From the NCBI GenBank assembly GCA_965219575.1, contig OZ244779.1, positions 2,156,769 through 2,220,768 of the forward strand: a DNA stretch of 64,000 bases, written 5' to 3'. The notes below the pieces were generated by a model. It made no database searches. It was not told the origin of the DNA and saw nothing but the letters and a program-made list of their open reading frames with translations. Both the position numbers and the translations under genes were made by a program. Source of the DNA: Candidatus Oxydemutatoraceae bacterium. GTDB lineage: Bacteria > Pseudomonadota > Gammaproteobacteria > Poriferisulfidales > Oxydemutatoraceae. Below, one piece after another: positions 1 through 64,000 of the stretch (its first letter is position 1; the number at the start of each line of letters is the position of its first letter).

Positions 1-491
1 ATTAGGTGTCGCGCCGGCAACATCAACGGTTTGCTTGAAAAAACACCTTGTAGTTTCCCGAACGCAACGATCGAACCGGTGAAGGTTATCGCACCGATGA
101 ATACGCCCAAATATATTTCCGTCGAGTGTATATTGCGTTCAACGCCGGTATATTGAATTGTCGGGTCCAGATAATTTGCATAACCCACCAATACCGCCGC
201 AATCCCGACAAAGCTATGCAACAAAGCAACCAGTTGCGGCATCTGCACCATTTCGACTCGACCGGCGACAAAAGCACCTATCGCCGCACCGACAAGCATA
301 ACCGGTAACAGATACTCCCAGCGTATTACCGCTAATGCCGCCAAAGTCATCGTCAAGGCAATGATCATTCCGGCGATGCCGAATAAATTCCCACGGCGGG
401 CGGTTTCTTGGTGGCTCAATCCACCCAAACTCAAGATAAAAAATACGCCGGCGATGACGTACGACATCGTAATCAATCCTTGACTAATCAT
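1..491 (-). CDS. pntB: NAD(P) transhydrogenase beta subunit (N-terminal part; runs off the window start)
   Basis: Manual translation from the ATG at 491 gives MISQGLITMSYVIAGVFFILSLGGLSHQETARRGNLFGIAGM, a typical PntB N-terminus. Lies directly downstream of pntA. Confidence 0.93.
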   Translation of the reverse strand, partial: MISQGLITMSYVIAGVFFILSLGGLSHQETARRGNLFGIAGMIIALTMTLAALAVIRWEYLLPVMLVGAAIGAFVAGRVEMVQMPQLVALLHSFVGIAAVLVGYANYLDPTIQYTGVERNIHSTEIYLGVFIGAITFTGSIVAFGKLQGVFSSKPLMLPARHL

Positions 492-505
492 CGTCTGTAG
501 ATCTC

Positions 506-2053
506 TTAACTCTTACGGAACATCTTCAACATTCGGTGGGTAACCAAAAATCCGCCGGCAACATTAATCATCGCAACGAACGCCGCAACGATAGCCAACC
601 ATAAAACAACCGAAGTCGTACTGACGGTTTGAACCAAAGCCCCGATGATGATAATTCCGCTGATCGCATTGGTAACACTCATCAACGGCGTATGGAGTGC
701 CGGTGTGACATTCCAAATCACCTGCCAGCCTACGAAACAGGCAAGCACAAATACGGTGAAATGCGCCATAAACGACTCGGGGGCTACCTGCCCCAGAGCC
801 AACAAAGCACCTCCGCCGATGACTAAATACAGCAAAGTCTTGAGTAATCTTTTACGCGGCGACTCGGTGCTTCGCTCGGCGATAACTTCGGCCGCTTTGG
901 GCTTGGGCGGCGGGGGCGGGGATGGTTGTGCGCTTGCGGGCGGTGGCCAGAGTATCTCGGCTTTATGCGTTATTATCATACCGCGTACGATTTGATCTTC
1001 CAAGTCAATGACCAATTTGCCGTCCTTCTCCGGAGTCATATCGCTGAGCAGGTGTTGTATGTTGGCAGCGTAAAAACGACTCGATTGGGATGCCATACGG
1101 CTCGGGAGGTTGCTGTATCCGATAATCGTAACTTCGTGCTTGACTACCGCCTTATCGGCTTCGGTCAATTCGCAATTACCACCTTGCTCGGCAGCAAGGT
1201 CGACGATCACGCTACCGGCTTTCAACGCCTTAACCGCATCTTCGCTAATCAGTTGCGGTGCGGGTTTGCCGGGAATCAATGCGGTAGTGACGATAATATC
1301 GACTTCTTCGGCTTGCTCCAAAAAGAGTTCACGCTCGGCTTGCAGAAATGCATCGCTCATTTGTTTGGCATAACCACCGCTGCCGCTGCCCAACTCTTCC
1401 ATATCGATCGTTAGGAATTCGGCACCCATACTTTCTATTTGCTGTGCGACTTCGGGACGCGTATCGAAGGCGCGCACGATAGCCCCCATAGAACGCGCCG
1501 CACCTATTGCGGCAAGACCGGCAACACCGGCACCGATGACCAATACTTTAGCGGGTGCTGCTCGCCCCGCTGCAGTGCTTTGTCCGCCGAAGAAACGGGT
1601 AAAGTGATTTGCCGCTTCCACCACTGCGCGATAACCCGCAATATTTGACATCGAACTCAATGCATCGAGCTTTTGCGCACGAGTGATACGCGGCACTTGA
1701 TCCATCGCCAATACCGTCGCACCTCGAGCTTTAAGTTTCTCTAACAGTTCTTTGTTTTGCGCCGGCCAGATAAAACAGATCAACACCGTATCGGTAGCGA
1801 TTAATTCGGCTTCTTGCGGTGTAGGTCCCTGGACTTTTAATATGATGTCGCTTTGCTGCCAAAGCACGCTCGCATCGGATGCTATCTCGGCACCGGCTTC
1901 TTTGTAGACATCGTCGCCGAAGTCGGCTGCCTCGCCGGCACCCTGTTCGACAACGACCTGATAACCCAGTTTGACGAAATGACCTATGCTGTCCGGAGAT
2001 GCAGCGACGCGATGCTCCCCGGCCTGAATTTCTTTTAGGACTGCTATTTTCAC
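506..2053 (-). CDS. pntA: NAD(P) transhydrogenase alpha subunit
   Basis: [45 protein letters not shown] and the C-terminal membrane segment [15 protein letters not shown]. Confidence 0.97.
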
Positions 2054-2289
2054 TTTGCTTAGAATTGATTGGGATTAGAGACGCATATAATAATCTAAAA
2101 TGCGATTAATACCAAACCACTATCCCTAAATCCGCAAAAGAATTATCCCTTGCTGTAAAGACCCAGCAGAAGATAAGCGATGTGTTCGGCCGGTGGACGC
2201 TACCGATACGAAATTGGATACCGGTGACCTTCCCCCATCTTGAGGGTCCAAACTTAAATGAAATTTGTATTATTACGGTATAGCTTTCA

Positions 2290-2560
2290 AGGATGAGGTG
2301 GCTTTTTCAACAGTCCCACGACACAACCACCCCGTCAGGCTGAATAGAACCGCCGATTGAACCAGTAGGTCAATCGGCGTGACTTTGTTCAGAACCTCAA
2401 CATGACTGCTAAACGCATACATTGCAAAATGCATAAGCCACCCCTCCACAGGAGGGGAATGTACCGTCCCTATAGTTCGTGGATACTTTTTCAACAGCCC
2501 TGCGCAGCGACCATCCCGTCAAGCAGAGCTTGCCGCTCCTACAAGGAGGGGAAGGGGCTG
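2290..2560. repeat. Mosaic intergenic repeat (MITE/REP-like), copy 1
   Basis: Two TTTTCAACAG(T/C)CCC end motifs (ending ~2317 and 2500), ACCACCCCGTCAGGCT, a GCCGATTGA..TCAATCGGC hairpin and a CCCCTCC..GGAGGGG hairpin. 2437-2500 closely matches the reverse complement of 24976-25035. Boundaries approximate. Confidence 0.8.
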
Positions 2561-2577
2561 CCACTACGCAGGCGCGC

Positions 2578-3330
2578 TCACATATCGGTTAAACCGACAG
2601 AATATCGCCTTAAATAAGCCCTCACTCCGGTAATATAGCGTCTGCTCAGATGTAGTTTATCGTTGGTACATTTAAGTCTCAACTTCAACCGTTGATCGTC
2701 GTCTCGACTCAGGCTTTTCATATAAACTTTGTTTACCAAAGTACTACGGTGCACTCTCATCAGAATATCGCTAAACTCTTGTTCTAGATCCTTTAGCGTT
2801 TCGCTTATCAGATGCGACCCGTCGATATGTTTTACCATAGTATATTTTTGTTCGCTCCTGAAGTAAATGATATCCTCCAGTGAGACTAACTCCAACTGAT
2901 TGGCGATGCGACAGTAGATATGACTGCGGCACTCCCGCCCGTATAGTCCTACTTCTTTAACACCTCTAATGTTGTCGGGTTGCCGCAACTGTTCCAGTTT
3001 TTCTTTGAGCTGATGGCGCGCGATAGGCTTCAATAGAAATCCTTTGGCGTTCACTTCAAAAGCGGAGAGCGCATGCTGGCGATAAGCCGTGGTGAAAACG
3101 ATCTGCGGCGAGTTGGTGTTTTTGTTCATGTGTCTCGCCGCCTCTAGGCCATCCATTACCGGCATGTGGATATCCATTAGTACCACATCTATATCCAAGA
3201 TGTTTGCTTTTTCGACGGCGTCGAGACCGTTGTAAGCACAAGCCCTGACATAACAACCCGGTATCTCCGATACAAGTTGAATGAGTCTATCGCATGCGTG
3301 TTTTTCGTCATCTACTATCATGATATTCAT
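2578..3330 (-). CDS. LytTR-family response regulator (AlgR-like)
   Basis: Receiver domain (IVDDE, MDIHMPVMDGL, FTTAY, LLKP) plus LytTR domain (IIYFRSEQKYT, RVHRSTLVN, LSRR). Confidence 0.92.
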   Translation of the reverse strand: MNIMIVDDEKHACDRLIQLVSEIPGCYVRACAYNGLDAVEKANILDIDVVLMDIHMPVMDGLEAARHMNKNTNSPQIVFTTAYRQHALSAFEVNAKGFLLKPIARHQLKEKLEQLRQPDNIRGVKEVGLYGRECRSHIYCRIANQLELVSLEDIIYFRSEQKYTMVKHIDGSHLISETLKDLEQEFSDILMRVHRSTLVNKVYMKSLSRDDDQRLKLRLKCTNDKLHLSRRYITGVRAYLRRYSVGLTDM

Positions 3331-4367
3331 TATCTTAAACCTCCTTTAGGTATATTAATTGTTACTTCATATTCCGTTTCGCATTGTTCTCTCTTGAAGC
3401 TGAAATCATCTCCGTAGACAAGTGCCAAACGACGTTCTATATTTGTCTGCGCAACGTGATTACTTTTGCGCAGGTTATTGCTACCCAAGCTATTGCGATG
3501 CGGCGAATTCGAAGGTCGGGCATTATCGATAGGATTACAGACTTGAATGACTAGGCGACTCTTTACGGTGTATAAAGATATCGCCACGGTACCGCCTCCG
3601 ACAATATTCTCTATGCCGTGATAAATTGCATTTTCAACGAGCGGTTGTAGGATAAACGCCGGCACCTTGATGGCAATGTCCGTATTGCGATCAAGAAACC
3701 AGCTAACCTGTAATCGCTCCTCGAGCCTGTATTTTTCTATTTCTAAGTAACACTTCACCGAAGCCAACTCCTCCTCCAAACTAATATAGGTATCTAGGAA
3801 CAACATCTTCCTCAATAAACTTGCGAGTTTCTCTAGATTAACCTGAGCCGACGCAGGATTTTCCTGAATCCGACAAACGGTAGTATTTAGGGTGTTGAAT
3901 AGAAAATGGTGGCGGATTTGGTTGAATAATTGAAGCGGTTCTCTCTTCAACATTGCCCTCAGCCAATTCTTGAACCCATAGAGTAATACGACGCTCAATA
4001 GTCCGTCTATAATCGCAACGGCAACGGAATTGAGTTTCATCGCAGGGGCAAACTCAAGAATCGCCGTCAACCCGATAAAAGCCTCGACTACCGAGTAGGT
4101 CGATAAACCGGTAATAACGGCACAACTTATATAGACTATAACTTGCGAAGAATGACGATGTATATGCCAAATACAAACCGCTTTCAAGCAGGACGTGATC
4201 TGTAGCATCAAAACTAAAGCCGAATAAACGGCGATGGTGCGGAGGTTCCAGTCTTGTATCGTTAAGCCTAGAAAGGCTGCTTCAAATAACGCGACTATGC
4301 AGAATAAGGCAACAAAAATAGGTATACTTGAAGATGTTTTATTTTCATTCGTTCCAATCCCCCTCAT
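3330..4367 (-). CDS. LytS-family sensor histidine kinase (AlgZ/FimS-like)
   Basis: N-terminal TM helices, HFLFNTLN, SLEEEL..YLEIEKYRL and LQPLVENAIYHG. Stop overlaps the regulator's start codon. Confidence 0.9.
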   Translation of the reverse strand: MRGIGTNENKTSSSIPIFVALFCIVALFEAAFLGLTIQDWNLRTIAVYSALVLMLQITSCLKAVCIWHIHRHSSQVIVYISCAVITGLSTYSVVEAFIGLTAILEFAPAMKLNSVAVAIIDGLLSVVLLYGFKNWLRAMLKREPLQLFNQIRHHFLFNTLNTTVCRIQENPASAQVNLEKLASLLRKMLFLDTYISLEEELASVKCYLEIEKYRLEERLQVSWFLDRNTDIAIKVPAFILQPLVENAIYHGIENIVGGGTVAISLYTVKSRLVIQVCNPIDNARPSNSPHRNSLGSNNLRKSNHVAQTNIERRLALVYGDDFSFKREQCETEYEVTINIPKGGLR

Positions 4368-4686
4368 GATCCTTCTCCTAACTACACAGTTATTCGGTAT
4401 CTATAAGGCAGATGCACAGAATGTTGCAGCAGACCTTGCCAAAAGTTAAGCAACGCAATAAAGCATATCGCCTAACTTTATAACTTGTATAGGATAATCG
4501 TTTATCGATTGCAAGGGAATATACCCTCGTCTAAAAAAAATTAAAGCGGATAATAGGAAAAATTTAATTAAAGACGACTGGCAGTTTTTGAAACCTGTTC
4601 TTCATTGCATTCATCAAAAAATTAATTTTTTTAAGTTGCAATTTATCGATGCGGGAACGGCAACTCGGCATATTGCTCGTACATAG

Positions 4687-4879
4687 TGTTGAAAAAGTGC
4701 CGGTATCGCAAAAAACCAGCCGCTTGCGCCGTTTGGTTTTGGTTTCCATAAATTGGATGGATGAATTGTGCAGGCGTGACGCGTTTCGCGCAGAACAAAG
4801 CTGCCGATTAAGCCAGTAGGTTAATCGGCGTGGCATTGTGCAAGACCCCAGCGACCACCCCGTCAGGCTAAGCCTGCCG
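4687..4879. repeat. Mosaic intergenic repeat, copy 2
   Basis: TGTTGAAAAAGT end motif. Core CCGCTTGCGCCGTTTGGTTTTGGTTTCCATAAAT is shared with ~31790 and ~62920. The GCCGATTAA..TTAATCGGC hairpin and CAGCGACCACCCCGTCAGGCT are shared with ~2325 and, inverted, with ~25040. Confidence 0.8.
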
Positions 4880-4892
4880 ATAAAGCACTACG

Positions 4893-5558
4893 CTACGGAT
4901 ATATAAGTTCCGCTCTACGATTGAACTTGAATGCCGCTTCGGTATTACCTTCAACCGCCGGGTGCTCTTCGCCGAAACTAATCACCGAAATACGCGAACC
5001 GTCTATACCATTCGCCTCCAACACGGTACGCACCGCACTCGCTCGATATTCTCCCAGTGCCAGATTATAGCCACTGGTGCCGCGTTGATCGGCATGTCCT
5101 TCTATGCGCAATATAACCTCGGGGTTTGCCTGCATGAAACGGGCATGACGCGATAGTATTTCTCGGGCATCCGCTTTGACTTCCGACTTGTTGAAATCAA
5201 AATAGATAACCGTATATCTAAGCACCGGGTCGGCATCCGCCTCTTCTAAGTAAGTGACATCTTTAGAGCTACCGGGGTCGTTGCCGTATAGCTGCTCTAC
5301 GGTGCCGGCGATATCGGCACTATAAGGCTCAATATCGATCGGCCGGGTTACGGGTTCGGAAATCTCTTCTGCGATAGGTTCATCGATGGTTTCGCCGATG
5401 GTTTCGCCGGTGGTTTCATCGGTGGTTTCGTCGGAAACTGCATCTTGTTCCAAATCTTGGGCAGGTTCAAATTCCACTTGTGTAGTGCCTGCACAGGCAC
5501 TTAAAAGTACGGCGAACCACAGCAATACAAAAATATTTGTTAGATACGATTTATACAT
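4893..5558 (-). CDS. pal: OmpA-family peptidoglycan-associated lipoprotein (Pal-like) with long acidic linker
   Basis: Lipobox LLSAC; IYFDFNKSEV, IEGHADQRGTSGYNLALGEYRA, ISFGEEHP, NRRAEL. Start placed at MYKSY; the ORF extends to 5585. Confidence 0.85.
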   Translation of the reverse strand: MYKSYLTNIFVLLWFAVLLSACAGTTQVEFEPAQDLEQDAVSDETTDETTGETIGETIDEPIAEEISEPVTRPIDIEPYSADIAGTVEQLYGNDPGSSKDVTYLEEADADPVLRYTVIYFDFNKSEVKADAREILSRHARFMQANPEVILRIEGHADQRGTSGYNLALGEYRASAVRTVLEANGIDGSRISVISFGEEHPAVEGNTEAAFKFNRRAELIYP

Positions 5559-5597
5559 AATTATCCTCTCATTATTAAGCTTCAAAACTCTACTATT

Positions 5598-6758
5598 CTA
5601 ATCTACCTGCTTGCGCAGAAATGCCGGAATATCGAGCAAATTATCATATTTATCGTCTTCGGATTCGGGCTTGGACGATGCCGGCGATTGAGACTCTTCG
5701 GCGGATAATACGCTGCCACCTTTTATGGTTTTGAGCGACACCGGTTCGGATTCTATCCCTAAATCGGCATCGGCAATCGCATCGCTTGCTACTTCCTCCT
5801 CGGCTTCTATACCGGTTGCAATCACCGTGATACGCAAGGTGTCTCCCATAGACTCATCGTGTACAATGCCCATTTTGAAGTTGGCATCGCCGTCGGTTAG
5901 CTCCTTAAAGCTCATGCCTATCTCTTGAGCCTCTCCGATTTTTATGTTGGCACTGCTGATATTGACGAGTAGGCCGCGCACATTATTCAAGTCCATGTCT
6001 TCGAGTAAAGGATTTTGAATGGCAGCGAGCATCGCTTCGTTTGAACGCCCTTCGCCTTCCGCCGTGCCCGAGCTAATCATCGCTCTACCCGGTTCGGACA
6101 TCACCGCCTTTATATCGGCAAAATCGAGATTGATAGAACCTTTGCGAGTAATCAACTCGGCGATGCCTTGCACCGCCCCGTAAAGCACATCGTGCGCTTT
6201 ATCCATAGTGGTCTGAAATTCGGTATCGGGACCGAGTACCGAACACAGCTTTTCGTTGGATATAACGATCAGCGAATCAACATATCCGCTTAACTCGTCG
6301 ATGCTTTGCTCGGCAATTTCCATACGTCTAGCCTGCTCGTATTCAAAAGGTTTGACCACCACCGCAACGGTCAATGCTCCATGCTCTTTTGCAATTTGTG
6401 CAATCACCGGTGCGGCACCGCTACCGGTACCGCCACCCATACCTGCGGTAATGAACACCATATCGGTTTTCTCGATGATTTGACGTATTTGCTCGGCGTT
6501 TTCCTTTGCCGCATTGCACCCCACTTCGGGATTGCCGCCGGCACCCAAACCTTTGGTTAAGTCGGCTCCCAGCTGCAAGCAGGTTGCTCTGCTACTCGAC
6601 AGAGCCTGCGTATCGGTATTGGCACAGATAAACTCGACACCCTCGAGATTTTTGGACATCATATAGTTGACGGTATTACCGCCACACCCGCCGACACCGA
6701 TTACTTTGATAACGACACCCTCGGTTTTTTTGTCTTCCACGAGTTCAAATTCAAGCAT
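5598..6758 (-). CDS. ftsZ: Cell division GTPase FtsZ
   Basis: IKVIGVGGCGGN, AGMGGGTGSGAAP, INLDFADIK and C-terminal LDIPAFLRKQ. Confidence 0.97.
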   Translation of the reverse strand: MLEFELVEDKKTEGVVIKVIGVGGCGGNTVNYMMSKNLEGVEFICANTDTQALSSSRATCLQLGADLTKGLGAGGNPEVGCNAAKENAEQIRQIIEKTDMVFITAGMGGGTGSGAAPVIAQIAKEHGALTVAVVVKPFEYEQARRMEIAEQSIDELSGYVDSLIVISNEKLCSVLGPDTEFQTTMDKAHDVLYGAVQGIAELITRKGSINLDFADIKAVMSEPGRAMISSGTAEGEGRSNEAMLAAIQNPLLEDMDLNNVRGLLVNISSANIKIGEAQEIGMSFKELTDGDANFKMGIVHDESMGDTLRITVIATGIEAEEEVASDAIADADLGIESEPVSLKTIKGGSVLSAEESQSPASSKPESEDDKYDNLLDIPAFLRKQVD

Positions 6759-6789
6759 TTTATTTCTCCTATAAGTTAAAAGGATCGGA

Positions 6790-8007
6790 TCAATATTGGT
6801 TTTGAAACCAACGCTTCGCTTTTAGTAAAGCAATTTTTAGACGACTGCGCTCCGGCTTATCGACTCCCGCGTATAGGGTTGAATCCTTTGCGTAGAGTAA
6901 TAAACCGAAACCGGTCGCATAAATCGGGTCTTTGAGATTGTCGGTGGTTTTTTTGAGTTGTTGGGGACTGCCCACACGCACCGGCATATCAAAAAAATCT
7001 CTGGCTAAATCGCAAACCCCCTCTAGTTTAGAACCGCCGCCGGTTAGCACGATACCGGCGACCACATCCTGCTTGAAATTTTTCTGTATATGTTCTCGTG
7101 TTAGTTTGAAAATTTCATCGTACCGAGCTTCTATAACCTCTGCCAGAATTTCTCGTTTACAATTTATCGCCTCGTTGTCATGTGACAATGTATGCACTTC
7201 TATGGTTTCGTTGATATTTTTGATGCACGCCTTGGTGCATCCGTACTTGAGCTTTATCTCCTCGGCGTAGTTCGGAGGTGTGCGCAGAACTTTTGCGATA
7301 TCGTTGCTTACATGGTCGCCGGCAACCGGGATAATCCCGATGTCTATAATTTCTCCCTCGGTATAAATCGCAATATCGGTAGTGCCGCCACCTATGTCTA
7401 TCATACAAACACCCAATTCGCGTTCGTCGGTGGTCAACACCGCCATCCCCGAGGCTACCGGTTCGAGTACCATGTCGTTTATATTGATCCCGCATCGTTC
7501 TACGCAGTTTCTAATATTACGTATTTGATACTTGCCGCCGGTAATCATATAGACTTTTGCTTCCAGGCGACGGCCTGCCATGCCTTCGGGATTTCTGATC
7601 CCGGACTCGCCGTCTATCTTAAATTCTCGGGGAAAGGTATGCAAAATTTCTTGATCACTTGCAACCGGTATCGATTTAGCGGTTTCAACCGCGTTATTCA
7701 TATCAAACTCCGAGACTTCGCCGCTGTGTATCGGTGCTGCATCCTCGCTCAATATGCCGCGAATATGTTCACCGGAAATCCCCACATAAGCCGAAATTAT
7801 CCTCTCCTTCTCGTCGAGCATGAGTTCGGCTGCCTGTATGGAATTTTGTATAGAGCCGACCATTTGTTCTATGTCAATCACTATTCCCTTTCTCATCCCT
7901 TTAGACGGACAAACCCCGGAAGCGAGAATTTTAAGCGCACCATCCTCTTCTATATCGGCGACCAAAGTTGCAATTTTGTTGGTTCCTATATCGATCCCGG
8001 CTAACAT
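6790..8007 (-). CDS. ftsA: Cell division protein FtsA
   Basis: GIDIGTNKI, GMRKGIVIDI, IDIGGGTTDI, GIVLTGGGS. Start trimmed to the ATG at 8007, which overlaps the ftsQ stop. Confidence 0.95.
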   Translation of the reverse strand: MLAGIDIGTNKIATLVADIEEDGALKILASGVCPSKGMRKGIVIDIEQMVGSIQNSIQAAELMLDEKERIISAYVGISGEHIRGILSEDAAPIHSGEVSEFDMNNAVETAKSIPVASDQEILHTFPREFKIDGESGIRNPEGMAGRRLEAKVYMITGGKYQIRNIRNCVERCGININDMVLEPVASGMAVLTTDERELGVCMIDIGGGTTDIAIYTEGEIIDIGIIPVAGDHVSNDIAKVLRTPPNYAEEIKLKYGCTKACIKNINETIEVHTLSHDNEAINCKREILAEVIEARYDEIFKLTREHIQKNFKQDVVAGIVLTGGGSKLEGVCDLARDFFDMPVRVGSPQQLKKTTDNLKDPIYATGFGLLLYAKDSTLYAGVDKPERSRLKIALLKAKRWFQNQY

Positions 8008-8774
8008 GACTGCAACCCCCGGTCTTTTTTCCAACGCACCGCAAAACCGTCCAAGTATCTCAGATCTATACATGCAACACGATGCATATAATCGACAAAA
8101 CCGGCTCGGTAAGCGGCTAAAAATCTTTCGATGCGCCGTTTGAAGAGATGCCTGCCTAAAATTAGGCGCGGTGCATCCTCCAACTGCACGGTATAAGTGC
8201 GACTTCGATCCTCTCTCAAGTGAATTATGCGCAGACCGGCGGGAGCCAACCAATCGGTCAACTGTCGGTAAAAATCGAGCAAGTGCTTCTCACGACCCGC
8301 CGCCGCATCGAATATAGGTAAATTGTCGTTATCGGTTAAACGCGGTCTAAACACCGCACCACTCTTATCCAACAAAGCCTGCCCTCCCCAATACGCAACC
8401 GCTTTGCGCTCTTGTATGGTCAGAACCAGTGTGTCGTCGCGCCAGCTGCGTTGAATTAGAACATTCTTAACCCACGGCAAATCTTTCAGTAATTTTGCTA
8501 TCACATCCATCTCGTCCCGGCCTACGGAATGACCCAAAAAGGGAGACAACAACTGCTCTATTTCAAAGCGATCTATGCGCCTATATTCGCCTTCCACGCG
8601 CACCTGACTAATCTCCTTGAATAACAATCTATCCCAGTCTACATCGAGTTGCTTCGCCACGACTAAAATTGCAACAACGGCAAAAGTCAATATGCCGTAC
8701 TGAAGGTATCGTGCAAGCCGATATCTTGAAGACTTAGGCTTGCGGTATTGCATGCACGACGCCGAGTGGTTCAT
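8001..8774 (-). CDS. ftsQ: Cell division protein FtsQ
   Basis: Single TM, POTRA-like LPWVKNVLIQRSW, C-terminal IDLRYLDGFAVRW. Lies between ddl and ftsA. Confidence 0.93.
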   Translation of the reverse strand: MNHSASCMQYRKPKSSRYRLARYLQYGILTFAVVAILVVAKQLDVDWDRLLFKEISQVRVEGEYRRIDRFEIEQLLSPFLGHSVGRDEMDVIAKLLKDLPWVKNVLIQRSWRDDTLVLTIQERKAVAYWGGQALLDKSGAVFRPRLTDNDNLPIFDAAAGREKHLLDFYRQLTDWLAPAGLRIIHLREDRSRTYTVQLEDAPRLILGRHLFKRRIERFLAAYRAGFVDYMHRVACIDLRYLDGFAVRWKKDRGLQSC

Positions 8775-9688
8775 GGTTTCTCCTTTGTTGCCGTTGCCAA
8801 TATCTTCAGTACCAGTGAACCGAAATCTATGCCGGTAGCCTTAGCCGACATCGGCACTAAACTATGACTCGTGAGACCGGGTACGGTGTTGACCTCGAGT
8901 AACCAAAATTTACCTTCGGTGTCGCGCACGGCATCGACCCGTCCCCATCCTTCGACACCTAGAGATTTGCACGCATATAAACATAAGTTTTTCAACGCCT
9001 CGAGTGCCTGCGACGGCAATCCACAGGGACAATGATAACGCGTTGCGTCGTCTTCGTATTTTGCGGCATAGTCATAGAATACGCGAGATGTCTGCAACCT
9101 TATCGGCGGCAAGATTTTGTCTTCCAATAGGGGCACCGCATATTCGTCGCCCGTCACCCAAGCCTCTGCAAACAGTGTTTTTGAAACTTGCCGGGCGGCG
9201 GATAGTGCCTTGTCGAAATCGTCCCGATTTTCTACTTTAGAAACGCCTATACTCGAACCTTCGCATACCGGCTTTAGCGCAAAGGGTAGACCGATTTGCG
9301 CAACGATAGCTTCGATATCCGAAGGCGTGTCAACGACGACAAAAGGTGGTGTAGGCAATTTCTGCGATGCCCAAATTCGCTTGGTGGCAATTTTGTTCAT
9401 AGACAATGCCGAGGCGAGTACGCCGCTACCGGTGTACGGTATATCGAGCATTTCGAGCATACCCTGCAAAGTGCCGTCCTCTCCGCCTCGCCCGTGTATT
9501 GCAATAAAGGCATGATCATAACAACCGATCGACAAAGGCGATACGGTTTTCGGTCTGAGGTCATGGGCGATTGCGTCTACTTCCGATTCTCGCAATGCGG
9601 CAACCACCGCATTGCCGGTATCCAGAGAGATCGTTCTCTCCGACGACCATCCACCCATAAACACTCCGACTTTCCCGAACTCAGGCAC
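8771..9688 (-). CDS. ddlB: D-alanine--D-alanine ligase
   Basis: GGWSSERTISL, HGRGGEDGTLQG, EGSSIGV, LEVNTVPG. GTG start at 9688 overlaps the murB end. Confidence 0.95.
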   Translation of the reverse strand: MPEFGKVGVFMGGWSSERTISLDTGNAVVAALRESEVDAIAHDLRPKTVSPLSIGCYDHAFIAIHGRGGEDGTLQGMLEMLDIPYTGSGVLASALSMNKIATKRIWASQKLPTPPFVVVDTPSDIEAIVAQIGLPFALKPVCEGSSIGVSKVENRDDFDKALSAARQVSKTLFAEAWVTGDEYAVPLLEDKILPPIRLQTSRVFYDYAAKYEDDATRYHCPCGLPSQALEALKNLCLYACKSLGVEGWGRVDAVRDTEGKFWLLEVNTVPGLTSHSLVPMSAKATGIDFGSLVLKILATATKEKP

Positions 9689-10589
9689 GATGATCTCCGA
9701 CGATGACGACTTCCGGCTGTAGATGTACACCACTGCGTTCCTTGACGACAGCCTGAATGTGCGCAATCAATTGCTCTATATCGTTCGCCGTTGCCGAACC
9801 TTTGTTGACTATAAAATTTGCGTGTTTTTCCGAGACCATCGCATCACCGACGGTATACGACTTCAAGCCACATTCTTCGATAAGTTTTCCGGCGGAACCA
9901 CCCTGAAGATTTTTGAAAACAGAACCGCAAGTCGGTGCATTGGTAGGTTGAGTCCGATTACGCATCTCGAGATATGTTTTGAGCTGATCGCGTAGCTCGG
10001 CTTCGGCTTTTATTTTTTGAGGCCGTTTGAATTCGCTCGAAATAATACATTCATCGTCGAGCAAATCCACGAACCTATAACCGACATCGATCTCGCTGCG
10101 TGCCCGCTTTTTCCTCGTTCCTTGTCGATCGATGGTCTCGATCGCAACCGCATAATCCCAAATCTCGCTACCGAAAGCACCGGCATTCATCCTAAGCGCA
10201 CCCCCTAAAGTACCGGGGATACCCACCATAAACTCCAAGCCCGGCAAACCGTTATTGACATAAAAGCGCGCCAGTTTTGCACAGCTCGTACTCGCACCTG
10301 CGCAGATAATATCTTCGCCACGCTGTTCTATCCAATTAAAACCGCTGCCTAAACTGATTACGATTCCTTTGATGCCGCCATCTCGAACCAACACATTGCT
10401 ACCCAAACCCAAATAGAAAACCGGATAATCGGCAACGCAATATTTTAGAAAATAGCCGAGTGTGGCGACATCGTCGACCTTAAAAAAACAGTCGGCAGCA
10501 CCGCCGACACGCCATGTATTCAAACGTTTAAGGCTATGATCGAAATGTAAAGCACCTTTAAGATTTTCGGTGTCGCAGCGTAGCATCAT
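9681..10589 (-). CDS. murB: UDP-N-acetylenolpyruvoylglucosamine reductase
   Basis: NTWRVGGAA, LGLGSNVL, GIPGTLGGALRMNAGA, CGSVFKN, SEKHANF. ATGA overlap with the murC stop. Confidence 0.95.
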   Translation of the reverse strand: MMLRCDTENLKGALHFDHSLKRLNTWRVGGAADCFFKVDDVATLGYFLKYCVADYPVFYLGLGSNVLVRDGGIKGIVISLGSGFNWIEQRGEDIICAGASTSCAKLARFYVNNGLPGLEFMVGIPGTLGGALRMNAGAFGSEIWDYAVAIETIDRQGTRKKRARSEIDVGYRFVDLLDDECIISSEFKRPQKIKAEAELRDQLKTYLEMRNRTQPTNAPTCGSVFKNLQGGSAGKLIEECGLKSYTVGDAMVSEKHANFIVNKGSATANDIEQLIAHIQAVVKERSGVHLQPEVVIVGDHRA

Positions 10590-12034
10590 GACGGTATCTC
10601 CTCGGCTGCAAAATTTTTTACGGCAAAGCGGTCTATCAAATCCTCGGGCAACTTGGAAATAGACCCGGCACCCATTGTCAATACGACATCGCCGTCGCGC
10701 ACAACCGCATCGAGCACCTCGGGCACGCTCGCCATAGTATCGAGACAAATAGGAATCAGATGCCCGCGTGCGCGTATTGCACGACTCAGCGCATCGCTGT
10801 CCGCACCTTTAATCGGTTCTTCGCCGGCAGCATAGACATCGAGTAAAATCAATTCTTCGACTTCGTTTAGAACATCGCAAAAATCGTTGAATAAAGCGTG
10901 TGTACGCGTATAGCGATGCGGTTGAAATATCAATACTTTACGCCGCCCGCACCCGATGTCGCCGGCGGTGCGTAGCACCGCTTTTATCTCGTTCGGATGG
11001 TGCCCGTAATCGTCTATTAAGTGCGCACTACCGTGTGTCGTTTTTAGCATACCGTAACTTTGCATACGCCTTCCTATACCTTGAAATTCCGCCAAGGCCT
11101 CGGCGATTATCTTTAGGGTCACACCTAATTTGATTCCTACCGCAATCGCCGCAAGCGCATTTAATACATTGTGCCGACCCGGCAAGTTCAGCATGAATTG
11201 ATGTACCTCGGTGTCATCGGCGATGCTCAGATGAAAGTGGCTCGTCATGTTTTCAAAGCGAATAGCCTCGGCAACAAAATCGTTGTCTTTATCGAAACCG
11301 TAAGTCAAGCAACGACGATCGAATCGAGGTACCAGTTCGCGTACCACCGGGTCTTCGTTGCAAGCGATTACAACACCGTAAAACGGTAAATTATGTACGA
11401 AATCTACGAACGCGTTTTGTAAAAGTTCAAAATTGTTTCTGTACGCCGACAAATGATCGGCGTCGATGTTCGTGATAACCGACATCATCGGCTGCAAATG
11501 CAGAAAAGAAGCGTCACTCTCGTCGGCCTCGGCAACCATGTAATGACTTTCACCCAAACGCGCATTGCCGCCATGACTATTCACCTTGCCGCCGATAACA
11601 AAGGTTGGATCCAAGTCGGCTTTGGTCAAAATTGCCGCAATCAAACTCGTCGTCGTCGTTTTGCCGTGGGTGCCGGAAACCGCAATACCGAAATGAAAGC
11701 GCATCAGCTCGGCGAGCATCTCGGCTCGTTTGATCACCGGCACATTATGTTCTCGTGCAGCGGACACCTCCGGATTGTCGGAAGCAATTGCAGAAGATAC
11801 GACTACGACATTGCAGCCTCGAATATGGTCTGCACGGTGCCCTATATAAACCCTGATGCCGAGTGCTTCCAGTTTCGATATCGCCGTGCTATGCGCGATA
11901 TCCGAACCTTGTACCTTGCAACCCATATTGAACAACACTTCTGCGATGCCGCTCATGCCGATACCGCCGATACCGACCAAATGTATCGTTCCCATGCTGT
12001 CGTAGACTTGTCTTAAGTTATTATTCGTTTTCAC
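10586..12034 (-). CDS. murC: UDP-N-acetylmuramate--L-alanine ligase
   Basis: HLVGIGGIGMSGIA, SGTHGKTTTT, EADESD, DDYGHHP, FQPHRYTRT. GTGA overlap with the murG stop. Confidence 0.96.
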   Translation of the reverse strand: MKTNNNLRQVYDSMGTIHLVGIGGIGMSGIAEVLFNMGCKVQGSDIAHSTAISKLEALGIRVYIGHRADHIRGCNVVVVSSAIASDNPEVSAAREHNVPVIKRAEMLAELMRFHFGIAVSGTHGKTTTTSLIAAILTKADLDPTFVIGGKVNSHGGNARLGESHYMVAEADESDASFLHLQPMMSVITNIDADHLSAYRNNFELLQNAFVDFVHNLPFYGVVIACNEDPVVRELVPRFDRRCLTYGFDKDNDFVAEAIRFENMTSHFHLSIADDTEVHQFMLNLPGRHNVLNALAAIAVGIKLGVTLKIIAEALAEFQGIGRRMQSYGMLKTTHGSAHLIDDYGHHPNEIKAVLRTAGDIGCGRRKVLIFQPHRYTRTHALFNDFCDVLNEVEELILLDVYAAGEEPIKGADSDALSRAIRARGHLIPICLDTMASVPEVLDAVVRDGDVVLTMGAGSISKLPEDLIDRFAVKNFAAEEIPS

Positions 12035-13110
12035 GCTGCCATCTCCGCAATACATATATCGGCAATCTTGCGGTCGGCGTCGAGTATCGCTGCCGCCTTG
12101 ATCGCTTTGGACATCTCGAGTAGAGATTCTCTATTTCTTATAAAACCTAGTAATAAATCGGCAAGTTTAGCGGCTGTTAGTTGATCCTGCGGCACTAAAA
12201 TCGCAGCATTTTCGGCAACTAAATAACGCGCATTCGCAGATTGATGGTCGTCGACCGCGTGAGGATACGGCACCAAGATTGCGGTGCGTCCCGCTGCAGA
12301 GATTTCCGCCAAGGTCATCGCACCGGCTCTACACAAAACCAAATCCGCCCAACGATAAAGTTCGTGCATTTTCTCTTCGAACTCAAAAACTTTGTAGTGT
12401 ACTTTTAATGCCGCTATACGCGATACCATTTCTTGCAAATGTCCCTTGCCGGTCTGATGACTCACTTCGGGGCGTTGCGACTCGTCTATTAGCGCAATCG
12501 CCTGCGGCACAATCTCGTTAAAAAAACTCGCTCCCAGACTGCCGCCGACAACGAGCAGACGCAGTCTGTCGTGTTCGCCCGACTTCGGGTCTGAAACATC
12601 GGCGGTCATCTCGGCTCGTACCGGATTCCCTACCCACACGACATTCTTGGACTTAAACGACTCGGGAAATCCACAGAGGACTTGTCGACTCAAAAATGCC
12701 AAGCATTTATTGGTTAAACCGGCGATCGCATTTTGCTCGTGTATAACCAGCGGAATACCCAACAAATAGGCAACGACACCGCCGGGGCCGGTCACAAAAC
12801 CGCCCATACCCAAAACCAAGGACGGACGCTGTCTGATAAATTGCAATAATATCTTCCAAAATGCGATGCTCAATATCCACGGTGCCGTCAACCAATTCAA
12901 TAAACCTTTGCCTCTGAGGGCTTTGACTCGTACGCCTATAAAATCGATTTCCTCGTCGGGGACGACGCGAGACTCGAGCCCGTCCGAGGTGCCGAGCCAT
13001 AGCACATCGATGCGCTGCGCTTTAAGGCGGCGACCGACGGCGATACCGGGAAAAACATGACCCCCCGTCCCGCCCGCCATAATTACAATCAACGGGGTTT
13101 TAGTAGCCAT
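12031..13110 (-). CDS. murG: Lipid II GlcNAc transferase MurG
   Basis: AGGTGGHVFPG, HEQNAIAG, GNPVR, GGSLGA, DDHQSANA. Confidence 0.96.
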   Translation of the reverse strand: MATKTPLIVIMAGGTGGHVFPGIAVGRRLKAQRIDVLWLGTSDGLESRVVPDEEIDFIGVRVKALRGKGLLNWLTAPWILSIAFWKILLQFIRQRPSLVLGMGGFVTGPGGVVAYLLGIPLVIHEQNAIAGLTNKCLAFLSRQVLCGFPESFKSKNVVWVGNPVRAEMTADVSDPKSGEHDRLRLLVVGGSLGASFFNEIVPQAIALIDESQRPEVSHQTGKGHLQEMVSRIAALKVHYKVFEFEEKMHELYRWADLVLCRAGAMTLAEISAAGRTAILVPYPHAVDDHQSANARYLVAENAAILVPQDQLTAAKLADLLLGFIRNRESLLEMSKAIKAAAILDADRKIADICIAEMAA

Positions 13111-14257
13111 ACCGTGTCCCACCTTTAATACGGTATGTAGAGGTAGAGATCTCGTAATTGATACGCATTAATATCGCTACGGCAAGAATCAACGCCATCA
13201 AACTACTACCACCGGCACTGACGAAGGGCAAAGTGATGCCTTTAGTCGGTAGACATCCTAGAACGACACCGGCGTTGATTAAAAACTGTACGAATATCCA
13301 TAGGCCGACACCGTAAGCATAAAAAGTATAAGTGAGAAACCCTCGCCGGTATGCTTTTTGTGCGATCAAAAAGCAACATCGGGTTAAAAAGCAAAACAAT
13401 AAAACCAAAAGACAAACACTGATAATGCCGAGTTCTTCGGCGATGACCGCCAATATAAAATCGGTATGCGCCTCGGGTAAATACGATAGTTTTTGTATAC
13501 TGTCACCCAGACCGACACCGAACCATCCGCCGTTTTTAATCGCAATCAGTGACTCTATCAGCTGATATCCGGCACCGAATCGATCCTGCCAAGGATCCAT
13601 AAAAACGAGTAGGCGCTGCATTCTATACGGCTCTATTATCATCAGCCCCGACAATGTGAGACCGCTTGCAAGTGCGGATACCGAGAAAGGTATCAAACGC
13701 ACCGGTGCCAAAAACAGCATGCCGAACATGATCGCGAGGATTACCACCGCAGTGCCGTAATCGGGTTGTATTACGAGTAATCCGGCAACGACGGTGCCCA
13801 CGGCCAAGGGCTTAACGAACTCCCAAGGGCTGGTCGGAATCCTCGTAAAATGACGTCCGATATAATCGGCAACGAAGATAATCATAAAAAGTTTTACGAA
13901 CTCGGAAGGTTGTACCGTGAAAAATTGAAAGTCCAACCAACGGTGGCTCCCGTTGACTTCTTTACCTACTACAGGAAGGAAGACTAGGAGGAGTAGGATA
14001 ATAGATACGAAGACTAGAGAGCCACCGCGGTTGAAAATCGTAGCGACCGGTACGAAACATATAATCGCAGCTAAAACCAGCGAAAATATGATGTAAGACA
14101 GTTTTTTGATCGTGTAATGGAACGCATCGTCGGCAACGAGTTCAAACGATGCGGATGCGACCATCACCACACCCAAACCCAGCAAGATTGCTATATACCA
14201 AAGCATGGATTTGTTATAGTCCACCCAAAAATCGTGTTTGATAGTTGCACTTGTCAT
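13100..14257 (-). CDS. ftsW: Peptidoglycan glycosyltransferase FtsW
   Basis: NGSHRW, QPSEFVKL, QPDYGT, YLPEAHTDFILAVIAEELG, LPFVSAGGSS. Start trimmed to MTSATIK. Confidence 0.95.
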   Translation of the reverse strand: MTSATIKHDFWVDYNKSMLWYIAILLGLGVVMVASASFELVADDAFHYTIKKLSYIIFSLVLAAIICFVPVATIFNRGGSLVFVSIILLLLVFLPVVGKEVNGSHRWLDFQFFTVQPSEFVKLFMIIFVADYIGRHFTRIPTSPWEFVKPLAVGTVVAGLLVIQPDYGTAVVILAIMFGMLFLAPVRLIPFSVSALASGLTLSGLMIIEPYRMQRLLVFMDPWQDRFGAGYQLIESLIAIKNGGWFGVGLGDSIQKLSYLPEAHTDFILAVIAEELGIISVCLLVLLFCFLTRCCFLIAQKAYRRGFLTYTFYAYGVGLWIFVQFLINAGVVLGCLPTKGITLPFVSAGGSSLMALILAVAILMRINYEISTSTYRIKGGTRYGY

Positions 14258-14264
14258 ATTCTTA

Positions 14265-15635
14265 TCAAGATAGTTTTTTATACGCAGACCTGAAAGCGTC
14301 GCCGCGTTCTTTGTAATTGCGATACATATCCAAACTGGCGCACGCCGGCGACAGCAATACACAATCACCGGGGCGGGCGGTGTCGGCAGCACAAAGCACG
14401 GCTTGTGCCATATTCTCAACTCGCGTGTAGGGCACACGACCCTCCATCGCAACGGCGATCTGTTCGGCATCTTGTCCCAACAACACGGCAGCGCGCACCT
14501 TAGATTCGGCTAAATCGACGAGTAGCTCAAACTCTCCGCCCTTGCCGAGACCGCCGGCAATCAATACGACGGGTTTATCGATCGAACTTAGTGCTGCGCA
14601 AGTTGCCGAGACATTGGTCGCCTTAGAGTCGTCGTACCAATCTACACCGTTGCGACACCCGATGTGCTGCAAACGATGTGCCAAGCCATGAAAACCGCCG
14701 GCTGCCTTGCACATCGCATCGAACGGCAAACCCAGAGCATATCCCATGGCAAACATCGCCTGGGTATTCAACAAACCCACATCGCCCACCAATGCGATAT
14801 CGGATTCGGAAATTAATGTCTCGTCTCCGTAAGCAATATGTCTAATCCCTTCTTTTTCTATCACTCCGAAATGACCGACCGAGGGTCGATCGAGCCCGAA
14901 GCTCGGCTGTTTCACCGAGTCGTCTATGTCGTCTATTTGTGATGCGACATCTTCCTCTCTATTGACGACTATAGCCTTACTATTTCTATGGATGCGTAAT
15001 TTTGCATTGCGGTAATCGGCAAAAGATTCGTAGCGATCTAAATGGTCGGGCTTTATGTTCAAGATGACCGATACACTGGGGCGCAGACTATAAATCGTCT
15101 CCAGTTGAAAGCTGGATAGTTCCAAAACATAAAGTTCAACATCTTTGCGTCGTTCGAGTAAATCCAACGCCGGCATACTGCACGGATGCTCGCCGGCCAG
15201 ATTGCCACCGCTGGCAACATGAAGTCCTGCGCATTTTGCCGCATCCGTCAATAGCGAAGCAACGGTACTCTTGCCGTTGGTACCGGTAATCGCAGCGATC
15301 GGACACTGCGGTGCATAACGCGCAAACAATTCTATATCGCCGATAAATCGATCTCTTTTTGTATGTGCTTGTATCGCCGCCAGGGTTTTTAGAGAAACCC
15401 CGGGACTCACTACGACCTGTTCGGCTTGCTCGAGATAAGCCGCTTTTATATCACCCGTATAAACTTGTGTCTCGGGGGCAAATTTCAATAATGCCTCGTG
15501 TTGCGACGGATGTTCGTTATCGTCGGCAACCGCAAACGAAATACTGCGACGGTGCAGAAAACGCGCAACCGATAGCCCGGTCACACCCAAACCGATAATC
15601 AGAAATTGATACGCTTGTGCCATCGTTCGATACAT
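14265..15635 (-). CDS. murD: UDP-MurNAc-L-Ala--D-glutamate ligase
   Basis: GLGVTGLS, ITGTNGKST, LELSSFQLE, DDSKATN, LLSPACASLD. Confidence 0.96.
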   Translation of the reverse strand: MYRTMAQAYQFLIIGLGVTGLSVARFLHRRSISFAVADDNEHPSQHEALLKFAPETQVYTGDIKAAYLEQAEQVVVSPGVSLKTLAAIQAHTKRDRFIGDIELFARYAPQCPIAAITGTNGKSTVASLLTDAAKCAGLHVASGGNLAGEHPCSMPALDLLERRKDVELYVLELSSFQLETIYSLRPSVSVILNIKPDHLDRYESFADYRNAKLRIHRNSKAIVVNREEDVASQIDDIDDSVKQPSFGLDRPSVGHFGVIEKEGIRHIAYGDETLISESDIALVGDVGLLNTQAMFAMGYALGLPFDAMCKAAGGFHGLAHRLQHIGCRNGVDWYDDSKATNVSATCAALSSIDKPVVLIAGGLGKGGEFELLVDLAESKVRAAVLLGQDAEQIAVAMEGRVPYTRVENMAQAVLCAADTARPGDCVLLSPACASLDMYRNYKERGDAFRSAYKKLS

Positions 15636-15647
15636 CTTGTTTTCCGA

Positions 15648-16721
15648 CTACCTGATCTTCAGAGTTGCCAAGCCGACCAACACCAAAAGCAAAGTGATAA
15701 TCCAAAAACGCACTATCACGGTGGGTTCGGGCCAACCTTTCAATTCAAAATGATGGTGTAGCGGTGCCATACGAAAAATACGCTTGCCGGTTAAGCGATA
15801 CGATGCAACTTGTAAAATCACCGAAACGGCTTCGGCAACGAATATGCCACCCATAATAAGGAGCAAGAACTCCTGTCTGACCAGGATTGCGATAATCGCA
15901 AGTGCCGAACCCAGGGACAGTGCACCTACATCCCCCATGAAGACTTTTGCCGGATAGGTGTTGAACCATAGAAAGCCCAATGCAGTCCCTGCCAACGCAC
16001 CGCAAAATACCGTCAACTCGGCTGCTTGAGGTAAATAGGGAAAATTCAAATAATCGGCAAAATTGGTATGACCGCTAACATAAGCAAAGATACCCAAAGC
16101 CGAAGCGATTAAGGCAACGGGCAAAACCGCCAAACCGTCCAAACCGTCGCTTAAATTGACCGCATTGCTGGCACCGACGATGGTTAGATAGGCAAGCAGT
16201 ATAAACCATGCCCCTATATCTAAAACGATATCCTTGAAAAACGGGACTATCAGTTCTAATTCGGCAGGGTACTGGGCGCTGCTATACACCGTATACGCAA
16301 TGATAAAAGCGAGCAACGATTGCCATAAAAACTTAGTTTTTATCGACATGCCCTCACCATTCTTAATCTTAAAATAGTCGTCTATGCCACCCAAGATACC
16401 GAAAGCTAACATCGTTGCAAGGGCGATCGTCACATAATAATTCATGATATCCGCCCACAGCAAAGTAGAAAATACAATCGTGACGATAATCAATATACCG
16501 CCCATCGTCGGAGTGCCTTGCTTTTTATAGTGCGAGCGAGGACCTACTTCGCGTATGGTTTCGCCTATTTTCAAACGGCTTAGATAACGAATAACGCTCG
16601 GGCCGGCAATGGTGCTGACCAACAGTGCGGTAATCGCAGCAAAAACGGTGCGCAATGTGATGTATTGCAAAACATTAAAACCGCTGTGCAACTCCGATAA
16701 AAAATCCGATAAATGGTACAC
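15648..16721 (-). CDS. mraY: Phospho-MurNAc-pentapeptide transferase
   Basis: GTPTMGG, NAVNLSDGLDGL, FMGDVGAL, RMAPLHHHFEL. Confidence 0.97.
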   Translation of the reverse strand: MYHLSDFLSELHSGFNVLQYITLRTVFAAITALLVSTIAGPSVIRYLSRLKIGETIREVGPRSHYKKQGTPTMGGILIIVTIVFSTLLWADIMNYYVTIALATMLAFGILGGIDDYFKIKNGEGMSIKTKFLWQSLLAFIIAYTVYSSAQYPAELELIVPFFKDIVLDIGAWFILLAYLTIVGASNAVNLSDGLDGLAVLPVALIASALGIFAYVSGHTNFADYLNFPYLPQAAELTVFCGALAGTALGFLWFNTYPAKVFMGDVGALSLGSALAIIAILVRQEFLLLIMGGIFVAEAVSVILQVASYRLTGKRIFRMAPLHHHFELKGWPEPTVIVRFWIITLLLVLVGLATLKIR

Positions 16722-16732
16722 GGTTGCCTCTG

Positions 16733-18079
16733 CTAAGAAACGGTTTCGTCGGTCGGCAGTAATGCCGCCACTAATCGATCCATTTTTGCGGAACGCGAAC
16801 CTTTAACCAACAAGTTCACCCCGGGCTTCAACTGCGCTCTGAGCCGTGGTATTAACGCGGCAATACTATCGAAGGACTCGCCCCCCTCACCGAAGCATTC
16901 AACCGCTATTCGGGCATCGTCTCCGACTGTAAAAAGACGGTTTACATCCATCGACTTCGCCCGCTTACCGGCGCGCGCATGCAGATCGGCGGATTCGTCG
17001 CCCAATTCCGCCATGCCACCTAATGCCAGCCAGTGTTCTCCCGGTGCTTGTTTGAGCACCTCAAGGGCTGCATCCAAAGAGGCCGGGTTTGCGTTGTAAC
17101 TATCGTCTATTAGGTGCGCGCCGTTTATGCCGCTGCGCGCCACCAAACGTCCGGGTATCGGGGAAACCGATTCTATACCGGCAACAATATCGTCGATACC
17201 GGCACCCGCGACATAGCTCGCCGCCGCCGCAGCCAATGCATTCGCTATATTATGCCGACCTAATAACTGCATGCGACAAGTGCGCGGCTTGCCTGCCAAA
17301 CTCAACTCTACGGTTGGTCCTCGATGCGCGAGCAGATGAAAATCGGCTTCGGAGGATAGACTGAATTCTACGGTGCGTCGTTTTTTGATTCGCCGCAACC
17401 AATACTCGTAATACGCATCGTCCTTGTTTAAGATCGCCGTACCCGATTCGCTCAAAGACTCGAATATCTCACCCTTTGCTTCGGCAACGCCGGCTAGACT
17501 GCCGAAACCACCTATATGCGCAGCGGAAGCATTGAGCAACAAAGCGATATCGGGTTGTGCGATGCCGCAGAGTTTACGGATTTCGCCGTGATGATTGGCC
17601 CCCATTTCTACGACTGCGGTATCGTGTTGCGCTCTTATGGACAACACGGTCAACGGCACACCGATATGATTATTAAAATTACCGGGCGTTGCAACAACCT
17701 GCCGACAACGGCGTAAAATACTTGCAATAATTTCTTTGGTCGTCGTCTTGCCGTTGCTACCGGTCAATGCCAAAATCGTAATCTTAAGGCGACGACACCA
17801 CTGTGCCGCTAACTCGCTCAGGGCTTGTAGTGTATCGGATACGCGTATTTGTGCCAAAGGCGAGGTGATCGCTTCGGAGACCATCACCGCAACTGCCCCC
17901 GATGCCGCTGCCGTTTCTACGAAATCATGGCCGTCAAACCGTTCGCCTTTGATTGCCACGAATAAATCTCCCGGCTTGGTCGTACGGCTGTCAATGCTGA
18001 TACCTGCTATCGGTATATCGGCACCGTTTATCGTGCCTTTCGCCATCTCGGCAATCTCGTGCAGACTCAACCATGTCAT
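16733..18079 (-). CDS. murF: UDP-MurNAc-tripeptide--D-Ala-D-Ala ligase
   Basis: TGSNGKTTTKE, GNFNNHIGVP, EMGANHHGEI, DDSYNANP, KGSRS. Confidence 0.96.
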   Translation of the reverse strand: MTWLSLHEIAEMAKGTINGADIPIAGISIDSRTTKPGDLFVAIKGERFDGHDFVETAAASGAVAVMVSEAITSPLAQIRVSDTLQALSELAAQWCRRLKITILALTGSNGKTTTKEIIASILRRCRQVVATPGNFNNHIGVPLTVLSIRAQHDTAVVEMGANHHGEIRKLCGIAQPDIALLLNASAAHIGGFGSLAGVAEAKGEIFESLSESGTAILNKDDAYYEYWLRRIKKRRTVEFSLSSEADFHLLAHRGPTVELSLAGKPRTCRMQLLGRHNIANALAAAAASYVAGAGIDDIVAGIESVSPIPGRLVARSGINGAHLIDDSYNANPASLDAALEVLKQAPGEHWLALGGMAELGDESADLHARAGKRAKSMDVNRLFTVGDDARIAVECFGEGGESFDSIAALIPRLRAQLKPGVNLLVKGSRSAKMDRLVAALLPTDETVS

Positions 18080-19548
18080 CGGTAGTCCTCGAGTGCTTTT
18101 AGTATGAAATCGGCATCGTTAAACGGTTTTTTCACGCCCTTGACAATTTGATAACGCTCGTGTCCCTTGCCGGCGACTAAAACCACATCGTCCGGCAACG
18201 CTTCTTTGATTGCTTTGTTTATCGCCTGTGCACGATCGTGTATCACACAGTATGCTCGGGTTTTCGTCATACCTTTTAGAATGTCGCTGCAGATTAGTTC
18301 GGGATCTTCGGCTCTGGGATTATCGTCGCAAATTATTACGCGATCTGCATAGCGTTGTGCTATTTCTCCCATCAACGGACGTTTGCTTGCGTCTCGTTCA
18401 CCGCCGCATCCGAATACGCAAACGAGATCGGCGGTAGCGTAATCCCTGCACGATGTTAAAACCTGTTTCAACGCTTGTGGCGTATGCGCATAGTCTAAAA
18501 ATACCTTCGGTACATCACCGCCGCCGAAACGTTGCATACGGCCGTCTAGCGGATGAATCTCGGATAGCCGCTCGACTGCGTCGTCCAATTGAAACCCGTG
18601 GTTGATTAGCACCAATAAAGTTGCCAAGAGGTTGTAGATATTAAAGTTGCCGAACACACGGGTTTCTATATCCATCACCTTGCCTAAAAGAGAAACACGC
18701 AAAGCAAGACCCTGTTCGCGGTTCTCGGCTTTGATCAAATAAGCGGCCGTCATAGAAGATCGTTTTGAGTAACTCAAAACCGTCACTTTTTTGTGGCACG
18801 CATTGATCATCGGTTCGGCGTATTTGTCGTCGGCATTGATTACCGCCGTCTTTAGGCTGTCGTACTCGAAGAGCTTGCGTTTCGCAAGCATATACTCGGT
18901 GAGTGAGCCGTGATAATCCAAATGGTCGTGACCTAGATTGGTGAACACTGCGGTATCTACCGTTAAACCGTTCAATCTTCCTTGTGCCAAACCGTGCGAA
19001 GAAGCCTCGACCACAACCTTGTCTATATTGCGCTGTTTTAATTCGCTGATGATTTTATGGGTAATCAAGGCATCGGGTGTGGTATGGGTGGCTGTCTGCA
19101 AATCTCCGAAACAACCATGACCTAGTGTTCCTATCAAACCGCACGGTTTGCCGGCAACCGATAAACACTCGGCAATATAATGACTCACCGAAGATTTACC
19201 GTCGGTGCCGGTCACTGCGATAACCTCCATCGTATCGGAAGGGCAATCGTAGAAGCGGCTGGCAATCAAGCCCATGTTCTCGCGCAGATTCGGTATTCTA
19301 ATCATCGGCACAGTAGACGGATAAATCGAGTTTTCACCACCGTCCCAAACAACCGCTTTGGCACCGCGTGCTATCACATCGGAGAGGAAATTCAAGCCGT
19401 GTTCGTGTTTTCCTTCCAACGCCATATATAAATCACCCCGCTGAACGTTTTCGCTATGGTTCGCTACGCCGGTTACTTCTACATCGTCTATATCTTTTAT
19501 CTGCACCAGATCCTCCGTCAACACCGATAATCTACATCTCTTCATCAA
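18076..19548 (-). CDS. murE: UDP-MurNAc-dipeptide--meso-DAP ligase
   Basis: VTGTDGKSS, HTTPD, EASSHGL, DYAHTP, DNPR, AGKGHE. Confidence 0.96.
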   Translation of the reverse strand: MMKRCRLSVLTEDLVQIKDIDDVEVTGVANHSENVQRGDLYMALEGKHEHGLNFLSDVIARGAKAVVWDGGENSIYPSTVPMIRIPNLRENMGLIASRFYDCPSDTMEVIAVTGTDGKSSVSHYIAECLSVAGKPCGLIGTLGHGCFGDLQTATHTTPDALITHKIISELKQRNIDKVVVEASSHGLAQGRLNGLTVDTAVFTNLGHDHLDYHGSLTEYMLAKRKLFEYDSLKTAVINADDKYAEPMINACHKKVTVLSYSKRSSMTAAYLIKAENREQGLALRVSLLGKVMDIETRVFGNFNIYNLLATLLVLINHGFQLDDAVERLSEIHPLDGRMQRFGGGDVPKVFLDYAHTPQALKQVLTSCRDYATADLVCVFGCGGERDASKRPLMGEIAQRYADRVIICDDNPRAEDPELICSDILKGMTKTRAYCVIHDRAQAINKAIKEALPDDVVLVAGKGHERYQIVKGVKKPFNDADFILKALEDYR

Positions 19549-21287
19549 TTGACATGCTCGGTGGACAACACGGTATTCGAAAGATTTGAGTCCGGTAATT
19601 CGTCGTAGTTGAAATTCATAAAACGCAAAGTTGCCGACATGACTTCCGAGAATACCGGTGCTGCCACCTTGCCTCCGTAGTATTCGTCTCCACGCGGCTT
19701 ATCTATCACCACCACACAAACAAAATTGGGTTGCCGTAGCGGCGCAAAGCCTGCGAACACCGAAGTGTACTCGTTATCTTCACCCCTATCGTCAACCGAC
19801 TTTCTAGTCGTGCCGGTTTTACCTGCGGTCGTAAAACCTTTGACCTTGGCAAGGCTACCGGTGCCTTCCTTCGATATTACTCTATGCAACATTTTTCTAA
19901 TAGATCTTGCGGTTTCGGGATCGAAGACTTGCTGCTTTCTGAAATAAGGGTTGTCTTTTAGAAAGGTCGGATTAGGTCGCCAGCCGTCGTTGGCAAAGGT
20001 GGTATAAGCCATTGCAAGTTGCAACAGCGAGACCGACACGCCGTAACCGTACGACATCACGGCATGATCCGTAGGGCTCCACCTCTCGTGATATCTCAGC
20101 TCACCTATGACCTCTCCGGGAAAAACCGTGCCGGGTGTCTCTCCGAAGCCGACACCGGATAAATAAGTCCACAACACTTCACGCGGCACCGTCTGCGCAA
20201 TTTTGCTAATCGCCACATTGCTGGATTTAACTATCACGCCGGTCATATCGAGCTTACCGTAATTTCTTATATCCTTTATTTGTTTGCCACCACTCAGCCG
20301 ATAATAACCCGGTGTCGTGTCTATTACCGTGTTCTCTTGCAAATAGCCGCCGTCTATCGCTGCCGCCATGATAATCGGTTTCATCGTAGAACCGAGTTCG
20401 AAGGTGTCGGTCACCAATCGGTTGCGATGTCTATCGGCAAAATTATATCTGCGATCGTTGGGATTGAACGAAGGATAATTGACGGCGACGATAATCTCGC
20501 CGGTTTGTGCATCGACTACGACAACCGAACCCGATTCCGCCCTGTGCTTCGCAATCGCACTCCGCAATGCACGATACGCGTAATATTGAATACGCTGATC
20601 TAGGCTCAGTGTCAAAGTCTCCCCGTTTTTAGGGGCTTTGATTAGCCTGATATCGCGTACCGTACGCCTGTTTGCATCTATCATGATCTGCTTTAGTCCC
20701 GGGGTCGCTCGCAGATGCTCGTCGGTATGCATCTCTATACCCTCTATGCCCTTGCCGTCGACATCGGTTAAGCCGATAATGTGCGCGGTGATCTCACCGG
20801 ACGGATAAAAACGTTTATAAACTTGATCCAAATGAAGCCCGTCTATCTCTAGAGTTCTTAGAGTATCCGCCATCTGCGGTTTGATGTGCCGCTCGATGTA
20901 TAGAAACCGTTTGTCTTTCGCCGCCGCAACTTTTGCTCGCAATTCGCCGCTATCTATTTCCATCGCCTCGGCTATCGTCGCGATGTGTTTATCGTCAAAC
21001 CCTAAGGGGTCTATCCATGTCGAATAAACCGGCGCGCTGACCGCAAGTAAGGTGCCGTTGCGATCGGTGATGGAACCATGATAGGCAGGTATTTCTTTGG
21101 TGCGTAAATAGCGTACATTGTCTTTGCTCTCTAATTCGAGACGCAGGTCGTACTGCCAATATATTGCGCGTCCGATCAACCCCAACGATGCGATGAAAAA
21201 CAATGTCATCAGAAACATATATCTATAATAATTATTAAACTCAAACGGTTCCTTGCGTCTTAAGTGCTTAGCGTTTGTATATTTCAT
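19545..21287 (-). CDS. ftsI: Peptidoglycan transpeptidase FtsI (PBP3)
   Basis: GSITDRNG; SxxK (STMK), SxN (SSN) and KTG motifs; dcw position. Confidence 0.95.
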   Translation of the reverse strand: MKYTNAKHLRRKEPFEFNNYYRYMFLMTLFFIASLGLIGRAIYWQYDLRLELESKDNVRYLRTKEIPAYHGSITDRNGTLLAVSAPVYSTWIDPLGFDDKHIATIAEAMEIDSGELRAKVAAAKDKRFLYIERHIKPQMADTLRTLEIDGLHLDQVYKRFYPSGEITAHIIGLTDVDGKGIEGIEMHTDEHLRATPGLKQIMIDANRRTVRDIRLIKAPKNGETLTLSLDQRIQYYAYRALRSAIAKHRAESGSVVVVDAQTGEIIVAVNYPSFNPNDRRYNFADRHRNRLVTDTFELGSTMKPIIMAAAIDGGYLQENTVIDTTPGYYRLSGGKQIKDIRNYGKLDMTGVIVKSSNVAISKIAQTVPREVLWTYLSGVGFGETPGTVFPGEVIGELRYHERWSPTDHAVMSYGYGVSVSLLQLAMAYTTFANDGWRPNPTFLKDNPYFRKQQVFDPETARSIRKMLHRVISKEGTGSLAKVKGFTTAGKTGTTRKSVDDRGEDNEYTSVFAGFAPLRQPNFVCVVVIDKPRGDEYYGGKVAAPVFSEVMSATLRFMNFNYDELPDSNLSNTVLSTEHVN

Positions 21288-21556
21288 CGCACAATAATCG
21301 GGATTTCTTTATACGGATAAATCATCTCGAGTTCAGCCACCGACTTTTCTACATAGCCGGGCATGCGGAGAGTGCTGTTCTCGGCTTGCAGCCGGCTCCA
21401 TTCCGATTCCAGAATATCTCGTTCTCGCTGTAACAACTCGGATTCTACGAAAGCTATGCGATTATGATTTTTAACGGTCACGACCGCAAGTGCGGATAAA
21501 AATATCCCTATGACTAGAAATACGATGATTGCTCTGTCGTTGTACAATCCGGTCAT
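21284..21556 (-). CDS. ftsL: Cell division protein FtsL
   Basis: TM plus coiled coil (LESEWSRLQAENSTL), between rsmH and ftsI. Confidence 0.9.
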   Translation of the reverse strand: MTGLYNDRAIIVFLVIGIFLSALAVVTVKNHNRIAFVESELLQRERDILESEWSRLQAENSTLRMPGYVEKSVAELEMIYPYKEIPIIVR

Positions 21557-22461
21557 AACTTCTCCGCAACTCTGAGACGCGCGCTACGCGCACGCGGATT
21601 TCTTTTGATCTCCTCGTCGGTGGGTCTGATTAGGTGATTGATTTTTTTAAGTTTTATAGTCTCTGTGTAGTTTTCCGGATGCGGTAGACCGCGCACCGTT
21701 GCCGGTGCCTGACTATGTTTTTTAATAAATTGTTTGACGATGCGGTCTTCCAAAGAATGAAATGCAATGACTGCAAGCCGACCGCCGCTGTGTAGCAAAT
21801 CCAAAACACTATCGAGTGCTTTCGATAAATCTTCAAGTTCTTGATTGATAAAAAGACGTATTGCAAGAAAGGTGCAGGTGGCTGGATGATGATTTCTTCC
21901 AGCCGAACCTGCAATTGTCCGAACTAATTGTTTAGTGGTCAGGAGGGGGAGACCACCGACGATTGCTCGGGCAAATCTTTTAGCATGAGGTTCCTCTCCG
22001 TAAAATCTTAATACATACTCTATTTCTTCTACGCTCGCTTGATTCAACCATTGTGCTGCAGTAATACCTTTAGAAGTATCCATCCGCATATCAAGCGGTC
22101 CGTCTAAGTCGAAGCTAAATCCCCTCTCTCCTGTATTTAATTGATAAGATGATACACCTAAATCAAAAAAAATTCCACTAATTTTATTCTTAATATTCAA
22201 TTTTTTTAATAATTGCCCTAAATTCGCATTAGATTCTCTTCTGAATTCAAAACGTTCGTCAGCCATCCAGTGCGATTTTGCATGCTTTTCGGCCTCCAAA
22301 TCCTTATCGTAAGCGAAAAGTCTGCCCTTATCGCTCAAACGGGCTAATACTGCGGCACTATGCCCGCCTCGTCCATAAGTTGCATCTATATACCAACCAT
22401 CTTTGTCTATATTCATGGCTTCCAACAACTCTTTCAACATCACCGGTTCGTGTTCCTTCAT
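21553..22461 (-). CDS. rsmH: 16S rRNA m4C1402 methyltransferase
   Basis: HEPVML, DATYGRGGHS, DLGVSSYQL, GPLDMRMD, FHSLEDRIVK, NPRARSARLR. Confidence 0.97.
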   Translation of the reverse strand: MKEHEPVMLKELLEAMNIDKDGWYIDATYGRGGHSAAVLARLSDKGRLFAYDKDLEAEKHAKSHWMADERFEFRRESNANLGQLLKKLNIKNKISGIFFDLGVSSYQLNTGERGFSFDLDGPLDMRMDTSKGITAAQWLNQASVEEIEYVLRFYGEEPHAKRFARAIVGGLPLLTTKQLVRTIAGSAGRNHHPATCTFLAIRLFINQELEDLSKALDSVLDLLHSGGRLAVIAFHSLEDRIVKQFIKKHSQAPATVRGLPHPENYTETIKLKKINHLIRPTDEEIKRNPRARSARLRVAEKL

Positions 22462-22469
22462 TGCATTAG

Positions 22470-22928
22470 CTAAAAACGAAAATCCTTGAGTTTCGAATCC
22501 GCATCCTCGGTATCTATCTCTTTCATCTGTCCTTCCCTATATTCATCCCAGATCTTTTGATCCCATAACTCAAACCTGTTTATTACACCGAGCAACACAC
22601 ACGACTTTTTAATTCTCATATCCTTACGCAAAGAGGGAGATAATAAAATACGTCCATTATTATCGGGCTTACATTCGGTGGCATGACTCAACATCATACG
22701 CTGCACATAGCCTTCTTTCCCGACTGACGGCAATTTTTGCAGCCGCTTTTCAACCGTTATCCAATCAGGCTTTGGGTAGATTAATATAGAACATTGGATT
22801 GCACTCGCAGTCACAACTAGATTGCTATTACACTTTTGTAATTCATGCCGATATTTGGAAGGGATGCCGATACGACCTTTAGTATCGACCGTGACATTAT
22901 TGACGCCCCCCAATTTTGTTTCGGACAT
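22470..22928 (-). CDS. mraZ: Transcriptional regulator MraZ
   Basis: Two AbrB-like motifs (VDTKGRIGIP, PDNNGRILL) and FELWD. First gene of the dcw cluster; start trimmed to MSETK. Confidence 0.92.
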   Translation of the reverse strand: MSETKLGGVNNVTVDTKGRIGIPSKYRHELQKCNSNLVVTASAIQCSILIYPKPDWITVEKRLQKLPSVGKEGYVQRMMLSHATECKPDNNGRILLSPSLRKDMRIKKSCVLLGVINRFELWDQKIWDEYREGQMKEIDTEDADSKLKDFRF

Positions 22929-22978
22929 AGTAAATATCCCTCCCGGTACTAAATAAACTCTTGTTAAGGGGTAACATA

Positions 22979-23013
22979 CCACAAAAAACTACTTTTCACC
23001 ACAAAAAACTACT
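22979..23013 (-). promoter_or_regulatory. Putative MraZ operator: four GT(G/A)G boxes at 10-bp period
   Basis: Minus strand reads GTAG-TTTTTT-GTGG-TGAAAA-GTAG-TTTTTT-GTGG upstream of mraZ. This matches the known GTGG-N6 MraZ-box architecture. Confidence 0.7.
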
Positions 23014-23115
23014 CTTTGTGTAAGCGCAAAGTAGTAATGTCACCTTTCGCCAAAGTAGAAATGTCACCTTTAGGGGACAATAAAGCATTTTTAACCCAGC
23101 TTAGGAGAAGATGCA

Positions 23116-24426
23116 ATGAACGAAGGAACTTACTCTATGTCAGACAAAGAAATAGAACGCCACCATGTCCTCAAGCGATGCTTGGAGGAAAAATTACCGA
23201 GAGCCAAGGCCGCACAGATGCTCAACATCAGCGTCCGCCATGTGAAGCGATTATTAAGTGCCTATCGCAAGCAAGATATCAAGGCACTGATATCTAAACG
23301 ACGCGGTAAGCCTTCAAACAATAAAATACCGGAGACAATCAAACAACTAGCCGTTAAGCTCATTCGTGAGAACTATCACGATTTCGGACCGACTTTTGCA
23401 CATGAGCAGTTGTTTGAATGTCATGGGCATTTATTTGACCGCTCATTCAGCGTTGAAACCTTGCGCAAGTGGATGATTGCAGAGGGGCTACACCAGGGTA
23501 AGCGACGCAATGCAATCAAAACGCATCAAAGCCGTCCCAGACAAACTGGCTTCGGCAAACTCATACAGATTGACGGTTCGACCCACGATTGGTTTGAAGG
23601 GCGAGGCGACCCCTGCACGCTCATTATATTTATTGACGATGCCACCTCACAGATTACCGCATTGCATTTCTGTGCTGCCGAGACCACCTTTGATTATATG
23701 CGAACACTCAAACAGCATATCCAACGCCATGGCTGCCCGTTGTGCCTGTATTCCGACCGCCATAGCATCTTTAGCAACAATGCCAAAGAGCAACACATCT
23801 TTCAACAACCGACCCAGTTCCAAAGTGCTTTGCAACAAATGGAAATTGAACTATGCCTGGCACGCACACCGCAAGCTAAAGGACGCGTTGAACGCGCATT
23901 CAAAACCCTGCAAGACCGATGGGTCAAACTCATGAGGCTTCACAACATCTGCTCTATTGAGGAAGCTAACCAGTTTGCTCAATGGTATCTCCCAAAACAC
24001 AATCAGCAGTTCGCCACGAAGCCTCTAGACAGCCACGACTATCATCGCAAAATGCCTCTCACCCAGCGAGAATTAGCACTGGCTTTGTCTAAACAGAGTA
24101 CTAGAAAGTTATCGAAAAACCTCATCTGTCAGCATCATAATATACAGTATCTTATCAAAACCAAGAAACCCGGTTATGCGATGCGTGGCGCATCGGTCAC
24201 CGTGTGCGAGCTACTCAATGGCGAGATTGTCATACTCTACAAAGGGCGGGAGTTGGCGCATGATATCTACTGCGAACACCCCCCACTGTCTCAACCGTAC
24301 AACGACAAAACAATCAATCTAGCGGTAGATGAGATTGTGGCAAAACACCGTCGCGGTCATAAGCCGAAGCCGACCCACCCGTGGAGACGCTACAATAAGG
24401 ATTATCTCAGTGCCAAGCAGAAGTAA
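23116..24426 (+). CDS. DDE transposase (ISNCY/IS1202 group)
   Basis: HTH (AAQMLNISVRHVKRL), DFGPTFAHEQL, LIQIDGSTHDWFE, FIDDATS, LYSDRHSIF, PQAKGRVERAFKTLQDR, C-terminal HPWR. Confidence 0.93.
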   Translation: MNEGTYSMSDKEIERHHVLKRCLEEKLPRAKAAQMLNISVRHVKRLLSAYRKQDIKALISKRRGKPSNNKIPETIKQLAVKLIRENYHDFGPTFAHEQLFECHGHLFDRSFSVETLRKWMIAEGLHQGKRRNAIKTHQSRPRQTGFGKLIQIDGSTHDWFEGRGDPCTLIIFIDDATSQITALHFCAAETTFDYMRTLKQHIQRHGCPLCLYSDRHSIFSNNAKEQHIFQQPTQFQSALQQMEIELCLARTPQAKGRVERAFKTLQDRWVKLMRLHNICSIEEANQFAQWYLPKHNQQFATKPLDSHDYHRKMPLTQRELALALSKQSTRKLSKNLICQHHNIQYLIKTKKPGYAMRGASVTVCELLNGEIVILYKGRELAHDIYCEHPPLSQPYNDKTINLAVDEIVAKHRRGHKPKPTHPWRRYNKDYLSAKQK

Positions 24427-24531
24427 TCAGAACCGGTGTTTTCCCAGACTTACGCACAGGCTGTCTAACATGCCTGTGCCACTGCAAACGCATCATTCGT
24501 CAAACCACGAGATAGCAACCGAGCACCACAC

Positions 24532-24789
24532 ACGCTCTAAAATGCTTGGGAATTGGAAGGTAGTAGAGTTCATCTCAACTAGAGATCGTCTCTTAACGGC
24601 ACGCTATAGAGCTTGTTTTTTAGTCGGCAAGCCTGATTTAGGCAAAAACAAGCACTGGCACCGCATACGCTCTAAAATGCTTGGAAATTGGAAGGTAGTA
24701 GAGTTCATCTCAACTAGAGATCGTCTCTTAACGGCACGCTATGGGGCTTGTTTTTTAGTCGGCAAGCCTGATTTAGGCAAAAACAAGCA
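24532..24789. repeat. Tandem ~123-bp direct repeat (period 135 bp) inside the IS 3' non-coding region
   Basis: 24532-24654 and 24667-24789 are nearly identical. Each ends in a GCTTGTTTTT...AAAAACAAGC stem. Confidence 0.9.
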
Positions 24790-24975
24790 GTATTAGCCAA
24801 TTTATCACCTAGTCGAATAATCAACTAACGGACATAAAGTAATCTTAGATATCTAGTTTCCTGAAGGTTTTATCGGCATCAAGGGTGACATTTCTACTTT
24901 GGTCAAGGGGGTGACATTTCTACTTTGGGTTGACACAAAAAACTACTCTTTGTAAGCACAAAGTAGAAATGTCAA

Positions 24976-25125
24976 GCTGTTGAAAAAGTATCCACGAACT
25001 GTAGGACGGTACATTCCCCTCCTTTGGAGGGGTGGCAGGCGCAGCCTGACGGGGTGGTCGCTGGGGTTTTGCACAATGTTACGCCGATTGACCTATCGGG
25101 CAGACATATCAGTCTGCCCCTACAA
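24976..25125. repeat. Mosaic intergenic repeat, copy 3
   Basis: GCTGTTGAAAAAGTATCCACGAACT..CCCCTCCTTTGGAGGGG..AGCCTGACGGGGTGGTCGCTGGGG, followed by the REP-like GGGCAGAC..GTCTGCCCCTAC. Confidence 0.8.
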
Positions 25126-25143
25126 GCTCATTCGGCGGCTCTC

Positions 25144-25782
25144 TTATTCTACAAATAACCAGGGTGCGCTTTTCTTGCGTTTTGCTTCGAAGGCGCGGAT
25201 TTTGTCGGCATGCTTTAAGGTTAAGGCGATTTGGTCTAATCCTTCCAACAAGCAGTGTTTGTCAAAATCGGTAATGTCAAAATGCCATTGCGATTGTGTG
25301 TCGTTGACGGTTTGGTTGTAGAGATTTATCGTCAGACGATAATTGGGATCGCTTGTCGTATTTTTGAACAAGGTTGTGATTGCGTCGGTATCTAATACCA
25401 CGGGCAGAAAGCCGTTTTTGATTGCGTTGTTATAGAAAATATCGGCAAAACCGGGAGCAACGGCTACTTTTAGCCCGTAGTCCATCATCGCCCAAACTGC
25501 GTGTTCGCGTGAGGAACCACAACCGAAGTTGGCACCGGTCAATAGGACTTGAGCTTGCTTATAGTGAGGATCGTTGAATATGCAGTCGGGGTTGCGGCGT
25601 CTTGTTGCGTTATCTAGTGTTAGATCGCCGGGGTCTAGGTACCGCCAATCGTCAAATAGGTAGGGACCTAAACCGGTGCGTTTGACCGATTTTAAGTATT
25701 GCTTGGGAATGATGACATCGGTATCTACATTGGTTCGGTCCAGCGGTATCACGATGCTTTCAATACGCTCGAATTTCTGCAT
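25144..25782 (-). CDS. leuD: 3-isopropylmalate dehydratase small subunit
   Basis: NVDTDVIIPKQYLK, NFGCGSSREHAVWA, FADIFYNN. Start at MQKFE, overlapping the leuC stop. Confidence 0.96.
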   Translation of the reverse strand: MQKFERIESIVIPLDRTNVDTDVIIPKQYLKSVKRTGLGPYLFDDWRYLDPGDLTLDNATRRRNPDCIFNDPHYKQAQVLLTGANFGCGSSREHAVWAMMDYGLKVAVAPGFADIFYNNAIKNGFLPVVLDTDAITTLFKNTTSDPNYRLTINLYNQTVNDTQSQWHFDITDFDKHCLLEGLDQIALTLKHADKIRAFEAKRKKSAPWLFVE

Positions 25783-27194
25783 TAGTCTATATCCCAATCG
25801 CGTATGTCGGTAAAATGCCCTTCGATAGCCGCCGCCGCCGCCATCGCCGGGCTGACCAGGTGGGTGCGACCCCCTTGACCTTGACGACCTTCAAAGTTGC
25901 GGTTGGAAGTAGAAGCGCACCGCTCTCCGCGATCGAGGCGGTCGTCGTTCATGCCTAAACACATCGAACAGCCCGGCTCGCGCCACTCAAAGCCGGCGCG
26001 TGTGAAAATAGCATCCAGACCCTCCTCCTCGGCTTGGTGTTTGACCAAACCCGATCCCGGAACGACGATTGCTTGTTTGATATTGCCGGCAAGTTTCTTA
26101 CCGTTGACGACTTGCGCAACAATGCGCAAATCCTCAATTCTGGAATTCGTACACGAACCTATAAATATCTTATCCAGCTTGATGTCTTGCATTGCGGTGC
26201 CGGGGTGCAAATCCATATAAGCCAATGCTTGTTGCCAATTCTTCGCTTTATTCGGGTCACTTTGTTCACTCGGATCCGGGACTGCATCGTTGACCGGAAC
26301 CACCATTTCCGGCGATGTCCCCCAAGTCACCTGGGGCGGCACGGTGCTTGCGTCTATCGCGTGTTCGGTATCGAACATCGCATCGTCGTCGGAGTGCAGC
26401 GTTGCCCAACTATCGAGTGCTCGTTCCCATAATGCGCCTTGCGGTGCAAACGGGCGGTCTTTGAGATAAGCCTCGGTACAACGGTCAAAGGCAATCAAGC
26501 CGGCGCGCGCACCGGCTTCTATCGTCATATTACAAATCGTCATACGACCTTCCATCGATAAGTTGTCGATCACATCACCGCTGTATTCGATTGCATAACC
26601 GCTACCACCGGCAGTGCCGATGCGACCGATAATAGCCAATATCAAGTCTTTAGAATTGATGCCCATAGCTAAAGCACCCTCTATATTGATACGCATATTC
26701 TTGAGCTTGGCGGTTTTCAAGCACTGGGTTGCAAATACATGTTCAACATCGGAAGTGCCTATGCCCATTGCCAATGTCGCAAAAGCCCCGTGCGTTGAAG
26801 TATGCGAATCACCGCAAACGATTGTCATTCCCGGTAGCGTGGCACCCTGCTCGGGACCGATTACATGGACGATGCCTTGGCGCATATCACCAAGTGGATA
26901 ATACTTGAGACCGTGCTTGGTGCAATTTTGTGCAAGCGTCTCCAACTGTAAACGAGAAATCGGATCTGCGATAGCGGCGTGCTGGTTGCGGGTCGGTACA
27001 TTATGATCCGGCACTGCGATAATCGCATCCTTGCGCCACAAACTGCGATTAGACAGTGCCAAACCTTCAAACGCTTGAGGCGATGTCACCTCGTGCACCA
27101 GATGTCTATCTATGTAGATCAAGGCATTGCCGGCGGCATCTTCCAAAACCAAGTGGTCCTGCCATAGTTTGTCGTAAAGCGTTATTCCTGCCAT
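25782..27194 (-). CDS. leuC: 3-isopropylmalate dehydratase large subunit
   Basis: [55 protein letters not shown]. Confidence 0.97.
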
Positions 27195-27259
27195 CGTGTT
27201 AATCTTTATGAGAGAAGGGTTAGGTGCATGCGCACCACAATAAATTATACGGCTAACGG

Positions 27260-27661
27260 TTAATTTTTAGCCCGATCCATAATGGCTTGTGTCGTAATTA
27301 GTATAATACCTGCCAGCCCAATGCCTATGCTTGAATAGCTATGTCCTTCTAATGCGAGATAACCGGCAACCAATATACCGAGTACCCCTATGAAAAATGC
27401 CATATACTGACCGCGACATCTCTCCCGACTGACAACTTTTAAGGTCTCTTTGTCTATTTCGTATGCGTGGTTGTGCGCGTTCTCGGCCATTTTTATAATG
27501 CGCTCCGCGGAACCGGGTATATACTCCTCATATTTAGCTAGCTAATCGGGAGACGGTAGCGGCCCCTGATGAATCTGTCCAATTAGTTGCGGAGAGGAAG
27601 ATACACTTTTATTGTCGTGAACTTGCGCTATGTTCTTTTTCTTTTTGCTCTTGCTGCTCAT
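27260..27661 (-). pseudogene. DUF2335-like membrane protein with in-frame TAG at codon 40
   Basis: From the ATG at 27661: MSSKSKKKK...QGPLPSPD*LAKYEEYIPGSAERIIKMAE, then two TM helices. The GPLP...YE..PG.AERI..MAE signature spans the stop at 27542-27544. Confidence 0.78.
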
Positions 27662-27827
27662 AGTCCCCTATCGCATCGTGGAGTGCACGCCCTACGGAAT
27701 TCCATACTAAATAATGTATTTCCTCGGCACTCTTGGGGCGAGGATATGCTCTCGGTATTATTAGAGACTTTGCTCCTTTAGCCATCAATTTTATATTCAT
27801 TTGCATCAAGTATCCTGGATAAGTCAA
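27609..27827 (-). CDS. Small hypothetical protein overlapping the start of the DUF2335-like gene
   Basis: 72-aa ORF with WNSVGRALHDAIGDYE, resembling (from recall) small genes that precede DUF2335 genes. Confidence 0.45.
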   Translation of the reverse strand: MTYPGYLMQMNIKLMAKGAKSLIIPRAYPRPKSAEEIHYLVWNSVGRALHDAIGDYEQQEQKEKEHSASSRQ

Positions 27828-27912
27828 AGTTGATGATTATTATATCTTAAAAATAAAGAAAAGTCTGCCGATTGAGTCGGTAGTTCAGCACATTGGGATA
27901 GTCCGCTCGTTC

Positions 27913-28128
27913 TCAATGGGCATCGGGATTATAAAAAGCTGCTTTTATTGATTTTTTCTTAGGCCAAAAAGTCATATCGGGGTGTTTTTGGTGCAGTTCT
28001 TCCACACGTTTTTTAGCCTCGCCGAAGGTCATCTCTTCATCGTAATAGCCGGATTCAAACTTATATTTATATCTCCAGCCTATCACGAAACCGGGTTCGT
28101 CATTTTTATGATGTAGGGTATCCTCCAT
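27913..28128 (-). CDS. Hypothetical protein (71 aa)
   Basis: GGAG RBS, protein-like composition, co-oriented with the dapA-bamC run. Confidence 0.7.
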   Translation of the reverse strand: MEDTLHHKNDEPGFVIGWRYKYKFESGYYDEEMTFGEAKKRVEELHQKHPDMTFWPKKKSIKAAFYNPDAH

Positions 28129-28195
28129 TTTTATACTCCGTTATCCTTATTGCTTCGATTCAAATTGATACATTTTGATACATTTGTTCGGCGTT

Positions 28196-28600
28196 TTATT
28201 TTTTGCGCCGCACTTTGTGCGACTCGATGTCGGTTTTTACCTGCTCGCAAGGTATACTCTCAATTCCACCGTATTGTGCGTACAACTGCGTGAGCAACGA
28301 TGAAATGTCTACGATATTCTGCCGTGTATCGCCGAGCAGTCTTTGTAAACCTAAAAGACCGCCGTATTGCACCTTAATATAGAGACTTTGTGGTACTTTC
28401 GCTATATCGTCTTTGACACCGAAAGCATCCAAACCGACTTGCTTCAGATGTTCGTAGAGTTCGCAGCAATGCCGACTGGCAGAGTCCGATTGGCAAACAA
28501 CTGCCGCACCGTTGCGTTGTGTCACTTCAACTCCCAAGGTGCAAGCGAAATCGTTCTTGATTTGAGGCACCTGAAAGGGGCATTTATGCTCTTCCATCAA
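28196..28600 (-). CDS. Cys-containing hypothetical protein (CPF...GGLLGLQ type)
   Basis: Start overlaps the bamC stop; several Cys plus KVQYGGLLGLQ. Confidence 0.75.
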   Translation of the reverse strand: MMEEHKCPFQVPQIKNDFACTLGVEVTQRNGAAVVCQSDSASRHCCELYEHLKQVGLDAFGVKDDIAKVPQSLYIKVQYGGLLGLQRLLGDTRQNIVDISSLLTQLYAQYGGIESIPCEQVKTDIESHKVRRKK

Positions 28601-29640
28601 GACCCCAAAGTCGGTTGATACGCCATCACAACCCGTTGTAATACGCGTTGAGCGAGGGCATAAGGTATTTTTTGTCGGTCTCTATTCGGATGTACGGTCA
28701 CGATCGTGCGGTTGTCGCTACCTAGAACATGCAACTGTACTAAAGCTCTATCGATGTCGATATTATCTATCGTGTCGTTACGGTCGGCAGGCGTTGTCCG
28801 ATATTCGATCAAATAGATGCCGCGACTACGATCGCTTGCGCGCACATTCATCCCCGAGCGTCTCAGTGCCACATTTAGGCGCCGCCATACTTTGCTAAAC
28901 GATTGCCCTATTTCAAGAATCGCCGCCCCTTGCGCATTGCGAATACGAAGCAATGTTTTGATATCGTCTAAGGATGCCATTTGAGGATTAGCTATTTCCC
29001 TATTACGCGCAAGATAGTCCTTAAACTTAAACAAAAGCAATCTTTCCAAATACGGATCGGGCGGCAGCATCCGCCATGTGCTGCCTACATAGCCCGCTTC
29101 GAGTACCGAAAAGAAGACATTGGTGATTGCGTTGGGTTCGCGCTCCAGATTAACTCGTAGTTGATTGCGCACTCTGATTAAACCACCGCGTTTATGGTCT
29201 ACGTTTAATTGACGTTCTCGCCAAGTGGTTTCCATATTGCCGGCAGTAGGATCACTTGCGCTCAGCTCGAATCCACTGCGCTGCAGGAAGCTCTGTAATT
29301 CGGGCCATAGGGTCACCGGATCTACATCCACCGATAGCCATACCACATCGCCTTCGCGCCGAATGCGTAAATCCAAGCGCTCGGGCAATACATAGCTGTC
29401 AAAAGCCATATCGGACATGCTGATATTATCGCTACCCGGCAGACCTAGGTTCTTTGAAGCATCCAACGAAGCCAAATCGGGTGGCACCTCCAGAGAATCG
29501 TTATCCTCTCCCATATAAACCCCCTCACCTAAGCCCGGCAAACCGAACTCTATATCATCCATAAAAGAGTAGCTGTCGAATGAACAAGCACTCAAAAGTA
29601 AACAACAACAAACGATCAATACGCAGTTCTTAATTCCCAT
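28597..29640 (-). CDS. bamC: Outer membrane protein assembly lipoprotein BamC/NlpB
   Basis: Lipobox LLSAC, SLEVPPDL, GNMETTW, DRSRGIYLI. Conserved position directly after dapA. Confidence 0.85.
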   Translation of the reverse strand: MGIKNCVLIVCCCLLLSACSFDSYSFMDDIEFGLPGLGEGVYMGEDNDSLEVPPDLASLDASKNLGLPGSDNISMSDMAFDSYVLPERLDLRIRREGDVVWLSVDVDPVTLWPELQSFLQRSGFELSASDPTAGNMETTWRERQLNVDHKRGGLIRVRNQLRVNLEREPNAITNVFFSVLEAGYVGSTWRMLPPDPYLERLLLFKFKDYLARNREIANPQMASLDDIKTLLRIRNAQGAAILEIGQSFSKVWRRLNVALRRSGMNVRASDRSRGIYLIEYRTTPADRNDTIDNIDIDRALVQLHVLGSDNRTIVTVHPNRDRQKIPYALAQRVLQRVVMAYQPTLGS

Positions 29641-30518
29641 TATTCAATACCTGCGTGCTTCATTGCGTCGCTTAGTGCCTTATGGTGCACCTCCGACAAA
29701 GTGGTCAGCGGTAGACGTATCCTCTCGGAGATTAAGCCCATCCGTGTCAATGCCCACTTAACGGGAATGGGGTTTGATTCAAGAAATAGTGCTTTGTGCA
29801 GAGGTTGTAAAACTCGGTCTATCTCCTCGGCACGCTCGCGATCACCCGCTAAGGCAGCTTCGCATAATCGGTGCATCAACGCCGGTGCCACATTGGCGGT
29901 CACCGAAATGACACCCTCGGCACCCCGCAATATCGCCTCCGCCGCAAGTGCGTCTTCACCGCTATAGATTGCGAACTCGTTGTCACATAAATGACGAATC
30001 TCTTGCATACGATCCAACGACACGGTCTCTTTGATGCCGACGATGCCGTCGATTTCGGACAAACGCTTGACGGTTTCGGGGAGCATGTCGCATGCGGTCC
30101 TACCGGGAATATTATAGAGTATCAGAGGAATTTGAACTGTGGCGGCGATCATTTCAAAGTGTTGATAAAGTCCCTCTTGAGTCGGTTTGTTGTAATAGGG
30201 TGTTACCAACAGACAGGCATCGGCACCGTCTTGCTCGGCGGATAAAGTGAGTGCCGCAGCTTCGGCGGAGGAATTGGAACCGGTGCCGGCGATTATCGGC
30301 ACACGATTTCGCGCATGCTTAACCGCAATGCGTATGACTTTGCAGTGATCTTTATAATTCATTGTAGCCGACTCACCGGTAGTGCCGGCTACCACGATCG
30401 CATCGGTTCCGTTTTGTATATGAAACTCTATTAAATTCTTAAACGACTGATAATCTATGTCGCCCTCTACCATCGGGCTTACAATCGCAACCATACTGCC
30501 TTGAAATTTTATCGTCAC
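29640..30518 (-). CDS. dapA: 4-hydroxy-tetrahydrodipicolinate synthase
   Basis: GTTGESAT, TPYYNKP, LYNIPGRT, GIKE, ESNPIPVK. Confidence 0.97.
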   Translation of the reverse strand: MTIKFQGSMVAIVSPMVEGDIDYQSFKNLIEFHIQNGTDAIVVAGTTGESATMNYKDHCKVIRIAVKHARNRVPIIAGTGSNSSAEAAALTLSAEQDGADACLLVTPYYNKPTQEGLYQHFEMIAATVQIPLILYNIPGRTACDMLPETVKRLSEIDGIVGIKETVSLDRMQEIRHLCDNEFAIYSGEDALAAEAILRGAEGVISVTANVAPALMHRLCEAALAGDRERAEEIDRVLQPLHKALFLESNPIPVKWALTRMGLISERIRLPLTTLSEVHHKALSDAMKHAGIE

Positions 30519-30633
30519 TGCTCCTTAAATCTATCAATTTCTAAATGGGAATTTGTCTTACAATTTTATCACCCGTTAAGGCAACTTAAGGCAACCTTTA
30601 GTTCCTATTATACTGCTATTTATACCGACATAG

Positions 30634-31749
30634 TTACGGCGGACCGATTAAAAATAAGTACTCTCTATGCTCGGCGTTATCGTTCACCCATTCTTTAGAC
30701 CAACACATATCCGCCATCACGTTTCTTTTGTAGTTCACTTCGACAAACTCTAGTAAGGTACCTATCCCGTCGATTATATTAGCGAGTTCTTTTTTTGTGG
30801 TTCTACCGCCGGAGCTGTAAGACAATAGAATATAGCGAGCTTTCGTTCTTTTGATGAGTTCGTTTAATGCTTTCATCGCTATATATTGACCGTCTTTATC
30901 TTTTCTGAATTCCTCGAATACCGATGCACATTGCAAATCCCTACTATCGGTTCTCCGATTGACTTTGCCGAAGACATCGGGCTTATCGTGTTTGATAATC
31001 GTCGTCCATATATGATAGTAAGCGGCATATCTGACCCGGCTCGGAGGCATTTTCTCGTTATTCGAACCATAAGGCGGATCAAAATACGCAAAATCAAACT
31101 GATGGCTTTTTACGACATCGAAAATATCACCGCGCATGACCCGATGTTCGCCGCGATGCTTAAATCTTTTAGGCAACCTTAGCAACAAATCCCGATACGA
31201 GCGCGGCGACCATTTTGATAAGTACGACACATAATGCCCCAAGGTACTGTCGACGGTATCGAGCGCATAAATTAAACTCGTCAAAATCACACATTTGTCT
31301 TCCCACGCCAAGTTTAACTTTTCAATTTCATCACGGACGGCATCTAATTTTCGGGTGTTTTTTACCTGAAAAGGCCTTTTGACACTGATTGATTCACCCC
31401 CGTATCTCTCGGTATACCAGCCATCATAGCCTCTTAAGTTATTCAAATGGTCTAATATCTCTTGATAAAAAGCATCGTCTTTCTTCGATTGAAGATAGCA
31501 AACGGCAAAGACTTCCGACCATACCGCAATATCGTTTGCGGTTACTTGATAGCCCAGTTGTGCAAACGCTTGAGAAACTCTAGTTGAGCCGCTAAAACCA
31601 TCCAAAACTTTATTAACCCCGGCCAACTTAGAACTTAGGTTGAGTATATAAGGGAGAATTTTTAACTTTGAACCTACATACTTTATTCCCTCGGTACGCG
31701 GTATGGACAAAGGAGAAGTGTTGAGGAGATCTAGCTGCCGAGCAATCAT
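30634..31749 (-). CDS. Orphan N6-adenine DNA methyltransferase (D12 class)
   Basis: IKYVGSKLKILP, motif I LDGFSGS, catalytic YFDPPY, LLSYS, EYLF. Start trimmed to MIARQ because the longer ORF runs through a repeat element. Confidence 0.88.
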   Translation of the reverse strand: MIARQLDLLNTSPLSIPRTEGIKYVGSKLKILPYILNLSSKLAGVNKVLDGFSGSTRVSQAFAQLGYQVTANDIAVWSEVFAVCYLQSKKDDAFYQEILDHLNNLRGYDGWYTERYGGESISVKRPFQVKNTRKLDAVRDEIEKLNLAWEDKCVILTSLIYALDTVDSTLGHYVSYLSKWSPRSYRDLLLRLPKRFKHRGEHRVMRGDIFDVVKSHQFDFAYFDPPYGSNNEKMPPSRVRYAAYYHIWTTIIKHDKPDVFGKVNRRTDSRDLQCASVFEEFRKDKDGQYIAMKALNELIKRTKARYILLSYSSGGRTTKKELANIIDGIGTLLEFVEVNYKRNVMADMCWSKEWVNDNAEHREYLFLIGPP

Positions 31750-31753
31750 CTTG

Positions 31754-31961
31754 GGGCTGTTGGAAAAATACTGTTCTGCAAAACTGTAACCGCTTGCACC
31801 ATTTGGTTTTGGTTTCCATAAATTGAATAAATAAATGTATAAATCATGCAGGCATAACGCGTTACGGGCGGACATGCAAGTCCGCCCCTACAGGTGGTTT
31901 GCAAATATTCACGGCACACAGCGGTTGGGTTTGAGCGATGTCCGCACTTATTCAACAGCCC
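31754..31961. repeat. Mosaic intergenic repeat (MITE-like, GGGCTGTTG...CAACAGCCC ends), copy 4
   Basis: Terminal inverted repeats. Internal core and GTAG-type REP hairpin (GGGCGGAC..GTCCGCCCCTAC) are highly similar to 62918-63054. Confidence 0.85.
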
Positions 31962-31966
31962 TGCAT

Positions 31967-33034
31967 TTAGGATATCGGCTGGGGTTCACGCGGCCAGGCT
32001 TTTAGTACTGCGTTGACGACCGTCGCCAGAGGAATAGCAAAGAAGACACCCCATACCCCCCAGATACCGCCGAAGATCAGTATTGCCGAAATAATTGCCA
32101 CCGGATGCAGGTTGACTACCTCCGAAAACAGAAAAGGAACAAGCAGGTTGCCGTCGAGAAATTGAATAACGGCATAGGCAATCATCAGATAAACGAACTC
32201 TGCGGAAAGACCCCATTGTGCATAAGCGACCATTGCCACCGGTAGCGTCATAACCGCAGCACCCAAAAAAGGAACGATGACCGAAATGCCGACCAAAAAG
32301 GAGAGCAACGGGGCATAATTCAAACCCAGTGCCGCAAAGACTATCCACGAAACCACCCAAACTATCAATATCTCCAAGAGCTTGCCGCGTATATAGTTTG
32401 AAACCTTTTGATTGGCTTCTTGCCACACTTGTGTGGTCAACGCACGGTTTTCCTTACGCGGCAAAAGTTTGGCAACCCAGCCGAGCAATAAATCTTTGTC
32501 TTTCAAAAAGAAAAAGACCAACAAAGGCACCAACACCAAATAAACCAAAACCGTAATAAAGCCTTGAATCGAAACAAGCAAAGTGCTCAATACGCCTTGT
32601 GCTATATCGGCAATTTCTTCGCGTAGACTGGCAATAAAATTAGTGATTTGTCGCTCCTCTATAAACTCGGGATAGATCTGGGGCAGTTGCAATAGTAACT
32701 GCTGACCTCGGCTGGCAATCGCCGGCAGGTCGCGCAAGAAGTCGGTGATCTCTACCGTCATCAACGGTAGCAGTACCACTAAAATAAATAACACGATGCC
32801 GATAAACAAAAGATAAACGGCGGTCAGTGCCAGCGTCGACGAAAGATTCCACTGCTTTAGCAAATCAACCGCACCGTCGAGGATATAAGCCAAAACCAAG
32901 GCGATGATCAAGGGCGTTAATATGTCGCTCGCTACATTCAGTACGATTATAACCGCCACCAGCAATACAATCAGCACTACCAGCTGTGCGTTGGAGAAAA
33001 CTTTGTTAAACCATTGTGTTACTAATGAAGCCAT
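31967..33034 (-). CDS. AI-2E family permease (PerM-like)
   Basis: Multi-TM; NYIRGKLLEI, VPFLGA, IQFLDGNLLVPFLFSEVVNLHPV, WGVWGVFFAIP. Confidence 0.92.
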   Translation of the reverse strand: MASLVTQWFNKVFSNAQLVVLIVLLVAVIIVLNVASDILTPLIIALVLAYILDGAVDLLKQWNLSSTLALTAVYLLFIGIVLFILVVLLPLMTVEITDFLRDLPAIASRGQQLLLQLPQIYPEFIEERQITNFIASLREEIADIAQGVLSTLLVSIQGFITVLVYLVLVPLLVFFFLKDKDLLLGWVAKLLPRKENRALTTQVWQEANQKVSNYIRGKLLEILIVWVVSWIVFAALGLNYAPLLSFLVGISVIVPFLGAAVMTLPVAMVAYAQWGLSAEFVYLMIAYAVIQFLDGNLLVPFLFSEVVNLHPVAIISAILIFGGIWGVWGVFFAIPLATVVNAVLKAWPREPQPIS

Positions 33035-33164
33035 GTAGCCATTCGATAAAAATATATATCATACACGATATAATAGAAGCACCCTATATAAGATGTGCGG
33101 GAATGATGTATGATATGCAAATACCAAGTCAAAAAATATAGAAAAATCACCTAAAATATAGTTT

Positions 33165-34883
33165 ATGCGTATCTCTTTATTCCCTCTAAACACGCTAAAG
33201 GAAACACCTGCCGATGCAGAAATAATCAGCCACCGACTGATGCTACGCGCAGGAATGATACGCAGGCTCTCGTCCGGGCTTTATACATGGTTGCCGATGG
33301 GGTTGCGCGTATTGCATAAAGTCACCGACATTGTTCGCGAAGAGATGGATGCTGCAGGTGCCGTTGAATTGTTAATGCCGGCGATACAGCCTGCGGAAAT
33401 ATGGCAAGAATCGGCGCGCTGGGAACACTATGGAGCCGAACTGTTGCGCGTCACCGACCGCCATCAAAACGATTTTGTCTTCGGACCTACCCACGAAGAA
33501 GTGATCACCGACCTCGCTCGGCGCGAATTCCGTAGTTATCGTCAGCTACCCGTTAATTACTATCAAATTCAAACCAAATTTCGCGATGAAATCCGACCGC
33601 GTTTCGGAGTGATGCGCGCCCGGGAATTCATTATGAAGGATGCTTATTCATTCCATACCGACGAGAAATCGCTGGACGAATGTTATCAAACGATGTATCG
33701 TGCGTATCATACTATATTTAGACGGCTCGGATTAGATTGTCGATCGGTATTGGCCGATACCGGTAGCATCGGCGGCAGTGCTTCGCACGAATTTCATGTG
33801 CTTGCGAATTCGGGAGAAGACGCTATCGCATTCTCGGACAACGACGACTATGCGGCTAATGTGGAGCTTGCACCGACACCGAATGAAGGAGAACGACCCG
33901 AGGCAAAAGAGAATTTAAACAAAATCGCAACACCCGGCATTGAAAGCATCACTGCGCTTGCGCAGTTCATAAAAGTCGACGAAAAAAAATGTTTGAAAAC
34001 ACTGATTCTTAAAGGCACCGATAGTGCTTTGGCGGCACTTTTCCTGCGTGGCGACCACACGCTGAATTTGAGTAAAGCGGCCAAACACCCCGCTATCAAG
34101 GATCCTATAGAGTTTGCCGAAGATGCGGAAATTGTCGAGCATATAAAATGTCCTCCCGGTTCACTCGGTCCTCTAGGAATGGATATCCCGATCATCGCCG
34201 ATTATGCGGTAGCTCGAATGGTTGATTTCGTTGCCGGTGCCAACGAAAAGGATTATCACTATACCGGTATGAACTGGGGACGCGATCTGCCGGAACCACA
34301 AACATACGATTTACGGAACATAGAGGAAGGTGACCCTAGTCCGAGTGGGCGCGGACATATACGTATACGGCGAGGCATAGAGGTCGGACATATTTTCAAG
34401 CTCGGTACTAAATATAGCGAAGCGATGAATGCAACGGTACTCGATGAAAACGATCAACCGACGACTATGACTATGGGATGCTACGGGATCGGTGTGTCGC
34501 GTATCGTTGCCGCTGCAATAGAGCAAAACCATGACGAGGCGGGAATTATTTGGCCTGCGGCGATGGCACCTTTTATGCTATCTCTCACCCCCATACAATA
34601 TCACCGCAACCCGAAAGTGAAACAGGAAAGTGAAAATTTATATAATGCTTTGTGCGATATGGGGGTCGAAGTTCTTTTGGACGACCGAGATGTGCGTGTC
34701 GGAGTGATGTTCTCCGATAGTGATTTATTGGGTTTGCCGTGGCGCATAGTAATAAGCGAACGCCGGCTCGCACAAGGCGAAATTGAATTGATCGAACGCC
34801 GAAACCGAGCAGAAAACGTATTAAAATATACCGATGCAAAAACAACCGCGCAATCTATAATAGAGAAAATTCAACCGAACTAA
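33165..34883 (+). CDS. proS: Proline--tRNA ligase
   Basis: [57 protein letters not shown]. Confidence 0.98.
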
Positions 34884-34896
34884 TGTTACGAATACT

Positions 34897-35217
34897 ATGA
34901 AAAATATCGTTTTGCTAATCGTATCGCTGGTTGTTATAACCGGCTGCGCCTCGACCGAACTTACGCTACAAGGAAGCAAAGTTAATGTAGGCAAAGAGTC
35001 CGACCTCAAACAATGCCAAATATTAGGAAGCACGCGTCTGTCGCTGTCACCGACACGCACCAAACTAATGAAAGAAAAGCGAATCAAAGAGCAACTGACC
35101 TTAGAAGCACGAAACTTCGCAGCACGAATCGGCGGCAATATGATATTACCCGTCGGGACCCCCGAAGAGGGCAAACAATCTTTCAAGATTTATAATTGCC
35201 CACTGTTCGACAACTAA
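34897..35217 (+). CDS. Small lipoprotein (DUF4156-like)
   Basis: Lipobox ITGC; LTLQGSKV...CQILG...ARNFAARIGGN...YNCP. Confidence 0.7.
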   Translation: MKNIVLLIVSLVVITGCASTELTLQGSKVNVGKESDLKQCQILGSTRLSLSPTRTKLMKEKRIKEQLTLEARNFAARIGGNMILPVGTPEEGKQSFKIYNCPLFDN

Positions 35218-35234
35218 AGCGAAACTCGAAGTCA

Positions 35235-36068
35235 ATGCCCGCATCTTCTATTTTAATAACCGGATGTTCTACCGGCATAGGCTATAGTGCCGCCGTTGAA
35301 TTGAAAAAACGAGGATACAGGGTCTTTGCAACCGCACGAAAAGATGACGATATAGCGCGTCTTTGCAAGCAAGGTTTCGAAGCGGCAAAACTCGACTTGA
35401 ATTCATCGGATAGCATTCGGCAATGCTTCGATTGGGTAATGCAACAAAGCGGTGGTACCCTCGACGCACTATTCAATAACGGTGGTTACGGTCAAGTCGG
35501 GGCCATTGAAGATTTGAGCCGTGAACAATTACGGCTACAGTTCGAAACCAATCTTTTCGGTTGGCACGAATTGACCTGCCTTGCAGTCTCCGTGATGCGT
35601 CGACAAAAACACGGACGTATAGTACAGAACGGGTCGGGTCTGGGTTTATTCGTGCTACCACTACGCGGGGCTTATAACGCCAGTAAACATGCGTTAGAGG
35701 GATGGGCCGACACTTTGCGTTTGGAAATGGCCGACACGAACATCAAAATATCGATTTTGGAACCGGGTCCGATAGATACACCCTTTAGACAAAATAGCTT
35801 AAAAACTTTAGAAAGTATTATTAACAAGCAAGAGAGTTTTCATATGAGTAGTTATAGCAAAATGATAGAACGGCTGGAAGTAGTAGGTCCGGCGGTTTCG
35901 TTCACGCTTCCGCCCGAGGCCGTCGTCAAAAAGCTGATACACGCGCTTGAAAGCAAGCATCCTCGTACGCGCTATCGCATCACATTTCCGGTAATCGTAC
36001 TTTGGTATATGAAAAAATGGCTCAGCGATCGTATGTTTGACCGTATTTTGCTGAAAGCAAAGCAGTAA
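35235..36068 (+). CDS. Short-chain dehydrogenase/reductase (YbbO-like)
   Basis: ITGCSTGIG, LFNNGG, YNASK (YxxxK), LEPGPI. Start trimmed to MPASS. Confidence 0.9.
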   Translation: MPASSILITGCSTGIGYSAAVELKKRGYRVFATARKDDDIARLCKQGFEAAKLDLNSSDSIRQCFDWVMQQSGGTLDALFNNGGYGQVGAIEDLSREQLRLQFETNLFGWHELTCLAVSVMRRQKHGRIVQNGSGLGLFVLPLRGAYNASKHALEGWADTLRLEMADTNIKISILEPGPIDTPFRQNSLKTLESIINKQESFHMSSYSKMIERLEVVGPAVSFTLPPEAVVKKLIHALESKHPRTRYRITFPVIVLWYMKKWLSDRMFDRILLKAKQ

Positions 36069-36121
36069 AAATTACTACAACGGGATTGTAATCGTTATTT
36101 AGACGGATAAACATTTAAATC

Positions 36122-36766
36122 GTGCCTATTTTTCAGCAGCCTCGAATAGCTTATTATAAATATAGCTATTTAATCATTGTCGCAACACTGCTATCGGCTT
36201 GTGCCACACCCCAGCCGCAAAATATCAACAATGCCTGCGAGATATTCGAGGAAAAAAAATCGTGGCGCGAGGCTGCCATCTCCTCTCAGGAACGTTGGAA
36301 TATCCCTATGGAAGTTACTTTGGCGTTCGTGCATCAGGAGTCATCTTTCAAAGGCAACGCAAAACCACCTAGAAAAAAACTACTCGGATTTATCCCGTGG
36401 TTCGGTAGAGTATCTTCGGCCTCGGGCTATTCTCAGGCTTTAGACGAAAGTTGGGGTGAATATAAAAGAGAAACCGGGCGGTGGTATGCTCGCCGTAGTA
36501 GTTTCAAATATTCTGCCGATTTCATCGGCTGGTATAACAACAAAAGCGTGAGAGAAATCGGGTTATCACCCAACGATGCCTATTCACTCTACTTAGCGTA
36601 TCACGAAGGTAGGGGAGGATTTAAGCGCAAAACTTATAACCAAAAACCTTGGTTACTCAAGGTGGCAACCAAAGTCAAACAACGCACGGCGGCGTACCGC
36701 CAACAAATTGCCGGCTGTCCGGCTAAGCCACGCTCGTGGTTTTCAAAATTGATAAGCCTTAACTAG
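36122..36766 (+). CDS. Lytic transglycosylase SLT-like lipoprotein
   Basis: Lipobox LLSAC; catalytic-type HQESSF, SSASGYSQA, ADFIGWY, YLAYHEG. Confidence 0.82.
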   Translation: MPIFQQPRIAYYKYSYLIIVATLLSACATPQPQNINNACEIFEEKKSWREAAISSQERWNIPMEVTLAFVHQESSFKGNAKPPRKKLLGFIPWFGRVSSASGYSQALDESWGEYKRETGRWYARRSSFKYSADFIGWYNNKSVREIGLSPNDAYSLYLAYHEGRGGFKRKTYNQKPWLLKVATKVKQRTAAYRQQIAGCPAKPRSWFSKLISLN

Positions 36767-36822
36767 TTGCAAATAGGGTTATCGGCCGACCGGGATCTAT
36801 ACCGACTCGGCTAATCGTAAAA

Positions 36823-36896
36823 TGGCTATGGCTGGACTTGAACCAGCGACCCCGGCATTATGAATGCCGTGCTCTAACCAACTGAGCTACATAGCC
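36823..36896 (-). tRNA. tRNA-Met (CAT, elongator type); 3' CCA not encoded
   Basis: GGCTATGTAGCTCAGTTGGTTAGAGCACGGCATTCATAATGCCGGGGTCGCTGGTTCAAGTCCAGCCATAGCCA folds as a cloverleaf with anticodon CAT and resembles E. coli metT. Confidence 0.93.
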
Positions 36897-36999
36897 ACCG
36901 TGAAAAATAATTATACTTTATAAGATATGTCTCCGAAAATTTGAATTCGAAAATGTTATAATCGTTATTCTTATCTAAGGATTGATAAATTTCAAAAAC

Positions 37000-37965
37000 A
37001 TGCAGACTATCCCTATTTATATTATCAGTCTAAGGCGAACACCCGAGCGTAGACTGCATATACAAAGACAACTCGATGCCTACAACTTAAAATATCGGGT
37101 GATAGAAGCCGTAGACGCTTATAATTTTCAAGAATCCGAGTTAAGCGTGCTCGATATAGAAAATCCGTATCAAGAAGATAATACCGACCGGCTCAGCACG
37201 CTGGGTTGCCTACTAAGTCATATAGAATTCTATAATCAAGTCATTAAAAATAATCACGAGATAGCTTGCGTGTTAGAAGATGATGCAAAATTATTGCCTT
37301 CTTTCCCCGATGTTCTAAACTCCGAAAAATTGCAACAGAAAAAATGGGAAATTTTATTACTAGCACATCAATCGAATATAGTTACCGAGTTGCTAAAACT
37401 ATATTATAAACATGCTAAAATCAAGAGGTTTCGCCTTTATGACAAATATATATTAGGTGCCCTACCCGGTAATTTCTCGGAACAGATATGCGAAAAACAT
37501 TATATCGGCAAAACTAGAGAACATACGAAATCGACATTGGGTTATCTACTAAGACTATCGGCAGCAAAGACGCTTAAGAGAATCGCGCTTGCGTACAAAA
37601 ATTATGTTTATATAGACGATATCACCGGAGATCAAAGCGTATCCGGAGTTGATACCAAACTGATAACCCCCCCCTGCATCAGACCGAATATTACTTATAT
37701 TAGATATAGTTTAATCGCGCAGAGAGGTTCTGTTCCGAACCCCGGTAAAATTCCGAACGAAGAATTATTGAGTTTTTTTATGCGAAATAAATGGATAACC
37801 ATAATGACACAACTCGCCAAGTTCAAAAGAATAAAACTCATGTTAAGATTTGCAATGATATTAGTACTCTTCGAATGGGAAAGGATGAAAAAATATCTTA
37901 TGCCGAACAAATACTGCAATGAAAGAATACTTTTAGCAAAGAAAAATCATACGGCTTCTAAGTAG
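37000..37965 (+). CDS. Glycosyltransferase family 25 (LPS/LOS biosynthesis-like)
   Basis: IYIISLRRTPERR, EAVD, LGCLLSH, VLEDDA, TLGYLL. Visibly AT-rich. Confidence 0.88.
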   Translation: MQTIPIYIISLRRTPERRLHIQRQLDAYNLKYRVIEAVDAYNFQESELSVLDIENPYQEDNTDRLSTLGCLLSHIEFYNQVIKNNHEIACVLEDDAKLLPSFPDVLNSEKLQQKKWEILLLAHQSNIVTELLKLYYKHAKIKRFRLYDKYILGALPGNFSEQICEKHYIGKTREHTKSTLGYLLRLSAAKTLKRIALAYKNYVYIDDITGDQSVSGVDTKLITPPCIRPNITYIRYSLIAQRGSVPNPGKIPNEELLSFFMRNKWITIMTQLAKFKRIKLMLRFAMILVLFEWERMKKYLMPNKYCNERILLAKKNHTASK

Positions 37966-38000
37966 TACCGACCATAGCTTGCCCTGTTAGATAAACATTC

Positions 38001-39089
38001 CTAAACATTAAATCGGAAGTGCACAACGTCGGCTTCTTGCACTACATACTCTTTACCTTCGAGACGCCATTTGCCGCCATCCTTGGCACCCTGCTCTCCA
38101 CCATGATTTATATAATCCTCGTAAGCAATCACTTCTGCCCGAATGAAACCTTTTTCAAAATCACCGTGTATACAAGCTGCTGCACGCGGTGCGGTTGCAC
38201 CTCGGAAAACCGTCCACGCTCTAGCTTCTTTAGGACCTGCGGTGAAAAATGTGAGTAAATCGAGTAAGCGATAACCCGCTTGCGCAACGCGTTCCAGACC
38301 GGTTTTTTCCAACCCCATATCTTCCATAAATTCCTGTTGCTCCGCTCTATCCAAACCGACCAGCTCTGCTTCAAATTTTGCGCAAACCTCAACGAGAGTT
38401 ATATTTTGTTCGGTTGCATACCGGGTCAACTGCTCGCGATACGCATTTTCTTTCAGGTTTTGATCGTCTATATTGGCGATCAGCATCATCGGCTTCGAAC
38501 TCAGCAAGTCTAATTCTCGTATTTGCATTCGTTGCACTTCGTTCAGCTTTAAGCTGCGAATGCTATTCCCTTCGGCCAGGTGTTCGTATAATCGTTCCAG
38601 TGTCTGTTTTTTCAAAATCTCTTCCTTATTCCCCGATTTTGCATTTTTAGCAATACGCCGACACGCGCGATCGACCATTTCCAAGTCGGAAAGCAGTAAT
38701 TCCGTGTTGATGGTCTCTGCATCGGACAACGGGTCAACCTTTCCTTCCACATGGCTCACCTCACCTTGAAAACATCTTAAAACCTGCACAATCGCGTGCG
38801 TACCTCTGATATGAGACAGGAATTGATTACCAAGCCCTTCACCTTTCGAAGCACCTTTGACGAGCCCGGCAATATCTACAAATTCAATTGCGGTCGGCAC
38901 CTTTTTGGCCGACGATGCCAGCTTCGCCAATCGGTCCAAGCGCTCGTCCGGAACCTCTACTACGCCGGTGTTCGGGTCTATCGTACAAAAAGGGTAATTC
39001 TCCGCCGGAATATCGGCACCGGTTAAGGCATTGAATAGAGTGGATTTGCCTACATTGGGTAAACCCACGATACCGCACTTAAATCCCAT
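38001..39089 (-). CDS. ychF: Redox-regulated ATPase YchF
   Basis: GIVGLPNVGKSTLFN, YPFCTIDPN, DIAGLVKGASKGEGLGN, FTAGPKE. Confidence 0.97.
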   Translation of the reverse strand: MGFKCGIVGLPNVGKSTLFNALTGADIPAENYPFCTIDPNTGVVEVPDERLDRLAKLASSAKKVPTAIEFVDIAGLVKGASKGEGLGNQFLSHIRGTHAIVQVLRCFQGEVSHVEGKVDPLSDAETINTELLLSDLEMVDRACRRIAKNAKSGNKEEILKKQTLERLYEHLAEGNSIRSLKLNEVQRMQIRELDLLSSKPMMLIANIDDQNLKENAYREQLTRYATEQNITLVEVCAKFEAELVGLDRAEQQEFMEDMGLEKTGLERVAQAGYRLLDLLTFFTAGPKEARAWTVFRGATAPRAAACIHGDFEKGFIRAEVIAYEDYINHGGEQGAKDGGKWRLEGKEYVVQEADVVHFRFNV

Positions 39090-39100
39090 TAGCCTGTCGT

Positions 39101-39679
39101 TTATGTATGTAGGGTTTCCATCGCTTTTTGAAACTCTCCCACCACCATATCTTCGACTAGGATAGAGAGTTTCGGAAAATAAGCCTCTATCGCAAGACGC
39201 TCGTCTGTTTTAGGATCCGCTAAAACATAAGGTGCGACTTTATCCTTAGAACCGGGGTGGCCTACACCGATGCGCAGACGCCAAAAATCTTTGCCCAGAT
39301 GCCTAATAATGTCCAATAATCCGTTATGTCCCCCGTGTCCACCGCCGTATTTGATGCGTATCTTTGTGGTTTCAAAATCTATCTCGTCGTGGACTATTAA
39401 AACTCGTTGCATATCCAACTTGTAAAAATGAATAACGGTAGCAAGTGCCAAACCACTCACATTCATAAATACATTCGGTTTTACCAGCTTTACCCGCCGA
39501 CCGGAAAGCATAATATCGGAGATTGCACTTCTGAGTTTAGCGTGTGCTTTGAATTGTGCTCGGTGTGTGTTCGCTAAATAATCTATGAACCAAAAACCTG
39601 CGTTGTGTCGATTATTTCGGTATTCGGTGCCGGGGTTGCCCAAACCCGCAATCAGCTCGATACCCGTCCGACTAGCCAC
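39101..39679 (-). CDS. pth: Peptidyl-tRNA hydrolase
   Basis: GLGNPG, RHNAGF, FMNVSG, GGHGGHNGL, RLRIGVGHP. Confidence 0.97.
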   Translation of the reverse strand: MASRTGIELIAGLGNPGTEYRNNRHNAGFWFIDYLANTHRAQFKAHAKLRSAISDIMLSGRRVKLVKPNVFMNVSGLALATVIHFYKLDMQRVLIVHDEIDFETTKIRIKYGGGHGGHNGLLDIIRHLGKDFWRLRIGVGHPGSKDKVAPYVLADPKTDERLAIEAYFPKLSILVEDMVVGEFQKAMETLHT

Positions 39680-39717
39680 AAATTTCTAAACGATGGTGAT
39701 GCAATAGCCAAACCCGA

Positions 39718-40389
39718 TTACTCTTTATCGTCCTTCGCTTCCTTCTGTTCTTCCGCTTGCTGTTGTTCTTCGCCCGCTTCTGCTACGGCTCTTTCTTCTG
39801 CCTCGGTTACCCGTGGCATAATCACCGAAACGAGCGCATAGTCGTTCGCCTCACCTTGCGACAACGCCACCAGACTAATACCTTCCGGTAACTCAAGGTC
39901 GGACAAATGCAAAGAACTACCTAAACCCAAATCGGCAACATCAACGTCCAGATATTCGGGTAGATCCTTGGGTAAGCACGATACTTCGACATCGGTCTGT
40001 GTGTGGCTGATAATCCCTCCCTGTTGCTTGACACCTGCACATGTATCCTCGTTGACAAAATGCAACGGCACATTCACCTTGATCTGTTGGTCGTCGCTAA
40101 TTCTAAAAAAATCTATATGCAATACTTGCGCTTTGCTAGGATGACGTTGTATATCACGCAAAATAACTTTTTCATTCTTATCGACAGCTTTTAAGGTCAA
40201 AATGTGTGAATAAAAAGACTCGTTTTCTAAATGCCGTATTAGTTCGTTGTGATTAATAGAAAGCAATACGGGTGGGCGATTGCCACCGTAGACTACCGCA
40301 GGCACTTGCCCTGCCTTTCGCATACGGCGGTTCGTGCTGGTATTGGATTGATTGCGCGATTCTACTTTAATCTCAAATTCCTGTTGCAT
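39718..40389 (-). CDS. rplY: 50S ribosomal protein L25/Ctc
   Basis: VPAVVYGG, DIQRHP, HIDF, GVKQQGG, CLPKDLPE. Confidence 0.96.
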   Translation of the reverse strand: MQQEFEIKVESRNQSNTSTNRRMRKAGQVPAVVYGGNRPPVLLSINHNELIRHLENESFYSHILTLKAVDKNEKVILRDIQRHPSKAQVLHIDFFRISDDQQIKVNVPLHFVNEDTCAGVKQQGGIISHTQTDVEVSCLPKDLPEYLDVDVADLGLGSSLHLSDLELPEGISLVALSQGEANDYALVSVIMPRVTEAEERAVAEAGEEQQQAEEQKEAKDDKE

Positions 40390-40500
40390 AGTAGTCTCCT
40401 TTTTACATCAATAGGCTGCCGGCTTTCACACAGACCGACATAATTTCCGCTGAGTGGCTTTGCGACACTAGAACCAATGAGTATTTTATCTAAGTTGACT

Positions 40501-40716
40501 CTATTCTTTAGAGTCGGTATGCCATAACCATGGACGATCTTTCATGATCAGGAAAAATATCCACACGTTGCCGACCAAGCCGATCAATAAAACAACGGCA
40601 GCACCCAAACTCCACAGAGGATCGTGTAAATGGTCGGAAAATGGAGCCATATTTATGGCATAAGCAATGAATATGGACCACACGACCATCAGTGCTATAG
40701 TAATCAATAATTTCAT
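40501..40716 (-). CDS. Small two-TM hypothetical membrane protein
   Basis: 71-aa ORF with two hydrophobic segments and GGGGTG upstream. Confidence 0.6.
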   Translation of the reverse strand: MKLLITIALMVVWSIFIAYAINMAPFSDHLHDPLWSLGAAVVLLIGLVGNVWIFFLIMKDRPWLWHTDSKE

Positions 40717-41075
40717 ATTTCACCCCATAGTTATTTCTATACTAGAGTAGCATGGGAATTATATAAGTAACTTGACAAACTCCGTTAGACTGCCTCGCCA
40801 CTCTATTTATTGACACTTCGCAGACCATAATTGCAATCTCCATGTCCAGCTGCGGTATTCCCGACCGCCGATCCGCAACCAAGCAAATGTGGAATGGCTG
40901 TTATTCAGATAATTCACATTATATTACAAAATTTCTTTCTTGCGCTTTATTTTTTTGCCAAGTTATCTATATAATTCCCAAGGAGTTTATAAGCAGAGTT
41001 GCGGATTGCTAATTCGGTGGATAAACGCGTTAATCGTGTAATAATTGCACCACCGATAACGCTACACGGAAATGA

Positions 41076-42161
41076 TCAGCGACCACCGGGAATACTCGAG
41101 GCATCCAAAAATTTGTCGTAGAAAATCTGATCCTCGGACATATTATTTTCAACGAGCACCGCAATCGCGGCATCTATCATCGGTGGAGGACCACACAGAT
41201 ACGCTTGGCACCGACTTGCGTCCACCACACCTTTATCTATATACTCCTCTTTCAAGTGTTGGGTGACAAAACCACGCGGCCCGTCCCAGTCACTCTCTTC
41301 CGGTTCATCCGATAGTACTTCTACGAATTTGAAGGCTTTATCATTTGTCCAGTTTTCGCGAATCGTCTCCATATCCGATCTGCAATATAAGTCGCGCTGT
41401 GCGCGTGCGCCGAAAAAGAAGTATGCATCTCGCTTTATCTTGTTGTGCGCCGCATATTCCAAAATTGCTTTGAGCGCACTCATGCCGCTGCCACCGGCAA
41501 TGCAAATCATAGGTTTGTCGCTGTCTCGCAACCAAAAATTTCCGTACGGTACACCGATATTAAAGCGGGTACCCGTTTGGTCTCGTTCAAACAACCAATC
41601 GGTAAATTCTCCTCCCGGCACATGACGAACAAAGAACAATAATTCTCGAGGATCGCCCTGCTGCGGCGAGCTTGCAAAAGAATAGGATCTAGGCTTCTCT
41701 AAATTTTTATGCGATATTTCCGCATATTGTCCGGCCTTCATGTCGGCGGGCATATTTTCGTCGCAACTAATTAGCATTTCAACAATATCGTGTGTTAGAT
41801 TGCGTACTCGCTTCAGAGTGCCTTCACAATTAACAATGGCTGTGGTACTACTCTCTGTATCGAGTTCTACTTCTATTTCAACATCCGATTTTAGAGCGGT
41901 CTGACAAGCGAGTATCATTCCCGAATTCAGCTGATCCTGAGTCAACACATAAGAGAAATCGTTGAGCGGCCTGATTTTCCCCTTTTTGAGGTAGCAACGG
42001 CAGGTGCCACAACTCCCGACACGACAATCGTGCGGCCAAGCCAAGCCTGATGCCAAACCGGCCGCCAGCAGGTTTTCTTTAGGTTTTACGGTAACCGTTG
42101 CCGACCGATTAATCGTTGCTTTATGCTCTCTGCTCGGCTTAAATATATCAAATATAGACAT
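41076..42161 (-). CDS. 2Fe-2S ferredoxin:NAD(P)H reductase (XylA/phenol-hydroxylase-reductase-like)
   Basis: WPHDCRVGSCGTC...ILACQ, RSYSFAS, GGEFT, IAGGSG, YLCGPPPMIDA. Confidence 0.9.
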   Translation of the reverse strand: MSIFDIFKPSREHKATINRSATVTVKPKENLLAAGLASGLAWPHDCRVGSCGTCRCYLKKGKIRPLNDFSYVLTQDQLNSGMILACQTALKSDVEIEVELDTESSTTAIVNCEGTLKRVRNLTHDIVEMLISCDENMPADMKAGQYAEISHKNLEKPRSYSFASSPQQGDPRELLFFVRHVPGGEFTDWLFERDQTGTRFNIGVPYGNFWLRDSDKPMICIAGGSGMSALKAILEYAAHNKIKRDAYFFFGARAQRDLYCRSDMETIRENWTNDKAFKFVEVLSDEPEESDWDGPRGFVTQHLKEEYIDKGVVDASRCQAYLCGPPPMIDAAIAVLVENNMSEDQIFYDKFLDASSIPGGR

Positions 42162-42227
42162 AACACTATTTATAGCACATCGAGCAAAGTGCTTTATGAA
42201 TAGCAGTCTTAACCTTACTCGGATACT

Positions 42228-42890
42228 TCAAACGTTAATAGAAATATCTCTAAGGGTGCCGTTTTGCATATCCTCCGATGTCGGCACGGTGGTATACGGA
42301 ATGATATTTTCCTTACTCGTGCTCGGATGTTGCTTTACTTTGTTAAACCACTCCTGCACTTTACCGTGCTGCCCGACTAAATCACCGTGTCCTTTGATCA
42401 TTAGTGCGTTAATACAGGCAGACCAATGTACGTCGGCCATAGAAAAATCTCCACATATATAATCACCTTTTTTAGGTGGATTTGTGATTTGTATGTTCAA
42501 CTGACTTAAAGAATCACCTATCCCGGATGTATCGTCGGCTGCAATTTTAGGCTGAACTACGTTCGATGCAACACCGACCCACTGATACATAAGTGCCCTG
42601 ATAACACCGTTTCTAGGAACTAGCGAGGGACCGAAACCCTTATCGTCTAAATAAGAAAGTGCACAAGATGTACCGTATATAACAAAGTCTATGTCTTGTA
42701 GTATAGGAGAAACACCTAAAGGAGACAATGCTCGAATCTCGGAACTGTCCAGCCCCCCCCCGTCTATATCTATCACTTTAGCTTCTATATCAACTCCTTT
42801 CTCGGCTGCCATCTGCAAACACTTGGCAGTATCTATACACTTTGGATGACCATATAAAACCATACGGTTTCTTAATTGATCTCCAATCAT
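42228..42890 (-). CDS. Glutathione S-transferase family protein
   Basis: AEKGV, LSPLGVSPIL, YLDD..P.LVP, YICGDFSMADV. Confidence 0.8.
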   Translation of the reverse strand: MIGDQLRNRMVLYGHPKCIDTAKCLQMAAEKGVDIEAKVIDIDGGGLDSSEIRALSPLGVSPILQDIDFVIYGTSCALSYLDDKGFGPSLVPRNGVIRALMYQWVGVASNVVQPKIAADDTSGIGDSLSQLNIQITNPPKKGDYICGDFSMADVHWSACINALMIKGHGDLVGQHGKVQEWFNKVKQHPSTSKENIIPYTTVPTSEDMQNGTLRDISINV

Positions 42891-42915
42891 TATATACCTC
42901 CTTTTGAGTTAAAGT

Positions 42916-43095
42916 TTATTCTTCAACGGTCAAAGCACCCGAAGGGCACTTCGACACTTGATCTCGTATCGCCTCCTCACTTGCGCCAGATTCATCAATA
43001 ACGAATTTACCATCTTCTATCTTGAAAACAGACGGTAACCCGTTAACGCAATTTCCTGCATGTATACAGGTATTCTCATTCCACTTAACTTGCAT
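42916..43095 (-). CDS. Small divergent 4Fe-4S protein (YjdI/Fer4_19-like, 59 aa; absent from the ORF track)
   Basis: Manual translation MQVKWNENTCIHAGNCVNGLPSVFKIEDGKFVIDESGASEEAIRDQVSKCPSGALTVEE, with CIHxGxC and CPSGAL motifs and an AGGAG RBS. Confidence 0.87.
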   Translation of the reverse strand: MQVKWNENTCIHAGNCVNGLPSVFKIEDGKFVIDESGASEEAIRDQVSKCPSGALTVEE

Positions 43096-43269
43096 AATTA
43101 TCTCCTAATAAATTTTGGAAATCAAATACCCTTGGGGGGTATTACTCGTATGACCGTCTATTTTACCATAAACAGGCAGTTTCGGTTTTAGAAAGTGTTA
43201 ATACCGAAGGCACAAAAACCGAATACAAAAATAGCTATATATTCGTTATTTCTCGAGTATTCCTGCGGT

Positions 43270-43665
43270 CTACTCCTCGGGTCGAAAACGAAGTGCCACA
43301 GAATTGATACAATAACGCAGAGCCGTAGGTTGTGGGCCATCCTCGAATACATGGCCTAAGTGGGCATCGCAGATTGCACACAAAATTTCGACCCGTTTCA
43401 TGCCCAGCGAATAGTCCGCTCGGTGCTCTATTAACTCTTCATCTATCGGGGCATAAAAGCTGGGCCAACCACTACCCGAATCAAACTTAGTCTGTGATGA
43501 AAATATCGGCGTGTCGCAACAGACACAATGATAAATACCTTTGATTTGGTTGGCATAGTATTGTCCGCTAAACGGAGGTTCCGTACCCTTTCTCCGACAT
43601 ACGCGATACTGCTCGTCGTTAAGTTGTTTGCGCCATTCTTGATCACTTTTAATCAGCTTGTTCAT
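43270..43665 (-). CDS. msrB: Peptide-methionine (R)-S-oxide reductase
   Basis: [33 protein letters not shown]. Confidence 0.97.
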
Positions 43666-43721
43666 AGCGTCAAACGTGATTTTATAGTTTTCCTTTGCAG
43701 TATACGATGCGAAATTACGAC

Positions 43722-45809
43722 TTAGACTGCTTTCATACTCAACCGGACGCGTCCTTGTTTGTCTATATCCAATACTTTGACGCTGACCTCGTCGCCTTCG
43801 TTTAGCTTATCTCTAACATTCTTGACATGCTCCTCGCAAATTTGAGAAACATGCAGTAAACCGTCCCTACCCGGTAAAATGGTTACGAAAGCACCGAAGT
43901 CCATAATACGTGCCACTTTGCCGTTATAGACTCGTCCTATTTCCACATCGGCAGTGAGTTCCTCGATGCGGCGCTTAGCTTCATTAGCCGACTCACCGTC
44001 CGGAGAAGCGATAACGACGGTTCCGTCGTCCTCTACATTAATAACGGTACCGGTCTCTTCGGTTAATGCACGAATTGTCGCGCCACCCTTGCCTATAATG
44101 TCGCGAATTTTATTCTGATTCACCTGTAAAGTTATTAGTTTGGGAGCATATTCCGAAAATTGGTTGGGACGATCGAGTGCTTCGTTCATCTTGGCAAGAA
44201 TATGCAGCCGCCCCTCTTTTGCTTGCTCTAAAGCAGCCTGCATAATCTCGGCGGTTACGCCTTCTATTTTTATATCCATTTGAAGTGCCGTAATACCTTT
44301 TTCGGTACCTGCTACTTTGAAATCCATATCACCGAAATGATCTTCGTCTCCCATGATGTCGCTCAATACCGCATAACGATCGCCTTGTAATATCAATCCC
44401 ATCGCAATACCGCTCACATGCGATTTGATCGGCACACCGGCATCCATTAGTGCCAGACTGGTGCCACAAACCGAGGCCATAGAACTGGAGCCGTTGGACT
44501 CGGTTATTTCAGAAACCACGCGTATCACATAAGGAAATTCGCTCTCGTCCGGCATCACCGCCAGCAAACCTCGCTTTGCCAAGCGACCATGCCCTATTTC
44601 ACGGCGCTTAGGAGAGCCCATAAACCCGACTTCGCCTACACAATACGAAGGAAAATTATAATGTAGCATAAAGCGATCTTTATATTCTTTTTCTATGCCG
44701 TCGATAATCTGAGCATCTCTGTCGGTTCCCAGTGTTGCGGTAACTATAGCCTGGGTTTCACCTCTGGTAAATAAAGCGTCTCCGTGCACTCTTGGTAATT
44801 GTCCGATCTCGATAGCGATAGGCCTAACCGTACGCGTATCACGACCATCTATACGCGGTTCCCCGTTGATGATTTTATTTCGGACAATCTTTTTCTCCAG
44901 TGTAGAAAACGCACTGAGTATCTGCATTTCTCGGCTTTCCTTGTCTTCGTCTTCGCTATTCTCCGTCGTTAATAGGCTTAGTGCTTTATCGCGTAGTGAG
45001 CCAACCGCTGTCTGACGTTCAATTTTATCCGAGATGGCGTAAGCGTTGCGCAACTCGGGACCCAAATGTGATTTCAATTCCTCACTTATTTCATCAAGAT
45101 TTGCCGTAGGTTGCCACTCCCATTTCGGCTTGGCAACTTCATCCGCCATCTCTTTAATTGCATTAATCGCCGGTTGCATTTGTTCGTGTCCGAAAGTCAC
45201 CGCCCCCAACATCTGCTCTTCGCTCAATTCTTCGGCTTGCGATTCAACCATAAGCACTGCCTTATCGGTGCCTGCCACAACTAAATCTAAATTCGAAGCA
45301 TTTAATTGGTCCAAAGTAGGGTTGAGCAAATAATTCCCATCTTGAAAACCTATACGAGCTGCTCCGATAGGTCCGTTAAACGGTATACCCGAAATAGAAA
45401 GTGCGGCGGATGCCGCCAATAAAGCAGGTATATCGGCATCAACTTTAGGATTTAACGATAAAACCGTTGCAACAACTTGTACCTCGTCCGAGAAGCCTCC
45501 CGGAAATAGGGGGCGTATAGGCCTGTCTATCAATCTGGATATTAAGGTTTCTTTCTCCGACGGGCGTCCTTCTCGCTTAAAAAACCCTCCCGGTATTTTA
45601 CCTGCGGCATAGGTTCGCTCCTGATAATGAACGGAAAGTGGTAAAAAATCTCTATAAACGGAGGTTTCGCGTTTGCTGACCACACTCGCTAGAACAACCG
45701 TATCTTCGATATTAACCAGCACCGCACTGTCGGCTTGTCGAGCAATCCTGCCGGTTTCCAATGAAACCGTATAGCTACCATATTGGAAGGTTTTCCTAAC
45801 TACGGGCAT
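43722..45809 (-). CDS. pnp: Polyribonucleotide nucleotidyltransferase
   Basis: [43 protein letters not shown]; KH and S1 domains. Confidence 0.98.
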
Positions 45810-45836
45810 ATTCTCTCTTGTCCGATTAAACGCGCT

Positions 45837-46106
45837 TTAACGACGTAGTCCCAGAGAAGATATTAGAACTTGGTAACGATCTTTATCTTTGGATTTTAAG
45901 TAATCAAGAAGCTGGCGACGCGAGTTCACCATTTTAAGTAAGCCTCTTCTAGAGTGTGTGTCTTTCTTATGCTCGGCGAAATGATTTTGAAGGCCGTTGA
46001 TACGCTCCGTCAACAAGGCAACTTGAACTTCAACCGAACCGGTATCTTTTTCTGAACGAGCATATTCCTTAACTACTCTGATTTTCTCTTCTTTATTTAA
46101 GGGCAT
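45837..46106 (-). CDS. rpsO: 30S ribosomal protein S15
   Basis: [29 protein letters not shown]; upstream of pnp. Confidence 0.97.
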
Positions 46107-46270
46107 TGTTCCGTGTGTCTCTATTTAATAATGAAGCATTATAACATAAAAGCCGAATGACTAGGCATAATGTTAGATACCAATACCGAATACACTCTTG
46201 GTATGGCAGTAGGATACCGGTTCAAAATAGAAACGATGTTATTCGTTGTTGAGATTGTTCAAAGATGACA

Positions 46271-46295
46271 AGGGGCAGATTATATCTCTGCCCCT
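46271..46295 (-). terminator. Hairpin directly after the giant gene (terminator or REP-like)
   Basis: AGGGGCAGA-N7-TCTGCCCCT, 9 bp after the stop; weak U-tract. Confidence 0.5.
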
Positions 46296-46304
46296 ATTCT
46301 ACGA

Positions 46305-49300
46305 TTATTGCAGAGGCCCTTCGAGGAATACCTTGATACGCAGACGAATGCCGGCACTTCCACGCTCAACGGCTATGGTATAGGTTTCACTATCATCGCC
46401 GTTTTCTGCGGTAACTACTATAGTTATTGTCGTAGTCTCGCCTTCAGCTAATGGAATATCGTCATCTAGGTTCGCTTCTCCCTCGTCTACACGAACTTCT
46501 ATGGTTGCATTACTATCGCTCAATACAGCCGATACCGTTGTCGCATCTATATCGTTATCGACCATCACATTGTAGTTAAAGGTGCCGCTGTCAAAGGCAA
46601 ACGGAATGTCTCTTAACGACAGACTGCTCAATGTCGCAATGTTGTTCCCCTCTCGTGTAATCGCTATGACATATGTCTGCGATGCGATGCCGTTTTCTGC
46701 TATCACTTTAACCGCAATCTCGGTATCGCCTACGCGTAATCCAATATCGTCATCTAGGTTCTCTACCAAATCTCCTTCGTCTACACGAACTTCTATGGTT
46801 GCATCACTATCGGTCAACACAGCAGATACCGTTGTCGCATCTATATCGTTAGCAACGGTCACATCGTAGTTAAAGTCACCACTGTCAAAGGCAAGCGGAA
46901 TGTCTCTTAACGACAAACTGTTTAATGTCGCAACATCGCTCGCTTCTCGTGTAATCGCTATGACATATGTCTGCGATGCGATGCCGTCTTCTGCTATCAC
47001 TTTAACCGCAATCTCGGTATCGCCTACGGGTAATCCAATATCGGCATCTAGGTTTTCTACCAAATCTCCTTCGTCTACACGAACTTCTATGGTTGCATCA
47101 CTATCGGTCAACACAGCAGATACCGTTGTCGCATCTATATCGTTAGCAACGGTCACATCGTAGTTAAAGTCACTACTGTCAAAGGCAAGCGGAATGTCTC
47201 TTAACGACAAACTGTCTAATGTCGCAACATCGTTCGCTTCCCGTGTAATCGCTATGACATACGTCTGCGATGCGATGTTGTTTGCTGCTATCACTTTAAC
47301 CGCAATCTCGGTATCGCCTACGGGTAATCCAATATCGGCATCTAGGCTATCTACCAAATCTCCTTCGTCTATACGAACTTCTATGGTTGCATTATCATCG
47401 GTCAACACAGCAGATACCGTTGTCGCATCTATATCGTTAGCAACGGTCACATCGTAGTTAAGCTGAGCACTTATAAACTCAAACGGAATGTCTCTTAACG
47501 ACAAACTGCTCAATGTCGCATCTGCCCCCGGTAATGCCTCGCGTCTTACAGTTATCCTATAAGTTTCCATTGTCTCACCATCTTCGGCAGTCACTAAAAT
47601 CTCAATTCTATTGCTACCTACTCCTAATGCAACTCTGCCATTTTCCACCGGTGAAGCGTTAGCTGTAATGCTTGTGACACTTGCATTAGGATCACTTAGC
47701 ATAGTTGTCACCGTTGTCGCATCTATATCGTTATCGACCATCACATTGTAGTCAAAATCATTACTGTCAAAGGCAAGCGGAATGTCTCTTAACGATAAAC
47801 TGCTCAATGTCGCAACATCGTTTCCTTCTCGTGTAATCGCTATGACATACGTCTGCGATGCGATGCCGTCTTCTGCTATCACTTTAACCGCAATCTCGGT
47901 ATCGCCTACGGGTAATTCAATATCGGCATCTAGGTTCTCTACCAAATCTCCTTCGTCTACACGAACTTCTATGGTTGCATCACTATCGGTCAACACAGCA
48001 GATACCGTTGTCGCATCTATATCGTTAGCAACGGTCACATCGTAGTTAAAGTCACCACTATCAAAGGCAAGCGGAATGTCTCTTAACGATAAACTGCTCA
48101 ATGTCGCAACATCGCTCGCTTCCCGTGTAATCGCTATGACATACGTCTGCGATGCGATGCCGTCTTCTGCTATCACTTTAACCGCAATCTCGGTATCGCC
48201 TACGGGTAATTCAATATCGGCATCTAGGTTCTCTACCAAATCTCCTTCGTCTACACGAACTTCTATGGTTGCATCACTATCGGTCAATACAGCAGATACC
48301 GTTGTCGCATCTATATCGTTAGCAACGGTCACATCGTAGTTAAAGTCACCACTGTCAAAGGCAAGCGGAATATCTCTTAACGACAGACTGTTTAATGTCG
48401 CAACATCGTTCGCTTCCCGTGTAATCGCTATGACATACGTCTGCGATGCGATGCCGTCTTCTGCTATCACTTTAACCGCAATCTCGGTATCGCCTACGGG
48501 TAATCCAATATCGGCATCTAGGTTCTCTACCAAATCTCCTTCGTCTACACGAACTTCTATGGTTGCATCACTATCGGTCAACACAGCAGATACCGTTGTC
48601 GCATCTATATCGTTAGCAACGGTCACATCGTAGTTAAAGTCACCACTGTCAAAGGCAAGCGGAATGTCTCTTAACGACAGACTGTTTAATGTCGCAACAT
48701 CGCTCGCTTCTCGTGTAATCGCTATGACATACGTCTGCGATGCGATGCCGTTTGCTGCTATCACTTTAACCGCAATCTCGGTATCGCCTACGGGTAATTC
48801 AATATCGGCATCTAGGTTCTCTACCAAATCTCCTTCGTCTACACGAACTTCTATGGTTGCCTCATCATCGGTCAACACAGCAGATACCGTTGTCGCATCT
48901 ATATCGTTAGCAACGGTCACATCGTAGTTAAAGTCACCACTGTCAAAGGCAAGCGGAATGTCTCTTAACGATAAACTGCTCAATGTCGCAACATCGCTCG
49001 CTTCCCGTGTAATCGCTATGACATATGTCTGCGATGCGATGCCGTCTTCTGCTATCACTTTAACCGCAATCTCGGTATCGCCTACGGGTAATCCAATATC
49101 GGCATCTAGGTTCTCTACCAAATCTCCTTCGTCTACACGAACTTCTATGGTTGCATTATCATCGGTCAACACAGCAGATACCGTTGTCGCATCTATATCG
49201 TTAGCAACGGTCACATCGTAGTTAAGCTGAGCACTTATAAACTCAAACGGAATGTCTCTTAACGACAAACTGCTCAATGTCGCATCTGCCCCCGGTAATG

Positions 49301-52300
49301 CCTCGCGTCTTACAGTTATCCTATAAGTTTCCATTGTCTCACCATCTTCGGCAGTCACTAAAATCTCAATTCTATTGCTACCTACTCCTAATGCAACTCT
49401 GCCATTTTCCACCGGTGAACCGTTAGCTGTAATGCTTGTGACACTTGCATTAGGATCACTTAGCATAGTTGTCACCGTTGTCGCATCTATATCGTTATCG
49501 ACCATCACATTGTAGTCAAAATCATTACTGTCAAAGGCAAGCGGAATGTCTCTTAACGATAAACTGCTCAATGTCGCAACATCGTTTCCTTCTCGTGTAA
49601 TCGCTATGACATACGTCTGCGATGCGATGCCGTCTTCTGCTATCACTTTAACCGCAATCTCGGTATCGCCTACGGGTAATTCAATATCGGCATCTAGGTT
49701 CTCTACCAAATCTCCTTCGTCTACACGAACTTCTATGGTTGCATCACTATCGGTCAACACAGCAGATACCGTTGTCGCATCTATATCGTTAGCAACGGTC
49801 ACATCGTAGTTAAAGTCACCACTATCAAAGGCAAGCGGAATGTCTCTTAACGATAAACTGCTCAATGTCGCAACATCGCTCGCTTCCCGTGTAATCGCTA
49901 TGACATACGTCTGCGATGCGATGCCGTTTTCTGCTATCACTTTAACCGCAATCTCGGTATCGCCTACGGGTAATTCAATATCGGCATCTAGGTTCTCTAC
50001 CAAATCTCCTTCGTCTACACGAACTTCTATGGTTGCATCACTATCGGTCAACACAGCAGATACCGTTGTCGCATCTATATCGTTAGCAACGGTCACATCG
50101 TAGTTAAAGTCACCACTGTCAAAGGCAAGCGGAATGTCTCTTAACGACAAACTGTTTAATGTCGCAACATCGCTCGCTTCTCGTGTAATCGCTATGACAT
50201 ATGTCTGCGATGCGATGCCGTCTTCTGCTGTCACTTTAACCGCAATCTCGGTATCGCCTACGGGTAATTCAATATCGGCATCTAGGTTCTCTACCAAATC
50301 TCCTTCGTCTACACGAACTTCTATGGTTGCATCACTATCGGTCAACACAGCAGATACCGTTGTCGCATCTATATCGTTAGCAACGGTCACATCGTAGTTA
50401 AAGTCACCACTGTCAAAGGCAAGCGGAATGTCTCTTAACGACAAACTGTTTAATGTCGCAACATCGCTCGCTTCTCGTGTAATCGCTATGACATATGTCT
50501 GCGATGCGATGCCGTCTTCTGCTATCACTTTAACCGCAATCTCGGTATCGCCTACGGGTAATCCAATATCGGCATCTAGGTTTTCTACCAAATCTCCTTC
50601 GTCTACACGAACTTCTATGGTTGCATCACTATCGGTCAACACAGCAGATACCGTTGTCGCATCTATATCGTTAGCAACGGTCACATCGTAGTTAAAGTCA
50701 CCACTGTCAAAGGCAAGCGGAATGTCTCTTAACGATAAACTGCTCAATGTCGCAACATCGTTCGCTTCCCGTGTAATCGCTATGTTATACGTCTGCGATG
50801 CGATGCCGTCTTCTGCTATCACTTTAACCGCAATCTCGGTATCGCCTACGGGTAATCCAATATCGGCATCTAGGTTCTCTACCAAATCTCCTTCGTCTAC
50901 ACGAACTTCTATGGTTGCATCACTATCGGTCAACACAGCAGATACCGTTGTCGCATCTATATCGTTAGCAACGGTCACATCGTAGTTAAAGTCACCACTG
51001 TCAAAGGCAAGCGGAATATCTCTTAACGACAAACTGTCTAATGTCGCAACATCGCTCGCTTCCCGTGTAATCGCTATGACATACGTCTGCGATGCGATGT
51101 TGTTTGCTGCTATCACTTTAACCGCAATCTCGGTATCGCCTACGGGTAATCCAATATCGGCATCTAGGCTATCTACCAAATCTCCTTCGTCTACACGAAC
51201 TTCTATGGTTGCATTATCATCGGTCAACACAGCAGATACCGTTGTCGCATCTATATCGTTAGCAACGGTCACATCGTAGTTAAGCTGAGCACTTATAAAC
51301 TCAAACGGAATGTCTCTTAACGACAAACTGCTCAATGTCGCATCTGCCCCCGGTAATGCCTCGCGTCTTACAGTTATCCTATAAGTTTCCATTGTCTCAC
51401 CATCTTCGGCAGTCACTAAAATCTCAATTCTATTGCTACCTACTCCTAATGCAACTCTGCCATTTTCCACCGGTGAACCGTTAGCTGTAATGCTTGTGAC
51501 ACTTGCATTAGGATCACTTAGCATAGTTGTCACCGTTGTCGCATCTATATCGTTATCGACCATCACATTGTAGTCAAAATCATTACTGTCAAAGGCAAGC
51601 GGAATGTCTCTTAACGATAAACTGCTCAATGTCGCAACATCGTTTCCTTCTCGTGTAATCGCTATGACATACGTCTGCGATGCGATGCCGTTTTCTGCTA
51701 TCACTTTAACCGCAATCTCGGTATCGCCTACGGGTAATTCAATATCGGCATCTAGGTTCTCTACCAAATCTCCTTCGTCTACACGAACTTCTATGGTTGC
51801 ATCACTATCGGTCAACACAGCAGATACCGTTGTCGCATCTATATCGTTAGCAACGGTCACATCGTAGTTAAAGTCACCACTGTCAAAGGCAAGCGGAATG
51901 TCTCTTAACGATAAACTGCTCAATGTCGCAACATCGCTCGCTTCCCGTGTAATCGCTATGACATACGTCTGCGATGCGATGCCGTCTTCTGCTATCACTT
52001 TAACCGCAATCTCGGTATCGCCTACGGGTAATTCAATATCGGCATCTAGGTTCTCTACCAAATCTCCTTCGTCTACACGAACTTCTATGGTTGCATCACT
52101 ATCGGTCAACACAGCAGATACCGTTGTCGCATCTATATCGTTAGCAACGGTCACATCGTAGTTAAAGTCACCACTGTCAAAGGCAAGCGGAATGTCTCTT
52201 AACGACAAACTGTTTAATGTCGCAACATCGCTCGCTTCTCGTGTAATCGCTATGACATATGTCTGCGATGCGATGCCGTCTTCTGCTATCACTTTAACCG

Positions 52301-55300
52301 CAATCTCGGTATCGCCTACGGGTAATCCAATATCGGCATCTAGGTTTTCTACCAAATCTCCTTCGTCTACACGAACTTCTATGGTTGCATCACTATCGGT
52401 CAACACAGCAGATACCGTTGTCGCATCTATATCGTTAGCAACGGTCACATCGTAGTTAAAGTCACCACTGTCAAAGGCAAGCGGAATGTCTCTTAACGAC
52501 AAACTGTTTAATGTCGCAACATCGCTCGCTTCTCGTGTAATCGCTATGACATATGTCTGCGATGCGATGCCGTCTTCTGCTATCACTTTAACCGCAATCT
52601 CGGTATCGCCTACGGGTAATCCAATATCGGCATCTAGGTTCTCTACCAAATCTCCTTCGTCTACACGAACTTCTATGGTTGCATCACTATCGGTCAACAC
52701 AGCAGATACCGTTGTCGCATCTATATCGTTAGCAACGGTCACATCGTAGTTAAAGTCACCACTGTCAAAGGCAAGCGGAATGTCTCTTAACGATAAACTG
52801 CTCAATGTCGCAACATCGTTCGCTTCCCGTGTAATCGCTATGTTATACGTCTGCGATGCGATGCCGTCTTCTGCTATCACTTTAACCGCAATCTCGGTAT
52901 CGCCTACGGGTAATCCAATATCGGCATCTAGGTTCTCTACCAAATCTCCTTCGTCTACACGAACTTCTATGGTTGCATTATCATCGGTCAACACAGCAGA
53001 TACCGTTGTCGCATCTATATCGTTAGCAACGGTCACATCGTAGTTAAAGTCACCACTGTCAAAGGCAAGCGGAATATCTCTTAACGACAAACTGTCTAAT
53101 GTCGCAACATCGTTCGCTTCCCGTGTAATCGCTATGACATACGTCTGCGATGCGATGTTGTTTGCTGCTATCACTTTAACCGCAATCTCGGTATCGCCTA
53201 CGGGTAATCCAATATCGGCATCTAGGCTATCTACCAAATCTCCTTCGTCTACACGAACTTCTATGGTTGCATTATCATCGGTCAACACAGCAGATACCGT
53301 TGTCGCATCTATATCGTTAGCAACGGTCACATCGTAGTTAAGCTGAGCACTTATAAACTCAAACGGAATGTCTCTTAACGACAAACTGCTCAATGTCGCA
53401 TCTGCCCCCGGTAATGCCTCGCGTCTTACAGTTATCCTATAAGTTTCCATTGTCTCACCATCTTCGGCAGTCACTAAAATCTCAATTCTATTGCTACCTA
53501 CTCCTAATGCAACTCTGCCATTTTCCACCGGTGAACCGTTAGCTGTAATGCTTGTGACACTTGCATTAGGATCACTTAGCATAGTTGTCACCGTTGTCGC
53601 ATCTATATCGTTATCGACCATCACATTGTAGTCAAAATCATTACTGTCAAAGGCAAGCGGAATGTCTCTTAACGATAAACTGCTCAATGTCGCAACATCG
53701 TTTCCTTCTCGTGTAATCGCTATGACATACGTCTGCGATGCGATGCCGTCTTCTGCTATCACTTTAACCGCAATCTCGGTATCGCCTACGGGTAATTCAA
53801 TATCGGCATCTAGGTTCTCTACCAAATCTCCTTCGTCTACACGAACTTCTATGGTTGCATCACTATCGGTCAACACAGCAGATACCGTTGTCGCATCTAT
53901 ATCGTTAGCAACGGTCACATCGTAGTTAAAGTCACCACTGTCAAAGGCAAGCGGAATGTCTCTTAACGACAAACTGTTTAATGTCGCAACATCGCTCGCT
54001 TCTCGTGTAATCGCTATGACATATGTCTGCGATGCGATGCCGTCTTCTGCTATCACTTTAACCGCAATCTCGGTATCGCCTACGGGTAATTCAATATCGG
54101 CATCTAGGTTCTCTACCAAATCTCCTTCGTCTACACGAACTTCTATGGTTGCATCACTATCGGTCAACACAGCAGATACCGTTGTCGCATCTATATCGTT
54201 AGCAACGGTCACATCGTAGTTAAAGTCACCACTGTCAAAGGCAAGCGGAATGTCTCTTAACGACAAACTGTTTAATGTCGCAACATCGCTCGCTTCTCGT
54301 GTAATCGCTATGACATATGTCTGCGATGCGATGCCGTCTTCTGCTATCACTTTAACCGCAATCTCGGTATCGCCTACGGGTAATCCAATATCGGCATCTA
54401 GGTTCTCTACCAAATCTCCTTCGTCTACACGAACTTCTATGGTTGCATCACTATCGGTCAACACAGCAGATACCGTTGTCGCATCTATATCGTTAGCAAC
54501 GGTCACATCGTAGTTAAAGTCACCACTGTCAAAGGCAAGCGGAATGTCTCTTAACGATAAACTGCTCAATGTCGCAACATCGTTCGCTTCCCGTGTAATC
54601 GCTATGTTATACGTCTGCGATGCGATGCCGTCTTCTGCTATCACTTTAACCGCAATCTCGGTATCGCCTACGGGTAATCCAATATCGGCATCTAGGTTCT
54701 CTACCAAATCTCCTTCGTCTACACGAACTTCTATGGTTGCATCACTATCGGTCAACACAGCAGATACCGTTGTCGCATCTATATCGTTAGCAACGGTCAC
54801 ATCGTAGTTAAAGTCACCACTGTCAAAGGCAAGCGGAATGTCTCTTAACGACAAACTGTTTAATGTCGCAACATCGCTCGCTTCTCGTGTAATCGCTATG
54901 ACATATGTCTGCGATGCGATGCCGTCTTCTGCTATCACTTTAACCGCAATCTCGGTATCGCCTACGGGTAATCCAATATCGGCATCTAGGTTTTCTACCA
55001 AATCTCCTTCGTCTACACGAACTTCTATGGTTGCATCACTATCGGTCAACACAGCAGATACCGTTGTCGCATCTATATCGTTAGCAACGGTCACATCGTA
55101 GTTAAAGTCACTACTGTCAAAGGCAAGCGGAATGTCTCTTAACGACAAACTGTCTAATGTCGCAACATCGTTCGCTTCCCGTGTAATCGCTATGACATAC
55201 GTCTGCGATGCGATGTTGTTTGCTGCTATCACTTTAACCGCAATCTCGGTATCGCCTACGGGTAATCCAATATCGGCATCTAGGCTATCTACCAAATCTC

Positions 55301-58300
55301 CTTCGTCTATACGAACTTCTATGGTTGCATTATCATCGGTCAACACAGCAGATACCGTTGTCGCATCTATATCGTTAGCAACGGTCACATCGTAGTTAAG
55401 CTGAGCACTTATAAACTCAAACGGAATGTCTCTTAACGACAAACTGCTCAATGTCGCATCTGCCCCCGGTAATGCCTCGCGTCTTACAGTTATCCTATAA
55501 GTTTCCATTGTCTCACCATCTTCGGCAGTCACTAAAATCTCAATTCTATTGCTACCTACTCCTAATGCAACTCTGCCATTTTCCACCAGTGAACCGTTAG
55601 CTGTAATGCTTGTGACACTTGCATTAGAATCACTTAACGTAGTTGTCACCGTTGTCGCATCTATATCGTTATCAACCATCACATTGTAGTTAAAGTCACC
55701 ACTGTCAAAGGTAAACGGAATGTCTCTTAACGATAAACTGCTCAATGTCGCAACAGTACCTACGCGGTCTAAAAATATGTTATAAGTCCTAAACTCTATT
55801 CCATTTGCTGCAATCACTCGGATTGAAATAACTTCAGGAAATGATGTCACTGCCACATCAGTTGACATACCACTTTCTATTTCCCTATTGAAATCATCAA
55901 AATCAACGCCTAATCTGATTGTTGCACCGTCCGCATCTTGCGCTGTTGCGACTATTGTCACCGTTGTTTGGTCTGAATCGCTTGCTATTACACCATTGTA
56001 ATTTGTGACTTCCGGATCAAAGCCTTGTATATCGGTGCCACTGAAACCCTGAAATAAGTTTATAGAGTTCCCGTTGATGTCCGATAGCATCAAGCTACTT
56101 AATGTAGTAATATCACTCAACTCCGGTGCTTCGGCTCGCGCAACGGCTACGGTATACCCTTGTGTCGTGACGCGATCCTCTGCGGTCACTATAATAGCAA
56201 TTGTGGTAGTCGTACCTGCACCCCCTAGCACCACATCGGTCGTCGGGCTGTTATTTACCGTTACAGTCGCACCTATATCGGTTGCCGTTGTCGCTACCGT
56301 CACTTGTGTCACATCGTTTGCCACAGCCGCTGTGTATGTTATGACATCTGAGTCAAATTCCCGGTTCAGGTCTATAGCAACACCGTCGCTTAGCGTCAGT
56401 GCCAATGCGTCCAGTGTTGCAACACTGCTCGGCAGAAATGCACGACTATCCGGGTCTATCTCTGTGTCGGTACCTATAAGGGTGTCACTACGGTTGAAGG
56501 GTGGGTTGAGGTTTGGGGAGCTGTCAACCAATGAGTCAGAGTTTCTGGATCTATACAAAGCAAAACTATCTGTTTCTGTAACTTGTTGATTACTCAATGT
56601 CACGGTATATGTCAGTGTGGTTTTCATGCCATCGCTACCTGGAATCGTAGATGCCTCAATAACTCCAACTCCGCTTATCAAAGTGGCAATGTCATTTTCA
56701 CCATCTTCTTCAATGCGATATAGTTGATACGAGTTCGTGCTGTTCAAAGTAGGTACATTCTCGCTGGCTTCAACTACAAAAACTACATCGTAGATACGCG
56801 GGTCGTCGGATTGAGGTGTCGCCATCGGGGCGGTAGCTATCGTGATTATCGGGTTGTCCATATCTACGCGTGATAAAAATATCTGATAATTATTTATGGT
56901 ACCACCCCGTTCAACTGTAATAATAAGAAGGACATCAGCAGGTCCCTCAGGTGTAAAAAATGTAATTGGCACATCAGTTGGGACACCACTTTGTATTCCT
57001 ATGGGATTAGCAGTGCCAGCTTGTATGCTAATTGTTAAACCGGCAGCATCTTCCACTGTTGCGGTTACTTGCACCGTCGTTTGTTCTAAATTGGTTACTA
57101 TTTGTGCATTATAGAAGTTTGTTGCCGGGTCAAATTGTACTTCTGCGTCAGAAAGATCTAACAAGTCTATAGAGTTCCCCTCAGTATCCGATAGCACCAA
57201 ATCACTTAGTACAATAGGCGGTACCTGTCGGGCAACAGCTACGGTATACGCTTGTGTCGTGTTGCCATCCTCGGCAGTTACTATAATGGCAATTGTAGTG
57301 GTCGTGCCGACAGCCCCCAGCATTACATTAGTCGTGGCACTCCTTGCCGCCGCACTGTTATTTATCATGACAGTCGCACCTATATCGGTTGCCGTTGTCG
57401 CCACCGTCACTTGCGCCATATCGTGTGCTACGATTGCCGTGTATGTTGTGACGGTTGGGTTAAATCTGCGATCAAGGTTTATAGCAGTTCCGTCACTTTG
57501 CGTTAGCTGCAAGCCGCGCAATGTTCTATCGTTGCTCAGTGGCGGTCGGACGGCAGGACTGCTTGAATCTATCTCTGCGTTGGCACCTATGGTATTGCCA
57601 TTATTGTCAACGGGCAGATTGCCGGAGTCATCCAGCAACGAAGTCGCTAGATTTCGGTGCAAACGGAAATTCGTCGTATCTCTCACATCCATGATATCCT
57701 GAAATAGCACGGTGTATGTGAGTGTCGTTTGACGGTTGTCACTCCTCTGCACAATGTCAGGCATGAGATTTGATATGGGCGTTGTGTCTCGGTATAGCAG
57801 ATAGGATCCTGGTTGGTCCAAACCTTCTACATTTTCATTTGCGGCTCGTACATCAAAAGTTACCTCATAGATAAGTGGGTTTTCGGAAGATCGGGCTGCC
57901 GTCGGGGTGCCGAATATTCTGATTATCGGGCTTACTCGATCTCTGGTTGCCGTCCGGTCGGCGGCGGCGGTGATGATTGTCGGCGGATTACCGTCCCTAT
58001 CTAATAAGGTGCCTGGTTCGAAATCCAATCTCCAGCCTGTTATGTTTCGCACATCATCGTATTGGTTTGAGCCAAAAGTGGCTTCGTAGGTGATTGTTGC
58101 ACTCATGTCATCATCGGAGTTGACTCGGAGGTCGAAAGTAACAGGTGAGACACCTGAACCTTGTTGAGTCACACTATAAGATGCATCATTTGCTATAGTC
58201 GGGACAGCTTCGGTAGAGGTAGTCTCAAATGTCACAATATATCGTAATCCCTGATTAGCCGGCATAACGGTTGCCGATTGCACGCCGATTTGCGCGCCCT

Positions 58301-60077
58301 CTGTATTTCTCAGTGCTCGTGCATCAGCACTTATGATGCCACCATCCGCTATTCGATTGCCCATGTCATCAATCGGCTGGTTAATTGCCGCGTCTTGAAG
58401 ACTTGTCGCACCATTACGAGCTACCGTGAAGTACTCTGCATTTGCATTACCACTGACCGGGACATTATAGCGAAGTATTACCTCTCTTCCCGCATCTACT
58501 TCAGTGATGGTCACACTCTCACCATCAGTGTTGCTAGCAACGCCGCCGATTACTCTCCGTAATTGATACGAGTTACCATTACCCAAAGTCGGCACATTCT
58601 CAGAGGCAGTTATCCTAAAGTAAATGACATAATTTGTACCGTCAGGAACAAGATTGCCCGACATCGCGTTGCCCCCACTATCCACCCATTGTGCCGTAAT
58701 CGTCGGGCTCTGTGCGTCTTGTATCGGCACTCCGCCTCTCAGTGCAACTTGATCTTCTTCCACCGGTCTTTGATCTTCGCCGCGCACGCCGTTAAGCCTA
58801 AACGACATGGTCAGTGTCGTGTTCTCCATGACTCTTTCTGCAACAACAACCGTAACCGTAGTTGGCTCGGTGTCTGCATGGTCTACCGATAGAATTTGGG
58901 CAGTGTTTGCTTCAAAATCACTTAACTCATTCCCCGTCAGACAAGTTGCATAAGCATCTTCATTACTCAAGCAGATATTGCCCTCTATGGTAGTGGGATC
59001 GAGAGGTTTATCAAATGTTATAGTCCATCGCGATTCACGACTGGAATTATCACGAGAATCCCGTACTATTCGGGTTGCTTGCGGAGCATCTGCATCATAA
59101 TATAGCGTTGCAATGAAATTGCCTGCGGCTAGTGCCATGCTGTTGCTCATAATAGATGCGGCAGAATCCGAGAATCTCAATTCAGAACCGAAAGGAGGCA
59201 CTATATCAAACTCAATAACAGCGTTCTGCTCACCGGCATTGTGAGAGACACTCGTGATTGTGACAGTATCGGTACTAATCGCAAAATCGCCGGCCTGTAA
59301 TGCCGTATTTACCGCCTGAGAAAATTGGATGTTTATCCCTCTGCCGTTGCTGAACAATGCATACCTTTGAGCGTAGGTTCTGCCATCCGATCTAAAGCCG
59401 AGTAGGTCATTGCCGGCTAGCGGGAATATGTTGCGCCTATCGGATATTGTAGTGCTCATTTCATTTGTATCGTTATAGACATATACCATATTTGATAAGA
59501 TATCGGTGCCACTGATTGCAATACCGGCATCCTCATCGGTTTCCTGAATAGCACAGCTTAACCTAACAAAAATTGCATTATTAAGCCCATCAATAGACAC
59601 TAGTCGGTTCGCCGCTATAGTCGTGGTTGTGATATGTGCGGTGATAGTGAAGCTGTTGTCGGTTGTATCTCTCAGTCTATATTTATAATCCATAAGTCCG
59701 TTGAATGGAGAAGCCTCCGGAGTAGAATCTTGATGACATCGACCGCTTTCTATAACTTTTTCTCCGAATGCATCGGTATTGTATGTCAATCTAGCCGACG
59801 CAAATGCCAATCTGGTTGCAACTTTATTTGTGTTGCCTCCGATTATATTCATTTGAATGTTATAAGTGGCAGTGTTGTTAACGCCCTCGCTTTCTAGTGC
59901 CACCATACCAAGCCTATATTCCAATATGCCATCCTCGCTCGGTCGGCAACTTTCACATTGCCCGGCTATCAAATTACCAACCGAAGGCATGCCGAAAAAT
60001 CGGCTTTGGACGAAGGAGGTTTGAGCAAAGGCACTCCCGACCAATAGCAGTAGTAGTATCGTGAAAATATTTCTCAT
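46305..60077 (-). CDS. Giant secreted acidic adhesin-like protein (~4590 aa) with cadherin-like beta-sandwich repeats and C-terminal KVFLEGPLQ peptide
   Basis: Uninterrupted ORF. Sec signal MRNIFTILLLLLVGSAFA|Q with AGGGA RBS. Repeats fit the cadherin-like pattern ATLxxL...F...Y.V.V...VTAEDG...TY.I.V.R. Ends RGSAGIRLRIKVFLEGPLQ. Confidence 0.9.
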   Translation of the reverse strand: MRNIFTILLLLLVGSAFAQTSFVQSRFFGMPSVGNLIAGQCESCRPSEDGILEYRLGMVALESEGVNNTATYNIQMNIIGGNTNKVATRLAFASARLTYNTDAFGEKVIESGRCHQDSTPEASPFNGLMDYKYRLRDTTDNSFTITAHITTTTIAANRLVSIDGLNNAIFVRLSCAIQETDEDAGIAISGTDILSNMVYVYNDTNEMSTTISDRRNIFPLAGNDLLGFRSDGRTYAQRYALFSNGRGINIQFSQAVNTALQAGDFAISTDTVTITSVSHNAGEQNAVIEFDIVPPFGSELRFSDSAASIMSNSMALAAGNFIATLYYDADAPQATRIVRDSRDNSSRESRWTITFDKPLDPTTIEGNICLSNEDAYATCLTGNELSDFEANTAQILSVDHADTEPTTVTVVVAERVMENTTLTMSFRLNGVRGEDQRPVEEDQVALRGGVPIQDAQSPTITAQWVDSGGNAMSGNLVPDGTNYVIYFRITASENVPTLGNGNSYQLRRVIGGVASNTDGESVTITEVDAGREVILRYNVPVSGNANAEYFTVARNGATSLQDAAINQPIDDMGNRIADGGIISADARALRNTEGAQIGVQSATVMPANQGLRYIVTFETTSTEAVPTIANDASYSVTQQGSGVSPVTFDLRVNSDDDMSATITYEATFGSNQYDDVRNITGWRLDFEPGTLLDRDGNPPTIITAAADRTATRDRVSPIIRIFGTPTAARSSENPLIYEVTFDVRAANENVEGLDQPGSYLLYRDTTPISNLMPDIVQRSDNRQTTLTYTVLFQDIMDVRDTTNFRLHRNLATSLLDDSGNLPVDNNGNTIGANAEIDSSSPAVRPPLSNDRTLRGLQLTQSDGTAINLDRRFNPTVTTYTAIVAHDMAQVTVATTATDIGATVMINNSAAARSATTNVMLGAVGTTTTIAIIVTAEDGNTTQAYTVAVARQVPPIVLSDLVLSDTEGNSIDLLDLSDAEVQFDPATNFYNAQIVTNLEQTTVQVTATVEDAAGLTISIQAGTANPIGIQSGVPTDVPITFFTPEGPADVLLIITVERGGTINNYQIFLSRVDMDNPIITIATAPMATPQSDDPRIYDVVFVVEASENVPTLNSTNSYQLYRIEEDGENDIATLISGVGVIEASTIPGSDGMKTTLTYTVTLSNQQVTETDSFALYRSRNSDSLVDSSPNLNPPFNRSDTLIGTDTEIDPDSRAFLPSSVATLDALALTLSDGVAIDLNREFDSDVITYTAAVANDVTQVTVATTATDIGATVTVNNSPTTDVVLGGAGTTTTIAIIVTAEDRVTTQGYTVAVARAEAPELSDITTLSSLMLSDINGNSINLFQGFSGTDIQGFDPEVTNYNGVIASDSDQTTVTIVATAQDADGATIRLGVDFDDFNREIESGMSTDVAVTSFPEVISIRVIAANGIEFRTYNIFLDRVGTVATLSSLSLRDIPFTFDSGDFNYNVMVDNDIDATTVTTTLSDSNASVTSITANGSLVENGRVALGVGSNRIEILVTAEDGETMETYRITVRREALPGADATLSSLSLRDIPFEFISAQLNYDVTVANDIDATTVSAVLTDDNATIEVRIDEGDLVDSLDADIGLPVGDTEIAVKVIAANNIASQTYVIAITREANDVATLDSLSLRDIPLAFDSSDFNYDVTVANDIDATTVSAVLTDSDATIEVRVDEGDLVENLDADIGLPVGDTEIAVKVIAEDGIASQTYVIAITREASDVATLNSLSLRDIPLAFDSGDFNYDVTVANDIDATTVSAVLTDSDATIEVRVDEGDLVENLDADIGLPVGDTEIAVKVIAEDGIASQTYNIAITREANDVATLSSLSLRDIPLAFDSGDFNYDVTVANDIDATTVSAVLTDSDATIEVRVDEGDLVENLDADIGLPVGDTEIAVKVIAEDGIASQTYVIAITREASDVATLNSLSLRDIPLAFDSGDFNYDVTVANDIDATTVSAVLTDSDATIEVRVDEGDLVENLDADIELPVGDTEIAVKVIAEDGIASQTYVIAITREASDVATLNSLSLRDIPLAFDSGDFNYDVTVANDIDATTVSAVLTDSDATIEVRVDEGDLVENLDADIELPVGDTEIAVKVIAEDGIASQTYVIAITREGNDVATLSSLSLRDIPLAFDSNDFDYNVMVDNDIDATTVTTMLSDPNASVTSITANGSPVENGRVALGVGSNRIEILVTAEDGETMETYRITVRREALPGADATLSSLSLRDIPFEFISAQLNYDVTVANDIDATTVSAVLTDDNATIEVRVDEGDLVDSLDADIGLPVGDTEIAVKVIAANNIASQTYVIAITREANDVATLDSLSLRDIPLAFDSGDFNYDVTVANDIDATTVSAVLTDDNATIEVRVDEGDLVENLDADIGLPVGDTEIAVKVIAEDGIASQTYNIAITREANDVATLSSLSLRDIPLAFDSGDFNYDVTVANDIDATTVSAVLTDSDATIEVRVDEGDLVENLDADIGLPVGDTEIAVKVIAEDGIASQTYVIAITREASDVATLNSLSLRDIPLAFDSGDFNYDVTVANDIDATTVSAVLTDSDATIEVRVDEGDLVENLDADIGLPVGDTEIAVKVIAEDGIASQTYVIAITREASDVATLNSLSLRDIPLAFDSGDFNYDVTVANDIDATTVSAVLTDSDATIEVRVDEGDLVENLDADIELPVGDTEIAVKVIAEDGIASQTYVIAITREASDVATLSSLSLRDIPLAFDSGDFNYDVTVANDIDATTVSAVLTDSDATIEVRVDEGDLVENLDADIELPVGDTEIAVKVIAENGIASQTYVIAITREGNDVATLSSLSLRDIPLAFDSNDFDYNVMVDNDIDATTVTTMLSDPNASVTSITANGSPVENGRVALGVGSNRIEILVTAEDGETMETYRITVRREALPGADATLSSLSLRDIPFEFISAQLNYDVTVANDIDATTVSAVLTDDNATIEVRVDEGDLVDSLDADIGLPVGDTEIAVKVIAANNIASQTYVIAITREASDVATLDSLSLRDIPLAFDSGDFNYDVTVANDIDATTVSAVLTDSDATIEVRVDEGDLVENLDADIGLPVGDTEIAVKVIAEDGIASQTYNIAITREANDVATLSSLSLRDIPLAFDSGDFNYDVTVANDIDATTVSAVLTDSDATIEVRVDEGDLVENLDADIGLPVGDTEIAVKVIAEDGIASQTYVIAITREASDVATLNSLSLRDIPLAFDSGDFNYDVTVANDIDATTVSAVLTDSDATIEVRVDEGDLVENLDADIELPVGDTEIAVKVTAEDGIASQTYVIAITREASDVATLNSLSLRDIPLAFDSGDFNYDVTVANDIDATTVSAVLTDSDATIEVRVDEGDLVENLDADIELPVGDTEIAVKVIAENGIASQTYVIAITREASDVATLSSLSLRDIPLAFDSGDFNYDVTVANDIDATTVSAVLTDSDATIEVRVDEGDLVENLDADIELPVGDTEIAVKVIAEDGIASQTYVIAITREGNDVATLSSLSLRDIPLAFDSNDFDYNVMVDNDIDATTVTTMLSDPNASVTSITANGSPVENGRVALGVGSNRIEILVTAEDGETMETYRITVRREALPGADATLSSLSLRDIPFEFISAQLNYDVTVANDIDATTVSAVLTDDNATIEVRVDEGDLVENLDADIGLPVGDTEIAVKVIAEDGIASQTYVIAITREASDVATLSSLSLRDIPLAFDSGDFNYDVTVANDIDATTVSAVLTDDEATIEVRVDEGDLVENLDADIELPVGDTEIAVKVIAANGIASQTYVIAITREASDVATLNSLSLRDIPLAFDSGDFNYDVTVANDIDATTVSAVLTDSDATIEVRVDEGDLVENLDADIGLPVGDTEIAVKVIAEDGIASQTYVIAITREANDVATLNSLSLRDIPLAFDSGDFNYDVTVANDIDATTVSAVLTDSDATIEVRVDEGDLVENLDADIELPVGDTEIAVKVIAEDGIASQTYVIAITREASDVATLSSLSLRDIPLAFDSGDFNYDVTVANDIDATTVSAVLTDSDATIEVRVDEGDLVENLDADIELPVGDTEIAVKVIAEDGIASQTYVIAITREGNDVATLSSLSLRDIPLAFDSNDFDYNVMVDNDIDATTVTTMLSDPNASVTSITANASPVENGRVALGVGSNRIEILVTAEDGETMETYRITVRREALPGADATLSSLSLRDIPFEFISAQLNYDVTVANDIDATTVSAVLTDDNATIEVRIDEGDLVDSLDADIGLPVGDTEIAVKVIAANNIASQTYVIAITREANDVATLDSLSLRDIPLAFDSSDFNYDVTVANDIDATTVSAVLTDSDATIEVRVDEGDLVENLDADIGLPVGDTEIAVKVIAEDGIASQTYVIAITREASDVATLNSLSLRDIPLAFDSGDFNYDVTVANDIDATTVSAVLTDSDATIEVRVDEGDLVENLDDDIGLRVGDTEIAVKVIAENGIASQTYVIAITREGNNIATLSSLSLRDIPFAFDSGTFNYNVMVDNDIDATTVSAVLSDSNATIEVRVDEGEANLDDDIPLAEGETTTITIVVTAENGDDSETYTIAVERGSAGIRLRIKVFLEGPLQ
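46360..55754 (-). repeat. Tandem array of 32 x 294-bp (98-aa) coding repeats with higher-order blocks of 7,7,7,6,5 units
   Basis: The SLRDIP motif recurs every 294 bp from ~55720 to ~46606. Divergent B units (NASVTSITANG) start at ~55720, 53662, 51604, 49546 and 47782. Confidence 0.93.
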
Positions 60078-60106
60078 TGAATTTCCCTGTTTTGTAATCA
60101 TTGTTC

Positions 60107-60916
60107 CTAAGGTATTTGCGTTGTTCGGCCCAAGTTTTCACTCAGTCGAGACGATTCAAAGTCACCATCTCCTACTGTGCCGTCAAAATTAATATCCGAG
60201 CGCAACGACGGCGGACTGCCCGAAGATATATCATTATGTATCTGTAGATAATCGGCAGCATTGATATTCTCGTCACGATTCACATCACCCACATACATCG
60301 CTGCCTCTTCGTCCACGCCCTTCAAACCAAGAGACCCCCCTCTGGCTTGCGTTACTCCAGTGGTGAAATCGTATGTATATCGTGTCGCACCATTAGTGAT
60401 TGTTCTTGTCATGCTTGTATTAGAAATAACGTCCAGATGATTTATATGACGCACGACCACATATAAATCTTTACCCGACACTTCGGTATCATCGGCAAAA
60501 TTGAACTGTACGAGAGGGCAATTATCATTATCGTTTTCATTAAATTGTTGGGGGCATGTTCCCGTGTATCGGCTAGCGTCTACAACATAACCGTTTTGTA
60601 ATAGCCAAGCAGGCTGGCGGTCGATTACCGTATCCGTTGTTGCGGCTTCTACGCCGGCACCTTCTGGTACGGCACGCAACTCAATCAATACCCAATCGGA
60701 AACGCCGGCGGGTATAGTGCTATTGCTAACGGTGCAGTCTTCATCGATACCGAATGCTTCATCAAGATAGCCACCATCGCTACAGTAAGGATCGGTGGAC
60801 TGAATATTAGTACTATTATTTTTTAACGGCGGGGTTTGTGCAATACTAGTACCGATTACCGATATTGACAGTAATAATACAAGCAAAATATTTATTAAGG
60901 CTTCTTTAAGTTCCAT
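60107..60916 (-). CDS. Secreted protein with DWVLIELR/RHINHL beta-sandwich and dockerin-like Ca-binding loops (putative partner of the giant protein)
   Basis: Signal peptide MELKEALINILLVLLLSISVIGTSIA|Q with AAGGGA RBS. Paired loops GDVNRDENINAAD and SDINFDGTVGDGD. Ends 29 bp before the giant gene start. Confidence 0.85.
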   Translation of the reverse strand: MELKEALINILLVLLLSISVIGTSIAQTPPLKNNSTNIQSTDPYCSDGGYLDEAFGIDEDCTVSNSTIPAGVSDWVLIELRAVPEGAGVEAATTDTVIDRQPAWLLQNGYVVDASRYTGTCPQQFNENDNDNCPLVQFNFADDTEVSGKDLYVVVRHINHLDVISNTSMTRTITNGATRYTYDFTTGVTQARGGSLGLKGVDEEAAMYVGDVNRDENINAADYLQIHNDISSGSPPSLRSDINFDGTVGDGDFESSRLSENLGRTTQIP

Positions 60917-61206
60917 ATTTTGTTTCCCTTTATATTTATCATATACCAAAGGTAAATAACTTATAGCATAATTCCTTGGTTTATTCTTTGGTTTCATTTA
61001 TTATTTCATAGTTTTTTCATTATAAACTTAAGATGTTTGTTTCCGAACCACATGAATTATATGCGATTCTCCATATCCAGTCAATACACCGGACAAACCT
61101 ATAATATCATTATATCCGTCCTATATCTCATTGGATAGCTTGATTTCGAAAGCACAAACTCAATCTATGCCTAGTCTTTACATCGCACAACTCTCCCAAG
61201 TCTAAT

Positions 61207-61824
61207 TTATAAAGACTTCTTGATGAGTTCCATAAACTCGGTTCGGGTACGCTGATCTTCTCTAAAAGAACCGAGCATTGCACTGGTCACCGTCTTACTG
61301 TTTTGCTTTTGCACGCCGCGCATCACCATGCAATAGTGAACCGCTTCCACCACGACACCGACACCGGTGGCATTTAGATATTTCATCAAGCTAGCGGCGA
61401 TTTGATTCGTCATGCGCTCCTGCACTTGCAACCGACGCGCAAAAATATCAACGACCCTTGCCATCTTGCTGAGACCAATCACTTGACCGTTGGGCAGATA
61501 ACCGATATGCGCTTTACCGGTGATCGGCAATAAGTGATGTTCGCATAAAGAGTAAAACTCGATGTCTTTGACGATTACCATCTCGCTACACTCCACTTGA
61601 AATAATGCGCTATCTATCGTTGATCGTATATCTTCGTCATAGCCGCCGACTAAAAATCTTAATGAGTCGGCAACACGCTGCGGGGTTTTGACTAAGCCCT
61701 CGCGTTCAACATCCTCACCCAGTTCGGATAATAACTTTCCGATCAATCCGGTGATACGATCGTTGCCACCCTTCAATTTTTCGTTAGATATAGGGTGAAG
61801 ATGTTTTTTAGGCTCATTTTTCAT
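61207..61824 (-). CDS. folE: GTP cyclohydrolase I
   Basis: [45 protein letters not shown]. Confidence 0.97.
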
Positions 61825-61884
61825 AATTGCTTTCCTGATAATTAATATGTACTCAAATGCGCAGACAAGTTCTTCGATACTTAC

Positions 61885-62634
61885 TTACTCGGACTCCGAA
61901 AGAAGTTCTCTATAGAGTGTATCGGAGTCTCCTTCTCCTTCGTTATTTTCAATCAAATTCTGCCGGCGTTTCAGATAAAAATCTCTGAGCGCAACATAGT
62001 AGTCGGGAGACATGCCTCTGACAATATCTTCCAGAGGTATAAAGCCGGCACGGGTATTGATGCCCTCGGTTATCAGCAAGCCATCACGCCAGTCATCGTC
62101 TCCTACATAAACCAACGGGTTCATAAAAATATCCACGAAACGAGACGGAAGATCGCGAGCGGTACTAGGACCCAAAATCGGAATCACTACATAAGGCCCG
62201 GATCCTACGCCCCATACAGCCAACGTTTGCCCGAAATCCTCGTTGTGCTTTTCAAGCCCGTCTACCTTAGACGCAACATCGAATAAACCGGCGAGTCCAA
62301 CCGTGGAATTTATTAGTACTCGTAACAAATCACCACCGCCCGCACCGACATTGCCTTGCAAAAAATTATTTGCGGCAATCGGAATGTCCTGAATGTTTGC
62401 AAAAAAACTGGTTATGCGGGCACGCACAAAAGAGGGGAGCACTTTAGTATAAGCGGTACTAACAGGCTTAAACACAGCCTTGTCCACGCTTTCGTTGAAC
62501 GCAAAAACCGAACGGTTATAACCTTCCCATGGGTCGGCGGTCTCCGATGCGTCACTAAGACTATTCGATTGTGCCGCACAACCGCTCAACAGAACGACAA
62601 GGCATAAATACAGAAAGTGTTTTGTTTTACTCAT
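61885..62634 (-). CDS. mlaA: MlaA/VacJ lipoprotein
   Basis: Lipobox LLSGC, DPWEGYNR, INSTVGLAG, EDFGQTL, GPYVVIPILGPST. Confidence 0.93.
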   Translation of the reverse strand: MSKTKHFLYLCLVVLLSGCAAQSNSLSDASETADPWEGYNRSVFAFNESVDKAVFKPVSTAYTKVLPSFVRARITSFFANIQDIPIAANNFLQGNVGAGGGDLLRVLINSTVGLAGLFDVASKVDGLEKHNEDFGQTLAVWGVGSGPYVVIPILGPSTARDLPSRFVDIFMNPLVYVGDDDWRDGLLITEGINTRAGFIPLEDIVRGMSPDYYVALRDFYLKRRQNLIENNEGEGDSDTLYRELLSESE

Positions 62635-62702
62635 TACGGTATCGCTAGAAGGGTTATATATTAAATGCTATGTTGCTAATGTCAAGCTATAGTTTTACAT
62701 GT

Positions 62703-63090
62703 GGGACTGTTGAAACTAAAACTGCCACTCGTGACGTGACCTTGTGCAGACACACTGTGGCTGTTGAAAAAGTATCGTCAGCGTGCAACCGTAACCGTTT
62801 GCACCATGAATTTATAATAACCATCAAGCCGTAGGGGCAGTATAAAGCCGCCGATTGAACCGGTAGATCAATCGGCAACTTTGATGTCTGCCCTTAAGTA
62901 CCGTTCTGCACGGCTGGAACCGCTTGCGCCGTATGGTTTTGGTTTCCATAAATCGGGTGGATGAATGTATAAATCGTGCCGACCAACGCGCTACGGGCGG
63001 ACATGCTAGTCCGCCCCTACAGGTGGTTTGTAAATATTCACGGCGCAAGCGGTTGCAGTTTTGCAAAAACAGTATTTTTTCAACAGCCCC
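62703..63090. repeat. Mosaic intergenic repeat, copy 5 (largest)
   Basis: End motifs GGGACTGTTGAAA (62703), GGCTGTTGAAAAAGTAT (62759) and TTTTTCAACAGCCCC (ending 63090). Contains a GCCGATTGA..TCAATCGGC hairpin, a core flanked by AACCGCTTGCGCCGT/ACGGCGCAAGCGGTT, and a REP-like hairpin. Confidence 0.85.
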
Positions 63091-63105
63091 ACACCACGAC
63101 CGCCC

Positions 63106-64000
63106 CTAAGGCTTGATCGGACCTGAAGTGCGTAGGCGTAGTGCGTTGAGTTTAATAAAACCTTCTGCGTCGCGCGGATCGTACGCACCTCGGTCGTCTT
63201 CAAAACTCGCAACCGCACTGTTGAACAGACTATTCGGTGCCTGTCTGCCGGTGATTTCTACATTCGCTTTGTAGAGTCTTATCCGCACCTTGCCGGTTAC
63301 ATTGGACTGGCTATAGTCAATCAACCGTTGCAATGCCCGGCGTTCTTCGCTCCACCAGTAACCGTTATAGATGAGCCGAGCGTAACGAGGCATCAGTTCA
63401 TCTTTTAAGTGTGCCAGTTCTCTATCCAAGGTGAGCGATTCTATTGCCCTATGTGCTTTCAACAATAGCGTGCCGCCGGGCGTTTCATAACAGCCTCTGG
63501 ATTTCATACCCACATAGCGATTTTCAACCAGGTCGGTTCTGCCTATACCATGCTTGCCTGCCAATTCGTTTAGACGCATCAGCATCTTTGCCGGAGCCAG
63601 TGTCTCACCGTCTATTGCACACGGGTCGCCTTTTTCAAAATCCAAAGTGATGGTCTCCGGTGTATCGGCGGCGGTCTCCGGAGAGGCGGTTCTTTGCCAC
63701 ATCGTTTGCCGAGGCTCGCACCACGGGTCTTCCAATATACCACCCTCGTAAGAGATATGAAGCAAGTTCGCATCCATAGAATAAGGGGGTTCACCACTCG
63801 CATCTTTGTCTACGACAATGCCGTGTTGCATGGCATAATCGAGCAATGCGGTGCGTGAATTAAGTTGCCATTGCCGCCAAGGCGCAATAATCCGAATATC
63901 GGGGTTGAGTGCATAGGCAGCCAACTCAAAGCGTACTTGGTCGTTGCCCTTGCCGGTCGCACCATGCGCAATCGCGTCGGCACCAACCGCGTTCGCAGCT
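63106..64000 (-). CDS. argG: Argininosuccinate synthase (C-terminal part; start lies beyond the window)
   Basis: [15 protein letters not shown] near the window end, [35 protein letters not shown]. Confidence 0.96.

Follow-up and report, generated by a model that had tools for sequence, protein, structure and literature searches.

A C-terminal domain apparently divided between a 15-residue tag and a separate secreted protein in a marine gammaproteobacterial family

Introduction

Cellulosomal scaffoldins carry a C-terminal X-module–dockerin pair and dock through the cohesin–dockerin interaction. Chaperone–usher pili rely on donor-strand complementation, and the type V pili of Bacteroidia on strand exchange. 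GAIN and SEA domains are autoproteolytic, and the cleaved strand remains bound in the fold. SpyTag/SpyCatcher and related split CnaB pairs are engineered and covalent. C-terminal sorting signals include LPXTG/sortase, PEP-CTERM/exosortase, GlyGly-CTERM/rhombosortase and the T9SS C-terminal domain; a sortase-type signal consists of a short motif, a hydrophobic helix and a basic cluster, and the T9SS domain is a beta-sandwich of 70–100 amino acids.

In the genome examined here, a common C-terminal domain appears to be cut in two, with its first strand serving as a C-terminal tag and the remainder encoded as a separate secreted protein, called the acceptor below. As in the cohesin–dockerin system, a C-terminal beta-module is followed by a duplicated calcium-loop segment in secreted proteins; here, however, the genome holds no Cohesin-family protein and the module is genetically split from its cargo. 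As in pili, an incomplete beta-fold would be completed by the strand of another polypeptide. Pilins, however, lack their own last strand and polymerise together, whereas the acceptor lacks the first strand, the donor strand sits on 45 unrelated cargo proteins, and no PapD-type chaperone or usher appears to be implicated. GAIN and SEA domains likewise include a beta-strand of one chain in a fold formed by another, but they are made as one chain and then cut, whereas here there are two genes, each with a signal peptide. In SpyTag/SpyCatcher, too, one domain is made as two molecules, a short peptide tag and a protein comprising what is left of the domain; the present arrangement differs in being natural, genome-wide and without a conserved reactive Lys. 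With the C-terminal sorting signals it shares a short conserved ending on many secreted proteins of one genome, and the GlyGly-CTERM-like tail that a paralogous giant carries in place of the tag fits a "choice of anchor" logic. Unlike in those systems, the tag appears to be partnered by what remains of its own ancestral domain and not by a processing enzyme.

Results

The window, the whole 64,000-nucleotide stretch of DNA that was analysed, includes a giant secreted adhesin gene on the reverse strand (46305..60101), which encodes 4598 amino acids counted from the first ATG, or 4590 from the likely start, the Met before the signal peptide (at 60077). A Pfam scan found 36 stretches of Cadherin-like beta sandwich repeats (PF12733, 1512 bits), and a tandem array (46477..55458, reverse strand; 30.6 copies of a 294-bp unit, 87% matches) encodes 98-aa Cadherin-like repeats. 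The N-terminal domain (59082..60101, reverse strand) is about 340 amino acids long, has conserved Cys residues and is shared, in four genera, by the giant genes located after an acceptor gene. It gave nothing above cut-off in Pfam, where PapD_C was a sub-threshold match (E 0.11, 13 bits against a cut-off of 22.8), and a profile of five giant N-domains found nothing in the PDB at E up to 10. The ORF terminates in ...GSAGIRLRIKVFLEGPLQ, followed by a TAA stop. Its last 15 residues, GIRLRIKVFLEGPLQ (46308..46352, reverse strand), are the tag, which matches the first strand of the intact domain (profile positions 5–20). A terminator-like hairpin (46271..46295, reverse strand) lies 10 bp past the stop codon and is followed by rpsO and then pnp; therefore nothing continues the frame.

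Directly upstream of the adhesin ORF, with a gap of 5 bp, lies the acceptor gene (60107..60997, reverse strand). The ORF is 296 aa long, and its homologues begin at the Met at 60916, giving a protein of about 269 aa. The signal peptide (residues 28–55, ending SIAQ; 60833..60916, reverse strand) sits where the intact domain has its strand 1. It is followed by a body that corresponds to the domain without strand 1 (residues 56–236; 60290..60832, reverse strand) and contains DPYC, DWVLIELR, RHINHL and YDF; positions 55–230 of the intact-domain profile align to the protein with 116 bits. A dockerin-like double calcium-loop module comes next (residues 237–279; 60161..60289, reverse strand; PF00404, 33 bits against a cut-off of 22.9), and in a genome scan the acceptor was the sole Dockerin_1 match (31.2 bits). 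The two loops have the form D-x-N-x-D, and the protein ends in QIP. Among 24–25 homologues DWVLxELR, RHxNHL, YDF, the double calcium loops and the Q-[VIL]-P end are invariant. The adhesin end, the upstream secreted gene and its motifs (DPY, DWVLIELR, RHINHL, YDF, the two loops and QIP) are thus as the earlier note had read them.

The acceptor is free-standing, has its own signal peptide and is not the C-terminal part of a larger secreted protein; a separate remainder protein of this kind excludes a frameshift or nonsense break as the cause of the split, as the earlier note had argued. A PDB profile search with 25 acceptors returned weak dockerin matches alone (best E 0.00058), and the beta-body has no relative by sequence in Pfam, NCBIfam or the PDB. 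A search of the 98.9%-complete genome for the Cohesin family (PF00963) gave no match at E up to 0.01. A cohesin-type partner at the giant N-terminus keeps only low odds, four giant N-termini having no PF00963 match at E up to 10.

Seven contigs of a small metatranscriptome library (X13) matched, at 100%, parts of the adhesin 5' region, the acceptor gene (60111–60269 and 60737–60957) and folE; these contigs record only the region's presence in an RNA library, with level and strand unreadable and DNA carry-over possible. Two other RNA libraries gave no match to the adhesin/acceptor region.

The intact form is an unnamed C-terminal domain of about 220 amino acids, with a beta-rich body, a dockerin-like calcium-loop pair and a Q-[VIL]-P end. 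The contiguous domain described in the earlier note does exist: in fused homologues K[VA]FLEG lies 49–52 residues N-terminal of DWVLxELR in the same chain. A word-index search for fused forms gave 0 of 1822 candidates, a false negative, and the full profile search gave thousands. The domain is present in at least 3369 protein clusters, mostly of uncultured Bacteroidales, in which it ends thousands of secreted proteins; about 25 giant proteins carry it in the sister genus. Intact copies occupy the C-termini of enzymes and giants. The intact domain is common in Bacteroidales; the host is a gammaproteobacterium and does not belong to Bacteroidota. Neither for the tag nor for the domain is there a Pfam or NCBIfam model, and a motif-string search of the literature outside supplements found no paper describing either.

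We compared 288 homologous proteins. The first strand is covered by 221 domain alignments; it is missing in 29 stand-alone proteins of at most 340 aa and in none of the longer ones. All 45 tagged tails of this genome align to the start of a profile of 231 positions derived from 44 intact domains, beginning at positions 3–8 and ending at positions 18–22, which supports the proposal that the tag represents strand 1 of a genuine domain family. Conversely, hmmalign leaves the stand-alone proteins gapped at profile positions 10–20, and an acceptor paralogue in this genome aligns to positions 54–225; the description of the upstream protein as the domain minus its strand, behind its own signal peptide, holds. 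Stand-alone forms from four genera have a signal peptide and then an M-x-[TS]-x-L...[IL]P..DPYC segment, which is what succeeds the strand in intact domains. By homology, tag and acceptor are exactly complementary pieces of one domain.

The junction can be seen in a single pair of proteins. A GLUG protein encoded in this genome can be aligned to the C-terminal part of a giant from G005, a member of the sister genus in the same family (E = 4e-10). The last aligned residues are ...KVFLEG (residue 421 of 424) in the former and ...AYLQG (residue 195 of 448) in the latter, and the G005 giant then goes on into the whole domain. In a tree of 68 domain sequences, made up of 45 random picks among the homologues (numbered P0068 upward) and 23 family sequences, the Bacteroidales copies form one clade (SH-aLRT 96) and the G005 copies another (100); its deep branches are compatible with either direction, split or re-fusion.

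Within intact domains the first strand covaries with the body. In a mean-field DCA of 221 intact domains (Meff 211, a small sample for 231 positions), the pair of strand position 14 and position 92 came fourth of all pairs, and none of 1000 shuffles reached its value. Pairs 14–170, 14–98 and 92–98 ranked 21, 25 and 27, and L92 is conserved in 23 of 23 aligned family sequences. This covariation places the first strand in the predicted core of the domain. Pair 17–161 (rank 16) was considered as a salt bridge; most acceptors vary at position 161, where G005 has Arg or His, and the pair was not used as support.

Although the earlier note had treated the tag as a feature of this adhesin, it proved to be a genome-wide and family-wide signal. 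In the 2.37-Mb genome the tag ends 45 ORFs, which make up 16.5% of the DNA, and the conserved block in their tails is exactly the last 15 residues. The back-translated KVFLEG pattern gave 37 matches vs 0 in the reversed control, an excess far beyond chance. The genome thus holds 45 tags, two strand-less proteins and no intact copy, which bears out the suggestion that one acceptor might face many tagged proteins, as do the 216 tags and one acceptor of G006. Tagged ORFs include adhesins of 12,000 to 16,000 residues; five of only 56–125 aa may be fragments. A crude regular expression found a signal-peptide-like N-terminus in 30 of the 45 tagged ORFs vs 342 of 1938 other ORFs of at least 150 aa, and at least five of the 15 that it missed show a signal peptide by eye. 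The tagged proteins are mostly Sec-exported.

Only three residues follow the Gly of the tag before the chain ends, with no hydrophobic or transmembrane helix and no basic tail. An NCBIfam and Pfam scan of 10 tagged proteins gave no match to the tag, including none to the T9SS C-terminal domain, whose models likewise had no match in 7–10 intact-domain proteins. Over all pairs of 39 strict tags, the last nine codons show 3046 synonymous vs 464 non-synonymous codon differences, while codons -30 to -17 of the same ORFs show 492 synonymous vs 9505 non-synonymous differences. Because synonymous differences are in excess in the tag and non-synonymous ones upstream of it, selection targets the tag peptide and not the DNA. 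The DNA after the stop varies among copies, and REP-like palindromes follow many of the stop codons.

Sixty-one genomes were compared, comprising the window's family and others; related genomes are kin, and the co-occurrence counts that follow are not independent. Tags and acceptors were found only in the window's family: of its 18 relatives in the family, 16 have acceptors, and of the 42 other genomes none does. Within the family, pattern counts range from 7 to 216 tagged ORF ends per genome, with 1–5 strand-less proteins. The tag is kept in at least four genera, each with its own terminal residue or residues (Q, R, E or YEYR). G005 has no tags and no stand-alone forms; its 25 intact copies all lie in ORFs between 687 and 17496 aa long. 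Split and intact states are mutually exclusive among the relatives. G011 has neither tags nor acceptors.

Against the co-occurrence of tag and acceptor that the earlier note proposed to test, four relatives (G008, G012, G015 and G009) have divergent acceptor-like genes and tags not above control level under three patterns. In genera g5 and g6 the counts under three patterns were at control level. "No tag" here means none of the searched forms, the earliest patterns having missed the tags of G010 and G013 that end in PYEYR. A looser pattern was uninformative, its control counts being as high as its matches. A repeated LEGAYP-stop site in G012 was dropped as a tag candidate, as no hydrophobic codon precedes it.

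Acceptor genes always precede one giant family, twice in this genome and also in G007, G010 and G006. The second cassette here consists of the acceptor paralogue, a giant with a GlyGly-CTERM-like tail and a rhombosortase (144 bits against a cut-off of 84). The giant after the acceptor gene of G010 also has a GlyGly-CTERM-like tail instead of the tag, and in G012 a giant-type N-domain and an acceptor domain are fused in one ORF of 650 aa.

Discussion

The best reading of these data, and one towards which we lean slightly, is that the tag docks into the strand-less protein. After export, the tag would insert non-covalently into that protein and complete its fold, and every tagged protein would obtain the domain function in trans from one or a few adaptor proteins. 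Attachment would take place at the cell surface, to judge by the dockerin-like module. Several observations weigh against docking. Tag-to-acceptor gene ratios of 45:2 and 216:1 require a very abundant or recycling acceptor; G008, G012, G015 and G009 have acceptor-like genes without above-control tags; the giants syntenic with acceptors in the second cassette and in G010 have GlyGly-CTERM-like ends; the genome is without a Cohesin-family partner; and the 17–161 coupling is lost in most acceptors.

Some of the same observations would fit a different division of labour, which we think unlikely though worth serious attention. The tag might be a sorting or secretion signal for another machine (such as a protease, a transpeptidase or an outer-membrane translocon), descended from the start of the old domain, and the strand-less proteins might serve a separate job tied to the giant and rhombosortase cassette. 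The constant position of acceptor genes ahead of one giant family, the make-up of the second cassette with its paralogue, GlyGly-CTERM-like giant and rhombosortase, the G012 fusion, the four relatives with acceptor-like genes but control-level tags, and the 216 tags facing one acceptor in G006 all speak for it. It leaves unexplained, however, why the acceptor lacks exactly the tag segment and why tags and stand-alone forms are both missing wherever a genome has intact domains. Moreover, no candidate machine was found, and the tag has neither the hydrophobic helix nor the basic tail of known sortase-type signals and matches no NCBIfam or Pfam model. The synteny could also be accommodated by a variant of docking, to which we give rather little credence, in which giants would be linked into chains by the acceptor, with the N-domain of one giant bound by its dockerin-like end and the tag of another by its body, and the whole scaffold anchored through the GlyGly-CTERM giant. 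In four genera acceptor genes show synteny with the giant N-domain, both domains share one G012 protein, the window's adhesin has N-domain and tag together, and the paralogous giant combines an N-domain with a membrane-type tail beside a rhombosortase. Nevertheless, nothing found ties the dockerin-like module to the N-domain, which has no Cohesin match and, as a five-sequence profile, finds nothing in the PDB at E up to 10; a gene fusion, for its part, indicates joint function and not binding.

A covalent bond, in which the tag Lys would form an isopeptide link with the acceptor in the manner of SpyTag/SpyCatcher, is suggested by the analogy of a split beta-domain and by the Lys at tag position -9 in 37 of 39 strict tags. 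Arg stands there in the other two and in several variant tags of this genome, and the tags of G006 have Arg or Leu and no Lys at the tag-Lys positions. At the corresponding position of intact domains Lys is found in only 121 of the 203 listed (of 221 in all), the others having Thr, Asn, Leu, Ser, Arg or Ile. With the Lys so poorly conserved, the adduct for which the earlier note proposed a test is disfavoured and appears very improbable. Closest to being refuted is the view that the shared ending is not a protein signal at all but a translated 3'-end repeat element or the decaying remnant of truncated domains. The palindromes after many stop codons and the five short, perhaps fragmentary ORFs would agree with this, but the ratio of 3046 synonymous to 464 non-synonymous differences in the tag next to unrelated residues just upstream, the differing DNA after the stop, and the persistence of the tag in no fewer than four genera, with end residues particular to each, do not.

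Returning to non-covalent docking, we regard the chances as even that it amounts to a natural tag-and-catcher serving as a general sorting device in this marine, probably sponge-associated gammaproteobacterial family. A C-terminal anchoring domain would have been split, and a 15-residue tag, on up to a sixth of the genome here, would work with 1–5 adaptors that attach cargo at the cell surface, making a new class of sorting signal. A natural tag-and-catcher docking system of this kind is not known to have been described before.

Even without binding, the architecture is unusual, with a tag on many genes and a single gene for the remainder, and the unsplit sister genus offers a natural control. 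If the tag does dock, protein sorting of an undescribed kind would operate on dozens to hundreds of proteins per genome, with part of a fold as the signal and the remaining part as its receptor. This would give a role to an unnamed domain of at least 3369 protein clusters, and the variants ending in Q, R, E or YEYR would provide natural orthogonal peptide/protein docking pairs for engineering. It would also bear on how these symbiont-like bacteria display their giant adhesins and eukaryote-like proteins.

The acceptor and adhesin genes

The acceptor (60107..60997, minus strand, 296 aa) is encoded 5 bp upstream of the adhesin (46305..60101, minus strand, 4598 aa). It has a signal peptide, with the start used by its homologues at the Met at 60916, a body with the motifs DPYC, DWVLIELR, RHINHL and YDF, and a Dockerin_1 match at residues 237-279 (33 bits, Pfam cut-off 22.9). 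The adhesin has a signal peptide followed by an N-terminal domain of about 340 aa, for which no family match was found, and 36 Cadherin-like (PF12733) stretches encoded by a 294-bp unit in 30.6 tandem copies. Its C-terminus reads ...GSAGIRLRIKVFLEGPLQ, and the stop codon is TAA. The earlier note had described the adhesin end and the small upstream protein accurately, the ORFs, tag end, signal peptide and motifs all being confirmed. At the DNA level the repeats (46477-55458, 294-bp period) show 87% matches over the 30.6 copies, and in the protein the repeat subtypes are arranged in a higher-order pattern; together these suggest recent expansion or gene conversion.

A plain GC-rich, terminator-like hairpin (46271-46295) lies 3' of the adhesin TAA and is followed by rpsO and pnp, while folE, mlaA and argG lie upstream of the acceptor; the pair is thus an island amid housekeeping genes. 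Between mlaA and argG, at 62600-63127, contig depth in one DNA sequencing run (X7) rises from about 54 to 4198-9133, with numerous short contigs, joints and loose ends, and the pattern resembles that of a short intergenic element repeated many times.

The upstream protein is a domain that misses its first strand

Searched with a profile of 25 homologues of the small protein, a set of 1.84 billion representative proteins yielded 8599 with E of 0.001 or below and 3000 with E of 1e-10 or below. The top matches were stand-alone proteins of about 260-330 aa. Most others were longer proteins in which profile positions ~68-271 aligned at or near the C-terminus, and in these K[VA]FLEG is found 49-52 residues N-terminal of DWVLxELR. 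The contiguous domain described in the earlier note therefore exists, with both motifs in one chain. No Pfam or NCBIfam model matched it, and solved relatives found by sequence covered its dockerin-like end only. In a collection of 5.8 billion proteins, 3369 clusters matched at E up to 1e-10 among 8000 candidates scored; most of the named clusters come from Bacteroidales MAGs, where the domain follows GH55, sialidase, C1, C10 and M14 peptidase, PKD, cohesin and other modules.

In order to locate the split, a 231-position profile was made from 44 intact domains and all 288 stored proteins (5 truncated records; 83 hits spanning less than 120 profile positions) were aligned to it. The first strand was covered in 221 domain alignments. 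Room upstream without a strand was seen in 29 proteins, every one of them stand-alone and of 340 aa or less, and one further protein with upstream room was found by motif regex alone; no protein above 340 aa in this set lacked the strand. The alignment covers positions 55-230 for the acceptor and 54-225 for its paralogue, and positions 10-20 are unfilled in the stand-alone forms except for two whose signal peptide ends there. Mature stand-alone forms from four genera start with M-x-[TS]-x-L...[IL]P..DPYC, which in intact domains comes after the strand, so the cut between strand and body is precise and common to the whole stand-alone group. The proposal that the upstream gene encodes the rest of the domain behind its own signal peptide is borne out by these alignments.

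For the 221 intact domains (effective number 211), mean-field DCA recovered the evident local hairpin at the K-D-G turn (pairs 88-100, 92-98 and 93-99) and coupled the two calcium loops. Position 14 of the strand, the V/A of K-[VA]-F-L-E-G, paired with position 92 at rank 4 of all pairs; 14-170, 14-98 and 92-98 ranked 21, 25 and 27. V14 occurs with L92 and A14 with I92, and in a shuffle test, which takes no account of relatedness, none of 1000 permutations reached the mutual information. L92 is kept in 23 of the 23 family sequences aligned. Drawn from so few sequences, the covariation is no more than suggestive of core packing between strand side chains and residues that are kept in the acceptor.

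The tag in the window's own genome

Stop-to-stop ORFs of the window's genome (2.37 Mb, one contig, 98.9% complete) were scanned for the ending [KR][VIL]FL[EQ]G plus 2-6 residues. Forty-five ORFs carry it, 39 of them as FLEGxL[QR], and they total 130,398 residues, or 16.5% of the genome. Five exceed 12,000 residues (12,747, 13,383, 15,435, 15,560 and 16,069 aa), and three of these lie side by side at 1.597-1.734 Mb (for example G000:C1:1637777-1685986). The tag first noticed at one adhesin is thus real, but it is not private to that protein.

Against the intact-domain profile, every one of the 45 tails falls on the first-strand positions. When the C-termini of 1938 other ORFs were scored, comparable values were reached only by three more tag variants and the end of the acceptor itself. 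Conservation is confined to exactly the final 15 residues, [AGV]-I-R-I-R-x-K-V-F-L-E-G-P-L-Q; ahead of them the sequences are unrelated. Across the final nine codons most differences are synonymous (3046 vs 464 non-synonymous), whereas in codons -30 to -17 the relation is reversed (492 vs 9505); selection therefore acts on the tag peptide and not on a DNA repeat. Signal-peptide-like N-termini were found by a crude test in 30 of the 45 tagged ORFs vs 342 of the 1938 others, and cargo modules include Calx-beta, GLUG, Cadherin-like and cytochrome c. A REP-like palindrome of type AACCGCCGATTGAGCCGGTAGGTCAATCGGCGG follows many tagged-gene stop codons; the adhesin has its hairpin in place of it.

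In three proteins the motif lies elsewhere, either internally or directly behind the signal peptide, and is followed each time by a Gly/Ser linker. One has two FGE-sulfatase domains and the motif directly after its signal peptide (L014, G000:C1:1796419-1800540); the others are an LRR/fn3 protein (L015, 1308319-1313601) and its paralogue (1918093-1923450), both with the motif at about residue 294. Judged by these three, a free C-terminus is not essential.

Only two strand-less proteins are present in this genome, and a profile search found no intact copy of the domain in it. The suggestion that one acceptor might serve several tagged proteins agrees with 45 tagged ORFs to two strand-less proteins here and 216 to one in the g3 genome G006.

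The paralogue (289 aa) lies outside the window, in a second cassette (G000:C1:2240850-2246934; L002, L066) in which it is followed by a giant and a rhombosortase (TIGR03902, 144 bits, cut-off 84). This giant (1485 aa) shares the adhesin's N-terminal domain and ends in a GlyGly-CTERM-like tail with a Gly run, a hydrophobic helix and RRRR. Immediately upstream of the cassette are genes for a rhodanese and a T2SSE-family ATPase. In relative G010 (C1 ~692000-693135; L061:9800-10936), a 3634-aa giant 3' of three tandem acceptor genes has a choice-of-anchor U domain (34 bits, cut-off 32) directly before such a tail. In relative G012 (C1:652513-654463; L071:1514-3463), a 650-aa ORF with a degenerate first strand, EINVLLGGAV, is a direct fusion of the giant-type N-terminal domain with the acceptor domain, thereby linking in one chain what neighbouring genes encode elsewhere.

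Tagged, intact and empty relatives

Acceptor-type matches (E up to 1e-5) were found in 16 of 18 same-family relatives and in none of 42 others (61 genomes). The acceptor's nearest named relatives are MAGs titled 'uncultured candidatus Porisulfidus sp.'. In five genomes of the window's genus a KVFLEG-coding pattern gave 10-37 hits per genome (control 0). The pattern [FY]L[EQ]G[PA]xx-stop (controls 0-3) gave 36 hits in the window's genome and 13-17 in the other g1 genomes (G001-G004), 216 in G006, and 26, 17, 7, 6 and 0 in the g4 genomes G017, G018, G007, G014 and G011 respectively. The tags of G006, a genome with a single acceptor gene, end in R; those of g4 end chiefly in E or Q. In G011 neither tags nor acceptors were found by pattern and profile searches. 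G010 and G013 have three tandem acceptors each and at least one protein each ending in ...KVFLEGPYEYR, which the pattern misses. The 216 ORF ends of G006 (2.5 Mb) are of type ...LRLRLFLEGPLR-stop (for example L065:801-10201), and many of its tagged genes stand in tandem arrays. Four 156-bp units at its locus L064, each ending in tag and stop codon, look like tag cassettes or decayed copies.

G005, from a sister genus of the same family, is the reverse image of the window's genome. It has 25 domain matches, all within ORFs of 687 to 17,496 aa, and pattern and profile searches found neither tags nor a stand-alone form in it. Five copies inspected are complete domains including the first strand, ...A[YF]LQGAY..., four at the extreme C-terminus of a giant and one directly after a signal peptide. 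Between a GLUG protein from the window's genome and a G005 giant, the alignment (E = 4e-10) extends as far as the strand (residue 421 of 424 vs 195 of 448), beyond which the giant carries on with the remaining domain. Split and unsplit states in the relatives stand as ALTERNATIVES. In a tree of 68 domain bodies the Bacteroidales and G005 copies form separate clades; the tree does not settle the deep order, so neither a single split nor the older state can be deduced from it.

Proposed rebuilding of the domain in trans

The reading that we favour, and consider somewhat probable from sequence comparison, is that tag carriers and strand-less protein are both exported by Sec and that the tag then joins the strand-less protein as its missing first strand, which would yield in trans the C-terminal domain that relatives hold in cis. 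Against such docking speak the four g5 and g6 relatives that have acceptor-like genes but no tags above control with the patterns searched, tag-to-acceptor gene ratios of up to 216 to 1, and the cohesin partner that was not found in the window's 98.9% complete genome; the genomes are also kin, so that tag and acceptor co-occurrence counts are not independent. The main rival is that another machine reads the tag, while the job of the strand-less proteins lies with the cassette of giant and rhombosortase, where they are always located. We regard this as unlikely; it gives no account of the exact complementarity of tag and acceptor or of the exclusive states. Covalent linkage through the Lys of the tag, as the earlier note had also envisaged, is improbable because this Lys is not conserved.

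Pili offer a known case of one chain donating a strand to another, and split tag/catcher pairs have been engineered. Here, in contrast, the split is natural: secreted proteins unrelated to each other, dozens to hundreds of them, bear the tag, and one protein holds the remainder. Neither the tag nor the domain body is represented by a Pfam or NCBIfam model, the motifs were not found in the literature searched, and we know of no description of a natural domain divided in this way; as far as can be told, it is new. Three features point to a putative role of the domain in cell-surface attachment: it lies C-terminally on secreted enzymes and adhesins, it has calcium loops of the dockerin type, and a homologous giant instead bears a GlyGly-CTERM-like tail beside a rhombosortase.
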